Shown: positions 1-64,000 of the stretch, one piece after another
Position numbering within the stretch: the first letter of the stretch is position 1
Layout: every line of letters begins with the position of its first letter
Assembly (NCBI GenBank): GCA_963663965.2
Contig: CAXXFK010000038.1
Location: forward strand, 32,001 to 96,000
DNA: 64,000 nucleotides
Direction: 5' to 3'
DNA from: Sedimentisphaerales bacterium
GTDB taxonomy: Bacteria; Planctomycetota; Phycisphaerae; Sedimentisphaerales; SM23-30
Notes under the pieces: model-generated
The model's input: only the letters and a program-made list of their open reading frames with translations
What the model was told of the DNA's origin: nothing
The model's database searches: none
Position numbers and translations under genes: made by a program

Positions 1-99
1 ACCGATAAGGTTAATAATATGTTTTGATGGTGTCTGGGGGAAGCGAAACTGTCATTTCATTTTCTATGGTATGATTGTAATTCGCTAACTACCATGACG

Positions 100-204
100 T
101 ATACCCAATGGATAAGAAAATTCCCGATCGCTCGCAACATAAGTAATTACTCGTAAAAGACTTAAATCACGGCCCAGCGGGCATTTTTGATCGTAAACGG
201 TATA
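100..204. repeat. 105-bp imperfect palindromic dispersed element (MITE-like), copy 1
   Basis: Starts TATACC and ends GGTATA, with a central TAAGT-N15-ACTTA. Colinear with 38463-38567 (about 82/105 identical by manual alignment) and 50582-50686. Confidence 0.85.
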
Positions 205-263
205 AAGTAAGTGATGCTTTTATTTCTTATCAGGCGATCCGTATTGCCGCAAACAGGGATATT

Positions 264-1514
264 ATGAATATACGAATTCTCACGACAATCAATGAACTAA
301 TCAGCACCTTATCCTACGCGATGGATGTGGAGCAACGGGGAAAACAATATCATGGGTGGCGTACGGCGGTTCTGGTGGCCACTCTCACTGACATTATGGA
401 CCTGGAAAGACGAAGAGAATTATTCTATGCTGCTTTACTCCATGACATCGGCGGGATCGGTTCGGATCATTTTGATTTGCATCAGTTTCGTGAAGTGAGC
501 GATGAAATGCCAGATGAGATCATCGGGCATTCAGACATATCCGCCCGAATCGTCGAAAAAATACCCGGCCTGTCTTCGATGCGTCAGCCACTCAAGGAAC
601 ATCACGAGCACTGGGATGGATCGGGTTATCCTCGTGGATTGAAACAGGCCGAATTAACGCTGGAAGGCCAGATTCTGGGGCTTGCGGATCATTTGGATGT
701 CATTTTTCGTGGCGATGAAGAATTTACCCGAGATTCAATCATTACCAGAATCAGAAATTTTAGTGGGCGTTTATTTTCACCTTATTTGATCGATCATGCA
801 ACCACTACTTTTTCCATGATACATCCAGGTCAATTGATCAACACTTTGGATCTGACACTCTTGCCGGAGACTTTTTCGATCTGTAAGGATATGGTTGGCG
901 CGGTCGTGGTCCCGGAGGAGCCAGCTATTCTGGACAAGGCATTAAACATTTTTGCGGAAGTGATTGATACCAAACATTCTTATACCCGTGGTCATTCACG
1001 GCGGGTCGCAGAATACGCAACCTGCATCGCGCGAGAACTGGGCATTGGAGGCGAACCGCTTGTCACACTGCGATGGGCAGGTTTGCTGCATGATATTGGT
1101 AAATTATGTGTGCCAATCGATATATTGGATAAAACCTCCAGTTTAAGCGATCAGGAATATCAAACGGTAAAGCATCATGCGTATTACAGCTACGAACTGA
1201 TAAAAAAGATCACTGATTTGAGACCCATTGCTCTGGCGGCCGCCGCACATCATGAACGGCTGGATGGACGCGGTTATCCCTTTGGTCTCAACGAGGCGGC
1301 AATACCCTTCGAGGCTAAAATTCTCTGTGTGGCCGATGCTTTTGACGCGTTAACTTCGGGCAGACCGTATCAAAAACCTCTCACTCAGGAAGAAATCAGC
1401 TCGATATTCGAAAGAAACATCGGCAAACAATTTGACGGACAGATTGTTAATGCCGGGTTACCTGTCCTGTTTGGCCGATTAACCGGTTATGCCAGCCGGA
1501 TACTGGCGATGTGA
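264..1514 (+). CDS. Tandem HD-GYP domain cyclic-dinucleotide phosphodiesterase
   Basis: Two HD-GYP units: LLHDIG...HHEHWDGSGYP and HSRRVA...LLHDIGK...HHERLDGRGYP...DAFDALTSGRPY. No sensor domain. Confidence 0.9.
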   Translation: MNIRILTTINELISTLSYAMDVEQRGKQYHGWRTAVLVATLTDIMDLERRRELFYAALLHDIGGIGSDHFDLHQFREVSDEMPDEIIGHSDISARIVEKIPGLSSMRQPLKEHHEHWDGSGYPRGLKQAELTLEGQILGLADHLDVIFRGDEEFTRDSIITRIRNFSGRLFSPYLIDHATTTFSMIHPGQLINTLDLTLLPETFSICKDMVGAVVVPEEPAILDKALNIFAEVIDTKHSYTRGHSRRVAEYATCIARELGIGGEPLVTLRWAGLLHDIGKLCVPIDILDKTSSLSDQEYQTVKHHAYYSYELIKKITDLRPIALAAAAHHERLDGRGYPFGLNEAAIPFEAKILCVADAFDALTSGRPYQKPLTQEEISSIFERNIGKQFDGQIVNAGLPVLFGRLTGYASRILAM

Positions 1515-2375
1515 TCAGGTGTTTTTATGCGTGATCAGCAGAGACGATCCCAGCGGAAAACCGGTATAGCGCGCCACTACCTCGCATTTGACCATGAACA
1601 GGAAGAAAATGGGAAATTTCGTATGACAGAGGGTTTCGTAATTACCCTGCCCCTTTGATATAATCAAGTCGGCATCGTGAAAATACTGTCGGAACGTTTC
1701 GGAACCATTCTCTAAAACTGTACCTGGGGCGTCGGATCCATTATCGATGATGGTGACAAGTTGATCCAGGCCGGCAAGACGGGCGTCCTGAAGTGTGGCG
1801 TCATTTAATACCGGGCTGTGACGAACCGCCAGGGTGATTTTATGATAAGGCAGGCACTCGATCAGCAGCCTGTCCAGAAATATTTCACCACAGTTATCGG
1901 CGAGATAGAGGATTTTATTCGCCTGGTGGACCGCCTGTTGAAACTGAGCAATGGAAACGCCCTTGATGGCTGTCAGGAGGGCGGTATCCAGCATGTTCTG
2001 GATATCATGACGGTTCAGAGAATGATTGATCCCGTAATCGATCAGATTGCCACCAATGGCCAGATGGATGGCAGCGGCAACCGGATCTGGAGCGGATTCA
2101 ATCGTTTGGCGCAAGACCGGCATCAGTTTCATGATAAATTCATTAGACTGGCGTTTGATGTCGAGATAGGGATCGGGATTGTTACAAATATCTCGAATTA
2201 AACGGTTCAGCAAGGAGGCTGTCGCAGGCGGCGATTGTGACAAATCGATTTCGCTCAGAAGCTTTAATACCGAACGATAGGCTCTCTCACGTAATTGTGG
2301 ATTGGGTGTGGCCAGAGCAATCGCAGTGTTCGCTTGTGAGACAAAACAGGGTAGGCAATCCAGGGTGGTGAACAT
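1515..2375 (-). CDS. DUF89/ARMT1-like damage-control phosphatase
   Basis: N-terminal DCLPCF; motifs GNLIDYG, LADNCGEI, LNDAT, SKGQGNYETL, VKC. Start moved to the ATG at 2375 (MFTTLDC). Confidence 0.88.
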   Translation of the reverse strand: MFTTLDCLPCFVSQANTAIALATPNPQLRERAYRSVLKLLSEIDLSQSPPATASLLNRLIRDICNNPDPYLDIKRQSNEFIMKLMPVLRQTIESAPDPVAAAIHLAIGGNLIDYGINHSLNRHDIQNMLDTALLTAIKGVSIAQFQQAVHQANKILYLADNCGEIFLDRLLIECLPYHKITLAVRHSPVLNDATLQDARLAGLDQLVTIIDNGSDAPGTVLENGSETFRQYFHDADLIISKGQGNYETLCHTKFPIFFLFMVKCEVVARYTGFPLGSSLLITHKNT

Positions 2376-2380
2376 GATCG

Positions 2381-3542
2381 TTATGCTTTGGTGATGTCGA
2401 GAATGAATCCCAGGGTTTGGAGTTTGTTTTGAAGCGTTGGATCGGGTTGGCTGAGGATGATCCGGGTATTGCACGCTTCACGTCTGACCGGGTAGTTTTT
2501 GCGGAGTTGATCGAACGCGATGGGGCGGTTAGCCGCCGGCAAGTCAGCCGTCTGGCGAAGATGAGTGTCATCTCTGACCAGGTCATAGATTGCGGTCATG
2601 GCCTGATAGAGCATTTCCTGATGGGATTGAGAACGGTTATCAAGATAAAGTTCGGGGAGGTATGGCGCGGGGAGCAGGCAGTCGATCTCGAGTCGGTCAT
2701 CGGTATCGAGGAATTCACAGAGTTTTCGATAAAGCGTTGTTGTGCCGTTAATTTTACCTTCAAAGGAATATCCGGCGACATGGGGAGTGGCGATATCAGT
2801 CAGTTTGAGCAACTCGAAATCAAGGGCCGGTTCGTTTTCCCAGACATCGAGAATGACCGGGCCGACTGTTCCGGCCTGGATAGCGGCTTTGAGCGCCTGG
2901 TTGTTCACGACAGGGCCCCGGGAGGCGTTGACCAGAATCGCGCCGGGTTTTAACCGAGCCAGCAGTTTATCATTAATAAGGTGAAAGGTCGGATCGGGCC
3001 CGGAACGAGTCAGGGGGCGTATGACAGGTGACAATATCGGATTGAGCGATCACATCATCCAGGGGGAGGTAACGGGGATCACCAGTCTGGCGTGCCAGGG
3101 GCGGATCATTCAACAGAACATTGAAACCCAGGGCCGGGGCAATACGATTGATGATGGAACCGATATTGCCCACGCCGATAATGCCGAGAGTTTTGCCAGT
3201 TAAATCAAGATGATGACGGCGCGCCACCACGAGCAGGGCGGTCATGACGTATTCGGCGACGGAATTGGCATTGCAGCCGGCGGCACAGGAAAAACAGATT
3301 TTTTGACTTTGCAAGTAGGATTGATCGATATGATCCGTACCTATGGTAGCGGTACCAACGAATCGGACAGTTGTATTATCCAGAAGGTTTTTATCGACAG
3401 TGGTAATCGAACGCACCAGGAGAACCTGTGCGTCGCTGACAATGGCATTGTTCATATTACGACCGGGGTAACAATAGATTTTACCAAATCTGGAGAATAT
3501 TTCTTTAACAAGCGGGATATTCTCGTCGGCAACAATTTTCAT
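2381..3542 (-). CDS. pdxB: Erythronate-4-phosphate dehydrogenase (split by one frameshift at the G5 run, about 3013-3017)
   Basis: MKIVADENIP, LLVRSIT, GTATIGTDHID, GCNANSVAEY, GVGNIG, HTP/LT join, NASRG, LDVWENEP, TPHVAGYS. Two ORFs join by removing one base. Confidence 0.9.
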
Positions 3543-3872
3543 TAGTGGTTTCCACCGGATGGCGATTATTGGTCAGTCTTTCACAAGTAGCGTTTCGATT
3601 AAAACATCAATTATAGTTAGAACTCGAGAGGTTTCAAGTTGTTAATTCGAACAGGATCCCATGAAATAATAACCGGATCGACCTTAATGTCAAGGATACC
3701 GCCCAATGAGTATAACTTTAATAAAGTCATTTAGTTATAAAAGCTATAGGCCTTATGAAGGATAGGAGTTGTGTAAAAATCAAACCAGAATATTGGTGGA
3801 TCACTTTTGTTTTAGATGTACAGATCCAACGAGTTATCCAACAAACTTAAACTGGAGAAGATATCGGAAACC

Positions 3873-3926
3873 AAACGAACCCAATTTGGGGAAATTAAGC
3901 CATAAGTCCTTTATGTAAAAGACTTA
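3873..3926 (+). repeat. Bipartite intergenic motif AAACRAASCCAA-N16-CRTA...ACTTA, copy A
   Basis: AAACGAACCCAA, 16 nt, CATAAGTCCTTTATGTAAAAGACTTA. Same layout on the minus strand at 16320-16374 and 16679-16733. Confidence 0.65.
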
Positions 3927-4865
3927 AAAGGTTTTGTCTTCAAGAGAGGAAATATTCAAAAATTCTACAGGTTCTTCGAATGCGATACGGCTGCGATCGA
4001 TCTTGCCCATACCCAAAGCGATGCTCACCTGATCATTCTGTAATGCCAGGCGGTCATATTGGCTCTTTAAATCCGCAAGTTGTTTATCAAGTCGGGATAA
4101 TAAGATCATCGGATCTCGGCCTGTCATAATCATCTCGACGATTGTCCGGTTTGTTAGATCAAAATGCATGTTAATCAGGCCAATTTGGCCCAGTGTTCTT
4201 TTAACTCCCACAGCAAGTTTTGGGTTTGTTTGATAAATATGGGTTTGGGTCTTGGTTAATTCAATAGCCCGGACGATTTCCAGGGTATTCACTTGGGATT
4301 CATTAATACTCCGCCATTGATGATTCAAATCCATGCAGGTTTCATAGATCTGGATTGCTTTTACAGGGTGAAGGGCAGGTAATGAAGTGATGTCTGGCAG
4401 ATTGGGGTCTGTAGCGCTTTCACCAGTAAGATCCTTATAAATTTCCTTGCCTGAATCATATTCATTTGGATCGCCAGGTAGAAGCGAATAGGGTTTTCCT
4501 CCCGGATAATATGGATACTGAATGATATCAAACACCTTGGCGTTGACCTGTTTTTGATATCTCGGTATCCAGTATCTCGTCTTAACCCCTTTTGAATCAT
4601 AGACTTTAGAATTCTTCTGAGATTCAGAGGCTTTGATTAAGATCTGATCGATTGAGAGCCCATGCTGATTCGATTTAATTGTGTTTTTTTTCTGTTTTTC
4701 GTCATTCGTAATCAGTTTATCGGGTATGACCGTCTGTTCCAGCGATGATGACTCTACGGAATTGCTGCCTTTATCGACAGAATTTGTTGTTTCGCTGGTT
4801 TGAGCCGAAAGATCAAGTGAAATCGAATAAATTACTACAATACATATAAAATTATATAATTTCAT
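3924..4865 (-). CDS. Hypothetical secreted protein
   Basis: 313-aa ORF with a signal-peptide-like N-terminus and a coiled-coil-like C-terminus. No family recognised. Confidence 0.65.
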   Translation of the reverse strand: MKLYNFICIVVIYSISLDLSAQTSETTNSVDKGSNSVESSSLEQTVIPDKLITNDEKQKKNTIKSNQHGLSIDQILIKASESQKNSKVYDSKGVKTRYWIPRYQKQVNAKVFDIIQYPYYPGGKPYSLLPGDPNEYDSGKEIYKDLTGESATDPNLPDITSLPALHPVKAIQIYETCMDLNHQWRSINESQVNTLEIVRAIELTKTQTHIYQTNPKLAVGVKRTLGQIGLINMHFDLTNRTIVEMIMTGRDPMILLSRLDKQLADLKSQYDRLALQNDQVSIALGMGKIDRSRIAFEEPVEFLNISSLEDKTF

Positions 4866-5198
4866 AACTGTTTAATTTATAGATATTTGTTAAAAAACTG
4901 TCAGGTAGTGTTTCATTAATCATATCGTCACGAAAGTTTCTGATGGTTGATAAAATTGAGAGAATTGCCTGTTAATTAAACGGCTTACAAAAGTTAAATT
5001 GTGTCAAATAAAAAAAATGGGTATGTTTGAACCAGAAATATTGATTTTATCGATTAAAGAGAATAGAATGATCTTTCCATTTTTAATAGTTGGATGTGAG
5101 GAACAGAGACTTTGCCATAAGGTCTGTTAGGCCGTGCTTTGTGTTATTTTCATAGCATTCAGCTGAGGCCGATACTCAAGAAACTGATAAGGACAATA

Positions 5199-7918
5199 AT
5201 GACTAACAAAAGGATTGAACTGTTTATGATCTTAATCAGCCAGGCGCTTGGATGTGCGGGTTGGCTGAACTCACAGATATATGCTGTGGATATCAATATA
5301 CCGACGGATCACCCGACTATACAAGCAGCTATCGATGCTGCTGCTGATGGTGATGTTATAATTCTGGCTCAGGATACTTATACCGGAGATGGTAATTGTG
5401 ATCTGATTTTTTCTGGAAAAAAAATAACCATAAGAAGTACTGAACCTGATGACCCTGATATAGTGGCCGCAACCATAATCGATTGTGATGGTAACGTCGC
5501 GGCGAATCATCGTGCTTTTATTTTTAATAACAGTGAAGATAGTGAGGCTGTAGTAGATGGCCTGACCATCCAAAATGGTTATCATGAAAATGGTGGGGCC
5601 GTCTGGTGTTGGAATACATCTCCCTCAATAAATAGATGTGTTTTTAAAAATAACACAAGTGTCGGGATTGGCGGAGCGGTCGCATGTCAAAATGAAGCCA
5701 TGGTTACTATCGCTGGTTGCATTTTTCAACAAAATCAGGCATTGTTCGTTCAAGGTTCTATCAGTGGTGTGGGGGGAGCTGTTGCTTGTGATAGTTCCAG
5801 TGAAGTATACTTATCAAATGCGATAATTTCTGATAATTATGCTCAGATATGGGGAGGTGCAGTATATCTGGACCAGAGTTTGGCTAGGGTTGAAAATTGT
5901 ATTTTTAGTGGAAATTACGCCGTGAATTTTGGGGGTGCTGTCTATGGAAATCTTTCTGATATTCTGATTACTAATTGTTCGATAACAGAAAATCGTGCGG
6001 AATTCCGCGGGGGAGCAATTTCAGCTTCTGAAGGAACGATGACTATCATTGGTTCAATCGTCTGGAATAATGAAATTTTAGATACTGTGACTGGTATTGG
6101 CCCGCAAATTAAAATTACCGGTGATGAACAGGATGAGCTGAATGTGCAATACAGCAACATAGATGGAGGAGTGGCTCACAATGAAGATGGGTTGCAAATC
6201 CCATTGACTGGAAACGGCAATATTGACAGCGATCCGCTTTTTATTACAAATGGTTCCTGGAGCGACAATGGAACTCCGGAAGATTTTTCCGATGACATCT
6301 GGACAGGCGGTGATTATCGTTTACTGGATAGTTCGCCCTGCCGCAACGCCGGTGATGACAGCGTATTCGAGCGAGAAATAGATCCAGTACTGACGGACTT
6401 GGTTGGCACAACCAGAAAGTTGGGGAGTGGAGTGGATATGGGAGTCTATGAAATGACTCCTCCGGACGGGCCGGATATTACTGGTGAATTTTATAGCAAT
6501 AGTCTCTATGATGTGATGGTGCCTTTTGACAAGGGTAAGATCAGTGTATTGATTTCCAATGTGGGTAACGCAGATGCCATTGCGACTACCTATATGAAAA
6601 TATATCTGTCATCGGATACGTTCTTCGATACCAGCGATATTGAATTGGCGACGGCGACTGTCAAATTGAAACTCAAAGCTGGCGCCAGTAAGGCATATAA
6701 AGCCAGTGTGATCATCCCGGCGGATGTTGCTACGGGAAGTTATTATCTTTTGGCAAAATTGGATTCAAATAATGATTTGATCGAGTCGGATGATAGTCTG
6801 CGTAGCAATATCGCAGTTGATTCGACAGTACGTGAACTCGCATGGAAATTTGGCGCTATCCCCAATCGCAAGGCGGTGAAGTTAAAACTATTGGATGCTA
6901 CGGGGGCGTTTGTGACGTTTTCCCTTTCGGTAATGGGATTGGACAGATAGCCTCAAGCGATTTCAGTCAGATTATAGTAACAGGAACCGATAGTGCCAGT
7001 AAACTTTCAATTAAACCTACTTCAAAAGTAGAACCATTTGAGATCGGCAATGTGCTAATTTCAGGGGCGTTAGGCAGTATTAATGCAAAGACGACCAATC
7101 TTAATGGCAGTATTCAATCGCTGGGATACGTCAAGGCAATCGCGTTACAAAACGTACAACCACGGGTAGGGGGGAATTTAATTTCAATTGCCGGTCAGCC
7201 ACAGAATGAAGCGGAAACAATCTCTTTATCGTTTAAAGATGTTTACGATTTGAATGTCAGTGCCCAGAATTTTTCTCTTAAATCGATTAAAGCGAATTTC
7301 TGGAAAGATTCTGACGGTCAGGAAGATGAGATTGTGGCGCTTGATATCGGCAAAATCAGCATAAAAGGTGATTTTGAGCCTAATACAGTTACTTCGGTTT
7401 CAATCGATAGTATCAGTGTTGGAGGGGATTTCCTTGCCTCTCTAGTCTTGTCGGGGAATGATGTGTCTCAGGTGACATTGGGTAAGGTCTCTATTAAAGG
7501 CATGTTGAGAGAGGCGAGTTGGCTGATTGAAGGCGATGTGGGTTCTTTGTCTATGCAGGCTATGGATAATAGTGCTATTTACGTTGGTGTATCGAATGCC
7601 TTGACTTCATTGACAGGTGAACAGGATGATTTCATCCGGCAGGATATGATCAAATCTTTAAGAATATCGGGTAGCGAAAACGGTGTTGTTTTTGAAAACA
7701 GTGAAATTGCAGTCTGGTCTCTGGGTAAACTGTATTTACCCGGGGGGGCTGATGGCAGTGGCATTATTCAATATGCGATAGCGAGCAGTATTTCAGAGAT
7801 TCCAGACAATATTGAGGAGCAGGTCGTCGTTTCTGACTCGAATAATCAAAGCCAGATGGATCATTCCGATTGGATAGCAGAACTTATATTTTTATTGACA
7901 CATTCCTCAACAATTTGA
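5199..7918 (+). CDS. Large secreted protein: right-handed beta-helix (GGA[V/I]...FxxN repeats) + CARDB-like domain + beta-rich C-terminus (frameshift at about 6930)
   Basis: PTIQAAIDAA, repeated GGAV/GGAI with FxxN, SPCRNAG...DMGVYE, ISNVGNA...YLSSD...GSYYLLA. ORFs 5139-6950 and 6842-7918 join as SLSGNGIGQI if one G is added. Confidence 0.75.
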
Positions 7919-7996
7919 AATAACTTTAAGGAAAAGTGACGGGTATAGAGGAAAGTGTTTTTGGCAAAGAAGAAAAGCCTTTTTTAATGGTAATAA

Positions 7997-9160
7997 ATGG
8001 AAGTGCGAAAAGAGAGTCTTCTCATTTACTATTTATATATCCTACTTCTTTTGGTATCAATTACCAACAGTGCCAGGTCAGCACAGAGTGTTAGTGTCGA
8101 TATTGGCTATCAGGGTAATCCGGCAATAGGTAATGGTATTTATGTCTGGGAACAAACAATCGATCAGGGACAGCATTATGATATTTATGGCCGATTTTCC
8201 TGTGATGATGAAATTCGACGCCTCTCCAGTTCCGGGCAGGCGCGTTGGCCGGATATTTATAAGGATTTAGTGATCTGGTCCGATAAACGTCGCGGTGTTT
8301 ACGATATATGGGGTTATGATCTAAAAGCGAGTAAGGAATTTGAAATATGCCGTATGGACGATAACCAGATATACCCTGCCATTCATAATAACATCATAGT
8401 ATGGGTCACTGGTGAATATCCCTGCTGGCCAGCCGTTTGGGGCTATTCACTGAATTCAAAGTGTGCGTTTAAAATTTGTGATACTCCCGGTAATAAATGG
8501 AGACCTGACATCTTCGATAATCGAGTGGTGTGGGGGGATTATCGAACTGGAAACTGGGATATCTATTGCTCGGATATCAGTAATTTTAATGATCCCAATG
8601 AGATGGTTATTGATAGTAGTGGAAAATACCAACGCAGCGCGGTGATTTATGGTACTCTGATTGCTTATGAAGATGGTCCCAATCTGGGAATTTATGATCT
8701 GGTATCAAAGCAAAAATCTTCTTATCCAACAGGTCTGATTAATGATCTGGATATATATGATAATCAAGTTGTGGTTTCTCAGTGGGGGGGCGCCACTAAC
8801 GGATACGATATCTGGGGTTATCGGATCAGTCGCCGTTTTGGTTTAAAGATTACACCGTATACAATTGCCTGCAATAAGTCGGATCAATACTGTGTGGTTT
8901 TAGATGGGCAAAAGGTTTTGTGGTGTGATGATTCTATCTGCGGATATTATCAGCGTGATATTTATTATAGCATGCTGGAGCCTTTATTGGCCGCGCTCCC
9001 CAGCGAATATCCGGATCTAAAAACATTAAGCATTCTTGGCCGTTCCTGGAAGTCAATCGGAACTTCACTCGAAGGTGATATCGATCAGAATGGCGAAGTC
9101 GAAATGGGAGATCTGGGATTATTTATTCAGATTTATCGTTCTGGAACTTTGATTAATTAA
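7997..9160 (+). CDS. Secreted beta-propeller repeat protein with a C-terminal dockerin/EF-hand-like motif
   Basis: Repeats PDIY..LVIWSDKRRGVYDIWGYDL and PDIFDNRVVWGDYRTGNWDIY; tail GDIDQNGEVEMGDLGLF; signal peptide. Confidence 0.75.
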   Translation: MEVRKESLLIYYLYILLLLVSITNSARSAQSVSVDIGYQGNPAIGNGIYVWEQTIDQGQHYDIYGRFSCDDEIRRLSSSGQARWPDIYKDLVIWSDKRRGVYDIWGYDLKASKEFEICRMDDNQIYPAIHNNIIVWVTGEYPCWPAVWGYSLNSKCAFKICDTPGNKWRPDIFDNRVVWGDYRTGNWDIYCSDISNFNDPNEMVIDSSGKYQRSAVIYGTLIAYEDGPNLGIYDLVSKQKSSYPTGLINDLDIYDNQVVVSQWGGATNGYDIWGYRISRRFGLKITPYTIACNKSDQYCVVLDGQKVLWCDDSICGYYQRDIYYSMLEPLLAALPSEYPDLKTLSILGRSWKSIGTSLEGDIDQNGEVEMGDLGLFIQIYRSGTLIN

Positions 9161-9166
9161 TTTGGA

Positions 9167-10599
9167 TCATTCAGCCCAATCGTCGGTTCTAAATGATGAG
9201 GCGGGTAATTCAAATCCGTTATAAAGATTGGATTGAGCCCAGTTGGTAAAACAATACCTGACGGCTACTGGATTTAAAATTTCAGGATTGGATACCAGGA
9301 TGGTATTGCTATCAATGCTGGCATTGGCAGGAATAAATTTTTTGTCTGGACCGGCCAGAGTAAAGCCGTGAAGTGGGCCATCTTTGGAAACTAAGCCGCC
9401 GTCAGTATGGTCAAAAAATAAACGAATTTGATTTCCTTCAACAATCATATGGTTATAAACGGGGCCGGAATAAACTAAGTTTTTCTGGTTATAGGTTTTA
9501 GCAAGAGCCCATAATGCCAGCCGTTTACCAACATCCTGTTTATTTTGGGGGTGAATATTATTTTCATTGCCAATATCCATCGTCACAGCCATGCCAACAT
9601 GAGGGATTTTCAGGCTTAAAAGCTGAGCCTCTCTTAGAAAGGCAGAACTGGTTTTATCGCTTCCATCATATTTATAAGGTGCGATCTGAACGTAATAAAA
9701 TGGAATATCGCCAGTGGCCCATTTTTCTCGCCAGTTTCCGATCCAGGCTTGCATTAATTTTTTATATTGTTCAGGACGGTTGCGGTTTGCTTCACCCTGG
9801 TACCAGATGACACCGGCGATACGGTAATCGATTAATGGCGCTATCATGGCATTGTAGAGCATTGTTGGGACATTCTGATGATATTTCTTTTTATTATCGG
9901 GATTATAAAGTGCATCTTCATCAATATCTTTGATGCTATTGATCTGGTTGGAAAATTCTGGAAATTCACTTAATCCATCTTCACTTATCCATGCTTCAAT
10001 AACAGTCCCGCCCCAGGCCGAACGAATTAAACCGATTGGCACGTCCAGTTCTTTATGCAAATAGCGGCCAAAATAATACGCCACTGCACTAAAGTCTGGA
10101 ATTGTTTCAGGAGTACAAACGTTCCAGGCGCCAGTCAGGTCAGATTGAGGTTTGTTATGAAATTTATTTTGTACTGCAAACAATCTGATTTTGGGCCAAT
10201 TGGCCTGGGCGATCTCATTTTCAGCATCATTGCTGTTTCTTACCGTCCAATACATATTGGATTGCCCGGAACATAACCAAACTTCTCCCAGTAGAATATT
10301 TTGAAATTTTTTATAGTATTAGCGGCTTTAAGAGTTATAGAATAAGGGCCACCCGCTGGAGCAGTAGGAAGTTTGGCGAGCCATGAGCCATTTGAATCGG
10401 TTTTGGTTTTTGTTGATGGAGTACCAGGCCAGTCTGCTGTAATTGTGATTGTTTCGTCTGGATTGGCCCATCCCCATATTTTTATCGTCGTATCACGCTG
10501 TAAAACCATATTATCGCCAATGATAGATGGGAGTCTTATGTCAGCGTAGCTTAAGGTTGATACTATTAATAAAACTGCAAAAATTCTATTTTGATTCAT
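9167..10599 (-). CDS. Sialate O-acetylesterase (SGNH/SASA family), frameshift at about 10300-10312
   Basis: LPSIIGDNMVLQR; GEVWLCSGQSNM (read just upstream of the second ORF start); FSAVAYYFG, WGGT, WYQGE, DxxxxxxIHP, PASSFRTD. Confidence 0.88.
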
Positions 10600-10624
10600 G
10601 TGATCTTCTCCAAAAACGTTCAAA

Positions 10625-11352
10625 TTAACCGTTTTTTTCGGCTTGATGGTCGCAGCAAGCCTTAATAAATTCTAACATAATAACGCGATTGATACTATCT
10701 TTATTGTAATATCTTTCCGGATGCCATTGAACAGCCATTAAAAAGGGATAATCCGGCCGCTCAACCGCTTCAATAACTCCATCTTCTGTCCGGCCAGCTG
10801 TAATTAAGTCTGCTCCATTGACAGCAACCCCTTGATGATGGGCACTGGGGACTTCAATCCAATCCTGACCAATTAAATTTTTTAGTCTTGATGGGTGGAG
10901 TTTCAGTTTATGTTTGACATCTTTTTCCCATACGACCATGGTCGACCAAGCCAGGATGATCGGGTAAATGTTGATATAATCTGCCGCCATGAGCCACACA
11001 AATCATCTGTAAACCCAGGCATATTCCTAAAATCGGTAATTTTTTTTTCTACAGCAATTTTGTAAAACAGGAAATCAAACTTCTGGCGGTCCGGATGAAC
11101 TAATTCTGTTTGGGGATGTATCGGTTCATTCCAGAGCGATGGATTCAAGTCCAGCCCCCCGGTTAGAAGAAGTCCATTCGTTTCAGACAATAATTCATTG
11201 ATATAAATCCTGTCTGAAATCGGTAAGATGGGTATGGGGATGCCGCCTAAAGAGAGAATTGCACTAAAATAGGGGCTATCCAGGTAGGCCCGCCCAACGC
11301 CCTCTTCATTGGTGCGATAATTCATGCCAATCGCGATGCGTGGCTTATGCAA
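10625..11352 (-). CDS. Peptidase C26 / gamma-glutamyl-GABA hydrolase family (class I glutamine amidotransferase fold), two frameshifts
   Basis: GLLLTGGLD; LPILGICLGLQ in a third frame between the two ORFs; SAHHQGV, DGVIEAVE, VQWHPE. AGGAGG precedes a TTG at 11352. Confidence 0.85.
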
Positions 11353-11386
11353 GGTTGCCTCCTGAAATCGCATGCGAGGTTAGTTG

Positions 11387-11866
11387 TTACTGGAAATCGC
11401 TTTCCATTTCTTCCATATAGGTCAGCGTTTTTTTCCAGTTCATTACCACAGTGGGTTCGTTTGATCCGCAGCAGGGTGCGTACCCGCGAGATTAATTCAT
11501 TTTTCTGAATAGGCTTACTCAGAAATTCATCCGCGCCACAGTCAACACCCCGTTCGATATCGCCGGCATCAGTCAGGGCAGTTACGAGTACTACTACGAT
11601 ATCACGGTAAGATTCGCTTCCTTTAATTCGTCGACAAACTTCAAAGCCACTCATTCTGGGCATCATAATATCCAGCAAGATCAAATCGGGCTTGTCCTGT
11701 TCGATCATTTTCAGGGCTTCTATTCCATCGGGAGCGATGGTGACATCGGCCTCTAACGGAATCAGGTAGGCTTCCAGTAATTCGGCATTTTTTTTGTTAT
11801 CATCTACAATCAGTATTTTTGTCAGGGCCATTCTGTTGGGATGGCCGGCAATTTTTTTTCACTCAT
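11387..11866 (-). CDS. Single-domain response regulator (probable homopolymer indels near both ends)
   Basis: KILIVDD, PDLILLDIMMPRMSGFEVC, VTAL, FLSKP. An RBS precedes the ATG at 11866. Correcting the A7 run gives the C-terminus ELEKTLTYMEEMESDFQ*. Confidence 0.85.
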
Positions 11867-11944
11867 GTATCTCTCCTGAATCAATTGAATTATGACCTAA
11901 TTTTTATTGATAATGGGATATTTTGTCCAGATTTGATTAAGAAA

Positions 11945-12214
11945 TTACGATTCTGAAGAATTTTTGTGTTTTTCCAACAGGTTACGAACTTCCGGGACGA
12001 TGTATTTTTCTTCAATACCTGGTCGGTCAGAGAGCGCTTCGGCAACTAAAGTAACTTGTTCCTGGATAGAAAGCTCTTCATTTATACATAAAAGCCATTT
12101 ATTTTTAAGTCGACAAATTCCACCCAACTGGTCGCCCAGAGATACGAATCGAACTTCAATATCCATGCTTTCAGCCAGATCAATCAGGACATTTAACTGT
12201 TGTGTGGCATCCAT
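11945..12214 (-). CDS. Small hypothetical protein
   Basis: 89-aa ORF with protein-like composition (GGICRLKNKWLLCINEEL...YIVPEVRNLLE), co-oriented with the response regulator. Confidence 0.7.
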   Translation of the reverse strand: MDATQQLNVLIDLAESMDIEVRFVSLGDQLGGICRLKNKWLLCINEELSIQEQVTLVAEALSDRPGIEEKYIVPEVRNLLEKHKNSSES

Positions 12215-12396
12215 ATATTACTCATCTGTTCAAGAAAATACTGAAAAAATATCCGATATTTCAGCTATAATTAACTAATATCTGGCCATCTGTATCCTGG
12301 ATAGTTGATAATGCAAAAAGTTTTATAACTATAATTATATCGATTATCCATAGAAAAACAATTAATATTGGCATTTATTCGAAATGGAGAAAATAA

Positions 12397-13187
12397 TTGC
12401 CGGAACTATTGGAACAAAGAAAGAATATCTATCGCCAACTTGAAGATAATGAGGTCGTAATCAACACTCTGGAGCGGCAGTTGGCTTCTACTCAGAAACT
12501 GGCTACACTGGGGGACCATGGCATGCATCATGGCCCACGAATTTAATAATATGCTGATGCCGATTATCAACTATGCCGAACTGGCGCTGAAAGAGCAAGA
12601 AGATCGGGAACTGACGCGGAAGGCATTGGAAAAGATAATAAAGAATGGTCAACTGGCCGCGAATATGATCGAGAATCTTCTGGGGTTTTCACGGGATCGT
12701 TCGGAGACACCGGAGAAAGTGTCGTTACTCCATCTGGTTCAGGATTGTTTCCTCTGTCTGGTCCGGGATCTGGAGAAAGATGGCATTCGAGTGCAGGTCG
12801 AGATTTCAGAGGATATGAAGATTTTTGTGATCCGGAACCAGATTCAGCAAGTGTTGTTGAACATGATTATCAATGCCAGGCAAGCCATGCTGGATAAGGG
12901 GGGGGCGTTTGACCATTCGGGGGAGTATCAGTCAGGAACAGGTATGTATCACCATTTCAGATACCGGAAAAGGGATAGAGAAAAAGGATATTGACCGAAT
13001 CTTTGAGCCATTCTTTACCACGAAATCCGGGGAAAACCTTTCGGATGAAGGCGGAACGGGATTAGGTCTCATGGTCTGCCGGAATATTATTCAGGGGCAT
13101 GGGGGGACAATTGAAGTCAGCAGTATGGTTGGGAAAGGAACCTGTTTTACCATACGGCTGCCAAACTATTCAGAATCAGAATCTTAG
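12397..13187 (+). CDS. Cytoplasmic histidine kinase (HisKA + HATPase), frameshifts in G runs at about 12510 and 12900
   Basis: QKLATLG/TMACIMAHEFNN H-box, QQVLLNMIINARQAM N-box, DTGKGI G1, IFEPFFTTK F, GTGLGL G2. Confidence 0.85.
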
Positions 13188-13221
13188 TCGAGGGTAAATC
13201 AGTCATTTAGCCGCCTTAAGA

Positions 13222-14318
13222 TTACTCTTTTGAGAATCTGGAAAGATCCCATTGGTCGAGCCAGGTAATGGATGGTTTGTTCTCTTTGAATTCAACCGGG
13301 AGGAAGACGTATCGACCGTCAATTGGATTTTGAGGGGTCCAGACATCAAAAACAGCGATATAGCAATCTGATTGATAGGGAATGATGTAAGTGGACTGAC
13401 CGCCGAAGGTTTTTTTCGGGGCCGAAATTATTGTGGGGATTGGTACCCTGGCAGGGATTCCCAAGGGGTTTCCACTGGCCGAGCATGGAATCTGAGACGG
13501 CGGAAACGGGCGGCGTTGGGAGCCCAGCCAGTACAGCCGGAGGAGAGCAGGTAGTATTTATTGTTGTGTTTGATTATGGCAGGGGCTTCGTTGGAGTCCC
13601 TCCAGGGAGGGTGCGGATATAGCGGTTGGTAAAAGCCAGATAATCGTCAGTCAGTTCAGAGATATGAAGGGTCTGGTTTTCTTCCGAAGCGTGAATGTGG
13701 TAGGCAGTGCCATCGTCATCGACGAACAGGGTCATATCACGGGCCATCTGGCCTTTTTCGAAGTCGCGGCGAAGGATTTTACAACCGGGATCGGCTTGGA
13801 TTTGTTCCGGAGTCATATTGATGGGCCACTGACCGGCGTTGGGACGAAATGACTTCTGGTATTGATAGGGGCCTGTTATTTTATCGCCGATCGCCAGGCC
13901 GGTGCGGGCGGCATTATAGCCCTGGCCTTTTAATTCGAGATGGAACCACATGACGAATTTATTGGTTTTGGCGTTGTAAATTACTTTGGGGCGTTCGATG
14001 ATGCTGCCCCCTGGTTATCTCGCTGTCAGGATTCGGATCAACGGCGAGGGCGATGCCTTCATCTTTCCAGTTATAAAGGTCGGTGCTGCTGTAGCAGTGG
14101 ACGCCAACCTGGGCAGAATTACCGCGCCGGCCGGCAATTTTATGTTCGCCAAACCAGTACCAGGTGTCATGATATTGGAGGAAGCCACCACCATGGGCGT
14201 TGATATGAATGCCATTGTTATCCGGCCAGTTCTGATCAGGCAGGAAAGAATGACGATTCTGAGCAAATAAATATAATGGAAATATAACAGTTAAGAGGAA
14301 TAAAAGACTTTTTTTCAT
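13222..14318 (-). CDS. Glycoside hydrolase family 43-like protein, several frameshifts
   Basis: INAHGGG..YWFGEHK, CYSSTDLYNWKDEG, MWFHLE, ARDMTLFVDDDGTAY, SEEN, TFGGQSTY, DGRYVFLP across three ORFs. Confidence 0.8.
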
Positions 14319-16113
14319 ATCTATGTTCGATTCTGTCCCCGTTGGCGCTGGTGGTGATAATTTTAACTTCGCTTGGGGCTTTATAGCTGGTTTTGACCGA
14401 ACCATCCGGTTGCCGATCATGTTGAACTTTCAGAGGGCCGTAAGGTGTCGGGAAGGAGCCTTTAACCCATTGGAGGTCGCCGAGATGGGGAGTGATCCGG
14501 ATGGTTTTGCATCCGGGCTGAAGGATCTGGATACCGAGCACATGTTCGGTGAGCCAGGCAGTGGGGCCGGAGGCCCAACCATGGCAAAGACTGTGGCGGA
14601 AGCCGAGGTAGCAGTAATTGCCATAATCGCCGTGGATGTCTATTTTACCGGGGGGGACCAGTTCATCGATGCGGGGCGGCGTTTTCAAGCCATTTCAGAT
14701 CAAAATCTTCCCAGAATGTGGTGGCGCCGACATCCAGCATGCCACCCCAGTATTGCCGGATACAATCGAGGCAACCCTGATAATCACCGGCCAGGGCGCG
14801 GGCTTGAAGGGACGTAATATCCGTAAAAGGTACTCATTCTCTGGGGACCGTCAACGGCCATTACCTGACGATTCATGGTCTGGGGGTCGGCGATATGTGA
14901 TAAGGCCAAAAGGGCGGCGGCCTGTTTGCTGTTATCTGGATCGGGGATCTGTTGACTCAGGCGATCCGCCGATTGTCGGCATAGAGTCGCAGTCGATGAC
15001 TCGCCCATCACTGAACACATTTCTTCGCCCGCCAGGAGAGTCAGCCGTAACAATCCCTGGAGACCGGCATGGAGGACCTGGCCAGGTTTGGCATGGCCGC
15101 GCGAGGGCCAGTCGAGAAAGCGGCCTTCGGGGAGGGTTTCACCGTTGTTTTCGTCGATACAGGTGGTGAGTCGTTTAAGCAGAGGGATCAGATAATCTTT
15201 TTGTTTCTTGAGATATTCGAGATCGCCGGTGTAGTTGTACCATTCGCGGTGGATCAGGATCCACCACATGGAGTAGGAACTGATCCCGTTCATCCATCTG
15301 GGCAGGGGTGTTTCCTCGCGGATCAGATCGAGACTGGCGGGAATGATGTTATTGGCACCGAAGACGGAGAGGATGGTCATGGTTTCGGGGTGCATATCGC
15401 CGATCCAGACCAGGCGATCGCGTTTGATACCATCCCAGAGGTAGTCCTGCATGTTGAGATGGACGGTATAGGCGCCGGTTTGCCAGATCTGGTTGAGGCG
15501 GTTGTCATTGCATTGGAAGGAACCCAGGTATTCGAGCGGGCGGTAGAGGAATACGGCGCGGATGGATTTGAACTCAACAAAGCTGTCTTTGTCAAGCAAG
15601 TCGATACGGACAAAACGAAAGCCAGTATTACCTATTTCGCAGGTACCCAGCCAGGGAACCAGACAGGTCTGGTCACGGACGGCATGGTCATTGGTGGCAT
15701 TTTTTGGTCCTCCGATATCGGACATGGCTTCACTGACCGATTCGCCAAAACGGACTCGGAGCCGGACGGTTTTTCCTTCGGATGGGTTGGTATTTTTGAG
15801 GTTCCAGACCATGATTTGGACGCCGCCGTGGAGTTCTTTGCCGAAATCGAGCAGGATCCCGGTGGGTTGATCGGTGGTCTTGAGGGTACAGGGGGAATGG
15901 GAATCGAGAGTGACCTGGCCGGACCGGGGAATGAGCAGGGAGTCCGGGTTGACTACCTCGCCGGGAGTCTGGGGAGGTCCATACGATTCGAGTGGGCATG
16001 ATATATTCCCGTATACGGGGATCTGATTGTGCGTTGGGGAATATTCCGGAAGCGTTTAAGAAGGATGTGATCAAGGTTAATGGCAGGATCCAATATGTGG
16101 TATTCATTTTCAT
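14236..16113 (-). CDS. Alpha-L-rhamnosidase (GH78-like), several frameshifts; 3' end uncertain
   Basis: RFGESVSEAM, GFRFVRIDL, WDGIKRDRLVWIGDMHPE, FLDWPS, RHSLCHGWASGPT, PTPYG across three ORFs. Confidence 0.85.
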
Positions 16114-16319
16114 GAGCGAATCTCCCAATTCGTGTAATTAAAAATTTAACCTGTTAACGGGCAGAGCCTAATGGAAATTTCATCAATTGTGAAGCGGAAA
16201 CCTGGTTATGATTTATTGGGTTCGATTAAAATAGTTGTTGCGCCAGATCACCGGTTGCGGTCATTCTCCTTTAGAGGCAGGGACGGGGGACATCAATGTA
16301 TTTGTTTAGAATATTGTTA

Positions 16320-16911
16320 TAAGTATCTGCTATAGCTTAGTATACGGCGTTTTTGTTTGGCGTTGGCTTCGTTTCGTTTTGGTCTTTATCCGGTATTCGC
16401 TACGCTCAAGTTGGTTGTCCCAGCCCGCCAAGTCGGATCATAGTCATGGGCGCCCGGTGTTTACCAAACCTGATTTCTGGTTTCATCTTTCGTCATCGGA
16501 GCGAAATCCTGTCGGTACGCCTTTACGAGGCGTGGGTTTAAAAAATACTCGTTTCGGGTTCGTTTGGACCCGCCAATGAATTGGCGGGCTATGCGCTTTT
16601 ATCTCCTCCTGAGGCGGACCTTCGGCCTGCGGGACATTATTTGTATCGGCTTGTGCGGATGATGTTTTGTATTTTTGTTAAGTTATTTTCTATGTTGAGG
16701 TTATGGTCATTATATTCATCATTGGGTTTGTTTCGTTTTATGTTGGTATTCGCTGCGCTCATGGTGGTTTTATCTTTCGCCTCTGGTGCGAAATCCTGCA
16801 GGTACGCCTCTGCGAGGCGTGGCGTGAGAAAAATAAAAAAACAATCGTTGACCGGCGGTCTTACGACCCCGGCTAGAAACGGTCGGCTCCTCCTGAGGCG
16901 GATCTTCGACC
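16320..16911. repeat. Degenerate tandem duplication of a hairpin-rich non-coding unit (about 16320-16627 and 16679-16911)
   Basis: Same ordered blocks in both units: bipartite motif; GGTATTCGCTRCGCTCA; GCGAAATCCTG..GGTACGCCTYTRCGAGGCGTGG; CTCCTCCTGAGGCGGAYCTTCGRCC. Confidence 0.75.
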
Positions 16912-17819
16912 TTCGGGCCTCTTATAATCAGAATGCCAGGTTGTTTAAGTTTGATAATTTCCATTTCATTCGTAACTTATTAACAGCCAAAATATATTGG
17001 CTGGTTTATTCGCAGTACACACCATGTTGCACAAGATGTCAATTACACCCAGGCACCACAGAGCATGCGCAGAGAGGCTCTGCGGGCGTGGCCGGTCGGG
17101 GGCGGGGCACGCCTGGTTCAGGCGGATGGTTTTGAGGGCTATTGGGGCGACTGTGGGATTATAGACCGAGTTATATTTAAAGGCAAATTAAATATTATGT
17201 ATTTGTTTTATATAACATAATAATTGTGGATTTATTTTTTTGTAGCAGATAATATTAGAAAGAAAAATCGGTGGTTTTGTTCTTAATGGTTTATTATTTA
17301 AAGAATTATGTTGATTTTGGGTGTTGTCAACAAAATAATGATCACTGTGTTTTATAAAGCCACAGTTTTGGGGCAATGTTATGAAACATGGGGTAACATC
17401 ATTTTAAGCGAGCACCATCTAATAAAATCATAACAATATGTAAAAAAAGGCTTATGTTTGCTGATAGGACTTTGAAATCATATTCATAGAGTTGCAGTAT
17501 GACGAAACCTGTTTTTTCGAAAGAATAAGCTGTCCAAAAATTGAATAAGGAAGAGTGGAAAATCTGATTGCAATTTGTTGATTTGATTATTAAACTATTT
17601 TTAAGATAAATCATTAGGTATACATAAGAGGTTTTATGGCAAAGAGTTAATTTATCTAAATGAGGAAAATGAAATCGTGGATTCCATGGCAGGTCGTAAT
17701 CTTGATAAACAACAGTATCGGTTTATTCGGATAGATTATTGCTATTTGAGAGATCTTCTACAAACCGGGTTATACATTTCGCGATCAATGTTTATTCCAA
17801 CTCAAGCGGAGAATTTCTA

Positions 17820-18719
17820 ATGGATAGAAACGAAGCGATCAAAGCGACTAGGAACGGGGCCATTGCGGCCTGTATCAGTCTGGCACTAGCTACTATCATT
17901 GTCATTATGACTCGAGTTCTGGGACCAACTGAACATTTTGCAGAATATGCGGATTCAAGTGTCTATTTCGATCTGATTTTGATCGCCATATTCGCTTTCG
18001 GGATGTATCGGAAGTCACGACTTGCGTCAGTACTGATGTTTATATACTTTGCTGCATGCAAGGTGGTTATGTTTGTGGAAAATCAGGCTATCGGAAACAT
18101 TATCGGTGCAGTAATTTTTTTATACTTTTACGCCAAAGCCATTCAGGGAGCCTTTGTTTATCATCGCATTGAGAAAGCAGAGAACCCTGATTATAAGCCT
18201 ACTCCATTATGGTTGAAAGTCACCGGGGGTATTTTTGTTTTGCTGGTTGTTGGAATTCTTGGCATGGGAGCGATGGTTATGACCGGGGCAGTGCCGGAGA
18301 CTTCGGTTCAGTCTGGCGCGGATCTGCGGTCAAAAGATCTTCATGCTTTGATCGAAAACAGGATCATAACTGAAGAGGACACGGTGGAATTTTTTTACTC
18401 ACACGGCTTTTCATCCATACTGGAAGGCGGCAATCTGTTAACCAATGACCGGGTCATCTTGTATCAGACTAATGACGATGATGAAATTGAGGTTTATGAA
18501 CTGTTCTGCGATGAGATAACCGAAGTCAGGCAAACGGTTGAAGGCGATTTTTTCAGAGATAGCGAATATATCGTTAATACGGGAGACTCAGAACGATGGA
18601 TAACGCTCATTCTGTCAGTCGATGAAGAAGGTGATAAGAAATTTGTCGAGGCGATCCAGTCTAAAACAGCGAAAAATACAACACGATTTCCTGAGACAAT
18701 TGAAGATGAAAGTATTTAA
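17820..18719 (+). CDS. Hypothetical multi-pass membrane protein
   Basis: About 5 hydrophobic segments plus a soluble acidic C-terminal domain. GGAGA RBS before the ATG at 17820. Confidence 0.8.
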   Translation: MDRNEAIKATRNGAIAACISLALATIIVIMTRVLGPTEHFAEYADSSVYFDLILIAIFAFGMYRKSRLASVLMFIYFAACKVVMFVENQAIGNIIGAVIFLYFYAKAIQGAFVYHRIEKAENPDYKPTPLWLKVTGGIFVLLVVGILGMGAMVMTGAVPETSVQSGADLRSKDLHALIENRIITEEDTVEFFYSHGFSSILEGGNLLTNDRVILYQTNDDDEIEVYELFCDEITEVRQTVEGDFFRDSEYIVNTGDSERWITLILSVDEEGDKKFVEAIQSKTAKNTTRFPETIEDESI

Positions 18720-19317
18720 TTTCAGCCTTCGTTTGGTAATAATATTTTGTTTAATGATAATGCTATACCCTTTTTTAGGGCTGTACATTCTAAATAAAAT
18801 TGTATTTGTTTTTGTGGGCGTATCAATGATATTTGTATTAATATCGATAGTTCTTATGATTAGTTATACGATATTGGCTGCAAACAAATATGGGAAGCTG
18901 GGCGCTTATAAAATGGTATGTAAAAAATTTGCAGTATTCATCGTTTGCTGGATTCTTCAAATGAATGTTGCGGATGTTATTATGAATTACAAAGCCAGGT
19001 CAGAAATACGATCAGAGCTAAAACGAATGGATGCCAATTTAGTAACAATAAAAATTGATGGGAATGAAATCGAAAATGGCAAAGAAGTGTTTGCAGCACT
19101 GCAAGGCCTGGAGCAAGTATTTCGCTCTCGATCACGTGTTATTAATGAGGTAGAATGCGAAATTGTCTATAACGGTAAAATACTACATTTATTAATAGGT
19201 CAGCAGGATGTGGACAGAAGTCAATATTGGGTTTATTATCCAAAGCATGGTATGACAGGATCTAATGCGATAGGTGGGTTTGATTTTGAAGGCAATATTG
19301 TGTCACAAATAAAATAA
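18706..19317 (+). CDS. Hypothetical membrane protein
   Basis: ATG overlaps the upstream gene end; 3 hydrophobic segments followed by a soluble domain; AT-rich. Confidence 0.7.
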   Translation: MKVFNFSLRLVIIFCLMIMLYPFLGLYILNKIVFVFVGVSMIFVLISIVLMISYTILAANKYGKLGAYKMVCKKFAVFIVCWILQMNVADVIMNYKARSEIRSELKRMDANLVTIKIDGNEIENGKEVFAALQGLEQVFRSRSRVINEVECEIVYNGKILHLLIGQQDVDRSQYWVYYPKHGMTGSNAIGGFDFEGNIVSQIK

Positions 19318-19479
19318 TCAATCCTAATGACTAATGGTCTTACTATGGGAATCTTTCTATCACGGTATGTAACACAGCTAAATAAAGCCAGTTTGATCTT
19401 AATGGTTTATTTGTTAGAGATTTATGTTGAATTAAGGAATTGTCTACAAAATAAATATATAATATAATTGGATGGTACC

Positions 19480-19803
19480 ATGGGATTACCTGTTTATTTC
19501 ATTAAAAAAGAAGTATTCTATGATTTACCTGATGTAATATTTAGAGCCGGTATTGAAATTACAGAAGAAAAACCCTCTGGAATTGAGTTTGAACAAAATC
19601 CGCCGGATGTTTGTTATTATTGCCTGAATAATACACAGCAGATAGTCATTGGTATAATTGCACGATATAATGTTGTAAATGAAGTGTATTTTGTATTTGC
19701 AACTATTATTTTACCTGAATGTAAAATAGTTATTCCTGCGGAGGTTAAAAAAATTTTGAACGAGATTAAATTCATGCTAGAAAGTCTTGAAAAGGTGGGA
19801 TAG
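19480..19803 (+). CDS. Small hypothetical protein
   Basis: About 107-aa AT-rich ORF ending just before spacer block A. Confidence 0.55.
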   Translation: MGLPVYFIKKEVFYDLPDVIFRAGIEITEEKPSGIEFEQNPPDVCYYCLNNTQQIVIGIIARYNVVNEVYFVFATIILPECKIVIPAEVKKILNEIKFMLESLEKVG

Positions 19804-19814
19804 AAAAAATTACA

Positions 19815-20072
19815 GAAAACTGCTTGGGCGGAGCTAAGCCCAGGTGACTGAGTAACAAGGTGGTTTGCGATGGGGGTGGGATAGCTGAAACTACAGAATG
19901 ATATCATGGCACATTTTGTGCCGTAGATGGGCACAGATGAAGAAAAGAGGACAAATTTTACCATGAAGTTCTTGAAGGGCATGAAGGAGGGAAGAAGAGA
20001 TTTGAAATTTGAGACATCCAAATTATATGGCAACCAGATTTCATACGAAGCCGCTGAGATAGTAAAGTCAAT
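19815..20072 (+). repeat. Modular intergenic spacer, copy R1 (blocks A-E)
   Basis: Colinear with 21951-22190: GAAAACYGCTTGGGYGGAG, CAGAATGATAT, CATGAAGTTYTTGAAGGG, GAGATTTGAAATTTGAGA, CGAAGCCG...AAAGTSAAT. Confidence 0.85.
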
Positions 20073-20120
20073 GAATTAATTGTGTGGATGTTGCCGGATA
20101 AAAACAAAGTTAGCGATACC

Positions 20121-21038
20121 ATGGCGAAGTTATTTAATAAAAAATTACGAATCATCACAATAGCTATCATTATGATTATATTTTTGATCTATAACCGTTA
20201 TCAAAGCGCTAAAGTCGAGTTGGTGAATGTATTGAGTCATATGCCCGGTTCCATTTATTATATCAATGGGAAAGTTGACTATTTAGATAAGAATTCCATT
20301 GAATGGGTTTTTAAATGCGATACCGGATGGATTGATGAACCAGACGAGGCATGTATTGAGGATGGATTCTTATATTATGAAGAATCAGGAGATCTCTGCC
20401 AGTTCGAAATTGAAACCAGTGAAATTCGACGCTATTCATTGGGAGCGGCTATCTGTTCCCATGGTTTTTCGGTATCTCCGGATCAAAATATAGTTGCTTA
20501 TGTTAGTTATCAAAACACAGACCTGCAAGGCTGTTATCTTAATATATTCAATATGAAAACCAGTACCAATACCGTATTGTATGATAGTGCACATCTGATT
20601 ACCGCTTTAGTATGGAATTTGTCTGGTGATCATGAGCTATATTTTACAGAAAATGGCACTATCAAAAAGATTAATATCGATCAGTTCGATATAGTAGAAA
20701 AGGTGGTGTCAATATCATCAGAAGATTGCTATTGTTCATTAGCAAATGGGGACGAAATGATTTACTGGTACATCGATTATTATGGAGCTACGCATGTCTA
20801 TCAGAAAAACGTATCCAGTGACGAAGTGAATGAGATATTCAATCTGGATATGCCTGTCGAAGCCATTGATTGGGATAGTAACGCAAGGCATGCTTTATTG
20901 GTAGCGTTAGAGCCAAGTTCAGGATTGATGGGGGTATTCTGTCACGAAAGTTCCGTATATTTTTACGATAGAGAATCCAATAAGAAGTATCGTTTACCAT
21001 CTATCAAAGGATGTTCCGGTTTTGCGTTAATTGATTGA
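20121..21038 (+). CDS. Membrane-anchored TolB-like beta-propeller protein
   Basis: N-terminal TM segment; FSVSPDQNIVAY, LVWNLSGDHELYF and IDWDSNARHALL propeller-type repeats. Confidence 0.7.
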   Translation: MAKLFNKKLRIITIAIIMIIFLIYNRYQSAKVELVNVLSHMPGSIYYINGKVDYLDKNSIEWVFKCDTGWIDEPDEACIEDGFLYYEESGDLCQFEIETSEIRRYSLGAAICSHGFSVSPDQNIVAYVSYQNTDLQGCYLNIFNMKTSTNTVLYDSAHLITALVWNLSGDHELYFTENGTIKKINIDQFDIVEKVVSISSEDCYCSLANGDEMIYWYIDYYGATHVYQKNVSSDEVNEIFNLDMPVEAIDWDSNARHALLVALEPSSGLMGVFCHESSVYFYDRESNKKYRLPSIKGCSGFALID

Positions 21039-21114
21039 ATATAAGTGATTGTCTGTGTAATTGATCTAATATATGTAGGCAGGGAATAGATAGAAATGGG
21101 AGGATGGATTCAGG

Positions 21115-21142
21115 TTGACGGTGAGTGCAGGTAGGGTATAAT
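21115..21142 (+). promoter_or_regulatory. Candidate sigma70-type promoter
   Basis: TTGACG-N16-TATAAT in intergenic DNA upstream of the 21366 lipoprotein gene. Confidence 0.4.
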
Positions 21143-21365
21143 GGGGGAAGTGCTTGTTTGGAACGTTTGATCTGGTTTGAGTGGCTGATTATGGAAAGAG
21201 TATTCGATATGGAGATAATGGCGATTGAAGGGATGTTGACGGATGGGGTGTTCGGGTTTGTAATTACTGTTGATGGTGATGTGAAAAAACTGCATGAGCG
21301 GCTTTGGCTTTTACGTGACAGGTGTTATTGCCAATATTAAAACTGAATCAATTCAGGATTGAAAG

Positions 21366-21746
21366 ATGAACAAGACTATGCTGGTAATATCGTCGATGTT
21401 ATTTGTGTTTTTATCTGGTTGCATGAACTGTGAATGTAATATGGATCGATATATCAATGCCGCTCGAGAACATGAAACAGCTTTCAAAGCATACATCTTT
21501 TACGTTTTGCCTGAAAATGAATGGGCTTTAGAAAAATCATTGTTTTTGGCAAGAAGTAAAATTGAGATGAAGGGGCTATTAGAATTTTTACAGAACACTC
21601 CAAGTGACAGTTACCGAGTGGTTCGTGGTTATCACCCAGATTGTTTAGAGTTAAAGCCGAATACGATATGGGTTGATGGAGAATGGTGGTATTTTGTTGA
21701 TAAAAAGACATATAAAATTATTTATGATTGTCAAGGATTCATTTGA
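21366..21746 (+). CDS. Hypothetical lipoprotein
   Basis: MNKTMLVISSMLFVFLSGC lipobox. Confidence 0.75.
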   Translation: MNKTMLVISSMLFVFLSGCMNCECNMDRYINAAREHETAFKAYIFYVLPENEWALEKSLFLARSKIEMKGLLEFLQNTPSDSYRVVRGYHPDCLELKPNTIWVDGEWWYFVDKKTYKIIYDCQGFI

Positions 21747-21787
21747 ATGTTGAGAGTATCCCGTTATGGGGAGTATGATAATGGTAT

Positions 21788-21838
21788 GGTTAATGTGATG
21801 GCTTGTTATGGAATGTTGGGTGGTGACTGGCTGATGCC
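21788..21838 (+). repeat. Post-gene spacer block F, copy 1
   Basis: 44/51 identical to 23403-23453 (GGTTAAWGTGATGGYTTGTTATGG...TGACTGGCTGATG). Confidence 0.85.
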
Positions 21839-21950
21839 GAGGTGGTTGCGGTGGCGGTAGAGTCGTCAATGTTAAATCACGAAGGGGGCCGGAGGAATAA
21901 TATAAATCAGTTTCACCACAGAGATACAGAGGGCTCAGAGGAAAGGCAGT

Positions 21951-22230
21951 GAAAACCGCTTGGGTGGAGTTCGCCCTGCGTGATTGAAACGGCAGAATGA
22001 TATTAAGGTTTATTTTGAACCGCAGATCCCGATGTGCATCGGGACAGATGGACGCAGATAAAGAAAAGGGGGGAATTTTTAACATGAAGTTTTTGAAGGG
22101 GGGGAAGGGATTTGAGATTTGAAATTTGAGATCTTAGAAAAATATGACAATCGAGTTTCCTGCGAAGCCGTGAAGTTACAAAAGTGAATATCAGAAAACC
22201 ACGTGGGGGGAGTCCAGCCTGCGTGACTGG
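21951..22230 (+). repeat. Modular intergenic spacer, copy R2 (blocks A-E plus a second A)
   Basis: Colinear with 19815-20072. Carries an extra palindrome TCCCGATGTGCATCGGGA. Block A recurs at 22194-22230. Confidence 0.85.
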
Positions 22231-22248
22231 ATGGGAGTCTTGTATAAT

Positions 22249-22608
22249 ATGAATAAAATGAAGATACTGATTATTATGGTTTCTATGTTGATTCAAGCTG
22301 GGTGTGCTTTAAATAGACCGGTTACGATACAGGTTACAAATGAGGCAGGCATGCCCATAGAAAATGTCAGGATATATGCCGATGTTCAGAGAAAAGTTGG
22401 ATTGATATATTCAAAATTATTGATCCATGTCGAAGGCATTACCCAGAAAAATGGGGAAGTGACATTATTAATGCCAAGAGGTAAATATAATGGTTTTATC
22501 TTTGCTACTCACCCCTCTTTTAGTGATCCCAGATATGGACCATTCAATGATGGGTGGTTCAATAATGATTTCGCTGAGTTTTCGGTGAGTCTGGAGGGTG
22601 TGAAATGA
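22249..22608 (+). CDS. Hypothetical lipoprotein (prealbumin/carboxypeptidase-regulatory-like beta sandwich)
   Basis: LIQAGC lipobox; VTIQVTNEAGMPIENVRI...GITQKNGEVTL pattern. Confidence 0.7.
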   Translation: MNKMKILIIMVSMLIQAGCALNRPVTIQVTNEAGMPIENVRIYADVQRKVGLIYSKLLIHVEGITQKNGEVTLLMPRGKYNGFIFATHPSFSDPRYGPFNDGWFNNDFAEFSVSLEGVK

Positions 22609-23015
22609 AAAAGTATGTCTTTATTACACAAAGCTTAATGATCATTATACTTGGAGGGTGTAATATTGGCGGTTATGGATTCAAATTACCGAGTGGTGGC
22701 AATTTTAAGTTATTAGATCAAGAGAGTGGAAAGCCGATAACCGGCGCCATGTTTTATAGCTGGGATTACTTGTATGAGCCCGCTGCGGCCATGCCCCTGG
22801 GAAATTGTGGTCTTATGGTTCCAGCCGTATTTGATTATAGAGATGATAATTATTACAGCATTAAAATGTTCAAAAATACTCCAGGAGTTGTTTATATCAT
22901 GGTCGGGCCTGAGCATATTGAAAAACAGGAGGTCAGCAAAATTGTTCCATTTTACTCATCTGATTTTAAGGATGGAACCTTAGTGATTTATTTGACAAAA
23001 GAGGAACAGGAATAG
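22605..23015 (+). CDS. Hypothetical lipoprotein
   Basis: IILGGC lipobox; ATGA overlap with the upstream gene; LLDQESGKPITGA. Confidence 0.72.
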   Translation: MKKYVFITQSLMIIILGGCNIGGYGFKLPSGGNFKLLDQESGKPITGAMFYSWDYLYEPAAAMPLGNCGLMVPAVFDYRDDNYYSIKMFKNTPGVVYIMVGPEHIEKQEVSKIVPFYSSDFKDGTLVIYLTKEEQE

Positions 23016-23040
23016 GAGCGTACAGACTTGATGAGCCGGG

Positions 23041-23076
23041 GTTTCGTGCGAAGCCGCAAAGTTATAAAAGTGAATA
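23041..23076 (+). repeat. Pre-gene spacer block E, copy 3
   Basis: 32/36 identical to 22155-22190; ends 1 nt before the ATG at 23078. Confidence 0.85.
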
Positions 23077-23077
23077 G

Positions 23078-23413
23078 ATGAACCTGCGAGACATTTTTGC
23101 AGTTGCTGTTATGGATATAATATTATTATTCTCAATACTCATCTGTTTTATTGTTAATCAGATTTTATCATATAAATTTGGTGACTATTTGTATAAACAC
23201 CATTATCATGCATGGGATAAGATGACAAAAGTACCTGGAGGAATGCGATGGGAATGTAATCGTTTCACTTTTTTTGATGAATTATTTAGTGATGTATACT
23301 ACGGAGATCCTGAACTACCAAATAAAAAAAGGAGGTTACGGGTAACAATAGGATTACATTTTTTTTTCAATAATTGCGTTTGTTGTATACCTGATATTAT
23401 CTGGTTAAAGTGA
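23078..23413 (+). CDS. Small hypothetical membrane protein
   Basis: N-terminal TM segment. The T run near 23360 may frameshift a second TM segment. Confidence 0.6.
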   Translation: MNLRDIFAVAVMDIILLFSILICFIVNQILSYKFGDYLYKHHYHAWDKMTKVPGGMRWECNRFTFFDELFSDVYYGDPELPNKKRRLRVTIGLHFFFNNCVCCIPDIIWLK

Positions 23414-23453
23414 TGGTTTGTTATGGGATAATGGGTGCTGACTGGCTGATGTC
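23403..23453 (+). repeat. Post-gene spacer block F, copy 2
   Basis: Matches 21788-21838. Confidence 0.85.
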
Positions 23454-23474
23454 TATGATGGATAAGGCAAACGT

Positions 23475-24014
23475 ATGAGTCAAAATCTGATCATTTTGTG
23501 TCTGACCGGTGTGGTGTGTCTGGGAGTGGGTCTGGTGGCGGGATCTTTTTTTGCGGGGCGGTATGGTCATACGGTAACGGAAGAGATGCCTGGGTTGATC
23601 CGGCAGTTGCTGCAAACGGGCTATTATGATCTGCCCTGTGGGGGCGGGCCGTTATTTACCCCGGATCAGGCGGAAGAAGACGGGGCGCTCAAATATGGCG
23701 CAGTACGATACCGGTATTTGAATCTGGCGCTGCTTTATGACCCATTCGTTATTGCCGAGGCGCCGGATGAGGCCGGACGGGTGGCGTATGCGGTGTTGTA
23801 TCGCATGGCGGATTTACCTTTTCTGGATGAACTGATCCGGTTGAGGATGCAGTTGAACCCTGATCTGGCCGGTACGGATGGATCGATACAGAAGTATCCG
23901 CTGGATACCTTGATTCAATTAATCGCGCATAAACTGAAATGCGGTTGCCCGGAAGGTATGGTTCCGATGGATGCCAAAGAGATGGATGATCTGATCTGCC
24001 GGTGGATGTGTTAA
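23475..24014 (+). CDS. Hypothetical membrane-anchored protein
   Basis: N-terminal TM segment; GC content returns to the host-like level. Confidence 0.65.
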   Translation: MSQNLIILCLTGVVCLGVGLVAGSFFAGRYGHTVTEEMPGLIRQLLQTGYYDLPCGGGPLFTPDQAEEDGALKYGAVRYRYLNLALLYDPFVIAEAPDEAGRVAYAVLYRMADLPFLDELIRLRMQLNPDLAGTDGSIQKYPLDTLIQLIAHKLKCGCPEGMVPMDAKEMDDLICRWMC

Positions 24015-24045
24015 GAGTGGTAAATCTTATTCAAACAGGCACTAA

Positions 24046-24224
24046 GGGACCGTCAATAAATAAATACTGCATTTCTCATCCCATCTTGCCGCCATCTTCA
24101 GCCGCTTCTCAATCGCAAAATCCTCGACATAGAACAGCACTGCCTGCGGCTTTGCTCAATCGGCGCGACTGAATCTGACGACAAGCTGGGCGATAAATTG
24201 CAGCATTTATTTATTTACAGCCCC
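24046..24224. mobile_element. 179-bp palindromic MITE with 26-bp terminal inverted repeats and TAA flanking duplication
   Basis: Left end GGGACCGTCAATAAATAAATACTGCA versus reverse complement of the right end GGGGCTGTAAATAAATAAATGCTGCA (22/26). TAA on both sides; inner arms also complementary. Confidence 0.8.
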
Positions 24225-24454
24225 TAATAAAACAAGAGAATGACGGATAGGAGTACAAATATCCCCCGTTTTTGTGCCTTGCCCTGGAAAACATTCCCTG
24301 AATTCTCCTCTAAAGCTATTTTTGGAGGTACTTTACATCTATTAGACCATTGCCGTTATGAATTTGGCTTGACAGTGGGCGTAATGAGAGGTACTAATAT
24401 AATTATCTATATTATAAGGAGTTGTCACAGTATGTCCGGAGAGAGGACTTTGAA

Positions 24455-25867
24455 ATGAATTCGTTGGAAAAATATGACCGGCTGGCGAAGAAGTTTCGGT
24501 GGAAACTGGGATTGATCCTGTATTTCAGGCAGTTCCTGGGCTGGGCCGCAGTGGTGATGTTTCTTTGGGGTGTGGTCGTACTGGTTTTAAAGGGATTGAG
24601 CCTGGATACTCTTTGGTATCAGATAGTACCGGGTACGGCGTTGATCGCGCCGGTGGTGATATCGCTGGTGTGGATGTTGCGATCGCTGCCGGATCCGGCC
24701 AGGATTAAAGCCATGCTGGATCTGCGGGTGGCGGGTGGCGGATTGATTACCGCTTCAGATGAGATCGATATTCAGCAGTGGATGGATCGGATTCCCAATG
24801 AACGGTCGCCCCGGCTCTCGTGGCGCGGGGGACGGGTCCTGACGCCGTTTATCCTGTCGATCGTTTTTCTGGGAGTGGCTTTTGCGATTCCTGCCCGGTT
24901 AATCGCCGCGGCGCCGAACCGGCTGGATATCGGGGAAGAACTGGATCAGTTCAATCAGCAGTTGGCGGTGCTGGAAGAAGAGCAGATCCTGGATGAAGAG
25001 CAACTCCAGGAGTATCGCAAGGATATTGCTGATTTGGATAAGAAAGCGGCCGCCGGCGATTCAGGCGGAATGTGGGAGGCGATGGATCATCTGGATAATT
25101 CGCTGGAGAAGGTGGCGGAAAAGGAAGCGCTGGATATGCTCAAGGAGTTGCGGCAGAATCGCCTGGCGCAGGAACTGGCCCAGGCTTTGAATCAGAACCA
25201 GGATCAACTGCCGGCGGGAGCGCTGGACGCGGCGGTTGAGCAATTGAGCCAGTTGGCGACAGGCAGTGTGCCGCCGGAGGCGCTGGAAGAGGCCGGTATT
25301 TCTCCTGAGGCATGGAAAGAACTGCTGGCAAAGATCCAATCGGGGCAGTTGAGTGAGGGGGAATGTACCCAGATGCAGCAGATTCTTGGTCAGTGCGGCC
25401 AGTGCCAGGGGGGGAAGATCGGACGGCTGGTGGACGCGCGGCTGCTGGATGGCAAATTTATGAAACTATGTGAAAAGGCGGGGGAATGTGATCCGGAGGC
25501 TTTGCTGGCGTATTTGTCGCAGTGCGAGGGAATGACACCCGGTGACTGTCAGGCCTTGTGTCAATTACCCGGCAAAGGCGGCGTGACGCGGGGGCGGGGT
25601 GACGCGGCGCTGACCTGGAAAGATGAAACCCAGACGGCAGATATGGGCTTTAAGGAAGCGGTTTTGCCACCCGGATCGCTGGCTTCATTGCGTGACAGTC
25701 AGATCCAGGGTGTTTCGATCGGGGATCCGGGTACGGAAGAGCCCCTGGGGCCGTCCGGCAGCGGCGCGCTGGCCGGGGCGAGCGCCACGGGCGGGACCGC
25801 CCGAACTCACACGGTGCTGCCGGTCCACCGAAATTCCGTGAACAATTATTTTAACCGGAATAAATGA
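24455..25867 (+). CDS. Membrane protein with coiled-coil and Cys/Gly-rich C-terminus (MoxR-operon associated)
   Basis: 3 TM segments, a long helical region, and the tail PGKGGVTRGRGDA...HRNSVNNYF. GAGAGG RBS. Confidence 0.8.
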   Translation: MNSLEKYDRLAKKFRWKLGLILYFRQFLGWAAVVMFLWGVVVLVLKGLSLDTLWYQIVPGTALIAPVVISLVWMLRSLPDPARIKAMLDLRVAGGGLITASDEIDIQQWMDRIPNERSPRLSWRGGRVLTPFILSIVFLGVAFAIPARLIAAAPNRLDIGEELDQFNQQLAVLEEEQILDEEQLQEYRKDIADLDKKAAAGDSGGMWEAMDHLDNSLEKVAEKEALDMLKELRQNRLAQELAQALNQNQDQLPAGALDAAVEQLSQLATGSVPPEALEEAGISPEAWKELLAKIQSGQLSEGECTQMQQILGQCGQCQGGKIGRLVDARLLDGKFMKLCEKAGECDPEALLAYLSQCEGMTPGDCQALCQLPGKGGVTRGRGDAALTWKDETQTADMGFKEAVLPPGSLASLRDSQIQGVSIGDPGTEEPLGPSGSGALAGASATGGTARTHTVLPVHRNSVNNYFNRNK

Positions 25868-25970
25868 TGTTGTGCCGGCGGGATCGGCATAAAGTTTGTA
25901 ACAAAAAGACATGATTGACGTCTATTCAAAGAGTGTGTTTGTCTACAGGACTTGAAGCAGGTATGAGATT

Positions 25971-27008
25971 ATGACAGAGAGACAAGAAGGAAAACTGTTA
26001 ACCGCAGAAGAGATTGAACCGGTCACGCGGATTTTGAATCAAACGCTGGACAGCCTGAACCATATGCTGTTAGGGCGGCCGGAGTTACATAAGCTTGTCC
26101 TGATCGGCGTGATCGCCCGTGGACATATTCTGCTGGAAGGGGTCCCGGGTGTCGGCAAAACCGCGTTGATTCGGGCCCTGGGCGAAATTCTGCAATTGAA
26201 GTTTAACCGGGTTCAGTTTACGCCGGACCTGATGCCGGGGGATATCCTGGGAACGCATATCCTGGAAGAGACCGAGCATGGACGCGCGATGCGGTTTGAG
26301 CCGGGCGCGGTCTTTTGTAATATTTTACTGGCAGATGAGATCAACCGGGCTTCACCCAAGACGCAGGCGGCGTTGCTGGAAGCGATGCAGGAACGGAGCG
26401 TCACGCTGCTGGGCGAGACCCGGGTGTTGCCAGATCCGTTTTTTGTGCTGGCTTCGCAGAATCCCATCGAGCAGGAGGGGACCTATCCATTGCCTGAAGC
26501 GCAGCTGGACCGTTTCATGTTCAAACTGCAGGTGCTGGGTTCCAGCGCCGAGGTGCTGGAGCAGATCATTACGATGCGACGGCGGGGTGAGACGCCGGCC
26601 AGTCCTTTTCAGATGAGCCGGGATGATCTGTTAAAGGTGTTTGCGGTTATGGAACAGGTATACCTGCCGCGGGCAGTGGCCCGATATATCGCCCGGTTGT
26701 CGGTCGCGACGCATCCGGATGGCGCGGAAGCAACGGAACCGGTCCGTCACTATGTCAATTATGGCGCGTCGCCCAGGGCGGCGATCGCGATTGCGGAGGC
26801 CGCCCGTGGATACGCCCTGCTTGCGGGCCGGCCCACCGTGGGTTTTGAAGATGTGCGCGCGGTGGCTGGGGCGGTACTGAACCATCGGATTTTATTAAAT
26901 TATAATGCCCGGTTCGACAAGGTTGACAGTACTGTTATCATTCAATCGCTGCTGGAGAGTCTGGATGAGGCGGGTTTGAATTTGCCGGAAGATGTCGGTG
27001 TGGCTTAA
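25971..27008 (+). CDS. moxR: MoxR-family AAA+ ATPase
   Basis: GHILLEGVPGVGKT, RVQFTPDLMPGDILG, LLADEINRASPKTQAALLEAMQE, QNPIEQEGTYPLPEAQLDRF, GASPRA. Confidence 0.95.
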   Translation: MTERQEGKLLTAEEIEPVTRILNQTLDSLNHMLLGRPELHKLVLIGVIARGHILLEGVPGVGKTALIRALGEILQLKFNRVQFTPDLMPGDILGTHILEETEHGRAMRFEPGAVFCNILLADEINRASPKTQAALLEAMQERSVTLLGETRVLPDPFFVLASQNPIEQEGTYPLPEAQLDRFMFKLQVLGSSAEVLEQIITMRRRGETPASPFQMSRDDLLKVFAVMEQVYLPRAVARYIARLSVATHPDGAEATEPVRHYVNYGASPRAAIAIAEAARGYALLAGRPTVGFEDVRAVAGAVLNHRILLNYNARFDKVDSTVIIQSLLESLDEAGLNLPEDVGVA

Positions 27009-27052
27009 TCTGATCGAATACCGAGTGAGACGATTTAAGGAGTGAAACCAGC

Positions 27053-28867
27053 TTGAAGGAAATTATGAAACGATACATCGTGGCCCTGGCCGTCTTGTTC
27101 CTGTTCACCGCGATGCCGGCCGATGGGGCGACCCGGTTGGAGAAAGCGCCGGAAATAGAGATCGAGGTTAGCGCGCCGCCGGTACAGGATTGTATCGCGT
27201 CCGGTTATTATGAATACCGGATTCATATCACCAATACAGATGATCTGCCGCGGCTGGTTGAGCTTATTTTGAACGCGAGCGGCCATGTCACGCAATTGTC
27301 CCGGGTCGTGCAGGTGGAAGGCAAAGGCTCGGTGACGGCTCCGATTTATCTGCCACCGGTCAGCATGCAAAGTTATGCCATGCAGGTCCGTGTCAACAAT
27401 CGATATGGTGGTAATGTCGATCTGGGGATCGATCTGATGTCCTATCGAAATGGCGATACCCTGCTGGTCAGCCAGACGTTGGGTCAGTGGGTGTATGACT
27501 GGCAGGTGGTGTTCCCGGAGTTTTCGGAGGATAAACATGGGGAACAACAGCGAATTGATAATATGCTTATCAAGCGATTTATGCCGATGGTGAAAACCGA
27601 TCCCATCGAGGCCTGGAGTACCAACTGGCTGGGGTATACAGCCTATGCCGCTGTGGTGATCAGCTCGGTGGACTATCAGCGGGCCCCGGCGGCGGTGATT
27701 TCGGCAATGGAACGGTATATTGAGGCCGGCGGCACCTTGATAGTGGCCGGGGATTTTCAGCCCGCGGAAGGGTGGTTTGTGCAAGAGGAACCGCAACCGT
27801 TCGGGCGGGCGTACTACCGGGGATTCGGGGTTTTGCTGGCGATGACGGAGATGCGGGCCAACGAGAGTCAGTGGGGTCAACTGGCCGCTTTCTGGGATCG
27901 CAGCGCGGCGCCCTTCCGTCATCAGGATGAGATATCACGTTCCACTGCGGGCGGGGGTATGAATGTGGTGGAGGATAGCCGAATTCCGGTAAACGGCTTG
28001 TTTGTGGTCGTACTGATTTTCGCGATCCTGGTGGGACCGCTGAACGCGCTGGTTTTTGCCCGCAAGGAAAAGCGGATGCGGATCTACTGGACGGTTCCGT
28101 TGTTTTCCGTGATTGCCACCGCGGCGATAGTGCTGGTCTCGTTGTTATCGGAAGGGATCACCTCAAGTGTCCGAACCGCGGGTGTGGTTTATCTGGACGA
28201 GAACAGTCATCGGGCCGCGGTCTTGAGCCGGATAGGTTATTATTGTCCTTTGCCTCCGGGAAGTCTGGCCTTCAGCAACGATGTCCAGTTAAAATGCGCG
28301 GCGCTGGGGGACTCTTGGGATAGCAGTTCCAACCGGCGGATCGATTACAGTGACGGGCAGCGTTATTTTGGCTGGATTTCGCCCCGGATGCCGGAATATT
28401 TTGTCAGCCGGGCCAGTCAATCGTGCCGTGATCGACTGACGGTGCGGTACGATCTGGCGGGCGGGATTTCGGTGGTGAACGGGCTGGCGGCCGATATCAA
28501 GCAACTCTGGCTGGTGACGGCCGATGGTCAGGTTCGCGGCGGGGAGAATCTGGGCGCGGGACAGGCCGGCGATCTGGCAGTGTTGGATCGAGAAGCGCTA
28601 ACCGCGATGGATTATCCGATCGACGTTTACGCGTTGTCGAAGATTTACAGCATGAGGCAGTGGCATACGCTTACGACGAATATTCCCAATCTCTATTTGA
28701 ACAACTGGCTGACACCGGGTCATTATGTGGCGATATTGCATGATAATCCTTATACCGAAGTTGGATTTGAAAATTACAAGTCGACGGGTTCGGCATGTGT
28801 GGTTTACGGGGTATTGAATCGTGAGGCACTTGAGCCGGGCAACCAGGCGCGGGCAGAAAACCAATAA
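27053..28867 (+). CDS. Exported/membrane protein of the MoxR-ABC operon
   Basis: Signal peptide, GATase-like ERYIEAGGTLIV segment, two TM segments (ILVGPLN...WTVPLFS). Confidence 0.8.
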   Translation: MKEIMKRYIVALAVLFLFTAMPADGATRLEKAPEIEIEVSAPPVQDCIASGYYEYRIHITNTDDLPRLVELILNASGHVTQLSRVVQVEGKGSVTAPIYLPPVSMQSYAMQVRVNNRYGGNVDLGIDLMSYRNGDTLLVSQTLGQWVYDWQVVFPEFSEDKHGEQQRIDNMLIKRFMPMVKTDPIEAWSTNWLGYTAYAAVVISSVDYQRAPAAVISAMERYIEAGGTLIVAGDFQPAEGWFVQEEPQPFGRAYYRGFGVLLAMTEMRANESQWGQLAAFWDRSAAPFRHQDEISRSTAGGGMNVVEDSRIPVNGLFVVVLIFAILVGPLNALVFARKEKRMRIYWTVPLFSVIATAAIVLVSLLSEGITSSVRTAGVVYLDENSHRAAVLSRIGYYCPLPPGSLAFSNDVQLKCAALGDSWDSSSNRRIDYSDGQRYFGWISPRMPEYFVSRASQSCRDRLTVRYDLAGGISVVNGLAADIKQLWLVTADGQVRGGENLGAGQAGDLAVLDREALTAMDYPIDVYALSKIYSMRQWHTLTTNIPNLYLNNWLTPGHYVAILHDNPYTEVGFENYKSTGSACVVYGVLNREALEPGNQARAENQ

Positions 28868-28879
28868 GAGGTCAAACGG

Positions 28880-29821
28880 ATGGAAGTACAAGTAAAGAAC
28901 CTGGTAAAGGATTTTGGCAAGACCCGCGCGGTTGACGATTTAACTTTTTCCTTTTCGAGCGGTAACGTTTTTGGTTTTGTCGGTCCGAACGGGGCGGGCA
29001 AGACGACAACGATCCGTATCCTGGCCACCCTGCTGGAACCCTCGGAAGGCGACGCGTTTATCGACGGGTATTCGGTGGTTCAGGATCCGGAGAAGGTGCG
29101 GACCCGGCTGGGCTATATGCCGGATACCCTGCCCACCCACGCGGACATGACGGTTCGGGATTATGTGGATTTTTACGCGCGGGCCTCGGGCGTGTCGCCT
29201 AAGCGTCGTAAGGCAGTGGTGGAAGGGGTCGAAGCGTTTACCAATCTGACGGGGATCCGGCAGAAGTTTTTGAAGGATTTGAGCAAGGGAATGAAACAGC
29301 GGGTGTCACTGGCCCGGTCGCTGGTCCATGATCCGGCAGTATTGATACTGGATGAGCCGGCCGCCGGGCTCGATCCACGGGCCCGGATTGAATTGCGCGA
29401 ATTGCTGAAAGTACTGGCGGAGCAGGGCAAGGCGATCCTGATCAGTTCGCATATTCTGTCGGAGCTGTCGGAAATCTGTCATGGCGCGGTGATTATCGAA
29501 CAGGGCCGCCTGCTGCACGCGGGGAATATCGAGGAACTGCAACAGGGTTTGTCGGCGCAGAAGAAAGGGCATGCGGTAACGATACGCACTCAGGATAATC
29601 AACATGAGGCGCTGCATAAATTTTTGATTCAGCAGCCGAAGGTGGAAGAAGCGCTGTTGAATCCCAATAATGTCCAGATCCAGTTTTCCGGGACGAATAG
29701 CGACGCGGCGGATCTGATCAAGCGCCTGGTGGCGGCGGAAATTCCCATTATCGAGTTCCGGCATGAGAAGACCAGCCTTGAAGACATTTTCATGAAGATT
29801 ACCAAAGGAGGCGTTCAATGA
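28880..29821 (+). CDS. ABC transporter ATP-binding protein (ABC-2/CcmA-like)
   Basis: GPNGAGKTT, LSKGMKQR, LILDEPAAGLDP, ISSHIL. Confidence 0.95.
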   Translation: MEVQVKNLVKDFGKTRAVDDLTFSFSSGNVFGFVGPNGAGKTTTIRILATLLEPSEGDAFIDGYSVVQDPEKVRTRLGYMPDTLPTHADMTVRDYVDFYARASGVSPKRRKAVVEGVEAFTNLTGIRQKFLKDLSKGMKQRVSLARSLVHDPAVLILDEPAAGLDPRARIELRELLKVLAEQGKAILISSHILSELSEICHGAVIIEQGRLLHAGNIEELQQGLSAQKKGHAVTIRTQDNQHEALHKFLIQQPKVEEALLNPNNVQIQFSGTNSDAADLIKRLVAAEIPIIEFRHEKTSLEDIFMKITKGGVQ

Positions 29822-31302
29822 TCGGGCCACGCTGGCACCATACAGGCGTTCTGTCCAACCCGGTGATGATCAAGGAGCTGCGCCAGACGGTCAAAGGCAA
29901 AATGGCTGTTCTGGGCATGAATTTCATGTTAATCGTCCTGATCGTGATATTTTCCATTTCCCTGCTGAATTTCGACGAGAATGAGAATTTTGGCCGGAAC
30001 ATGTTTTACGGCGTGGTTTCGGTATTAGGCATTATCTGCCTGATTGTCGTGCCGATGAACCTGTTTAACCGGACCGGCGCGGAACGGGATCCGGAGGATC
30101 AGGACCTGATGTACATTACCGCCTTATCCCCGCATAAAATTGTGCTGGGAAAGTACGCGGCCGGGATCCTGGTTGTATTGCTTTATGGCTGCGCGTCGTT
30201 GCCCTTTATCGCATTTACCTATCTGCTGAAAGGAGTGGATTTTCTGGCGATCGGGCTGGCGCTGGGTCATGGCTTTTTGATGGTATTTCTCAGCATTCAG
30301 ATGGCGATTTTGCTGGGGTGTCTGCCCATGAATAAAAAATCGCGGGTTGGATTCATGGGATTTGGGGTGGTATTCTTCTGGATTATTTTATCCATGGGTG
30401 TTCCCTTCAGTCTGTCGAGGCGGGGAATGGGAGTGCCTTTTATCGGTGCATTGACAGTGAATTTCTGGTTCAGCACCATGGTCATCGTTTTTCTAGTCGT
30501 GTTAATTTACCTGTTGACGATCGCGCGTCTGAAGCCGCTGACGGCCAACCGGGCTTTCGTGCCGAGAGTGTATCTGAGCGGAATGTGGCTTTTGGGATTG
30601 ATCGGTATCGTCTTAACGCGAAACGTGGTTCTGTTTCATCTGTGGTTGATCCTATTTTATGGCATTTCGCTGTTTTCCCTGATTCTGGCTACCAGTGAAC
30701 GTGATCGGATCAGCGCGCGGATCCGCAGAGGGATCCCGGATGGACCGGGTCGGGTTCCGGCGTTTTTATTTTTCAGCGGATCGGGTTCGGGAATCCTGTG
30801 GTCATTGATTACGCTGGCCGGAACGCTTGGATTCAGTTATTTTTTGGGTCACCTGGGATGGTTTACAGCTTATTTTCCCGTGGGTCCGTTTGTGAATGAC
30901 TATTTGCCGCGATTTGTCATGTCGGCTTTGTCAGTGACCGGTTACAGTCTGATTTTTTATGGTTTGACCCGACTGTTAAGGCGGGAGAACCTGATGACCA
31001 AGACCTGGGCGCTAACTGTTGCTATAATGTTTATTATCGCGGCGATCACTGGCATTCTGGTTGAATCGGTTGAAAAGCCCAAAGACCTTTATATCGCGAC
31101 TCCGCTTTGTGGTGTCTTTCTTAAGTCGGATGATCTTTTTTTAATCCTCCTGTGGAGCTGGGCCGGGATCGCTTTGTTGCCATCGCTGCTAATCGTCATT
31201 AAACAATTCAGGGCATTTAAACCCTTATCCGATCAATCCATTGCCGCCCCGGTTCCCTCCGTTTCCCCGAAAGTTGACGATCATGAAGTTCCGGTTCAAT
31301 AA
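29818..31302 (+). CDS. ABC-2-type permease-like membrane protein
   Basis: NPVMIKELRQ, ER...DLMYITALSPHKIVLGK; many TM segments. Confidence 0.85.
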   Translation: MIGPRWHHTGVLSNPVMIKELRQTVKGKMAVLGMNFMLIVLIVIFSISLLNFDENENFGRNMFYGVVSVLGIICLIVVPMNLFNRTGAERDPEDQDLMYITALSPHKIVLGKYAAGILVVLLYGCASLPFIAFTYLLKGVDFLAIGLALGHGFLMVFLSIQMAILLGCLPMNKKSRVGFMGFGVVFFWIILSMGVPFSLSRRGMGVPFIGALTVNFWFSTMVIVFLVVLIYLLTIARLKPLTANRAFVPRVYLSGMWLLGLIGIVLTRNVVLFHLWLILFYGISLFSLILATSERDRISARIRRGIPDGPGRVPAFLFFSGSGSGILWSLITLAGTLGFSYFLGHLGWFTAYFPVGPFVNDYLPRFVMSALSVTGYSLIFYGLTRLLRRENLMTKTWALTVAIMFIIAAITGILVESVEKPKDLYIATPLCGVFLKSDDLFLILLWSWAGIALLPSLLIVIKQFRAFKPLSDQSIAAPVPSVSPKVDDHEVPVQ

Positions 31303-32794
31303 TCTAGTCTATACCACCATTGCCAATCCGGTCATGATCAAAGAGTTGCGTCAGACCGTCAAGGGACGGTTGACCATCCTGGGAACCCAGTTGCTCATGG
31401 GGGTTTTGCTGGTGGGGACCTGGTTGTTTTTAACAGAATATAAAAATGACCGGTATTCAGCGGAGGGCATGGGGCAGAACGCTTTTGCCGCGATACTCAT
31501 CGTCCTGTCCATTATCTGTTGGGGGATTATGCCATTGATCCTCTATTTTCGTACCAGCGCGGAACGCCGTCCGGAAGATTTCGATCTGATGTACATCACC
31601 CGGCTGACGCCGCATGACTTTGTGCTGGGTAAGTATATGACCGCGCTGTCGCAGATTTTTCTTTATCTGTTTACCTGTCTGCCCTTTTTGACGTTGCCAT
31701 ATCTGTTTGAGGGGATCGATATTTTCACCATGTATCGCGCCGTGGTCCAGATTGTCATCGCGACCATTCTGGCGGCCCAGATTGCTATTCTGCTGGGAAC
31801 GATACCTAAAAAGAAATTTCTTTTATTTTTATTCGCAGCCGCCTATGGCTTCATGGTTTTCGGGATGATCGTCGGGATGGTAGAAGCATTTTTGCCATTT
31901 GTTTTTGGAGGGTATTCCCGCAGCGTGATGGATCCCTTGTGGAATTTATACGCGCTGTCGTTTGCGGTGTTGCTTTCGTTCGCTTTGTATATTTTGAATT
32001 ACGCCTTTATCATGCCGGATACCGCGAACCGGGCAATGGGGCCCCGGCTTTATTTTACAATGTTGTGGCTGGTATCCTATGGGATATTTTTTACCCTGAC
32101 GATTGTGAAAAAGGATGATGAATATTATGGAATATGGACGGTGTTCGCATGGTTCGTCAGTTGTGTCACGCTTTTGTTTGGTATCAGCGAGCGGGACCGT
32201 TTGAGTCCGCGAGTGACCAAAACTATTCCAAAGGGGCCGCTACGGTGGCTGGTTTTTCCGTTTTACAGCGGATCCGGTCCCGGGATTCTCTGGTCACTTG
32301 GCATGATTTTTTTAACTATTTCGACTGGGTATTTGACAGGCTATGGTTTGGACCGGTTCAACATCATCGAGCTTGAATCCTATGTCATCCATTTGTTTTC
32401 ATCCATCACGGTGACATCGCTGATTATGGTCTTTTACTGTTTACTGGTCTATTATATTACCCGCAGTATCAATGCGCGCGATTTGAAAGGCAATGCCTGG
32501 CTGATTACTTTGATTCTGGTTGCCTCGCTGTCCTTATTGATCTGGTTTCTGGATGAGGCTTTCTCCTGGGGCGATAGCGATTTGATTTATCTTTTGAGTC
32601 CGTTCGGGGCGATGGTTTTTCAAGAGGACTCGGACATCAAGGGATTATTGGGATTTATTGCCATGGTGTTGTGTTGCGGCGTGGGTGTCTTGAGTATGAA
32701 ACATATTGGTCCTCAGATCATCCGATTTCGCCGGACACTACCGGCTTTGTACGCTGAGCGTGAGTCGGTTGAGTCCAGTGAGGTGGCGACATGA
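31283..32794 (+). CDS. ABC-2-type permease-like membrane protein (paralog of the upstream gene)
   Basis: Shares NPVMIKELRQTVKG, DLMYIT, TANRA, SERDR and SGSGxGILWSL with 29818-31302. Confidence 0.85.
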   Translation: MKFRFNNLVYTTIANPVMIKELRQTVKGRLTILGTQLLMGVLLVGTWLFLTEYKNDRYSAEGMGQNAFAAILIVLSIICWGIMPLILYFRTSAERRPEDFDLMYITRLTPHDFVLGKYMTALSQIFLYLFTCLPFLTLPYLFEGIDIFTMYRAVVQIVIATILAAQIAILLGTIPKKKFLLFLFAAAYGFMVFGMIVGMVEAFLPFVFGGYSRSVMDPLWNLYALSFAVLLSFALYILNYAFIMPDTANRAMGPRLYFTMLWLVSYGIFFTLTIVKKDDEYYGIWTVFAWFVSCVTLLFGISERDRLSPRVTKTIPKGPLRWLVFPFYSGSGPGILWSLGMIFLTISTGYLTGYGLDRFNIIELESYVIHLFSSITVTSLIMVFYCLLVYYITRSINARDLKGNAWLITLILVASLSLLIWFLDEAFSWGDSDLIYLLSPFGAMVFQEDSDIKGLLGFIAMVLCCGVGVLSMKHIGPQIIRFRRTLPALYAERESVESSEVAT

Positions 32795-33657
32795 CCGGGA
32801 CATATGATGAGTATCTGGCGCGTGGCATGCAAGCCGGTTTGCGCTATAGGCTGGCGCCACCACGGCATATTCCGCAAGGCCTGATGGGAGAACAACTGGG
32901 AAACCGGCCCGGTAGTTCGCTGGAATTTATGGATCATCGCGACTATCTTCCGGGCGATGATTTGCGCCGGATCGACTGGTCGGCTTATGCCCGAAGCGAT
33001 AAATTAACCGTCCGGCTCTACCGTGAAGAGATCAATCCCCATCTGGATATTATTCTGGATGGATCGATGAGCATGGCGTTATCCGGGACGGAAAAGCCGG
33101 GCAGTTCGGTGGCGATTGCCGCGATGATGGCCCAGGCGGCCGCGAATGCCGGATTCAGTTATAAACTCTGGCTGGCATCGGACTATTGTATCGATTTACC
33201 GGGTGGCTCGGGTCTACCGACTCACTGGCAGGGGATCCAGTTCAATTATCGCGGTTCACCGGTTGATTCACTGTCGCATCCAACGGGCCGGATGAGGTCG
33301 CGGGCGATGCGGCTGTTGATCAGTGACTTGCTCTGGGCGGGGGATCCGATGCAACCGATGCTGCAACTCAGCCGGGACGCGTCATCCGTTTTCGTGATAC
33401 AGGTTCTGGCGACGGTGGATATCGAACCGCCGGGCCCGGGCAATTTGCGTCTGCTGGATTCGGAAACCGGGCAGTTGTTAGAAGTCTATATTGATACCGC
33501 CGCCCGGCAGCAGTATCTTGACCGGCTGGCGCGGCATCAGCAACTGTGGCAGCAGGCCTGTCAGCATTGCGGCGCCGCGATGACGGTTGTGACAGCCGAG
33601 TCGTATTTACAAACATTTGAACTGAAAGATTTTATCGTTAATGGCATCATACAATAG
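32791..33657 (+). CDS. DUF58 family protein
   Basis: GSSLEFMDHRDYLPGDDLRRIDWSAYARSDKL; LDGSMSM. Confidence 0.92.
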   Translation: MTGTYDEYLARGMQAGLRYRLAPPRHIPQGLMGEQLGNRPGSSLEFMDHRDYLPGDDLRRIDWSAYARSDKLTVRLYREEINPHLDIILDGSMSMALSGTEKPGSSVAIAAMMAQAAANAGFSYKLWLASDYCIDLPGGSGLPTHWQGIQFNYRGSPVDSLSHPTGRMRSRAMRLLISDLLWAGDPMQPMLQLSRDASSVFVIQVLATVDIEPPGPGNLRLLDSETGQLLEVYIDTAARQQYLDRLARHQQLWQQACQHCGAAMTVVTAESYLQTFELKDFIVNGIIQ

Positions 33658-33691
33658 ACATCATCATTCTGCAGGATCAAGATAACCAACA

Positions 33692-35527
33692 ATGGCCATA
33701 TTCGGATTTCCATTAGCATTCTGGGCGCTTAGTTCACTGCCGGTATTGGGCGCGATCTACTGGCTGCGCAACCGTTATCGAAATGTGACAGTCAGTTCGC
33801 TACTGTTATGGGATCAATGTTCCCTGGCCCGGGAGGGCGGTCGAAAATTCCAGCGGATACAGACGGCGTTGCTGTTTTACCTGGAACTGGCCATTTTATC
33901 GTTAACGGCACTGGCCGCCACGGCGCCGTTATTTCCCCTGGGGGGAAAGGTTCGCCATTTGGTAGTGGTACTGGATGATTCCTGGTCGATGCAGGCCGTT
34001 AATGACGGCAAGAGCTTTCGTCAGGCCGGTCTGGAAAAAGTCATGGATGAATTTCTGGCGTATCGACACACGCGCGCCACGGTGATTCTGGCCGGGCATA
34101 CGGTTCGTCAGGCCGGCAGTCATATTTCCAGCAAAGCGGAACTCATCCAAGCGATGGATCAATGGCGATGTCAGTCTGATCGTGTCGACTGGGCGCAAGC
34201 GATCACTTTGTCAACGGGACTGGCGCAAGGCTGGACGGATATTCTGGTTATCAGTGACCATTACCCTGCCGTAGAACCGCAGGGCAATAGCGGGATCCTC
34301 TGGCATGCCGTTGGCAGTGAAGTATCTAATCTGGCGATCACCGGGGCATTTCTCAGTCAGACCGATACGGGCCAACGGCTGGTGGTTGAAGTATCCAATC
34401 TGTCCGGTCAGGATACACGAAGCGCACTCACTGTGGGTGTTGAAAACGAAGATCCGGCCAAGGGGATATCGCGACAGCCGGTAGAACTTTCCGCCCATAG
34501 TGTCAAAAGGCTGGTCTTGAGCCTGCCAGATTCCGACAAACCGGTCGGTGTCCAATTGAAGGGTCAGCGAACGGATGGGCTGTCCGTGGATGATGATGTC
34601 GTTTTAATCCCTTTCGTTCGTAAAAAATTACCGGTCACCGTAGCATTAACCAATACGGATGTCATCCAGTATCTTATCCCGGCGCTGGACGCCAGCGAAT
34701 TGTGTTCGATGGGCGTGGACTCTCCGGAATTGGTGATAACGGATAATTCGACCCAGCTGGGTCAGTCCACCGGCCCATGGCGATTGTGTATTCTCAACGA
34801 ATCCGATGCGGTTCCCATCAATGGGCCGTATCTCACTGATGCAAGTTCGCCCTTGCTGGAGGGCACGCAGTTCAAGCAAGTGGTATGGGGCGCGGCACGG
34901 ATCGAAGAATCTGCCGGAGACGCTCAAACGTCCCATCCGGCTTATCAAGGCCGGCCTCTGATCATGGCCGGCGATGTACCCCTGCTGACAGAATATGTCC
35001 GGCGCGACGGGCGGCTGGATTTTCTGATGCGCTGGAATCCAGACTATTCCAATTTACAAAACGACATCAATTTTCCAATTATGATCACCAACTGTATCCG
35101 AATGTGCATCGCCTCGCGCCCAGGCCCGCAGCGGCCAAACTATGCCGTGGGAGATATTATCGATCTGAATCTGCCAGAGGGCGCCGCCAGAATTGTTGTC
35201 AGCAATCCCTCCGGGAAGCAGTCGGAATATGATCTGGCACAATATGATTCTCGTCAGTTTTCCCTGTCGGCTGAGGAAAAAGGGATCTATCAATTTTCAC
35301 TTTATGACGCGGAGGGCAAGGAACGCATCTATCCAGTCGCCGCCAACTGTCTGGCCCGTTCAGAATCCGATCTGAATGAATGTTCCAAGGGAGAGGTTGG
35401 CGGCTGGCAGGTGGAAACGCAGGCTGACGCCGTCTATCAAAAAGGTTCATGGCTGTTGGTGCTGGCGGCCCTGGTATTGCTGGCGCTCCATCATGTTTTA
35501 ATGGCGCGGGGGAGAGTGCGGCAATGA
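33692..35527 (+). CDS. BatA-like N-terminal + VWA domain protein
   Basis: BatA-like start (LPVLGAIYWLR...VSSLLLW), MIDAS LDDSWSM, C-terminal ESDL followed by a TM segment. Confidence 0.88.
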   Translation: MAIFGFPLAFWALSSLPVLGAIYWLRNRYRNVTVSSLLLWDQCSLAREGGRKFQRIQTALLFYLELAILSLTALAATAPLFPLGGKVRHLVVVLDDSWSMQAVNDGKSFRQAGLEKVMDEFLAYRHTRATVILAGHTVRQAGSHISSKAELIQAMDQWRCQSDRVDWAQAITLSTGLAQGWTDILVISDHYPAVEPQGNSGILWHAVGSEVSNLAITGAFLSQTDTGQRLVVEVSNLSGQDTRSALTVGVENEDPAKGISRQPVELSAHSVKRLVLSLPDSDKPVGVQLKGQRTDGLSVDDDVVLIPFVRKKLPVTVALTNTDVIQYLIPALDASELCSMGVDSPELVITDNSTQLGQSTGPWRLCILNESDAVPINGPYLTDASSPLLEGTQFKQVVWGAARIEESAGDAQTSHPAYQGRPLIMAGDVPLLTEYVRRDGRLDFLMRWNPDYSNLQNDINFPIMITNCIRMCIASRPGPQRPNYAVGDIIDLNLPEGAARIVVSNPSGKQSEYDLAQYDSRQFSLSAEEKGIYQFSLYDAEGKERIYPVAANCLARSESDLNECSKGEVGGWQVETQADAVYQKGSWLLVLAALVLLALHHVLMARGRVRQ

Positions 35528-38391
35528 TTTTGTTCGAACCCATCTGGTTGATTTTAATGATCCCGGCGCTGGTCTGTTTGTATTACTGGCGTATGCCCGG
35601 ACGGTTGCTGGCAGTATTGCGAATTATCCTGGTTGCGTTGTTGATCCTGATTATGACAGATCCGGCCTTGCGTCTGGGTGACCGCCGAGGCACTGTGGTG
35701 GTGATTGCCGACCGGAGCGCTTCCATGCCGCCGGATTCGCAAGAAAGCATGGTCGAAGCAATCCATATTGTCCAGGATGATATGCCAAACGGGAACTCGC
35801 TGGCAGTCGTTTCATTCGGTGAACAAGCGATCATTGACAAAACTCCGCAAAGTCAGCATTTTGAGGAATTAATCGCCAATGTCAATCCTGACGGTTCCAA
35901 TCTGGCTGATGCCCTGAACAAGGCCGTATCCCTGATCGACCGGGATGCTTCGGGCCGGATTCTGGTTTTCAGCGATGGACGCTGGACAGGCTCGTCGCCC
36001 AATGTGATCGCCTCGACCATGGCTTCGCGACACATCGCGATGGACTACCGGATATTTGAACGGCAACAAGGTCGAGATCTGGCGATAATGGACGTGGTCG
36101 CGCCACAGAAAGTTTCGCCCGGCCAGGCCTGGCTGATCAATGCCTGGATCAACTGTCCGGAACCGGTGGAAGTGAATTATGAACTCATCCGCGGGAATCT
36201 GATCATTGGTCGCGGTTCCCGACCACTGAAGTCAGGCCTTAACCGGCTGACCTTTCGTGACCGGGCCGGAGATTATGGCGTGTATGATTATCAATTGAAA
36301 ATTGACGGCTACGCGGACGACCCGGTTGCCCAGAATAATTACGCCCGATTTCTGACCCAGATCGATGTCAACCGTCCCCTGCTGGCGCTCGGTCAGACCG
36401 GGCAGTCCGGACTGGTCAATCTATTGCAGAAAGACGGTATTCCGGTCGTGCGTCAGGAAACCGCCGAAATGGGATTTACCCTGGATGAACTGGCAGGCTA
36501 TTCCGCCATCCTCATAGAAGATCTCGATGCCGGTGAAATAGGGCCGGGTGGCATGGAAAATATCGCCGCATGGGTTACGGACACCGGCGCCGGTGTCATC
36601 ATGACCGGCGGCCCGCACAGTTACGGTCCGGGCGGGTATTTCCGTTCTCCGCTTGAGCCGATCATGCCGGTCAGCATGGAGCTGCGCCGCGAACATCGCA
36701 AGCTCAATATGGCCATTGTGGTCGTGCTGGATCGCTCCGGCAGTATGTCTGTATCGGCAGACGGAATCAAGACCAAGATGGATCTGGCGAACGCGGCTTC
36801 CGCCGAGGTGCTGGGGTTATTGTCGCCCGGCGATGAAATGGGCGTTATTGCCGTTGACAGCGCGGCTCATATCATCGCCGACTGTAAACCGATCGGAGAA
36901 AATGTGGCCGGATTACGGCAGAAAATTCTTTCGATCGAGTCCACCGGAGGGGGAATTTTCGTTTATGAAGGCCTGATCCATGCCGCTTCGCTACTATCGG
37001 GCGCCGAATCAGAGACCAAACACATTATTCTATTTGCCGACGCGGCCGATTCCGAAGAACCGGGCGATTATAAAAATCTGATCGCGAAATGCCGACAGGC
37101 CGGAGTGACGGTCAGTGTGATCGGACTGGGCAGCGAAAAGGATCAGGACGCGGATTTGCTGCGCGATATCGCGTTGCGAGGCGAGGGGCGGTGTTTCTTT
37201 ACGCAAAACGCGCTGGATTTACCCCGTCTGTTTGCCCAGGATACTTTTATGGTGGCCCGTAACAGTTTTATTAATGAACCGGTTGCGTTTGAGTTCAAGG
37301 CCGGCATTGACACCTTGATGGATATTGACACCGCCGGCGATCATCGTGTTGGCGGTTATAATCTCTGTTACATCCGACCTGAAGCGACACTCTCCGCGGT
37401 CACGCTGGATGGATATGACGCGCCCATTCTTGCCCACTGGCAGGCCGGTATTGGCCGGGCGGCGGCATTCTGCGCCCAGGCGGATGGCAATTATGCCGGT
37501 CAACTGGCGCAATGGTCAGAGGCGGGGCGACTTTATAGTTCGCTGGCCCGCTGGGCGATTGGCGATCCACAGGGTTTGGGACAGAACATTCTGGTCACCC
37601 AGGAAATTAACAAGGGTATCTGTCAGGTGCAGATTCACATTGATTCCCGGCTGGACCGGTTGCCGTTCAGTGAACCGCCGGTGGTTAATGTCCTGCGCGA
37701 ACGGCCGGGCCGGGAGCCGGCCAGAGAGCAACTCCGGTCCACATTGATCAGCGCCGATAAGTTTGCCGTAGATATTCCCTTAAGCAGTGACAAGACGGTG
37801 CTGGCTACTGTAGACGCCGGTGCCACCGGTAACGTGACGCTGCCGCCGGTCTGTTTACCTTATTCTCCGGAATATCTCCCGGAAGACGCCGTTGGCGGTC
37901 AGGAGACATTGCAGCGTTTAAGTCGCATGACCGGAGGAGGGCGACTGGCTGACCTGACTGGAATCTGGGATTCGTTGGAAGGCCGTCCGGTCTATGTCGA
38001 TATGACTCCATGGCTGGCCATGGTGGCGATTGTGCTGTTTCTGCTGGAAATTCTTGAGCGTCGAACGGGTGTCCTGTCAATGCGGCCAGTCAAACGCTGG
38101 CTGGAAAGGAGAAAAGCCAAAGGTCTCCAACCCGCAGTGGCGCTGGAATCCACGGAGGAATCCACTGAAACCGAGAAGCGTGTTTTGCCGGTCAAGCCCA
38201 AAAGGGGATATTGGGACATCCTGTCAAAAGTGAAAATCAGACATCAATCATCTACCGAGCAAAAAGCTGAAAGTTCCCCCAGAAAAGATCAGCAACCCAT
38301 CACAAAGCCGGTTGCGCCTCCCCAACCGACAGAAGCTGATTCAGGAGAAGGATTGTTGGATGCGTTAAATAAAATCAAACGCAAGCATTGA
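35524..38391 (+). CDS. Double-VWA + glutamine-amidotransferase-like membrane protein
   Basis: MIDAS motifs ADRSASM and LDRSGSM, FSDG, GGPHSYGPGGY...PV, C-terminal TM segment followed by LERR. Confidence 0.88.
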   Translation: MILFEPIWLILMIPALVCLYYWRMPGRLLAVLRIILVALLILIMTDPALRLGDRRGTVVVIADRSASMPPDSQESMVEAIHIVQDDMPNGNSLAVVSFGEQAIIDKTPQSQHFEELIANVNPDGSNLADALNKAVSLIDRDASGRILVFSDGRWTGSSPNVIASTMASRHIAMDYRIFERQQGRDLAIMDVVAPQKVSPGQAWLINAWINCPEPVEVNYELIRGNLIIGRGSRPLKSGLNRLTFRDRAGDYGVYDYQLKIDGYADDPVAQNNYARFLTQIDVNRPLLALGQTGQSGLVNLLQKDGIPVVRQETAEMGFTLDELAGYSAILIEDLDAGEIGPGGMENIAAWVTDTGAGVIMTGGPHSYGPGGYFRSPLEPIMPVSMELRREHRKLNMAIVVVLDRSGSMSVSADGIKTKMDLANAASAEVLGLLSPGDEMGVIAVDSAAHIIADCKPIGENVAGLRQKILSIESTGGGIFVYEGLIHAASLLSGAESETKHIILFADAADSEEPGDYKNLIAKCRQAGVTVSVIGLGSEKDQDADLLRDIALRGEGRCFFTQNALDLPRLFAQDTFMVARNSFINEPVAFEFKAGIDTLMDIDTAGDHRVGGYNLCYIRPEATLSAVTLDGYDAPILAHWQAGIGRAAAFCAQADGNYAGQLAQWSEAGRLYSSLARWAIGDPQGLGQNILVTQEINKGICQVQIHIDSRLDRLPFSEPPVVNVLRERPGREPAREQLRSTLISADKFAVDIPLSSDKTVLATVDAGATGNVTLPPVCLPYSPEYLPEDAVGGQETLQRLSRMTGGGRLADLTGIWDSLEGRPVYVDMTPWLAMVAIVLFLLEILERRTGVLSMRPVKRWLERRKAKGLQPAVALESTEESTETEKRVLPVKPKRGYWDILSKVKIRHQSSTEQKAESSPRKDQQPITKPVAPPQPTEADSGEGLLDALNKIKRKH

Positions 38392-38462
38392 CCGCCGGCG
38401 GGAGTTTGAACCGTGCGACCCTCCTCAAGCCAAACCGCGCTTTAGCTGAATACCAACCCTAT

Positions 38463-38567
38463 TATACCCAATGGGTATGAAAATTTCTGATCGCTCACAA
38501 GATAAGTTTTTATTCGTGTAGAACTTATATCACGGCCAAGCGAACATTTTCAATTGTAAGCAGTAAA
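38463..38567. repeat. 105-bp palindromic dispersed element, copy 2
   Basis: Ungapped alignment with 100-204; lies between convergent genes. Confidence 0.85.
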
Positions 38568-38623
38568 ACGTGAAAATCATTTAGCCGGGCACTCTGAATG
38601 GCAGGAATTTAACAAGGTGATCC

Positions 38624-40789
38624 TTATGCCTGATTTTCCAGATCCATTTCGCCGATAAACCGGATCAGTTTCCGATAGAGGATCAATCCCAGGCTTTTGT
38701 TCCGGCCTTTCATGGCGACCATCCCGGTGGAACCATACTGGAAACCCTCTGGCACCGGTCCATCCAGATTGATAACAATTTTATGATAGGTGTCCAATAC
38801 CCGGCCATTTAACGGATCTATGGGCAACGAACCCTGGCCGGCCGTCGTCAGGGTCAGATCATGAACATAATCCACCGGCGCCGGCGATACGTATACCAGT
38901 GTTCCTGTCAGGGCCATCCGGGGATGCATCGCGCTACGAAAGACCATTTTTTTCCCAACCATTTCCTGTACTTCGATCACATCCTTCTGATGTATCCATG
39001 CTTCACACTGCCAATTGCCATCGGCCAGGCGGGCCACTTCTTCACCCGGTTGGACATAATACCCGGCGTTTTCCAATTGAGGGCAGTCAATCAAAGTCCC
39101 ATCAGAATCCGTCCGGACATTCAGTTGTTCCAGATCCTTACTGCTGGTTTGCACCAGCGCGGTCAAACGGGTTACTATTTCCAGTTGCTGCGCGATTTCC
39201 ACGGGATCGATGGTACTATCCGATTGATAAAGCGTGAGTAGCTTCCGCGCCTGAGTCAATCGATTCCGGGCATCCAGATACTTCTCATGCAAAAGATGAT
39301 TATCCAGTTCCATAATGGGAGTCGCCGCTTCCACCCGGTCCCCCGTCTGGGCAAGAACCCGTTTGACAAAACCGCTTTGACGCGTCCTTATGATTTGTTC
39401 ATGTTCACGGATCAGACGCGCTTCGGCCCGGATCGGGCACGGAATCGGCATATAGACAATGGCAGCAGGCACAATCATGAGGAACAGCAATGCCGCGATA
39501 CTGGTACGCCAGCGATAGCGTGAAGCCTCCGGTGATTTTCTCAAATAAACCGTAATGCGAGTCAGTATCGAAAAGACCGTCATGGCAATGTACAACCCAG
39601 CCAGCGCCAAACCGAAAATAAGCATTTTACGAGCGATGACCCAGGATAACGCCAGGACAATACTGACTTTATAGATTGAAGCAAAAATGCCGAAGGTTAA
39701 CAGGAAAAACGCCATCCAACCACGGGGGCCCGGCTCATTACTTTTAATTCGCAAGAATAACCGTTTGCAGACCCGAACCAGATAATCGCGTGACCGGCTT
39801 CTTAAGTTGGGCATTTCCAGCAGATCGCTCAGGATATAGTAGCCATCAAACCGCATCAATGGATTGACATTCATCAGGAGCGTGGTCACGCTGGCCAGGA
39901 AAAAGATATTGTACGCCAGCATCCGCGTGGAATAGGACTCGGAGGCACACCAGACCAGCAGTGCGATCATGGCGATCATGGATTCAAAATAAACGCCCCC
40001 CAATCCGACGATAATCCGTTTTATTTTGCTGTTAAATCCCCATGAACTGGTTACATCCACATAAGCGCAGGGGGTGAGCATAATCAGGTACACGCCCATG
40101 TCGGTGACCTGTCCGCCAAACAACTTGCAGGCGTAGCCGTGTCCCAATTCATGGATTGCCTTGAGTAAAATTAACGAAATCCATAAGATCGCCATATTCC
40201 CGGCGCTGAAGAGAGAACCGGAAAAGGTTTGGATCTCTCCAAAATGCCGAACCGTTAATGCCGCGGATCCGCCCAACAGGATCAGGTATATAATAAAAAA
40301 TACCCGAGTAAACAGCGGGCGCACCAGATGGGCGGTCTTTTCCAGGAAATTGTCCGGATTCAACAAGGGGATCTGCAGAAAAAACAGACTAAACAATTTC
40401 TGCATCCGTTGCGCTTTCTGTCTTTGAATATGCCGCCGGTAAAGCGCCTTGTCGCTTGAAATAGGCAGTTGCAGAAAATTCAGCTGGTGGAGATTCAATA
40501 CAAACTTGAAAAATGGCTCCTGATCTTCCGGATTCATCCACTCCTTTTCGACCAGGATCTGAAATATTTCAGCCAGGGTAAGAGCCGGTGTCAGTTGACA
40601 AAATATCAGATATTCTTTTAAATTAAATTGATAGCATTGCAGCGACAGGGGATCGCGCACCACATAATAAGGTTCGCCATGATTGAGATGACGATGGATC
40701 TCCAGATCATTACGCAATCCGATGTGGGCCTTGCCCAGACGTTCATGCAAGCGGACCGTATTGTCTTGTGTTGTATCGGCTTGTACCAT
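38624..40789 (-). CDS. PqqD/RRE-like + M50 (site-2) metalloprotease + HlyD-type membrane-fusion domain protein
   Basis: N-terminal YVVRDP...EYLIFCQL...TLAEI; HELGH; NVNPLMRFDGYY; GFVKRVLAQTGDRVEAATPIMEL lipoyl-like half and coiled coil. Confidence 0.88.
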   Translation of the reverse strand: MVQADTTQDNTVRLHERLGKAHIGLRNDLEIHRHLNHGEPYYVVRDPLSLQCYQFNLKEYLIFCQLTPALTLAEIFQILVEKEWMNPEDQEPFFKFVLNLHQLNFLQLPISSDKALYRRHIQRQKAQRMQKLFSLFFLQIPLLNPDNFLEKTAHLVRPLFTRVFFIIYLILLGGSAALTVRHFGEIQTFSGSLFSAGNMAILWISLILLKAIHELGHGYACKLFGGQVTDMGVYLIMLTPCAYVDVTSSWGFNSKIKRIIVGLGGVYFESMIAMIALLVWCASESYSTRMLAYNIFFLASVTTLLMNVNPLMRFDGYYILSDLLEMPNLRSRSRDYLVRVCKRLFLRIKSNEPGPRGWMAFFLLTFGIFASIYKVSIVLALSWVIARKMLIFGLALAGLYIAMTVFSILTRITVYLRKSPEASRYRWRTSIAALLFLMIVPAAIVYMPIPCPIRAEARLIREHEQIIRTRQSGFVKRVLAQTGDRVEAATPIMELDNHLLHEKYLDARNRLTQARKLLTLYQSDSTIDPVEIAQQLEIVTRLTALVQTSSKDLEQLNVRTDSDGTLIDCPQLENAGYYVQPGEEVARLADGNWQCEAWIHQKDVIEVQEMVGKKMVFRSAMHPRMALTGTLVYVSPAPVDYVHDLTLTTAGQGSLPIDPLNGRVLDTYHKIVINLDGPVPEGFQYGSTGMVAMKGRNKSLGLILYRKLIRFIGEMDLENQA

Positions 40790-40792
40790 GCG

Positions 40793-42676
40793 TCAATACC
40801 AAAAATGCATCTGGACATATTCGATGACTTTATGCAAGGCGATCCACCAGACGGGTCGTCGTCCGGCTTCGACCCGTGCCACCCCTTCCATGCCCGAGCG
40901 AATCCATTCCGGATTGAGATCGGATTCCGCCCGCACGATATAGATATTTTTTTTGTTAGACAGGGCGACCGTCGGTGATAAATGCCGGATGGTCAAACCG
41001 TAGGCTTCTTCAGGACGGGCACCGGCGGAAAACGTTCCCGACATATTCACCAGAATATCATCCATTGCCTGTTCCGGAATATTCAATTCAATAAGCCACT
41101 GACCGGAGGGCGCCAGTTCGAACAAGGGGGCGCCCAGTGGCAATATCTGGCCGGTTTGACGGGCCGGATCGCCCTTGATTACCTGACCATCATAAGGGGC
41201 TTTAATGATCAGGCGTCCGATACGTTGATCGAGAATGTCAAGCCGGGATAGCAGATAATCACTGTTGGCGCGCGCCAGTTCAATATCCGTGGTCGACCCA
41301 TTCGCCACCGCTTTTTGCGTTTCAAGCCGGGCAATATTATACTCTGCCAGCAATTCACTACGCTGCAATTGGAGCATGTCGTTGCTGAAACGGCACAGGA
41401 TGTCGCCCTGTTTGACCCGGTCGCCCTCTTTGACCAACACTTCGTCAAGGCGCGCCTCGGCCGGGGTGGCAAAATGGCGAATCTGTGCAGGAACCGCGCG
41501 CGCCGGCACGGTAATCCGATAAGGCAAGCTGGCAAACAGGAACCAGTTGACTAACGCCAACAGCGCGACGATAACAAACACATTGACCAGGCCGCGAATG
41601 GTTTTCAGCTTGTCAATTTGGTGATATATGGAGCTGAAACCATGCATGAATAAAGAACGATTGGCCCGGTCGACCAGGTGATAGGCGCCAATCAGCGGTT
41701 CGGTTATTTCACGAATTTTACTCAGTTCCGTTTCGTCAAAGGGCAGGTCGGCGCCACGGCGCAAGCTCAATACCGCCTGACAACGGCCATCGGCTCCCCG
41801 AAGGGGAATCGAAGCGACGGCCGAGTTGCCAGTGGCGGTATGCCACTGCCGGTGTAAACGCAGATCATTGGTCATGGTATACTTAGAACCGTGCCGTACA
41901 TGATGAAACAGGCAAAATGCCTGCGTATCGAGACATTCGAGCATCGCCTCATTAATGCGGTCAATTTCTTTGCTGCCTTTTTTAATGGTATCGTGACCGG
42001 ATATGGAAACGATGTTGACTTTGCGCTTATGAACAATCCCCAGCGAGATCTGATCGCATCCAATGCGGTTACGCAAATTGTTGGTAATGGCGAAACCCAA
42101 TTCTTTTCCTGAGGTATAGCCGGCCGCACGGGCAAGGGTTTGCGTGTCCTGAAGGAACCCGGTCTGGTTTGGATTGTGATCGGTTAGACCGGAAATGTAG
42201 GACATAAACAGGGTATACGCTTCGAGAGCGATCGATTGCTGAATCGCCTGCTGACGGTCTTTGCAGTAAATCACCAGAACGATCGCCCCGATCATGGCGC
42301 TATCGTCGTTATAAACAGGGCAGGACAGGAACGCGATCGAATTGTCACTGGATTCCCGGTGAGCGTACATTTTCAGGCCGGAGGTCCTCCGGGACAGCGT
42401 TTCGTTGAGGAACTCCCGGGCCGATTTTTTCCAGAAATCCGGCGAGGTCGAACCACTGTGCCAGTATTCTTCCAATACATCCGAGGCACGTTGAATATAT
42501 AACGTTGCGTAAGGGCAGGAAAATTGGCCAGCGATTATCCCCAAAGCCTGTTGATAAAGCGCCCTTCTGTTCTTTGTTTGACGGGCTTTATCAATTAATG
42601 CGCGATAGACCTGGTTGGGTGATTGTTGGCGGGCATTTCCCATTTTCTCCTGATTGTTTTCCAGCTTCTGCGTCAT
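40793..42676 (-). CDS. GAF-like domains + HlyD-type membrane-fusion protein
   Basis: ASIPLRGADGRCQAVLSLRR...PFDETEL (GAF-like), one TM segment, EVLVKEGDRVKQGDILC, IKAPYDGQVI, IRSGMEGVARV. Confidence 0.88.
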   Translation of the reverse strand: MTQKLENNQEKMGNARQQSPNQVYRALIDKARQTKNRRALYQQALGIIAGQFSCPYATLYIQRASDVLEEYWHSGSTSPDFWKKSAREFLNETLSRRTSGLKMYAHRESSDNSIAFLSCPVYNDDSAMIGAIVLVIYCKDRQQAIQQSIALEAYTLFMSYISGLTDHNPNQTGFLQDTQTLARAAGYTSGKELGFAITNNLRNRIGCDQISLGIVHKRKVNIVSISGHDTIKKGSKEIDRINEAMLECLDTQAFCLFHHVRHGSKYTMTNDLRLHRQWHTATGNSAVASIPLRGADGRCQAVLSLRRGADLPFDETELSKIREITEPLIGAYHLVDRANRSLFMHGFSSIYHQIDKLKTIRGLVNVFVIVALLALVNWFLFASLPYRITVPARAVPAQIRHFATPAEARLDEVLVKEGDRVKQGDILCRFSNDMLQLQRSELLAEYNIARLETQKAVANGSTTDIELARANSDYLLSRLDILDQRIGRLIIKAPYDGQVIKGDPARQTGQILPLGAPLFELAPSGQWLIELNIPEQAMDDILVNMSGTFSAGARPEEAYGLTIRHLSPTVALSNKKNIYIVRAESDLNPEWIRSGMEGVARVEAGRRPVWWIALHKVIEYVQMHFWY

Positions 42677-42769
42677 GGATATTCATTTAAATTTTAAAGA
42701 TGAATAATTATACAAATTACGTTTAGATGCCGGGAGACGCGAATGTCCCGATCGCCCAGTCGCCCCCAA

Positions 42770-43192
42770 TCAGATCAGGCTGATGTTTTCTTCCGATTCA
42801 ATCGTTTCAGGGAGAATCACCCTGGTAAAAAATGAAAATCCGGTTTCGAAAGAATCCTCACTAATCAGCTTGCAGCGCATGCACCTGGCAAAAACCATGG
42901 GGATATCCACGACATCCCGGTCAAAATAAAGGCGGTAAATATCTCCAATTTTCAACGGAGCCGGGAACATGGCGCGGCAGCCGCCGGAAGAAATATCCCC
43001 GGAGATGCCCAGCATCTTCATATTGAGACATTCACTGGTATTGCCCGGTTGAAGAATGATTTTTGCCTTAATCACCAGACGTTCTGAGGATCGTTGACGA
43101 CGAATATTATCACTGGTCTGATCTTCAATTTCTTTTAAGATATCAAAGCCGTAATCTTCGTTCGTCAGAGAATAATTGATATCATCGTTCAT
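42770..43192 (-). CDS. PilZ domain protein (c-di-GMP receptor)
   Basis: RxxxR (QRSSER) and DxSxxG (DISSGG) motifs; terminal GFSF strand. Confidence 0.85.
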   Translation of the reverse strand: MNDDINYSLTNEDYGFDILKEIEDQTSDNIRRQRSSERLVIKAKIILQPGNTSECLNMKMLGISGDISSGGCRAMFPAPLKIGDIYRLYFDRDVVDIPMVFARCMRCKLISEDSFETGFSFFTRVILPETIESEENISLI

Positions 43193-43295
43193 GGTATTTC
43201 TTAAATCAAAAAAAGCCAATAAATAACTGTAATAACAGTTAATTTATCGGCCTGGAGCAGCAGCGGATTAATGGAAAAAAGGAAAATATGTGATC

Positions 43296-46200
43296 TTATT
43301 TATCGGACTGGTTTATGACTCCAGCCATATTGCGAATCAACATCCACAGGCGTCCTAAAGCCCCGTTTTGCTGAGGGGATCCGGTGATTGGAGTTTCCGG
43401 TTCGTGGGTTGTTTCGGCATGGATTGGGGAATCGAACTCATCAGCCGAACCGTTATCGGTCGTGATCTGGTCGGTGATCCCAGATGGCAGTTCGGTGAAC
43501 AGGTCGTCAAACATCTTGTCGCTGACAAATTCAAGCGGAACATCCAGGGCTTCGGCTATCAGCGCATCAGTGGACCACTCAATTTCATTACTGTCAAAAC
43601 CATTTTGCCCCGAATGTTCGTCATGATCGTTATTAAAACGCCTGGTATTCTGGATCGATTCCTGCGTAATCATTTCGGAAGAATGTTCGTAAGGATGGTT
43701 CTGATAAATGATCGATTCGTTATCGACCGGATTCATGATTTTCAGAACCTGTTGATCGGTATCCTGTTTGGGCCCGGCATCCGCCACCTTAGAAATCTGC
43801 TGGTCCGCGGGAGTATTATCGGAAGAGATATTGGAGTCGGAGGGATTCTGATCATCCGAATTGGTTCGAATGACTTTGTGATGATCCGCTTCAACCTGGA
43901 TGGATATGCTGTCAGAGACCACGGTCGAACCGTCGGACACCCGAAGCTCGAGAGTCACTTCCGCATCGGAATGGATATTGGATGGGATAATTACCGGATC
44001 GGGCGAATCTGGATTAAGAATTTTCACCGCAGGGCCCGAGGTTTGCACCCAGGTGTAGGTCAGGTTATCCCCATCGATATCATCCGCCTGGCCATTAAGA
44101 GTGATTGGCTGTTTTTCACGGGCAACAGTATCGTCTCCGGCGCTGACGACAGGAGCATCATTGACAGCATTTACCTGAAGCGTAACCGTCGCAGTATGGA
44201 AGCCACCCTGGCCGTCTGATACCTGATAGGTAAAACTGTCCTGACCGTTGTAGTTTGGTGAGGGAGAATAAGAGAAAGTGCCATCCTGGTTATATATTAC
44301 CGATCCATGTTCAGGTTGGGTAAAATCAGCAATTGACAACAAGTCGCCATCGATATCCGTATCGTTATCCAGAACCCGGGAGGTCGTGATCGTCTGGTCC
44401 TCATTGGTTTCGAAATGATCATTCGTTGTCTGAGGGGTATCGTTCACACCCTGGGTATTTAACTCGACAGTCGCAGTACTTTTCGCGCCATCGCCATCCA
44501 TCACGGTATAGGTAAAATTGTCCTGACCATGGAAATTGGCGTTGGGAGTATAGGTGAAGGTGCCATCCTGATTATAAACAACATGGCCATGCGCAGGCTG
44601 ACTGTAATCACCTACGTTTAAAGTATCGCCATCCGCATCGGTATCATTTACCAGTACATTGGCCGTTCGAATCGGTTGATCTTCCAGTCCGCCATATTGT
44701 TCACCAAAAGCTTGGGGGGCATCGTTTACAGCGTTTACTTTGACGTTCACAGTTACGGTATCGGTCCCCCCGTTGCCATCGGAGACGGTATAGGTAAAAC
44801 TGTCGTGTCCGTTGAAATTGGCGTTGGGCGTATAGGTGAAGGCGCCATCGCCATTATGAACAACCGAACCGTTGGCCGCCTGACTGTAATCGGTGATCGT
44901 CAGAGAATCGCCATCCGCGTCGATATCGTTGGCGAGGACATTACCCGTCGTGAAGGGTGTGTCTTCCGAGGTGGCGAAGGAATCACCGGCCGCCTGGGGC
45001 GCGTCGTTAGCGGCGCCGACGTTCACGTTCACAGTTACGGTATCGGTCCCCCCGTTGCCATCGGAGACGGTATAGGTAAAACTGTCGTGTCCGTTGAAAT
45101 TAGCGTTGGGCGTATAGGTGAAGGCGCCATCGCCATTATGAACAACCGAGCCGTTGGCCGCCTGACTGTAATCGGTGATCGTCAGAGAATCGCCATCCGC
45201 GTCGATATCGTTGGCGAGGACATTACCCGTCGTGAAGGGTGTGTCTTCCGAGGTGGCGAAGGAATCACCGGCCGCCTGGGGCGCGTCGTTAGCGGCGCCG
45301 ACGTTCACGTTCACAGTTACGGTATCGGTCCCCCCGTTGCCATCGGAGACGGTATAAGTAAAACTGTCGTGTCCACTGAAATTGGCGCTTGGGGTATAAG
45401 TGAAGGTGCCATTGCCGTTATTCGCGACCGAGCCATGAGCGCCTTGACTGAAATCACTGATCGTTAAGATGTCGCCATCGATATCGGTATCATTGGCCAG
45501 GACATTCCCTGTTGTCACGGGTGTATCTTCAGCAGTAGCGATCTGTTCGCCGATACCCATTGGACTGTCATTAGTGCTTTGCACGGTTATTTCAATAGTA
45601 GCCGAACTTATGCCTCCATTACCATCTGAAACTTCATAAGTAAAACTATCCGGACCGTGATAATGTTGATCGGGGACATAAGTGAAGGTCCCATCGTTGT
45701 TGTGAGTTATCGAGCCATGTTGGGGTTGAGTAAAATCAGTGATGGTCAGAGTGTCACCATCGCTGTCAATGTCGTTATTCAGAACATTTCCGGTATTGAG
45801 TGTGCTGTCTTCATTAACCTGATAAGTATCAATATTCGCGACGGGTGCGTTGTTTACTGGAGCCGGAGCCACATCGATTACAATTTCATTAATGTCATTC
45901 GTGAGGTTTTCGACGCTATTAAGTGTATCGGATCCCAGATTGCCATCGTCGCTATCCGTATCAGCGATCGTTCCAAAACCATCGTTCATTTGAATGTTAT
46001 AACCATTCATCGTCCCTGCCAGAACGGCGTAATCATTCCCATCGCCACCATAAAGCTGGTCGTTGCCTGAATCAGCGATAAATATATCGTCGCCGCCCAT
46101 GCCGTAGAGTTTGTCATTGCCGGAGCCGCCGATGATGACATCGTTGCCGCCGGTGCCGTAGATGGTATCATGGCCGCTGCCGCCATCAATGGCGGCGACG

Positions 46201-48563
46201 CCTGAGAAGGTGGCATTGGAGAAGTCGAGGGTATTGTTGGCCCAGTTGCCTTTGAGGGTGATATCATTGCCGGAGAACTGCTCGACTGTGGCATCGTCCG
46301 TATGGGTGGTCATGATGACTTCGGTGCCGGTCCCGACGACGGTATCATAACCATCGCCGCCATAAAAAGTGTCTTCGCCATCCCCATTGTTATAGATGAA
46401 GGTGTCGTCGCCGCCCATGCCGTAGAGTTTGTCATTGCCGGAGCCGCCGATGATGACATCGTTGCCGCCGGTGCCGTAGATGGTATCATGGCCGCTGCCG
46501 CCATCAATGGCGGCGACGCCTGAGAAGGTGGCATTGGAGAAGTCGAGGGTATTGTTGGCCCAGTTGCCTTTGAGGGTGATATCATTGCCGGAGAACTGCT
46601 CGACTGTAGCATCGCCGGTGTGGGTGGTCATGATGACTTCGGTGCCGGTCCCGACGACGGTATCATAACCATCGCCGCCATAAAAAGTGTCTTCGCCATC
46701 CCCATTGTTATAGATGAAGGTGTCATCGCCGCCCATGCCGTAGAGTTTGTCATTGCCGGAGCCGCCGATGATGACATCGTTGCCGCCGGTGCCGTAGATG
46801 GTATCATGGCCGCTGCCGCCATCAATGGCGGCGACGCCTGAGAAGGTGGCATTGGAGAAGTCGAGGGTATTGTTGGCCCAGTTGCCTTTGAGGGTGATAT
46901 TGTCGCCGGAGAACTGCTCGACCGTGGCATCGTCCGTATGGGTGGTCATGATGACTTCGGTGCCGGTCCCGACGACGGTATCATAACCATCGCCGCCATA
47001 AAAAGTGTCTTCGCCATCCCCATTGTTATAGATGAAGGTGTCGTCGCCGCCCATGCCGTAGAGTTTGTCATTGCCGGAGCCGCCGATGATGACATCGTTG
47101 CCGCCGGTGCCGTAGATGGTATCATGGCCGCTGCCGCCATCAATGGCGGCGACGCCTGAGAAGGTGGCATTGGAGAAGTCGAGGGTATTGTTGGCCCAGT
47201 TGCCTTTGAGGGTGATATTGTCGCCGGAGAACTGCTCGACCGTGGCATCGTCCGTATGGGTGGTCATGATGACTTCGGTGCCGGTCCCGACGACGGTATC
47301 ATAACCATCGCCGCCATAAAAAGTGTCTTCGCCATCCCCATTGTTATAGATGAAGGTGTCGTCGCCGCCCATGCCGTAGAGTTTGTCATTGCCGGAGCCG
47401 CCGATGATGACATCGTTGCCGCCGGTGCCGTAGATGGTATCATGGCCGCTGCCGCCATCAATGGCGGCGACGCCTGAGAAGGTGGCATTGGAGAAGTCGA
47501 GGGTATTGTTGGCCCAGTTGCCTTTGAGGGTGATATCATTGCCGGAGAACTGCTCGACTGTAGCATCGTCCGTATGGGTGGTCATGATGACTTCGGTGCC
47601 GGTCCCGACGACGGTATCATAACCATCGCCGCCATAAAAAGTGTCTTCGCCATCCCCATTGTTATAGATGAAGGTGTCGTCGCCGCCCATGCCGTAGAGT
47701 TTGTCATTGCCGGAGCCGCCGATGATGACATCGTTGCCGCCGGTGCCGTAGATGGTATCATGGCCGCTGCCGCCATCAATGGCGGCGACGCCTGAGAAGG
47801 TGGCATTAGAGAAGTCGAGGGTGTTATTGGCCCAGTTGCCCTTGAGGGTGATATTGTCGCCGGAGAATTGTTCCACTGTGGCATCATCCGTATGGGTGGT
47901 CATGATGACTTCGGTGCCGGTCCCGACGACGGTATCATAACCATCGCCGCCATAAAAAGTGTCTTCGCCATCCCCATTGTTATAGATGAAGGTGTCGTCA
48001 CCACTACCCCCGTATAACTTGTCATTTCCGGTTCCGCCATAAATTAAATCATTTCCATCACCCCCATCGATGGTATCGTGACCGCTGCCACCGATAATTA
48101 CATCATCGCCGCCACCGCCACTTAAATTATTATTAGCCCAGGTTCCGATGATGATATCATTACTATCTGAACCATTTTCATTTGAGAGTATGGTCCATGA
48201 CCCGTCCGAAAAATTGATGGTATTGGCGTCATTATTAATAACCAGCGATTGATCATCGAATGAAAGAGTCAGATGGCCCTGTTGATCGACCGAATAATCG
48301 AAAATGTCATGATTGCCTTCAATCGTATATGAATTGGTAGCTTGATCGAAGACCGCATGGTCCAGATCACCAAATACATCCGGTTGGTTAACCCCCATGT
48401 CTTCCAGTATATCGGCATCCAAAACCGGTAAGTCCGGCTGGGCATCCGGGGCGCCATCATCAACATCCACCCAGGTGGCTGAAAGCATGATTCTGGGTTC
48501 AAGCGCTGTGACCTGGATATTATTCAGTTTATCAGAATTCTTCTTTTTCATGACAGTTTTCAT
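43296..48563 (-). CDS. 1755-aa LEPRxLL-leader adhesin: RTX Ca-binding repeats + tandem cadherin-like/Big_9 domains + PKD-like domain
   Basis: ALEPRIMLSA at aa 20-29; many GGxGxDxxxG repeats; about 6 NDAP...ED...NVLANDxDxDGD...GxFTYTP...DSFTY domains; SAGDD...LTYTWVQTSGP. Confidence 0.92.
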   Translation of the reverse strand: MKTVMKKKNSDKLNNIQVTALEPRIMLSATWVDVDDGAPDAQPDLPVLDADILEDMGVNQPDVFGDLDHAVFDQATNSYTIEGNHDIFDYSVDQQGHLTLSFDDQSLVINNDANTINFSDGSWTILSNENGSDSNDIIIGTWANNNLSGGGGDDVIIGGSGHDTIDGGDGNDLIYGGTGNDKLYGGSGDDTFIYNNGDGEDTFYGGDGYDTVVGTGTEVIMTTHTDDATVEQFSGDNITLKGNWANNTLDFSNATFSGVAAIDGGSGHDTIYGTGGNDVIIGGSGNDKLYGMGGDDTFIYNNGDGEDTFYGGDGYDTVVGTGTEVIMTTHTDDATVEQFSGNDITLKGNWANNTLDFSNATFSGVAAIDGGSGHDTIYGTGGNDVIIGGSGNDKLYGMGGDDTFIYNNGDGEDTFYGGDGYDTVVGTGTEVIMTTHTDDATVEQFSGDNITLKGNWANNTLDFSNATFSGVAAIDGGSGHDTIYGTGGNDVIIGGSGNDKLYGMGGDDTFIYNNGDGEDTFYGGDGYDTVVGTGTEVIMTTHTDDATVEQFSGDNITLKGNWANNTLDFSNATFSGVAAIDGGSGHDTIYGTGGNDVIIGGSGNDKLYGMGGDDTFIYNNGDGEDTFYGGDGYDTVVGTGTEVIMTTHTGDATVEQFSGNDITLKGNWANNTLDFSNATFSGVAAIDGGSGHDTIYGTGGNDVIIGGSGNDKLYGMGGDDTFIYNNGDGEDTFYGGDGYDTVVGTGTEVIMTTHTDDATVEQFSGNDITLKGNWANNTLDFSNATFSGVAAIDGGSGHDTIYGTGGNDVIIGGSGNDKLYGMGGDDIFIADSGNDQLYGGDGNDYAVLAGTMNGYNIQMNDGFGTIADTDSDDGNLGSDTLNSVENLTNDINEIVIDVAPAPVNNAPVANIDTYQVNEDSTLNTGNVLNNDIDSDGDTLTITDFTQPQHGSITHNNDGTFTYVPDQHYHGPDSFTYEVSDGNGGISSATIEITVQSTNDSPMGIGEQIATAEDTPVTTGNVLANDTDIDGDILTISDFSQGAHGSVANNGNGTFTYTPSANFSGHDSFTYTVSDGNGGTDTVTVNVNVGAANDAPQAAGDSFATSEDTPFTTGNVLANDIDADGDSLTITDYSQAANGSVVHNGDGAFTYTPNANFNGHDSFTYTVSDGNGGTDTVTVNVNVGAANDAPQAAGDSFATSEDTPFTTGNVLANDIDADGDSLTITDYSQAANGSVVHNGDGAFTYTPNANFNGHDSFTYTVSDGNGGTDTVTVNVKVNAVNDAPQAFGEQYGGLEDQPIRTANVLVNDTDADGDTLNVGDYSQPAHGHVVYNQDGTFTYTPNANFHGQDNFTYTVMDGDGAKSTATVELNTQGVNDTPQTTNDHFETNEDQTITTSRVLDNDTDIDGDLLSIADFTQPEHGSVIYNQDGTFSYSPSPNYNGQDSFTYQVSDGQGGFHTATVTLQVNAVNDAPVVSAGDDTVAREKQPITLNGQADDIDGDNLTYTWVQTSGPAVKILNPDSPDPVIIPSNIHSDAEVTLELRVSDGSTVVSDSISIQVEADHHKVIRTNSDDQNPSDSNISSDNTPADQQISKVADAGPKQDTDQQVLKIMNPVDNESIIYQNHPYEHSSEMITQESIQNTRRFNNDHDEHSGQNGFDSNEIEWSTDALIAEALDVPLEFVSDKMFDDLFTELPSGITDQITTDNGSADEFDSPIHAETTHEPETPITGSPQQNGALGRLWMLIRNMAGVINQSDK
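44743..45375. repeat. 282-bp intragenic tandem repeat (about 2.3 copies, 94-aa Ig-like domain)
   Basis: ACGTTCACAGTTACGGTATCGGTCCCCCCG at 44743, 45025 and 45307; identical shadow ORFs at 44893 and 45175. Confidence 0.9.
46087..47999. repeat. 318-bp intragenic tandem repeat, six near-identical copies (106-aa RTX unit)
   Basis: Shadow ORFs recur at 46162, 46480, 46798, 47116, 47434 and 47752 (period 318). Confidence 0.95.
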
Positions 48564-49592
48564 TCCTATGCTTACAAAATTGATATAAACCTTTAGTAAC
48601 TAAACAGACGCAAAAAATATAAAATACAGATAACAGAAATGCCAATTCAGGAGGGAAAAAAAACGGGTTTTTTATAAAAAAGAAGGGGATGTGGTGTTAA
48701 AGTGAACTTAATTAGACAATTGCAATCGTGATAACACTATCATTTTTCTCCGAACCGCGATCGGGAAAATAAGTAAACTTCAAATTTAACCCGGGAATTA
48801 TAGTCCTATAAGTGTGTCAGGAAGAATTTGATACGGTATTTTGATTTTTCCAATTCCATTCGCATCATTTCATTCGGGCCTTATACAAAAAAAAGCCCTT
48901 TTGCTTTAGGCATCAGGGCGATCATAAGAAAATAAAATCGAAATAAGAGATGGGATGCGCCGTCAGGCTATTTACCAGCCTTGGCTTCTCAGTCAAGCCC
49001 GGCCAGTCTTGGACCTGAGTTTTTCAGTGAACTCCGGTTGGTCCATTGTCAATCAGAACATACAGCTTTCGGTCAACTCTGTGTGTGTTCATAAATTCAA
49101 CTCATCGAATCCCATTCTATCTATTTCGGTTAACCAGACTTTCATTATATCTTAACCGATCATGCCAGCAATGATATTTTAAAACCTTTTACCATTATTG
49201 CTGTAACTTCATATCCCAGGCATGGATACAATACGACATATAATAAGACAATTTACGGGTCCGATATCTGCCAGTTCATCATTGGCCGATCAGGAGGATT
49301 GGATGGCAGTAACTCACGATCAGGAGGCAACAGCATCGAGCGAGGCGGCATGGCGAAACCTGAGGGGATGATTAGGGAGGGCCTAGAAGAGGGGCGACTT
49401 TAATAAAAAAAACTACATAACATGTTGTGAATAAAGGCAATATGGCTATCATGGTTGATATGACAGTTTACGGATGATTTCGGTGAGTTTTCTGTTGTAA
49501 TTGCACGTAAGTTGGACTATCATAATGGTTTCTATTGTTTTTGAGCTGATGAGCTGACCCGATAGATTTTGAGACTGAATTGAAAGGCACAT

Positions 49593-50456
49593 ATGGATAC
49601 TGATAAGAAACATCCCGAGGAAGTGGGCGATTTTGAAGATCTGCATCATGAGGGCGAGATACCGGAATTTGTGAAGAAATACGGCGGCCGGATACTGGTC
49701 TTTGTGGCGGTGTTTCTAGTGGCGGTATCGGCGCTGCAGTTGATTAAATATAATATAGGCGAGTCGCAGCGGGAGAAGAAAGAGCGGCTGGCAAGTCTGG
49801 TCGTGGAGCAGAATAAGATGGCGGTGGAAGCAGTAAATCCGGATCCGGAAGCCAAGGATTCGGCGCCAAAGAAGGCCTATAAATCGGCAGAACTGGTGGC
49901 GAATCTGGAGAAGTTGAGCAAGCAGGCCGCAGATTCGAATGTGGGCAAGATGGCGACGCTGCAAGCGGCGGAAGCGATTCGGTCTGACATTATCTTTGCC
50001 GATCAGTTCTTCAGCCAGGAAGAGAAACAGGCGATCAGCCAGCAAGCCAACGCAATTTATGAAACGCTGTTAAAGAAGTATCCGAACGATCCGGCGATTG
50101 TTGGTCCGGCGCTGATCGCTCAGGGACTGCTGGCTGAAGAGCTGAAGGAATGGGACAAGGCAGGGCAGTTCTACAATCAGGCGATCGAAAAGGCGAGTGG
50201 TGTACTGGCCGGTACGGTATTTGTGCAGCAGGCGCGCGACCGGTTGATGGGAATGGATAAGCGGAAAGAGACGATCGAGTTTGTGGACGCTCCGGAACCA
50301 GAGCCGGTAGTTGAACCGGAAGCCGGGGCGGTTACGGTACCGACGGTGGAAAATATGATGGGGGCGGCAACCAAACCTGAGGGCGCTGAGTCTGAAGCCG
50401 CCGGGCCGGAGATTGAGATAGTACCGAATTCGGAAAATCCCGGCGAAACGAAATAA
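49593..50456 (+). CDS. Membrane-anchored TPR-like (YfgM-like) protein
   Basis: Single N-terminal TM segment; helical repeats YETLLKKYPND and WDKAGQFYNQAI; acidic Pro-rich tail. Confidence 0.75.
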   Translation: MDTDKKHPEEVGDFEDLHHEGEIPEFVKKYGGRILVFVAVFLVAVSALQLIKYNIGESQREKKERLASLVVEQNKMAVEAVNPDPEAKDSAPKKAYKSAELVANLEKLSKQAADSNVGKMATLQAAEAIRSDIIFADQFFSQEEKQAISQQANAIYETLLKKYPNDPAIVGPALIAQGLLAEELKEWDKAGQFYNQAIEKASGVLAGTVFVQQARDRLMGMDKRKETIEFVDAPEPEPVVEPEAGAVTVPTVENMMGAATKPEGAESEAAGPEIEIVPNSENPGETK

Positions 50457-50481
50457 GCCGTCTTTTTAGTAAGAAATGAAC

Positions 50482-50520
50482 AGGGCAAGCCTCCTATCCG
50501 CTTGCCCTTTTGTTATTTTT
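50482..50520 (+). terminator. Rho-independent terminator
   Basis: Perfect 9-bp stem AGGGCAAGC/GCTTGCCCT followed by a T-rich tract. Confidence 0.75.
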
Positions 50521-50581
50521 GGCAGGAGCAATGCATCCTTAAAACCGCGATTTCTCCTGTGAAAATTGATAGAATACCATG

Positions 50582-50686
50582 TATACCCATCGGGAATGGA
50601 AATGTCCGATCACTCGCAAACTAACTATTTTCTTTTTAAAGACTTATTAAACGGTCAAGTGGGTATTTTTGATCGAAAAAGAAGTA
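50582..50686. repeat. 105-bp palindromic dispersed element, copy 3 (more diverged)
   Basis: TATACCCA...CCGATCACTCGCAA...AAAGACTTA...ACGG...ATTTTTGATCG, colinear with 100-204. Confidence 0.75.
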
Positions 50687-50809
50687 TCTCAGTATTCTAG
50701 TTCCAGATTTCACTAAGATTATTAAGAGTAAAGAGAAAAGCGTGAAATGCAATAGCAGTTTTTGACCTGCCGAAAAACAGGGCTTTAAAGGTAATTTACA
50801 AAAAGAACG

Positions 50810-51881
50810 ATGGTAGAATTTGATGACAATGCGACAGAGGCTGATGAACTGGCTGAGTCGGAGATTGAGGATGATGGCGGACGGCATGAATGTTTGACGA
50901 TCCGTCGCATGCTGCCTAACCGTCGAATAGATAAGTATCTGAATCATCGTTTCCCCGATTTTTCGCGTACGGCGATCCAGCGGCTGATCAAAGAAGAAGC
51001 CGTGACAGTGAATGGACGTACGACCAAAGCGAGTTATAACCTGAATCCCGGTGATAAAGTGGATATTCTGTTACCGCCGCCCCCCACGACGGAGATACCG
51101 GGGGAAGATATTCCATTGAATATAATCTATGAAGATGACCATATGATTGTTCTGAATAAACAGGCGGGTCTGATTGTACATCCGGCGCGGGGGAACCGAT
51201 CCGGGACATTGGTGAATGGGTTAGTGTATTACAGTGATTCACTATCAAGCGGGAGTGGTGAGTTTCGGCCGGGGATTGTGCACCGACTGGACCGGAATAC
51301 CACGGGAGTCATTGTGGTGGCGAAGAACGATCTGGCGCACTGGCGGATCGCACACCAGTTTGAACACCGGCTGACACAGAAGACCTATGTGGCGATTGTG
51401 CAGGGGCAGATGGAACTGGATGGGGATACCATCGATATGCCGTTGGGACGACATCCAAAGGTGAGAGAGAAATATTCGGTGCAGATTGAAACGGGCAAAC
51501 CGGCGGTGACCGGCTATGAGGTGCTTGAGCAGTTTAATGGGTACGCGTTTGTGCGTTTGATGCCAAAGACCGGCCGGACACACCAGTTGCGGGTGCATAT
51601 GAGCGCGATCCGGCATCCGATTGTGGCGGATGATATGTATGGAGGGAAGGCGCGTAACGGTTGAGCAACTGGCGAATGGGCAGGCGTTGCCGGGACCGGA
51701 TGAACCGGGCGATGGGCTGGCGCCGGATAGGTCGATTATCAGCCGGCAGGCACTGCACGCATTTGAATTACGATTCCGGCATCCACAAACTGGGAAGCCC
51801 ATGGTGTTTGAGGCACCGTTGCCGGAGGACATGGCCTTAATGTTAACGTTATTGAGGCGATATCGAGTCGGGGGGAAGTAA
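50810..51881 (+). CDS. rluD: RluA-family 23S rRNA pseudouridine synthase with S4 domain (frameshift at about 51650)
   Basis: RIDKYL S4 domain, NKQAGLIVHP, RPGIVHRLDRNTTG, TGRTHQLRVH; RQALHA...HP...FEAPLPEDM in the next frame. Confidence 0.9.
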
Positions 51882-52030
51882 TAGGTAATACGAAAAATTA
51901 CAGAATAGTCTTATTCCATGCGATATTTGACGATAAAATAGTATAGGAATGAAGAGAGGGCGACGCTATGGACGCCATAAAGACATTCATGACAAGCAGT
52001 TAGAGGCCACGCGCTGGCCGGGAGTCTGAA

Positions 52031-53959
52031 TTGCCCGATACACAAACCACTCAGAAAATTTCTGAAATATTGAATCGAATCGCTCAATTGCCAGGAATGC
52101 AGCTGGAACCGCAACAGTTTTTTGCCGAGTTTCTGCAATTATCGATTGTAGTTACCGGCAGTCAGGGCGGAGCGATCTGGGTTTTGCAACCGCAACAAAC
52201 GCCTCAATGTTACTGTCATTTGAAGCTGGAATTATGCGGGATACAACAACCGGAACAACAAAAGATCGTTGTCGAAGCGATTGACAGTGCTGTCAAAGAA
52301 GAGAAGCTCGTTATCCTGCCGGCGAATACGGGCAATCCGGAGGAATCGGGGGGGAATCTGGCGAACTGTCCGTTGTTCTTGAAGCCGTTGAAAGCGGCCG
52401 GGAAAGTGGCGATGGTCTTGCAGATTATTGGTACGCCCCAGATGAGGACAGAGGAGTTCCGGATGATGGCCGGATTGCTGGAGCGTTCGGGTGAGGCGGC
52501 GGAAACCTATCTGGCACATCGGCGGGCCGTGGTATTGGAAGATGATCGCAAGGCGCTGACGCGATTGCTGCAATTCAGTGAGACGGTTCACACCTCGATG
52601 GACCCGGAAAAGGTGATTTATCAGATTGCCAATGGAGGGCGTGATACGATTGGCTGCAGCCGGGTTGTGGTGTGGGTGGATCCGAAGGTTAAGCGTGGAT
52701 TGCGGGCGGTGAGCGGTGTGGATAAAGCCGACCGGCGTGCGGTTCTGATGCAGGCGATCGAGAAATTGAGCAAGCATTGTCTGTTTATTAAAAAGCCGAT
52801 TATTTCAACGCGTCAGCAACTGGTGGAGATGCTGGAGGATGATGAATTAAAAGAGTTGCTGATGGAATATTATAACGTCAGTCAACTGGATCAGATATTT
52901 GTGCAGCCGATCAAGGTGGAACAGCGCTACCTGGGCACGCTGGTGGCGGAGGGGTTTGAAGATGTGGGGACGGCCAGCCTGGCGGGCTTGATCTCGAATG
53001 TGGCGAACCACAGCGGGATCGCACTGGATAACGCGCTGCAACTGGCCTCGTCGCCGATGTTCAAGCCGCTGGCGAAAATGAAATCCATTCGAACGGAACC
53101 GAAACGGAAGCGTAAATGGCTATTCGCTGCGATCATTGTGATTGCGGCCCTGACGGCGGCCTGTTATGTGCCCTGGCCGGTAACGATTAAAGTCGCGTGT
53201 GAATTGTCGCCTTCGACCTTGCGGACGGTCCAATGCGAGCTGGACCAGGTGAAGGTAAGCCAGATTGTGACTGATTCGGGGAATGTGACTCAAGGACAGT
53301 TGATCGCTCAATTGGATGATCTGGATTTTGTGGCGGAGAAAAAGGCTCTGGAGCTGGCCCTGGACCAGGAACGGTTGAAACGGGACCAGTCGATTCCAGG
53401 CAGCAGCGAACAGAAGACCAGCGAGCTGCAAATCAAACGGCTGGAAAACAGCCTGGATCTGGTGAGTTCTCAGATCGAGCGGTGCCAGGTGCGTTCGCCA
53501 ATTGAGGGAGTGATCCTGACCGCCGACCTGGAGCGGCTGGAGGGCCAGGTGATTGGCAAAGGCGAGACCATCTGTGAGGTGGCGAGCTTCGATCAGTGGC
53601 AATTGCGGCTGGATGTGCCGCAGGAAGAAGTGGACTGGCTGCGCAAACGTCTGGCGGGTGGGGGCGATGGAACAACGGGGGAAGAAGCGCCGGTTTATTA
53701 TTTTCTGGAGGCGTTTCCGCAGTTCAAGCTGCAAGCCAGTATTAATAATGTCGATCAGATTGGCCAGATGCCCAAATTGAAACAGGATGGCAATGTGTAT
53801 GAGGTGAGAATCGGCATTCCCGCAGAGCGTCTGGTTGAAATTCGAGAGGGTTTACGAAATGGCATGGTGGGGCGCTCGAAAATTGAAACGGTGGAAAAGC
53901 CCTTTGGATTTGTTCTGCTCCGCAAGGTGATCCGGTTCTTCCGGGTGACTTTTTTCTAG
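52031..53959 (+). CDS. GAF-like domains + HlyD-type membrane-fusion protein (second copy)
   Basis: GAF-like N-terminus (IANGGRDTIGCSRV, AVSGVD), TM segment, coiled coil, VRSPIEGVIL, LRNGMVGRSKI. GGAG lies 6 nt before the TTG. Confidence 0.85.
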   Translation: MPDTQTTQKISEILNRIAQLPGMQLEPQQFFAEFLQLSIVVTGSQGGAIWVLQPQQTPQCYCHLKLELCGIQQPEQQKIVVEAIDSAVKEEKLVILPANTGNPEESGGNLANCPLFLKPLKAAGKVAMVLQIIGTPQMRTEEFRMMAGLLERSGEAAETYLAHRRAVVLEDDRKALTRLLQFSETVHTSMDPEKVIYQIANGGRDTIGCSRVVVWVDPKVKRGLRAVSGVDKADRRAVLMQAIEKLSKHCLFIKKPIISTRQQLVEMLEDDELKELLMEYYNVSQLDQIFVQPIKVEQRYLGTLVAEGFEDVGTASLAGLISNVANHSGIALDNALQLASSPMFKPLAKMKSIRTEPKRKRKWLFAAIIVIAALTAACYVPWPVTIKVACELSPSTLRTVQCELDQVKVSQIVTDSGNVTQGQLIAQLDDLDFVAEKKALELALDQERLKRDQSIPGSSEQKTSELQIKRLENSLDLVSSQIERCQVRSPIEGVILTADLERLEGQVIGKGETICEVASFDQWQLRLDVPQEEVDWLRKRLAGGGDGTTGEEAPVYYFLEAFPQFKLQASINNVDQIGQMPKLKQDGNVYEVRIGIPAERLVEIREGLRNGMVGRSKIETVEKPFGFVLLRKVIRFFRVTFF

Positions 53960-54038
53960 GGCCGCACTATAATTCAATAAATGAATCAAATCGGGGAAGC
54001 GCAAGCTTCCTGAAAATATAAGCGAACAACTGGATATT

Positions 54039-56252
54039 ATGACAGACGAGATACAAAAACAGCCCCAAGATTTGGAATTGAATGTCGATTGGCAGGAGGA
54101 TACCTCGCGGATCCTGCCAAAGAGCCGCAAAGATGTGGAGATTACCGAGCAGGTTTTTTACGGCAAGCCCTGTTTTGTGCTGAAGGATCCGACGACCCTG
54201 AAGTATTTTCGGTTGCGTCCCCCGGAATATCTGATCTATCAGTTGCTCGACGGGGAAAATACCCTGGATGACATTCTGAGAGCGCTGGCAGAGCGGTTTC
54301 CGGCGGACCAGTTTGAGCCGCAGACGGTAATGAATTTTCTGGTGATGCTGCGCGGGGCCAACCTGCTGATTGTGCCGGGTAAGCAAAACACCGAATATCT
54401 GCTGAAGCGTAAGAAAGTGACGACACGGGGATTCTGGACGAAACTGCGTACGGAGTTTCTGTTTTACAAGATTCCGTTATTGGATCCGGACAAGTTGCTG
54501 ATCAGGCTGGATAAGACGATCGGCCGGTTTCTTTTCACGCGTGGGATGGCGATCCTGGTGTTTATACTGCTAGTGGGTGCTATTTATCTGTTTATTGGCA
54601 ATATAGACAACCTGTCCCGCCGCATGCCGTTGCTCAGCTGGATTAATTTGATGTACCTGGTGCCGAGTTTTCTGATCGTCAAGTTGATCCATGAATTCGG
54701 GCATGGCCTGACGGCGCGTCATTTTGGCACGGAAGTGCATGAGATGGGCATCTTGTTTCTGGTATTCACGCCCTGTCCCTATTGCGATGTATCGGACTGC
54801 TGGATGTTATCGGATAAAGGCAAGCGGATGTGGATTACGGCGGCGGGGATCGCGGTGGAAATTGTGCTGGCGGCGATGGCGTGTTATATCTGGTCGCTGA
54901 CCAAGCCGGGCACGGTGATCAATCAATTTGCCCTGAATGTCATGTTGATGGCCAGTATTAATACCTTGTTGTTCAATGGGAACCCGCTGTTGCGCTACGA
55001 TGGGTATTATTTCATGATGGACATGATCGAGATCCCCAATCTTAAGCAGAAGAGCAGCAGCTATTTATGGTATCTGTTTCAACGGTATGTCCTGGGAGAA
55101 GACAACGCGTCAGAGCCGATGGACGCTCACGGCCGCGAAAACGGATTGGTTTTTTACGCGATTTGCAGCACAGTTTATCGCTGGTTTATCATGGTGGCGA
55201 TCATTACCATGATCTGGAAGTTCCTGGATCCTTATGGACTGGGCGCTCTGGCGGCAGTTATGGCGTTGGCGAGCATTTATTCGGCTTTGATTCAGCCGGT
55301 ATTCAGATTTTTCAAATATCTCTATACGCATCGACATGCCATCCACTTGCGGATTGCCAGCTTTTCGTTGCTGGTAGTCATAATCTTGGGTACCGTAGTC
55401 TGGATCATGATGATCAAAGTGGAGCAATCCGTCGACGTGCAATGCGTATTGCGACCGACTGACATGCAGGTGTTGTATGTCACCCAGCCGGGATTGATCG
55501 ATTTGTCTGGAGGTGAACTGGTACGGGATGGTCAGGAGGTAACCGAAGGGCAGGTGTTACTCACCTTGCGCGATCCCGAACTGGAAAGTCAGTATAATGA
55601 TATTAACTATGAGATTGAACAGTTGAAGGCGGAACGTGAACAGGCCCGGTCCAATATGAATCAGGAGGTGGAAGCCGTCGCGTTATCCAGCAAGATCGAA
55701 TCATTAGAAACGAAGAAAGAACGAATTGCCGAATCGCTGGAGCGGTTGAAGATTATCGCCAATGCCAATGGGCGATTACAATTGCGGCTGCCACAACCAC
55801 TGGAGCAGATGGATGGCATGTACCTGGCCTTGCAGCGGGAAGTGATGGCGATTTATCAATACGGTGACTACGAAGCCATCGCGGCAGTCAATCATAGAGA
55901 CATTGAACGGATTCAACCGGAGCAGAAAGTACGGATCAAATTATGGGCGATGGATGATGAAGAATTGGAAACACAGGTGAAAATCAAACCGCCTACTCAT
56001 GTGTTACGGCTGTCAAGTCCGGCGTTATCCACTGCATTTCATGGGGAAACACCAACCTTGCCTTCCAGCGATCCCAAAGATGCTTTGGAACCGGCAGAGA
56101 ACACCTATGAATTGATATTCCCGCTGCAACAGGATGCCCGATTACGTGATGGTCTGGGTGGTCGCGCCAAGATCTTGTTTGATGATAAAACCCTGTTTCA
56201 GACTTTCTACTGGTGGCTTATTCAGACATTACGTCAGGATATCCGGTTATAA
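54039..56252 (+). CDS. PqqD/RRE-like + M50 metalloprotease + HlyD-type domain protein (second copy)
   Basis: FVLKDPTTLKYFRL...EYLIYQLLDGENTLDDI; HEFGH; NGNPLLRYDGYY; VRDGQEVTEGQVLLTL. Confidence 0.88.
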   Translation: MTDEIQKQPQDLELNVDWQEDTSRILPKSRKDVEITEQVFYGKPCFVLKDPTTLKYFRLRPPEYLIYQLLDGENTLDDILRALAERFPADQFEPQTVMNFLVMLRGANLLIVPGKQNTEYLLKRKKVTTRGFWTKLRTEFLFYKIPLLDPDKLLIRLDKTIGRFLFTRGMAILVFILLVGAIYLFIGNIDNLSRRMPLLSWINLMYLVPSFLIVKLIHEFGHGLTARHFGTEVHEMGILFLVFTPCPYCDVSDCWMLSDKGKRMWITAAGIAVEIVLAAMACYIWSLTKPGTVINQFALNVMLMASINTLLFNGNPLLRYDGYYFMMDMIEIPNLKQKSSSYLWYLFQRYVLGEDNASEPMDAHGRENGLVFYAICSTVYRWFIMVAIITMIWKFLDPYGLGALAAVMALASIYSALIQPVFRFFKYLYTHRHAIHLRIASFSLLVVIILGTVVWIMMIKVEQSVDVQCVLRPTDMQVLYVTQPGLIDLSGGELVRDGQEVTEGQVLLTLRDPELESQYNDINYEIEQLKAEREQARSNMNQEVEAVALSSKIESLETKKERIAESLERLKIIANANGRLQLRLPQPLEQMDGMYLALQREVMAIYQYGDYEAIAAVNHRDIERIQPEQKVRIKLWAMDDEELETQVKIKPPTHVLRLSSPALSTAFHGETPTLPSSDPKDALEPAENTYELIFPLQQDARLRDGLGGRAKILFDDKTLFQTFYWWLIQTLRQDIRL

Positions 56253-56506
56253 GAAGGTATAATTGTAAAAGTTTGACAAAAACAATATGGGCAGCCCATT
56301 AATTTCCTTGCCCCGATCTGAACATATTTGTCATAATACCGTATAAAATATTAATAATCTGTTTCAATCCATTATCGCTTCCTGTAATCAGGAAAATTCC
56401 GCGATGAATGTGGATCATCTCAGCGCGGGTGAAGGGGTGAGTTCGTGGATTGATAATGTTAATACCGTTGAATTTTACAAAAAATGATTTTTGAGGAACA
56501 TGCCGG

Positions 56507-58750
56507 ATGAAATCAATTCGATATTATGCGACCATTTTACCGGTTTTATTGATTGTTGTTTTGGGTATGAATGTCTCCCTGTGTGCCGGGCAGGATACTC
56601 TTCAGATTGAAACCCGCGTTCAGCGACACAGTCAGATCGTATCGGCCATCGACGCCATGGCGCGGGGAGATTTTGAGGTTGCCCGTTCGGTGATATCGCA
56701 TACCGAAAGCGATACCAGCTCGACTATTTTAAAACCATTCACCGAACTGCTGACTCAGTATGACAGTCTGGTAAACAAATTGAACCAGGCGCGTAATGAC
56801 GCCTATAAGAAATATATCAACGATTTCAAGCGGGAATTGGAAGAAGCGCACTGGCGCAAGGCGGTATTGGAAACCAGTCAACGCATTGAGCTGAAGAGCG
56901 AGAAAAAAAGAACCCTGGAAAAGGAATTCGCCGAAGAACGCGAGAAGAATCTGTTCACGGCGCTAACCAACCTGGTGAACGCCTGGACGCTGGCAGACAA
57001 AATGGACCTGCAGTACGATATCGATCCGAAACTGCAGAAGACGGTCGTTGATGAATGTCTACAAATAGCGACAGAACTGGAACAGCATGACAAGGGTCTG
57101 GATGCGTATACCAAGGTTTACGGTTTGCTGGAAATCCTGGACAAAGATCATTACGAGTATAAAGACCTGCATGACCGGCTGCAACGGGAGGTGACGCTGG
57201 AAGCGACGTATATCCCGGATCCTAATACCGAAGGGGTTGCCTGGGAAGATCGCCGCAAGAATGTCAATCTGGAAATGGTGTACCGGTCACTGGCGATTCT
57301 GGAATATGGTTTCGTGGAAAAGCCAGATTTTCGGGCTATGTGTTTGAAGGGGCTGGATTATTGCCGGATTCTGGCGGAAACCGGGAAGATGAAAGAGGCA
57401 TTTGAACAATTGGAAGATGAGGAAAAGGTTGACAGTTTCGTGGATACCCTGGAGCGACTGGGTGAGAATGTTCTGGAAATCGAGCCGGAAAAATTTGATT
57501 CGAGGCAGGTGCTGGCGGTCATTGAACGGCTGTTACTGATCAATAATTTAACGATCGCGCTGCCTTCGGAAGTGTTGCTGGCAGAGTTCAGCGAAGGGGC
57601 GTATAGCAAAACGGATTCCTATACCTATGTGATCTGGCCCTACGATGTGGAAGAGTTCCGCAAGAGTATGACCAATGAATTTTCGGGTGTGGGCGTGGTG
57701 ATCATGAAAGACGATGACGGCGTTTTGATGGCCGATTCGCTGGTGAGTTATGATACGCCGGCTTACCGGGCGGGGATCGACGCGGGCGATCGTATCTTGA
57801 AAGTGGATGGCAAAGATACGCGCGATATCACTACCGAAAAGGCGGTTAAACTGATCACCGGGCCCGATGGCACGGATGTGGTTTTGACGATACAGCGTGA
57901 GGGGTGGGATGAACCGCGCGATCTGATTGTGCGACGCAAGCAGGTGGCGGTTCCGACGGTTCGCGGTTTACAGCGAACTATCGACGGCAAATGGAATTAT
58001 TTTCTCGATCCAGAAAAGAATATCGGGTATGTCCAATTAACCCATTTTTCGGGGGATACGGCCGCCAGTTTACGTACGGTGGTCAAGCAATTGAAGAGTC
58101 AGGGCATGCGCGGACTGGTACTGGATTTACGAAACAATACCGGAGGGTATTTGAGCGGAGCAATCGATGTCGTGGATACCTTTATATCGAAAGGCCGCAT
58201 CGTAAGTTCACGCGGCCGTGACGACCAGGATGAAGAGGTGAAATTTGCCTCGGCCGAGCAGACGGTTGATGAAGAATCCCCCATGGTGGTGCTGGTCAAT
58301 TCCATCTCCGCGAGCGCCTCGGAAATTGTATCGGGCGCTTTGAAAGATAACGGGCGGGCCATATTGATTGGTACGCGAACATTCGGCAAAGGGAGCGTGC
58401 AGACAATCCAACCATTGGGGATGACCAATGCCCAGATGAAGATGACCATTGCCAAGTATTATTTACCCAGCGGCCGGTGTGTCCATCGCGACCCGGATGA
58501 TGACGATAATGACGATTACGGGGTAGAACCGAATATTACCATGGAACTGACCGGTGATCAGTTTACAACTTACACAAAAACACAGCGTGAAGCCGGAACC
58601 CTGCATCGGGATGATTTGCCGATGGACATGCGGTCCTGGAAGACCTATTCTCCCCAGGAACTGCTGGACATTGATCCGCAGTTGGAGATGTCTTTGCTTG
58701 TTTTAAAAGCGCGTTTACTGCGTGACGATCCGGTCGTTGTGGCCAATTAA
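56507..58750 (+). CDS. S41 C-terminal processing protease with PDZ domain
   Basis: FSGVGV, PAYRAGIDAGDRILKVDG, LDLRNNTGG, SASASEIVSGAL, TFGKGSVQ; signal peptide. Confidence 0.93.
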   Translation: MKSIRYYATILPVLLIVVLGMNVSLCAGQDTLQIETRVQRHSQIVSAIDAMARGDFEVARSVISHTESDTSSTILKPFTELLTQYDSLVNKLNQARNDAYKKYINDFKRELEEAHWRKAVLETSQRIELKSEKKRTLEKEFAEEREKNLFTALTNLVNAWTLADKMDLQYDIDPKLQKTVVDECLQIATELEQHDKGLDAYTKVYGLLEILDKDHYEYKDLHDRLQREVTLEATYIPDPNTEGVAWEDRRKNVNLEMVYRSLAILEYGFVEKPDFRAMCLKGLDYCRILAETGKMKEAFEQLEDEEKVDSFVDTLERLGENVLEIEPEKFDSRQVLAVIERLLLINNLTIALPSEVLLAEFSEGAYSKTDSYTYVIWPYDVEEFRKSMTNEFSGVGVVIMKDDDGVLMADSLVSYDTPAYRAGIDAGDRILKVDGKDTRDITTEKAVKLITGPDGTDVVLTIQREGWDEPRDLIVRRKQVAVPTVRGLQRTIDGKWNYFLDPEKNIGYVQLTHFSGDTAASLRTVVKQLKSQGMRGLVLDLRNNTGGYLSGAIDVVDTFISKGRIVSSRGRDDQDEEVKFASAEQTVDEESPMVVLVNSISASASEIVSGALKDNGRAILIGTRTFGKGSVQTIQPLGMTNAQMKMTIAKYYLPSGRCVHRDPDDDDNDDYGVEPNITMELTGDQFTTYTKTQREAGTLHRDDLPMDMRSWKTYSPQELLDIDPQLEMSLLVLKARLLRDDPVVVAN

Positions 58751-58778
58751 TGAAAGTCTGTTAATGAGATAGTTGTTC

Positions 58779-58811
58779 AGCCATAACAGTGGGAGCTGTT
58801 ATGGCTTTTTT
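58779..58811 (+). terminator. Rho-independent terminator
   Basis: Perfect 11-bp stem AGCCATAACAG/CTGTTATGGCT followed by a T run. Confidence 0.85.
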
Positions 58812-58842
58812 ATTGTCAAAATATTTTCGAAAGGGGTAGATT

Positions 58843-61692
58843 ATGCCGGTAGTTATCAGGTTATGTGAAATGCGATACTGGTTGGGAATGGTTATGGTTG
58901 TGATGAGTTATCTGGGTGGGCAACTGGCTGGCCAGTCAGAATTTCAGGTTGGTGATTTGCGGTGCGAGTATCTGGTTGAGCCAATATGCCTTGATATTGA
59001 GGCTCCGCGTTTAAGCTGGAAATTGGTCGCGCCTGATGGCCGGTCATACGGATTACGGCAAACGGCTTATCGGGTCTGTGTGGCATCAAGTCAGGATAAG
59101 CTGGTCGCTGATGAACTCGATATCTGGGATAGCGGCATGGTCGCAAGCGAACAGAGTGTTCATGTTCGATATCAGGGCACTCCATTGATCAGCGGGAAAA
59201 AGTATTGGTGGCGGGTAGCGGTTCGCGATCATCTGGGACAAGAAGTCTGGTCCGGCCCATCGCATTGGCGTATGGGTTTGATGCATGGTGAAGATTGGAT
59301 AGGAGCAAAATGGTTGACACTGGGAGATATGGAACAACCATCACCCGATGCGGAACGGAAATTCCAGAGAAAAGACATGGAAAAACCTGTCCTGAAGCGA
59401 TCATATACTTCGGGATTGTTCCGGCGGGAATTCGAGATCGACCGGCCGATCAGGACCGCGATGGCATGGATCTGCGGGTTGGGGTATTATGAGCTTTCTA
59501 TCAATGGCCATAAGGTTAGTGACCATGTTTTGGATCCAGGTCAGACCAGTTATGATCGCCGGGCATTCTATGTGGGGTATGATGTCACTTCACTGTTGAA
59601 AAAGGGGTGGAACGCCATTGGCGCGTTAACCGGGAATGGATTTTATGGTCAGACTATCGGCTTTACGCCCGCACTAGGGTATAATAAGCCGTGCCTGATA
59701 CTGCGGCTTCAAATCGAATACGAGGATGATTCTACGCAAACGATCGTTACCGATGAACAGTGGCGGGCTACGACCAGCCCGATAGTATATGACAACGTTT
59801 ACGCGGGAGAGACCTGGGACGCTCGTTTGGAGCAGCCGGGTTGGAATCGAAACGGCTTTGACGCCCAAGGGTGGCAAATTCCAAGGATGATTACCCGTCC
59901 AACGCAAAAACTGGAAGCTCAGAAGATTGAACCATGCCGAATGGTGAAAACCATTGCACCGGTTGACATTCGGGCGGTCAAGGAGGGATGGATTATCGAT
60001 CTGGGCCAGAATATCGCCGGCTGGATGGCGATCCGAGTGCAGGAAAAGGCGGGCACGCATATCATTTGTGAGCTGGCGGAGCATTTGGCGCCAGATGGCC
60101 AGTTGCTCGATCACGCATCGACAGGAGTCTTTGCCACGGGCGTCATTCAACAGGATATTTATGTCTGTAAAGGGGAGGGCATTGAGTGCTGGCAGCCGAG
60201 ATTTACCTATCATGGTTTCCGATACGCTTTGGTGAAAGGTTTGAGCCGGAAACCGCAACCGGGCGATTTTAACGGGGTATTGGTACATACCGATCTGGAA
60301 CGAGTTGGACAGTTTCAATGCAATCATGCCTTACTCAATCAGGAATATGATGTGTCACTGTGGACGATCGTCGACAATCTGCACAGTATTCCGGAAGACT
60401 GCCCCCATCGGGAGAAGTGCGGCTGGCTGGGCGATGCCCATTGTACAGCGGTTGCAGACATCTATAATTTTGATATGGCCCGTTTCTTCAACAAATATAT
60501 GTTGGATATCGAAACGGTGCTGGGGCGTGGGGGGGAGACCTATCTGCACGAGAAAGCAACCCCGGGTATTCCATGTAATATTGCGCCAGGTAAACGGCTT
60601 TGTCAGGAAGCCCGGGTGGACTGGGGCGCGGCCATCGTTCTGATTCCGTGGTATCTGCAGCTTTATTATGGCGATGATGAAGTCTGGCAATATCATTATC
60701 CCCATATGAAACGATGGATCGAATATGTACAGCGTTATAAAAAGGATGGGATTATTGAAAATGGCTATGGCGACTGGTGTCCACCGGGTACGAATAGCCA
60801 GATGGAGTGTCCGCCCTATCTGACCTCGACCGTGATTTATGCCCGGGCGGTACAGATCGCCGGAGACTTTGCCAGGAGACGGGGTGAGAATGATTTTTCC
60901 CAGTGGTGTATCAAGGAATATGATGAACTGGTAAGCGCTTTTTATCGAGAGTATATCAAGCCAATTGACGGACAGGATGCGCTGACCTGCGGATCTCAGA
61001 CCGGCAATGCCATCGCTTTGGCGCTGGGCGTAATTAAACCGGAAGATCGCGATAAAGTCGGTCGCGGTCTGGTGTACGATATTGAGGTAAGGCATCAAGG
61101 CCATATCTCAACCGGGATCCACGGCAGCCGATATTTGTATTCCGTGTTATGTGACCTGGGTTATGATGAACTGGCGTGGAAATTGTTGACCCGTAAGGAT
61201 TATCCCAGTCTGGGATATGTTTTGGCGCGGGGCCTGACAACGTGGCCGGAGGTAATGATCGACTGGCCCGAAGGGCAATCCTGGAGCCCCAATTCCTATA
61301 ATCATCCTATGCAAAGCGGTTTTGCGGCGTTTTTCCATGAGAGAGTCGGCGGCATAGTGCCGGATGAAGCTCATTGTGGATTCAAGCAATTCAGTTTGAA
61401 ACCGTGTTTGTATCAACAACTTGAACAGGCGGATGTGTCATTTGAAAGCATTTACGGCACGATCTCCAGTCGATGGACCAGCAAAGCCGGCCGGTTTAAC
61501 TGGCAGATTACCGTTCCTGCGAATACCCGTTCGATGGTTTATATACCTGCTATTGACAGTGCATCAGTTCAGATCAACGATAAACTATTGCTCGATACCG
61601 AAAAGAAAGAATTTGTTCGGGTGGGAGATTATGTCAGATTGACTTTGCCTGCAGGATGCTATCGGATAAACAGTATTATCGAGAAGCAATAA
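58843..61692 (+). CDS. Alpha-L-rhamnosidase (GH78)
   Basis: LRCEYLVEP, WDSG, GLGYYELSING, DLGQNIAG, FTYHGFRY, PEDCPHREKCGWLGD, YGDWCPP, SYNHPM. Confidence 0.92.
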   Translation: MPVVIRLCEMRYWLGMVMVVMSYLGGQLAGQSEFQVGDLRCEYLVEPICLDIEAPRLSWKLVAPDGRSYGLRQTAYRVCVASSQDKLVADELDIWDSGMVASEQSVHVRYQGTPLISGKKYWWRVAVRDHLGQEVWSGPSHWRMGLMHGEDWIGAKWLTLGDMEQPSPDAERKFQRKDMEKPVLKRSYTSGLFRREFEIDRPIRTAMAWICGLGYYELSINGHKVSDHVLDPGQTSYDRRAFYVGYDVTSLLKKGWNAIGALTGNGFYGQTIGFTPALGYNKPCLILRLQIEYEDDSTQTIVTDEQWRATTSPIVYDNVYAGETWDARLEQPGWNRNGFDAQGWQIPRMITRPTQKLEAQKIEPCRMVKTIAPVDIRAVKEGWIIDLGQNIAGWMAIRVQEKAGTHIICELAEHLAPDGQLLDHASTGVFATGVIQQDIYVCKGEGIECWQPRFTYHGFRYALVKGLSRKPQPGDFNGVLVHTDLERVGQFQCNHALLNQEYDVSLWTIVDNLHSIPEDCPHREKCGWLGDAHCTAVADIYNFDMARFFNKYMLDIETVLGRGGETYLHEKATPGIPCNIAPGKRLCQEARVDWGAAIVLIPWYLQLYYGDDEVWQYHYPHMKRWIEYVQRYKKDGIIENGYGDWCPPGTNSQMECPPYLTSTVIYARAVQIAGDFARRRGENDFSQWCIKEYDELVSAFYREYIKPIDGQDALTCGSQTGNAIALALGVIKPEDRDKVGRGLVYDIEVRHQGHISTGIHGSRYLYSVLCDLGYDELAWKLLTRKDYPSLGYVLARGLTTWPEVMIDWPEGQSWSPNSYNHPMQSGFAAFFHERVGGIVPDEAHCGFKQFSLKPCLYQQLEQADVSFESIYGTISSRWTSKAGRFNWQITVPANTRSMVYIPAIDSASVQINDKLLLDTEKKEFVRVGDYVRLTLPAGCYRINSIIEKQ

Positions 61693-61719
61693 AAATCAAC
61701 ATTACCGACGCATTGAAAT

Positions 61720-61758
61720 AAAAAAATGAGGGCCGACGATCGACGCCGGCCTTCATTT
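61720..61758. terminator. Probable bidirectional terminator between convergent genes
   Basis: Hairpin AAATGAGGGCCGACG/CGCCGGCCTTCATTT with an A7 run on the left. Confidence 0.65.
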
Positions 61759-61777
61759 ATCGAAAGGAAAATTCTAT

Positions 61778-64000
61778 TTAGATAAATAAGTTGACATTGC
61801 CCTGCTCGGCGTTTTGCAGATAAAGCGCGACGCCGCCTTCTTCGACACCGTCAATCATTTCGTCCTTTTTGATGCCCATCAGATCCATCGACATGGAACA
61901 GGCCACCAAACGGACGCCTGATTTCCTGGCATTCTCAATCAATTCTTCCAGGGGAGTGACATTCTTTTTATTCATAATCCCCTTAATCATCGTGAGGCCC
62001 ATCCCGCCCATATTCATTTTGGAAAGGGTCAGCTTGCGCGCGCCGCGCGGCATCATGAAACCGAACATTTTCTCGATCAGGTTTTTACTGACCGGCGGGG
62101 GATTGTCCTTGCGGAGGGCATTAAGGCCCCAGAAGGTAAAGAACAGGGTTACGTGACTACCCATGGCCGCCGCGCCACTGGCAATTATAAATGCGGCCAT
62201 TACTTTGTCAAAATCACCTGAAAAGACGACAATCGTTTTATTTTTACTGAGCGGTTGCATGTTGGTTGACAAAGCCTTAGCTTCACTTTTAATAATCAGG
62301 GCGCGAACGGCACCTTGTTCTGGTTTGATATCGGCAAGTTGGTTCCCGGTGGACTGACACCAGGCCGCCACATCCGGGGGGAAGCCCGGATCGGAAGCGA
62401 TGATACTGACAGCCTGACCGACTTGAAGCGAATCAACGGCATTTTTTAACTGGACGATCGGGCCCGGACATTGCAGGCCGCGGGCATCAATGGTCTGATC
62501 GGGTTTGATCTGAGTGGAGTCGGCGGCCGGATGAGTGCAAACCGGGGCCCCACAAATCGATGCGGGAGCTTCCGGTTCGGCGGCCGCCAGGTCAAAAAAA
62601 TCCTGATAGGTAGTATAACCGCCGGAAAGATTGCGACAGCGATAACCACGTTGAGAGAGCAAACGGCAGGCAATATAACCACGTAAACCCACCTTACAGA
62701 AGACGATCAGTTCCTTGCCTTTGGGCAATTCATCCAGGCGGCCGCGCAGTTCATCCAGAGGAATAACCATAGCCCCTTCAATCGTGCCCGTCTGGACTTC
62801 GGGGAGGGTACGAACATCAAGTAATATCTGGTTTTTACCGGGTGGCAGTTGATCTACGTGGGCAAGCTGGACATCCCCATTGAGGGCATTGGAGGCGACA
62901 AAACCGGCATAATTGACCGGATCTTTGGCTGAGCCATAGGGGGGGGCGTAAGACAGTTCCAGATCCTGCAGCTCATAAACGGTCATCCCGGCGCGCTGAG
63001 CCACGGCAAGGACATCGATGCGTTTATCCACCCCATCGCTGCCCACCGCCTGGGCACCGAGAATCTTACCATCAGTTGGATCGAACAGCAGTTTCAGGCG
63101 GATGGCCGCGGCGCCAGGATAGTATCCGGCGTGACTTTGCGGATGGGTATAAACTTTTTCATAAGCGATTTTTTGCTTTTTAAGCAATTTTTCACTGAGA
63201 CCAACCATCCCGACAGACAGATCGAAGACTTTACAGATGGCGGTACCCTGGGTGTTTTTATAAACCGAATTGCGGCCAAAGATGTTGTCCGCCGCGATGC
63301 GGCCCTGACGGTTGGCCGGACCGGCCAGCGGTATGAGTGAATCGAGACCGGCGATAAAACTTTTTACTTCAACAGCATCTCCTACGGCGTAAATGGCCGG
63401 ATCGTTGGTTTGCATGTGTTCATTAACGGCAATTCCTCCACGAGGCCCAAGATTCAATCCGGCGTTTTCAGCCAGTTTTGTTTCAGGACGAACGCCGATA
63501 GCCATAATGACCAATGCGGTATTGATGGACTGGTTGTCTGACAGATCCAGTTTAAGCCCGTTGCCTTCGCCGGTGATGTTAGTTAGTGATACCCCCAGAC
63601 GGAGATCAACGCCATGAAGACGCAACTGACGATGCAGGGGGGTAGCCATTTCGCGATCAATAACATTAAAGACCTGGTCGGCTAATTCAACCAGGGTTAC
63701 TCGTATCTTACGTTCATGCAAGGCTTCGGCCATTTCAAGTCCGATGTATCCACCGCCCACTACAACTGCGTGTTGAGGCTGTTCATTATCCACTACTTTT
63801 TTAATGGCATCCATATCGGGTATGTTGCGCAAAGTAAAGACGCGCGGGTGATCGATACCGGGAATAGCGGGCTTGATCGGTTCAGCGCCAGGGCTGAGAA
63901 TCAGGTAATCGTAGGGGGTGGCCTGTTCGCTGCCGGATTTTTTATCCCGGCTGATGACTTCTTTCCGCTGGCGATCGATTTTAATCACTTCAGTATTGAC
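61778..64000 (-). CDS. CoA-disulfide reductase-like flavoprotein fused to rhodanese, TusA/SirA and DsrE-like domains (5' end outside the window)
   Basis: GGGYIGLE, IYAVGD, PLAGPANRQG, SYAPPY; LLDVR...FCKVGLRG; DARGLQCPGP; FFTFWGL, ACSMSMDLMG. Confidence 0.92.
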   Translation of the reverse strand, partial: VNTEVIKIDRQRKEVISRDKKSGSEQATPYDYLILSPGAEPIKPAIPGIDHPRVFTLRNIPDMDAIKKVVDNEQPQHAVVVGGGYIGLEMAEALHERKIRVTLVELADQVFNVIDREMATPLHRQLRLHGVDLRLGVSLTNITGEGNGLKLDLSDNQSINTALVIMAIGVRPETKLAENAGLNLGPRGGIAVNEHMQTNDPAIYAVGDAVEVKSFIAGLDSLIPLAGPANRQGRIAADNIFGRNSVYKNTQGTAICKVFDLSVGMVGLSEKLLKKQKIAYEKVYTHPQSHAGYYPGAAAIRLKLLFDPTDGKILGAQAVGSDGVDKRIDVLAVAQRAGMTVYELQDLELSYAPPYGSAKDPVNYAGFVASNALNGDVQLAHVDQLPPGKNQILLDVRTLPEVQTGTIEGAMVIPLDELRGRLDELPKGKELIVFCKVGLRGYIACRLLSQRGYRCRNLSGGYTTYQDFFDLAAAEPEAPASICGAPVCTHPAADSTQIKPDQTIDARGLQCPGPIVQLKNAVDSLQVGQAVSIIASDPGFPPDVAAWCQSTGNQLADIKPEQGAVRALIIKSEAKALSTNMQPLSKNKTIVVFSGDFDKVMAAFIIASGAAAMGSHVTLFFTFWGLNALRKDNPPPVSKNLIEKMFGFMMPRGARKLTLSKMNMGGMGLTMIKGIMNKKNVTPLEELIENARKSGVRLVACSMSMDLMGIKKDEMIDGVEEGGVALYLQNAEQGNVNLFI

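Follow-up and report, generated by a model that had tools for sequence, protein, structure and literature searches.

The four genes at 38624-48563 of the window (the whole 64,000-nucleotide stretch of DNA analysed) encode an RTX/cadherin giant, a PilZ protein, a GAF-GAF-adaptor and an RRE-M50-adaptor, and constitute a distinct clade, without a linked SecA, of the module described in silico by Kamneva et al. 2015 (PMC4452313). We lean modestly towards the view that this set exports the giant across the envelope and processes it, with neither an ABC transporter nor a dedicated SecA. The features on which this reading is built are as follows.

48616..48645, minus strand: promoter-like site TTGGCA-18 nt-TATATT, 10/12 matches, 53-82 nt upstream of the giant's ATG (consensus scan only)
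43296..48563, minus strand: RTX/cadherin giant, the putative cargo, 1755 aa (ORF and translation, Pfam and NCBIfam matches)
48474..48563, minus strand: leader of the giant, residues 1-30, with LEPRIMLSA (residues 21-29) at 48477-48503 and the clade-specific extension LEPRIMLSATWVD
45849..48224, minus strand: RTX calcium-binding repeat region, residues about 114-905 (HemolysinCabind, 10 stretches, Pfam)
43308..43364, minus strand: conserved C-terminal motif GALGRLWMLIRNMAGVINQ, residues 1734-1752 (read by eye)
42770..43219, minus strand: PilZ-domain gene, 149 aa from a TTG start, with an ATG 9 codons in (PF07238)
43079-43093, minus strand: PilZ motif RSSER (RxxxR)
42980-42997, minus strand: PilZ motif DISSGG (DxSxxG)
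40793..42676, minus strand: GAF-GAF-TM-adaptor (MFP) gene, 627 aa (HlyD_3 and HlyD_D23 in Pfam, AF2 folds)
41612-42676, minus strand: tandem GAF, predicted cytoplasmic
41519-41611, minus strand: single TM helix of the GAF-adaptor, residues 356-386
40796-41518, minus strand: periplasmic MFP part of the GAF-adaptor (HlyD_3 and HlyD_D23, Pfam)
38624..40789, minus strand: RRE-M50-TM-adaptor fusion gene, 721 aa (Pfam, NCBIfam, AF2 folds)
40466-40729, minus strand: RRE domain, by predicted fold
39452-40342, minus strand: M50 membrane core
40139-40153, minus strand: HELGH, residues 213-217
39842-39865, minus strand: NPLMRFDG, residues 309-316
38666-39442, minus strand: MFP part of the M50-adaptor

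The four ORFs are co-oriented, as the original prediction had described them. The promoter-like site is weak evidence because the scan returned 18 such sites against 16.5 expected. A second adaptor pair is present in the 64-kb window, with no giant adjoining it. The family profile of the GAF-adaptor does match the adaptor of this second pair, and a phmmer search of the source genome with the N-terminal half of the GAF-adaptor found no paralogue.

The module was surveyed over 80 M50-adaptor loci, of which 64 were evaluable for a SecA-like neighbour and 68 for an upstream adaptor. SecA-like neighbours were counted by profile searches over all ORFs of the loci; greedy longest-ORF calling was discarded because it gave antisense artefacts where loci are GC-rich (clusters c2 and c3) and undercounted SecA-like genes (41 loci). 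A long GAF-type adaptor lies upstream of the M50-adaptor in 61 of the 68 evaluable loci, and the pair is thus a conserved module. Of the 64 loci evaluable for it, 49 contain a shortened second SecA, which in 48 cases sits immediately downstream of the M50-adaptor; a TolC gene is present in 13 of 80. The M50-adaptor tree, in which clade B comprises 11 rows with a support of 100, places the window protein in a clade separate from the SecA-linked module; the clade-B neighbourhoods include SecA-like genes in 0/11 cases and PilZ genes in 8/11. The complete order giant, PilZ, GAF-adaptor, M50-adaptor recurs at locus L119, and the order PilZ, adaptor, M50-adaptor at L116, L124, L001, L002 and L005. 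It is probable at L121, where only the PilZ ORF was called and the other genes were placed from match coordinates. A LEPR giant adjoins the cassette at L119, L120 and L123, and is implied at L118 because the 5'-cut giant there has an in-frame upstream LEPR match (3899-aa open frame); the clade-B cassette of the sister genome (L116) has no giant adjoining.

Searched with its first 60 residues, the giant matches NCBIfam NF012209 (LEPR-8K) with 20.9 bits (cut-off 17) at residues 20-29, and the whole-genome search with NF012209 returned the same leader site with 18.5 bits, i.e. the protein bears the N-terminal LEPRxLL of the LEPR-XLL signature. The predicted LEPRIMLSA motif is present in this leader, and the claim that the giant has no hydrophobic Sec signal is borne out both by hydropathy, with a Kyte-Doolittle mean of at most 0.79 in any 19-residue stretch of the first 70 residues, and by TM prediction, which found no segment across the whole 1755-aa protein. 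Pfam identified N-proximal RTX repeats (10 stretches), seven cadherin-like/Big_9 domains and one PKD domain, and the tail is acidic and of low complexity. The RTX region contains a 318-nt unit in 6.0 copies with 98% identity (46087-47999; Tandem Repeats Finder). About 11 LEPR-type proteins are encoded in the source genome, and only the 1755-aa giant adjoins a cassette.

In an alignment of 12 leaders, E22, R24 and S28 are invariant. A TW(V/I/A)D extension of the leader occurs in 5/5 clade-B neighbours, including that of locus L122, whose leader protein lies ~11 kb from its M50 gene, and in 0/6 clade-A and 0/2 clade-C neighbours. At the level of sequence, leader subtype tracks cassette clade. 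At the other end of the protein, an L-W-x-L-x-R-x-x-x-G-like motif, judged by eye, is clear in the giants of the window, L123, L118, L001 and L002; among giants beside clade-B cassettes it is looser at L008 (no Arg) and doubtful at L119. The giant's paralogue on contig C21 carries it as well. RTX repeats together with a conserved C-terminal motif are also seen in substrates exported C-terminus first.

RxxxR and (D/N)xSxxG are the c-di-GMP receptor motifs of PilZ domains. The 149-aa protein matches PF07238 with 26.0 bits (cut-off 22.5) and contains both motifs, which are invariant in 9/9 PilZ orthologues beside clade-B cassettes. Orthologues beside related cassettes were matched with E-values of 1e-33 to 1e-45. 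The protein is likely a c-di-GMP receptor, as predicted from these motifs; the RxxxR motif of PilZ is mentioned in the preprint of Galperin & Chou (10.1101/814665). In one relative, most likely that of locus L024 from its N-terminal sequence, PilZ is fused to the GAF-adaptor.

The description of the 627-aa protein as a GAF-MFP holds at the level of predicted structure, as its AF2 model (pLDDT 83.6) contains two GAF folds, whereas Pfam found no GAF domain in this copy. Residues 16-173 superpose on 4g3k_A (Z 14.3, rmsd 3.6, 148 aligned) and residues 178-337 on 8jrc_B (Z 13.1), and Pfam matched GAF in 15/19 aligned relatives. The MFP part of the model resembles MacA/EmrA (Z 15-16), with hairpin helices at residues 433-459/462-488.

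The 721-aa protein matches PF02163 (Peptidase_M50) with 33.2 bits (cut-off 27.2), as well as HlyD_3 and HlyD_D23. The intact zinc-site motifs that had been noted, HELGH and NPLMRFDG, are in place, and with its HExxH and NxxPxxxxDG motifs and multiple TM segments the protein is a predicted M50 (site-2) protease. H213, E214, H217 and D315 are invariant across 80 aligned M50-adaptor relatives and, because these motifs do not vary, protease catalysis rather than scaffolding alone appears to be under selection. In the AF2 model (pLDDT 90.1, pTM 0.73), residues 21-108 adopt an RRE/PqqD-like fold (6jx3_B: Z 10.5, rmsd 2.6, 84/85 residues; 5v1u_A: Z 10.2), which is predicted to bind a leader, residues 197-390 an S2P/RseP fold (9j83_A: Z 9.2, 163 aligned) and residues 450-708 an MFP fold (Z 13-15), with hairpin helices at residues 498-523/529-554. 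Foldseek against 'pdb' with the whole model returned adaptor proteins only, with MacA at E 8e-14; it took a VIA wide search to recover the matches to RRE and RseP. Both MFPs match MacA/MexA/EmrA (Foldseek E about 1e-13, Z 13-16), so the models predict two MFPs with the alpha-hairpin fit to meet TolC that a classical T1SS requires. PqqD (PF05402) was matched by Pfam in 22/39 N-domains of the family but not, at E<=0.01, in the window copy; the family profile matched PqqD 3g2b with E 0.0022.

Docking of the leader on this protein, as originally proposed, fits both the RRE fold and a predicted complex. The co-fold of M50-adaptor residues 1-450 with Zn and the 60-aa leader gave an ipSAE of 0.62 (runs 0.62, 0.62 and 0.60), compared with 0.01 for the best of three controls; the mark applied is reached by 116/157 solved complexes and 2/215 mismatched pairs, a calibration outside which the small custom alignments and the riding zinc ion fall. 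At least 78% of contacts were common to the runs, and the leader pLDDT was at least 52. In the predicted geometry, leader residues 19-21 form an added strand on the cytoplasmic RRE, and the invariant Arg24 and Met26 lie at the HExxH/Asp zinc site. Likeness to RRE-leader complexes that have been solved may account for some of this result.

RiPP pathways are the typical setting of RRE domains. The closest named families of the 721-aa protein are likewise RiPP leader proteases (NF041824 daptide protease, 164 bits with a cut-off of 300; YydH/LiaK type, 51 bits), and together with the second adaptor pair in the window, which has no giant, this would suit a pair serving some other substrate, e.g. 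a small RiPP-like leader peptide or regulated intramembrane proteolysis, with the giant placed beside it incidentally. We consider this very improbable: the cluster 38624-48563 contains no short precursor-like gene and no modification enzyme, the co-fold selects the giant's own leader, leader subtype follows cassette clade, and LEPR giants adjoin or accompany the module across two phyla.

This last association was obtained from genome counts. Among 401 Planctomycetota genomes, the M50-adaptor was found in 59/66 LEPR-positive and 45/335 LEPR-negative genomes (59 with both, 7 with LEPR only, 45 with M50 only, 290 with neither; odds ratio 54), and among 385 Gammaproteobacteria in 30/49 and 32/336, respectively (30/19/32/304; odds ratio 15), Fisher p-values overstating the association because related genomes are not independent. 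With LEPR called at E<=1e-3, the gammaproteobacterial counts became 22/3/40/320 (odds ratio 59). On the planctomycete side, 45 of 104 M50-positive genomes have no LEPR match, and 7 LEPR-positive genomes have no M50 match. In 4/5 genomes tested, the best LEPR matches start giant ORFs terminating shortly upstream of the cassette (8696, 9147, 2948+4548+1574 and 6258 aa), and the longest LEPR-XLL open frame encountered in the genome searches has 14,112 residues. The M50-adaptor family is strongly linked to LEPR-XLL proteins in two phyla, often by adjacency, in line with the co-occurrence that had been proposed as a check. We found no paper tying LEPR-XLL proteins to this module; the supplements of Kamneva et al. 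2015 may list large neighbours.

No ABC or TolC gene lies within 38624-48563, so the reported absence of a HlyB/PrtD ABC and of TolC from the cluster stands. Nor did the source genome (94.6% complete) yield a match over cut-offs to TIGR01842 or TIGR01846, the PrtD/HlyB T1SS ABC families; the dedicated ABC transporter of a classical T1SS was thus found neither in the cluster nor in the genome. ABC domains occur within 10 kb in 7/80 related loci and adjacent in none, and ABC ATPases are consequently not part of the module. The nearest one to the cluster (28880-29821, plus strand) was rejected as a motor, as it belongs to a MoxR/DUF58/BatA/VWA cluster, on the other strand, that is absent beside related cassettes. 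The genome does encode one full-length ABC exporter (ABC_membrane+ABC_tran) on contig C33. This protein, the incompleteness of the genome, the RTX repeats and the C-terminal motif would agree with an ordinary T1SS, in which an unlinked ABC reads a C-terminal signal and the neighbouring adaptors are accessory or regulatory. We regard that arrangement as improbable, since the C33 protein reaches 343 bits with the HlyB model, under its cut-off, and is accompanied by neither an MFP nor a TolC gene, the PrtD/HlyB families are unmatched, ABC ATPases are rarely near related loci and never adjacent, and the LEPR/M50 association and the leader-clade covariation would be left unexplained.

The label 'ABC-less' given to the system is correct for the module but does not mean motor-less in general, since the shortened second SecA, the proposed ATPase, accompanies 49/64 loci. 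Within the window cluster there is no second shortened SecA, and neither an additional small HlyD/biotin_lipoyl adaptor nor an OEP/TolC gene. The five clade-B genomes searched each contain a single SecA_DEAD gene, which is canonical (5/5). A second, unlinked SecA_DEAD gene is present in the source genome at C27:1-1602, truncated by the edge of the contig, and the second SecA_DEAD of the sister genome stands alone (L115). An M50 copy on contig C18 was dismissed as the missing upstream neighbour of the second SecA, its orientation being unfit and the copy split over four frames. TolC-like genes occur at other places of the genome, e.g. at C26:58688-60382 (274 bits) and C11:146123-147832. A motor acting in trans is possible because the genome is 94.6% complete and holds the unlinked second SecA_DEAD gene and the C33 ABC exporter.

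Taken together, the export interpretation is favoured by the conservation of the module, the LEPR link, the lack of an ABC and the predicted leader docking, and is qualified by the SecA-like motor common elsewhere in the family. In the route that we lean towards, the LEPR leader would dock on the RRE, and the M50 domain would cut it near LEPR/IML. The two adaptors, each made of one TM helix followed by hairpin and barrel parts like those of MacA, would gather round the M50 membrane domains and connect to an unlinked channel of the TolC type, for which the genes on contigs C26 and C11 are candidates. High c-di-GMP would license export through PilZ and perhaps the GAF domains. Energy might come from the unlinked second SecA_DEAD, from the canonical SecA, from the proton-motive force or from calcium-driven folding of the N-proximal RTX blocks once they are outside. 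A more specific and rather doubtful version dispenses with a motor: a ring of RRE-M50-adaptor and GAF-GAF-adaptor would act as the inner-membrane gate, reading and cutting the LEPR leader, the adhesin would pass N-terminus first to TolC, pulled by RTX folding or the proton-motive force and switched by PilZ/c-di-GMP, and each clade would use its own leader dialect, namely LSA(D/E)P, LSxTWxD and LE(E/D)RxxPA in clades A, B and C.

The same proteins could instead tether and release, or sort, a giant translocated by another route, possibly C-terminus first. The RRE-M50-adaptor would then hold and cleave the leader, and the adhesin would be released or handed over, sortase-like or LapG-like, under c-di-GMP control. 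We take this as a serious, albeit unlikely, possibility. M50 proteins are proteases, and S2P/M50 proteins are not known to act as protein-conducting pores or channels; the protease motifs are invariant, the predicted docking at RRE and active site suits processing as well as export, clade-B cargos share a C-terminal motif, and no motor was found in clade B. Against it, both proteins have complete MacA/EmrA-like adaptor parts with alpha-hairpins, the relatives' cassettes with TolC and a SecA-like motor read as a parts list for a trans-envelope conduit, an alternative exporter is linked in none of the loci examined, and the giant lacks a Sec-type signal.

Some of the largest proteins of bacteria are of the LEPR-XLL type. 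Should they be exported by the M50-adaptor module, the orphan N-terminal LEPR tag would gain a reader and the module described in silico in 2015 a cargo, and bacteria would have a further envelope-spanning secretion design, one in which a protease-headed adaptor replaces the ABC pump. The window clade, which has lost even the SecA-like motor and gained a predicted c-di-GMP receptor, is therefore the simplest version for questions about the pore and the energy source. In practical terms, the leader could serve as a tag to export very large repetitive proteins.

Among known systems, the contrast with the 'classical T1SS' is less sharp than originally stated, because bacteriocin-type T1SS read N-terminal leaders. 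In peptidase-containing ABC T1SS (CvaAB-TolC, PCAT1), an inner-membrane protease recognises and cuts an N-terminal leader, and MFP and TolC complete the route. The window module resembles these in its protease-bearing inner-membrane component, N-terminal leader and MFP. They carry a C39 cysteine peptidase on the ABC and handle small peptides with double-glycine leaders in an ATP-driven manner, whereas the window cargo has 1755 aa and LEPR-XLL cargos reach >14,000 aa. LapA is a giant RTX adhesin exported by LapBCE, with the ABC LapB and a C-terminal signal, and the periplasmic cysteine protease LapG is controlled by LapD. The giant RTX/Ig-like adhesin and the MFP/TolC logic are shared with the window module, to which the c-di-GMP control of surface display through proteolysis at the adhesin N-terminus can also be likened; unlike LapD-LapG, the window has a PilZ-associated M50 membrane protease with a predicted RRE. 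With RiPP leader proteases (NF041824; 6jx3, 5v1u), the module shares the HExxH core and the RRE fold, which binds the leader as an added beta-strand in solved complexes, and it differs from RiPP M50 proteases in its score below the 300-bit cut-off, its MFP fusion and its presumed substrate, a giant protein's leader instead of a short precursor.

Alg44, which acts in alginate secretion and joins a PilZ domain to an HlyD-type adaptor in the account of Galperin & Chou (10.1101/814665), likewise couples a c-di-GMP receptor domain to a membrane-anchored MFP, as does the fused relative mentioned above. It serves a polysaccharide with a glycosyltransferase partner, whereas in the window PilZ stands as a 149-aa protein of its own, and the cargo is presumed to be a protein. 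Two further sources were set aside: a giant-gene preprint (10.1101/2023.11.21.568195) concerns SecA-like domains inside Omnitrophota giants rather than this module, and the M50 and SecA mentions in a Chem Rev 2021 review of tripartite pumps (PMC8277102) are unrelated to it.

The closest relative is the module of Kamneva et al. 2015 (PLoS One, PMC4452313), in whose text a GAF-adaptor/M50-adaptor module with a second shortened SecA is described from Planctomycetes, Verrucomicrobia, Proteobacteria and Nitrospirae, the authors proposing that this SecA serves as motor and that the M50 domain forms the pore, replacing the membrane part of the ABC. Both the module itself and M50 as an ABC stand-in are therefore already in print. 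As there, a GAF-HlyD gene adjoins a Peptidase_M50-HlyD gene in the window, with no ABC transporter. Unlike that module, whose defining parts in the text are the shortened second SecA plus a further small adaptor, sometimes with TolC, the window cluster has none of these linked and belongs to a separate M50-adaptor clade. The main text of that article names no cargo and contains no mention of RTX, cargo, adhesin or PilZ, nor does it describe the link to the LEPR leader, an RRE domain or a PilZ component.

The window's first cassette (38624–48563, minus strand) comprises four tightly packed genes separated by intergenic gaps of 76, 93 and 3 nt. The original prediction of this cluster was borne out in its genes, domains, LEPR-XLL (LEPR) leader and the HELGH and NPLMRFDG motifs. 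The giant gene contains the following features:

43296–48563 (−): giant protein of 1755 aa, with an N-terminal LEPR leader, then RTX repeats (10 stretches by Pfam), seven cadherin-like/Big_9 domains and one PKD domain (Pfam)
46087–47999: tandem repeat in the RTX blocks, 318 nt × 6.0, 98% identity
44743–45530: tandem repeat in the cadherin-like domains, 282 nt × 2.8, 91% identity
43308–43364 (−): C-terminal motif LGRLWML-x-RN-x-x-G

The near-perfect tandem repeats are liable to copy-number change and mis-assembly. Residues 20–29 of the giant scored 20.9 bits (cut-off 17) against the NCBIfam LEPR-XLL model NF012209, and a Kyte–Doolittle scan found neither a transmembrane segment nor a Sec-like hydrophobic stretch in the protein, the peak mean over 19 residues being 0.79 within the first 70. 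The 149-aa PilZ protein carries the RSSER and DISSGG motifs. GAF domains in the 627-aa adaptor were recovered by fold but not, in this copy, by Pfam: the AlphaFold model (pLDDT 83.6) comprises two cytoplasmic GAF folds (Z 13–14) and a periplasmic MacA/EmrA-like adaptor (Z 15–16), with a single transmembrane helix at 356–386. The 721-aa M50-adaptor was modelled (pLDDT 90.1, pTM 0.73) in three parts, namely an N-terminal RRE/PqqD-like fold, a middle site-2-protease core (Z 9.2 against RseP, 9j83_A) and a MacA/MexA-like adaptor (Z 13–15, Foldseek E ~1e-13). Residues 21–108 of the first part match 6jx3_B (Z 10.5) and 5v1u_A (Z 10.2), which are lasso-peptide B1 proteins whose structures were solved with leader peptides. 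HELGH and NPLMRFDG are both present in the second, and the zinc ligands H213, E214, H217 and D315 show no variation across 80 relatives.

At least 984 relatives of the M50-adaptor (E ≤ 0.001) were found among the 7998 candidates scored. In a scan across species genomes, 331 encoding stretches were confirmed; 80 of these were examined as loci, with gene content scored by profile searches over all their ORFs. These loci span Planctomycetota, Verrucomicrobiota, Alpha-, Beta- and Gammaproteobacteria, Nitrospira, Desulfobacterota, Myxococcota and Bacteroidota.

Gene content of the loci
Long GAF-type adaptor directly upstream of the M50-adaptor: 61/68 evaluable loci
TolC-type gene: 13/80 loci
SapC: 5/80 loci
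GGDEF/EAL genes: 7 (sequence clustering; three members checked against Pfam)

The module is the same as the "secondary SecA_DEAD" locus described through comparative genomics by Kamneva, Poudel and Ward in 2015 (PMC4452313), whose proposal was that ATPase activity comes from the short SecA, with the M50 membrane domain forming the pore; the authors termed the module's biological role "completely unknown" and named no cargo in their main text. The ABC-less design originally predicted held insofar as an ABC ATPase domain, found anywhere in 7 of the 80 loci, was adjacent in none, but such a design was already in print (PMC4452313) and a shortened SecA (SecA_DEAD + PPXD, without wing/scaffold) was present in 49 of 64 evaluable loci (46 by script alone, with L015, L075 and L019 added by hand). 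A profile search of the source genome returned no T1SS-type ABC over the curated cut-off, and its sole full-length ABC exporter has no adaptor gene beside it.

A FastTree tree of 83 M50-adaptors resolved three clades. The SecA-linked form corresponds to clade A (60 rows, support 98). Clade B (11 rows, support 100), which includes the window's 721-aa protein, has no SecA-like neighbour in any of its 11 rows, and eight of them have a PilZ orthologue (E 1e-33 to 1e-45) as a neighbour, both c-di-GMP motifs being invariant in 9/9 orthologues. Clade C (12 rows, support 100) has a SecA-like neighbour in a single row. The order giant, PilZ, GAF-adaptor, M50-adaptor is complete in one further clade-B locus (L119) and partial in L116, L124, L001, L002, L005 and probably L121, where the script called the PilZ ORF alone and the other genes were placed from match coordinates. 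A LEPR giant is adjacent in L119, L120 and L123, and is implied in L118 by a same-frame LEPR match further upstream. The five clade-B genomes searched with PF07517, two of them one- or two-contig assemblies, each hold a single canonical SecA. The source genome carries a second SecA_DEAD gene (contig C27:1–1602, +; L082), which lacks wing/scaffold and SEC-C and is truncated at the contig edge; near its sister-genome orthologue (L115, 642 aa, 66% identical) there is neither an M50 nor an adaptor gene. The SecA-less clade is real, as is the finding itself, and this PilZ-linked form is new, its parent module having been known solely from the 2015 computational paper.

Further features of the window are:

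52031–56252 (+): second pair, 3.5 kb from the first, of a 642-aa GAF-type adaptor and a 737-aa M50-adaptor; clade C
56507–58750: S41/PDZ C-terminal processing protease after the second pair
24422–38391 (+): MoxR AAA/DUF58/BatA-VWA/VWA cluster converging on the M50-adaptor gene, containing an ABC-2-type ATPase plus four ORFs that match nothing in Pfam (481, 604, 494 and 517 aa)
61778–63988 (−): 736-aa fusion of pyridine-nucleotide-disulphide oxidoreductase, rhodanese, TusA and DsrE-like domains, a sulphur-handling protein

The 737-aa protein has a direct PqqD Pfam match, and no giant lies beside the second pair. In the sister genome, a clade-C cassette is located downstream of a giant of ~2900 aa starting ...VEELEERIAPA. 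Since this leader dialect is matched by a 1931-aa protein outside the window (C37:1966–7761, −) starting ...RLNVEELEDRIAPATT, the latter is a candidate cargo of the second pair. A third M50-adaptor copy (C18:284–3144, +; L081), broken over four reading frames, lies between a short adaptor at the contig start and a histidine kinase, and is either pseudogenized or poorly assembled.

Association of the M50-adaptor with LEPR proteins across genomes, as originally expected, was found in two phyla (odds ratios 54 and 15), with p-values that are overstated because related genomes are not independent.

Co-occurrence of LEPR matches and M50-adaptors
Planctomycetota, 401 genomes: LEPR+M50+ 59; LEPR+M50− 7; LEPR−M50+ 45; neither 290; odds ratio 54
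Gammaproteobacteria, 385 genomes: LEPR+M50+ 30; LEPR+M50− 19; LEPR−M50+ 32; neither 304; odds ratio 15
Gammaproteobacteria, LEPR at E ≤ 1e-3: LEPR+M50+ 22; LEPR+M50− 3; LEPR−M50+ 40; neither 320; odds ratio 59
Planctomycetota, LEPR matches with M50 and second SecA match present: 46/64 genomes
Planctomycetota, LEPR matches with M50 only: 13/40 genomes
Planctomycetota, LEPR matches with no M50: 7/297 genomes

The 19 gammaproteobacterial LEPR+M50− matches are mostly weak and on short frames. Among the planctomycete genomes, 64 of 104 that are M50-positive had a second SecA-type match, versus 4 of 297 that are M50-negative, and the association with LEPR proteins peaks in the presence of the short SecA. 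The pattern recurs in the second phylum and in individual loci, with LEPR and M50 genes often neighbours on one contig (e.g. in genomes G474, G734, G732, G554, G751, G517, G697, G140, G356, G402 and G297). Giants adjoining cassettes open with LEPRxLL-type motifs where their N-terminus is visible (L012, L013, L039, L046, L063 and L077). In four of five genomes searched whole, the best NF012209 matches begin giant ORFs ending right upstream of the cassette (8696 aa; 9147 aa; 2948, 4548 and 1574 aa in tandem; 6258 aa), the fifth being too fragmented to place the giant relative to the cassette. Among ~11 LEPR-type proteins of the source genome only one adjoins a cassette, and the sister genome's clade-B cassette has no giant neighbour. 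A 570-aa protein combining PPC and caspase-like (Peptidase_C14) domains (C33:220773–222485, +; L127) also bears a LEPR-type leader (LEQLESRFLLSA), and the tag is therefore not limited to giant adhesins. Elsewhere, at C11:141644–147832 (−), a LEPR-type protein (1477 aa, LENLEKRLLLSA) is encoded immediately downstream of a TolC-like gene (569 aa).

Leader forms by clade
Clade A: LEPRxLLSA(D/E)P-like, 6/6 neighbours; TWxD in 0/6
Clade B: LEPRIMLS-x-TW(V/I/A)D, 5/5 neighbours, one (L122) ~11 kb from its M50 gene
Clade C: VEELE(E/D)RIAPA or LEDRKLPAP, 2/2 neighbours

As judged from these sequences, cassette clade is matched by leader dialect. M50-adaptor residues 1–450 were co-folded with zinc and the 60-residue leader, and the leader was predicted to dock on the RRE, consistent with the targeting role originally proposed. 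Three runs (ipSAE 0.62, 0.62 and 0.60; best of three controls 0.01) passed the tool's mark, which was reached by 116/157 solved complexes and 2/215 mismatched pairs, counts that are rough here because custom alignments and a riding zinc ion were used. The runs share at least 78% of contacts, with a partner pLDDT of at least 52. In the predicted model, leader residues 19–21 run along RRE strand 51–55, Glu22 is close to N328 and S331, Arg24 contacts 245–250, R258 and Y318, and Met26 contacts the zinc ligand H217. The pass may partly reflect likeness, because RRE–leader complexes have already been solved. Taken together, comparative evidence and structure prediction give good support for LEPR-tagged giants as the probable cargo of the module; a literature search found no paper joining the two.

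The C-terminal motif is common to the window's giant and its paralogue on contig C21 (105206–114788, −; L083). The paralogue's leader (LEPRIMLSATWVD) is almost identical to that of the giant, no cassette adjoins it, and its reading frame is broken into ORFs of 2232 and 938 aa, the cause being a frameshift, a stop or faulty assembly. The motif also occurs on most other clade-B giants examined (it is clear in five, loose in L008 and doubtful in L119), and some clade-A giants (L006, L012) have looser W-L-R-type endings. Because the motif is conserved on clade-B giants and the paralogue, there is room for export of the giant C-terminus first, or for the protease acting in a tether-and-release role.

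Under the leader-based reading, which we consider the most likely, we infer the following steps from the architecture, conservation and association observed. The leader would dock on the RRE and be cut by the M50 domain, while the two single-transmembrane adaptors would encircle the M50 domains and connect to a TolC encoded elsewhere. Candidate TolC genes are C26:58688–60382 and C11:146123–147832, the second of which immediately precedes another LEPR protein. PilZ may tie the process to c-di-GMP. Such coupling fits because PilZ is fused to the GAF-adaptor in one relative, most likely L024 as indicated by its N-terminal sequence, and because it resembles that in Alg44, a PilZ–HlyD fusion (10.1101/814665).
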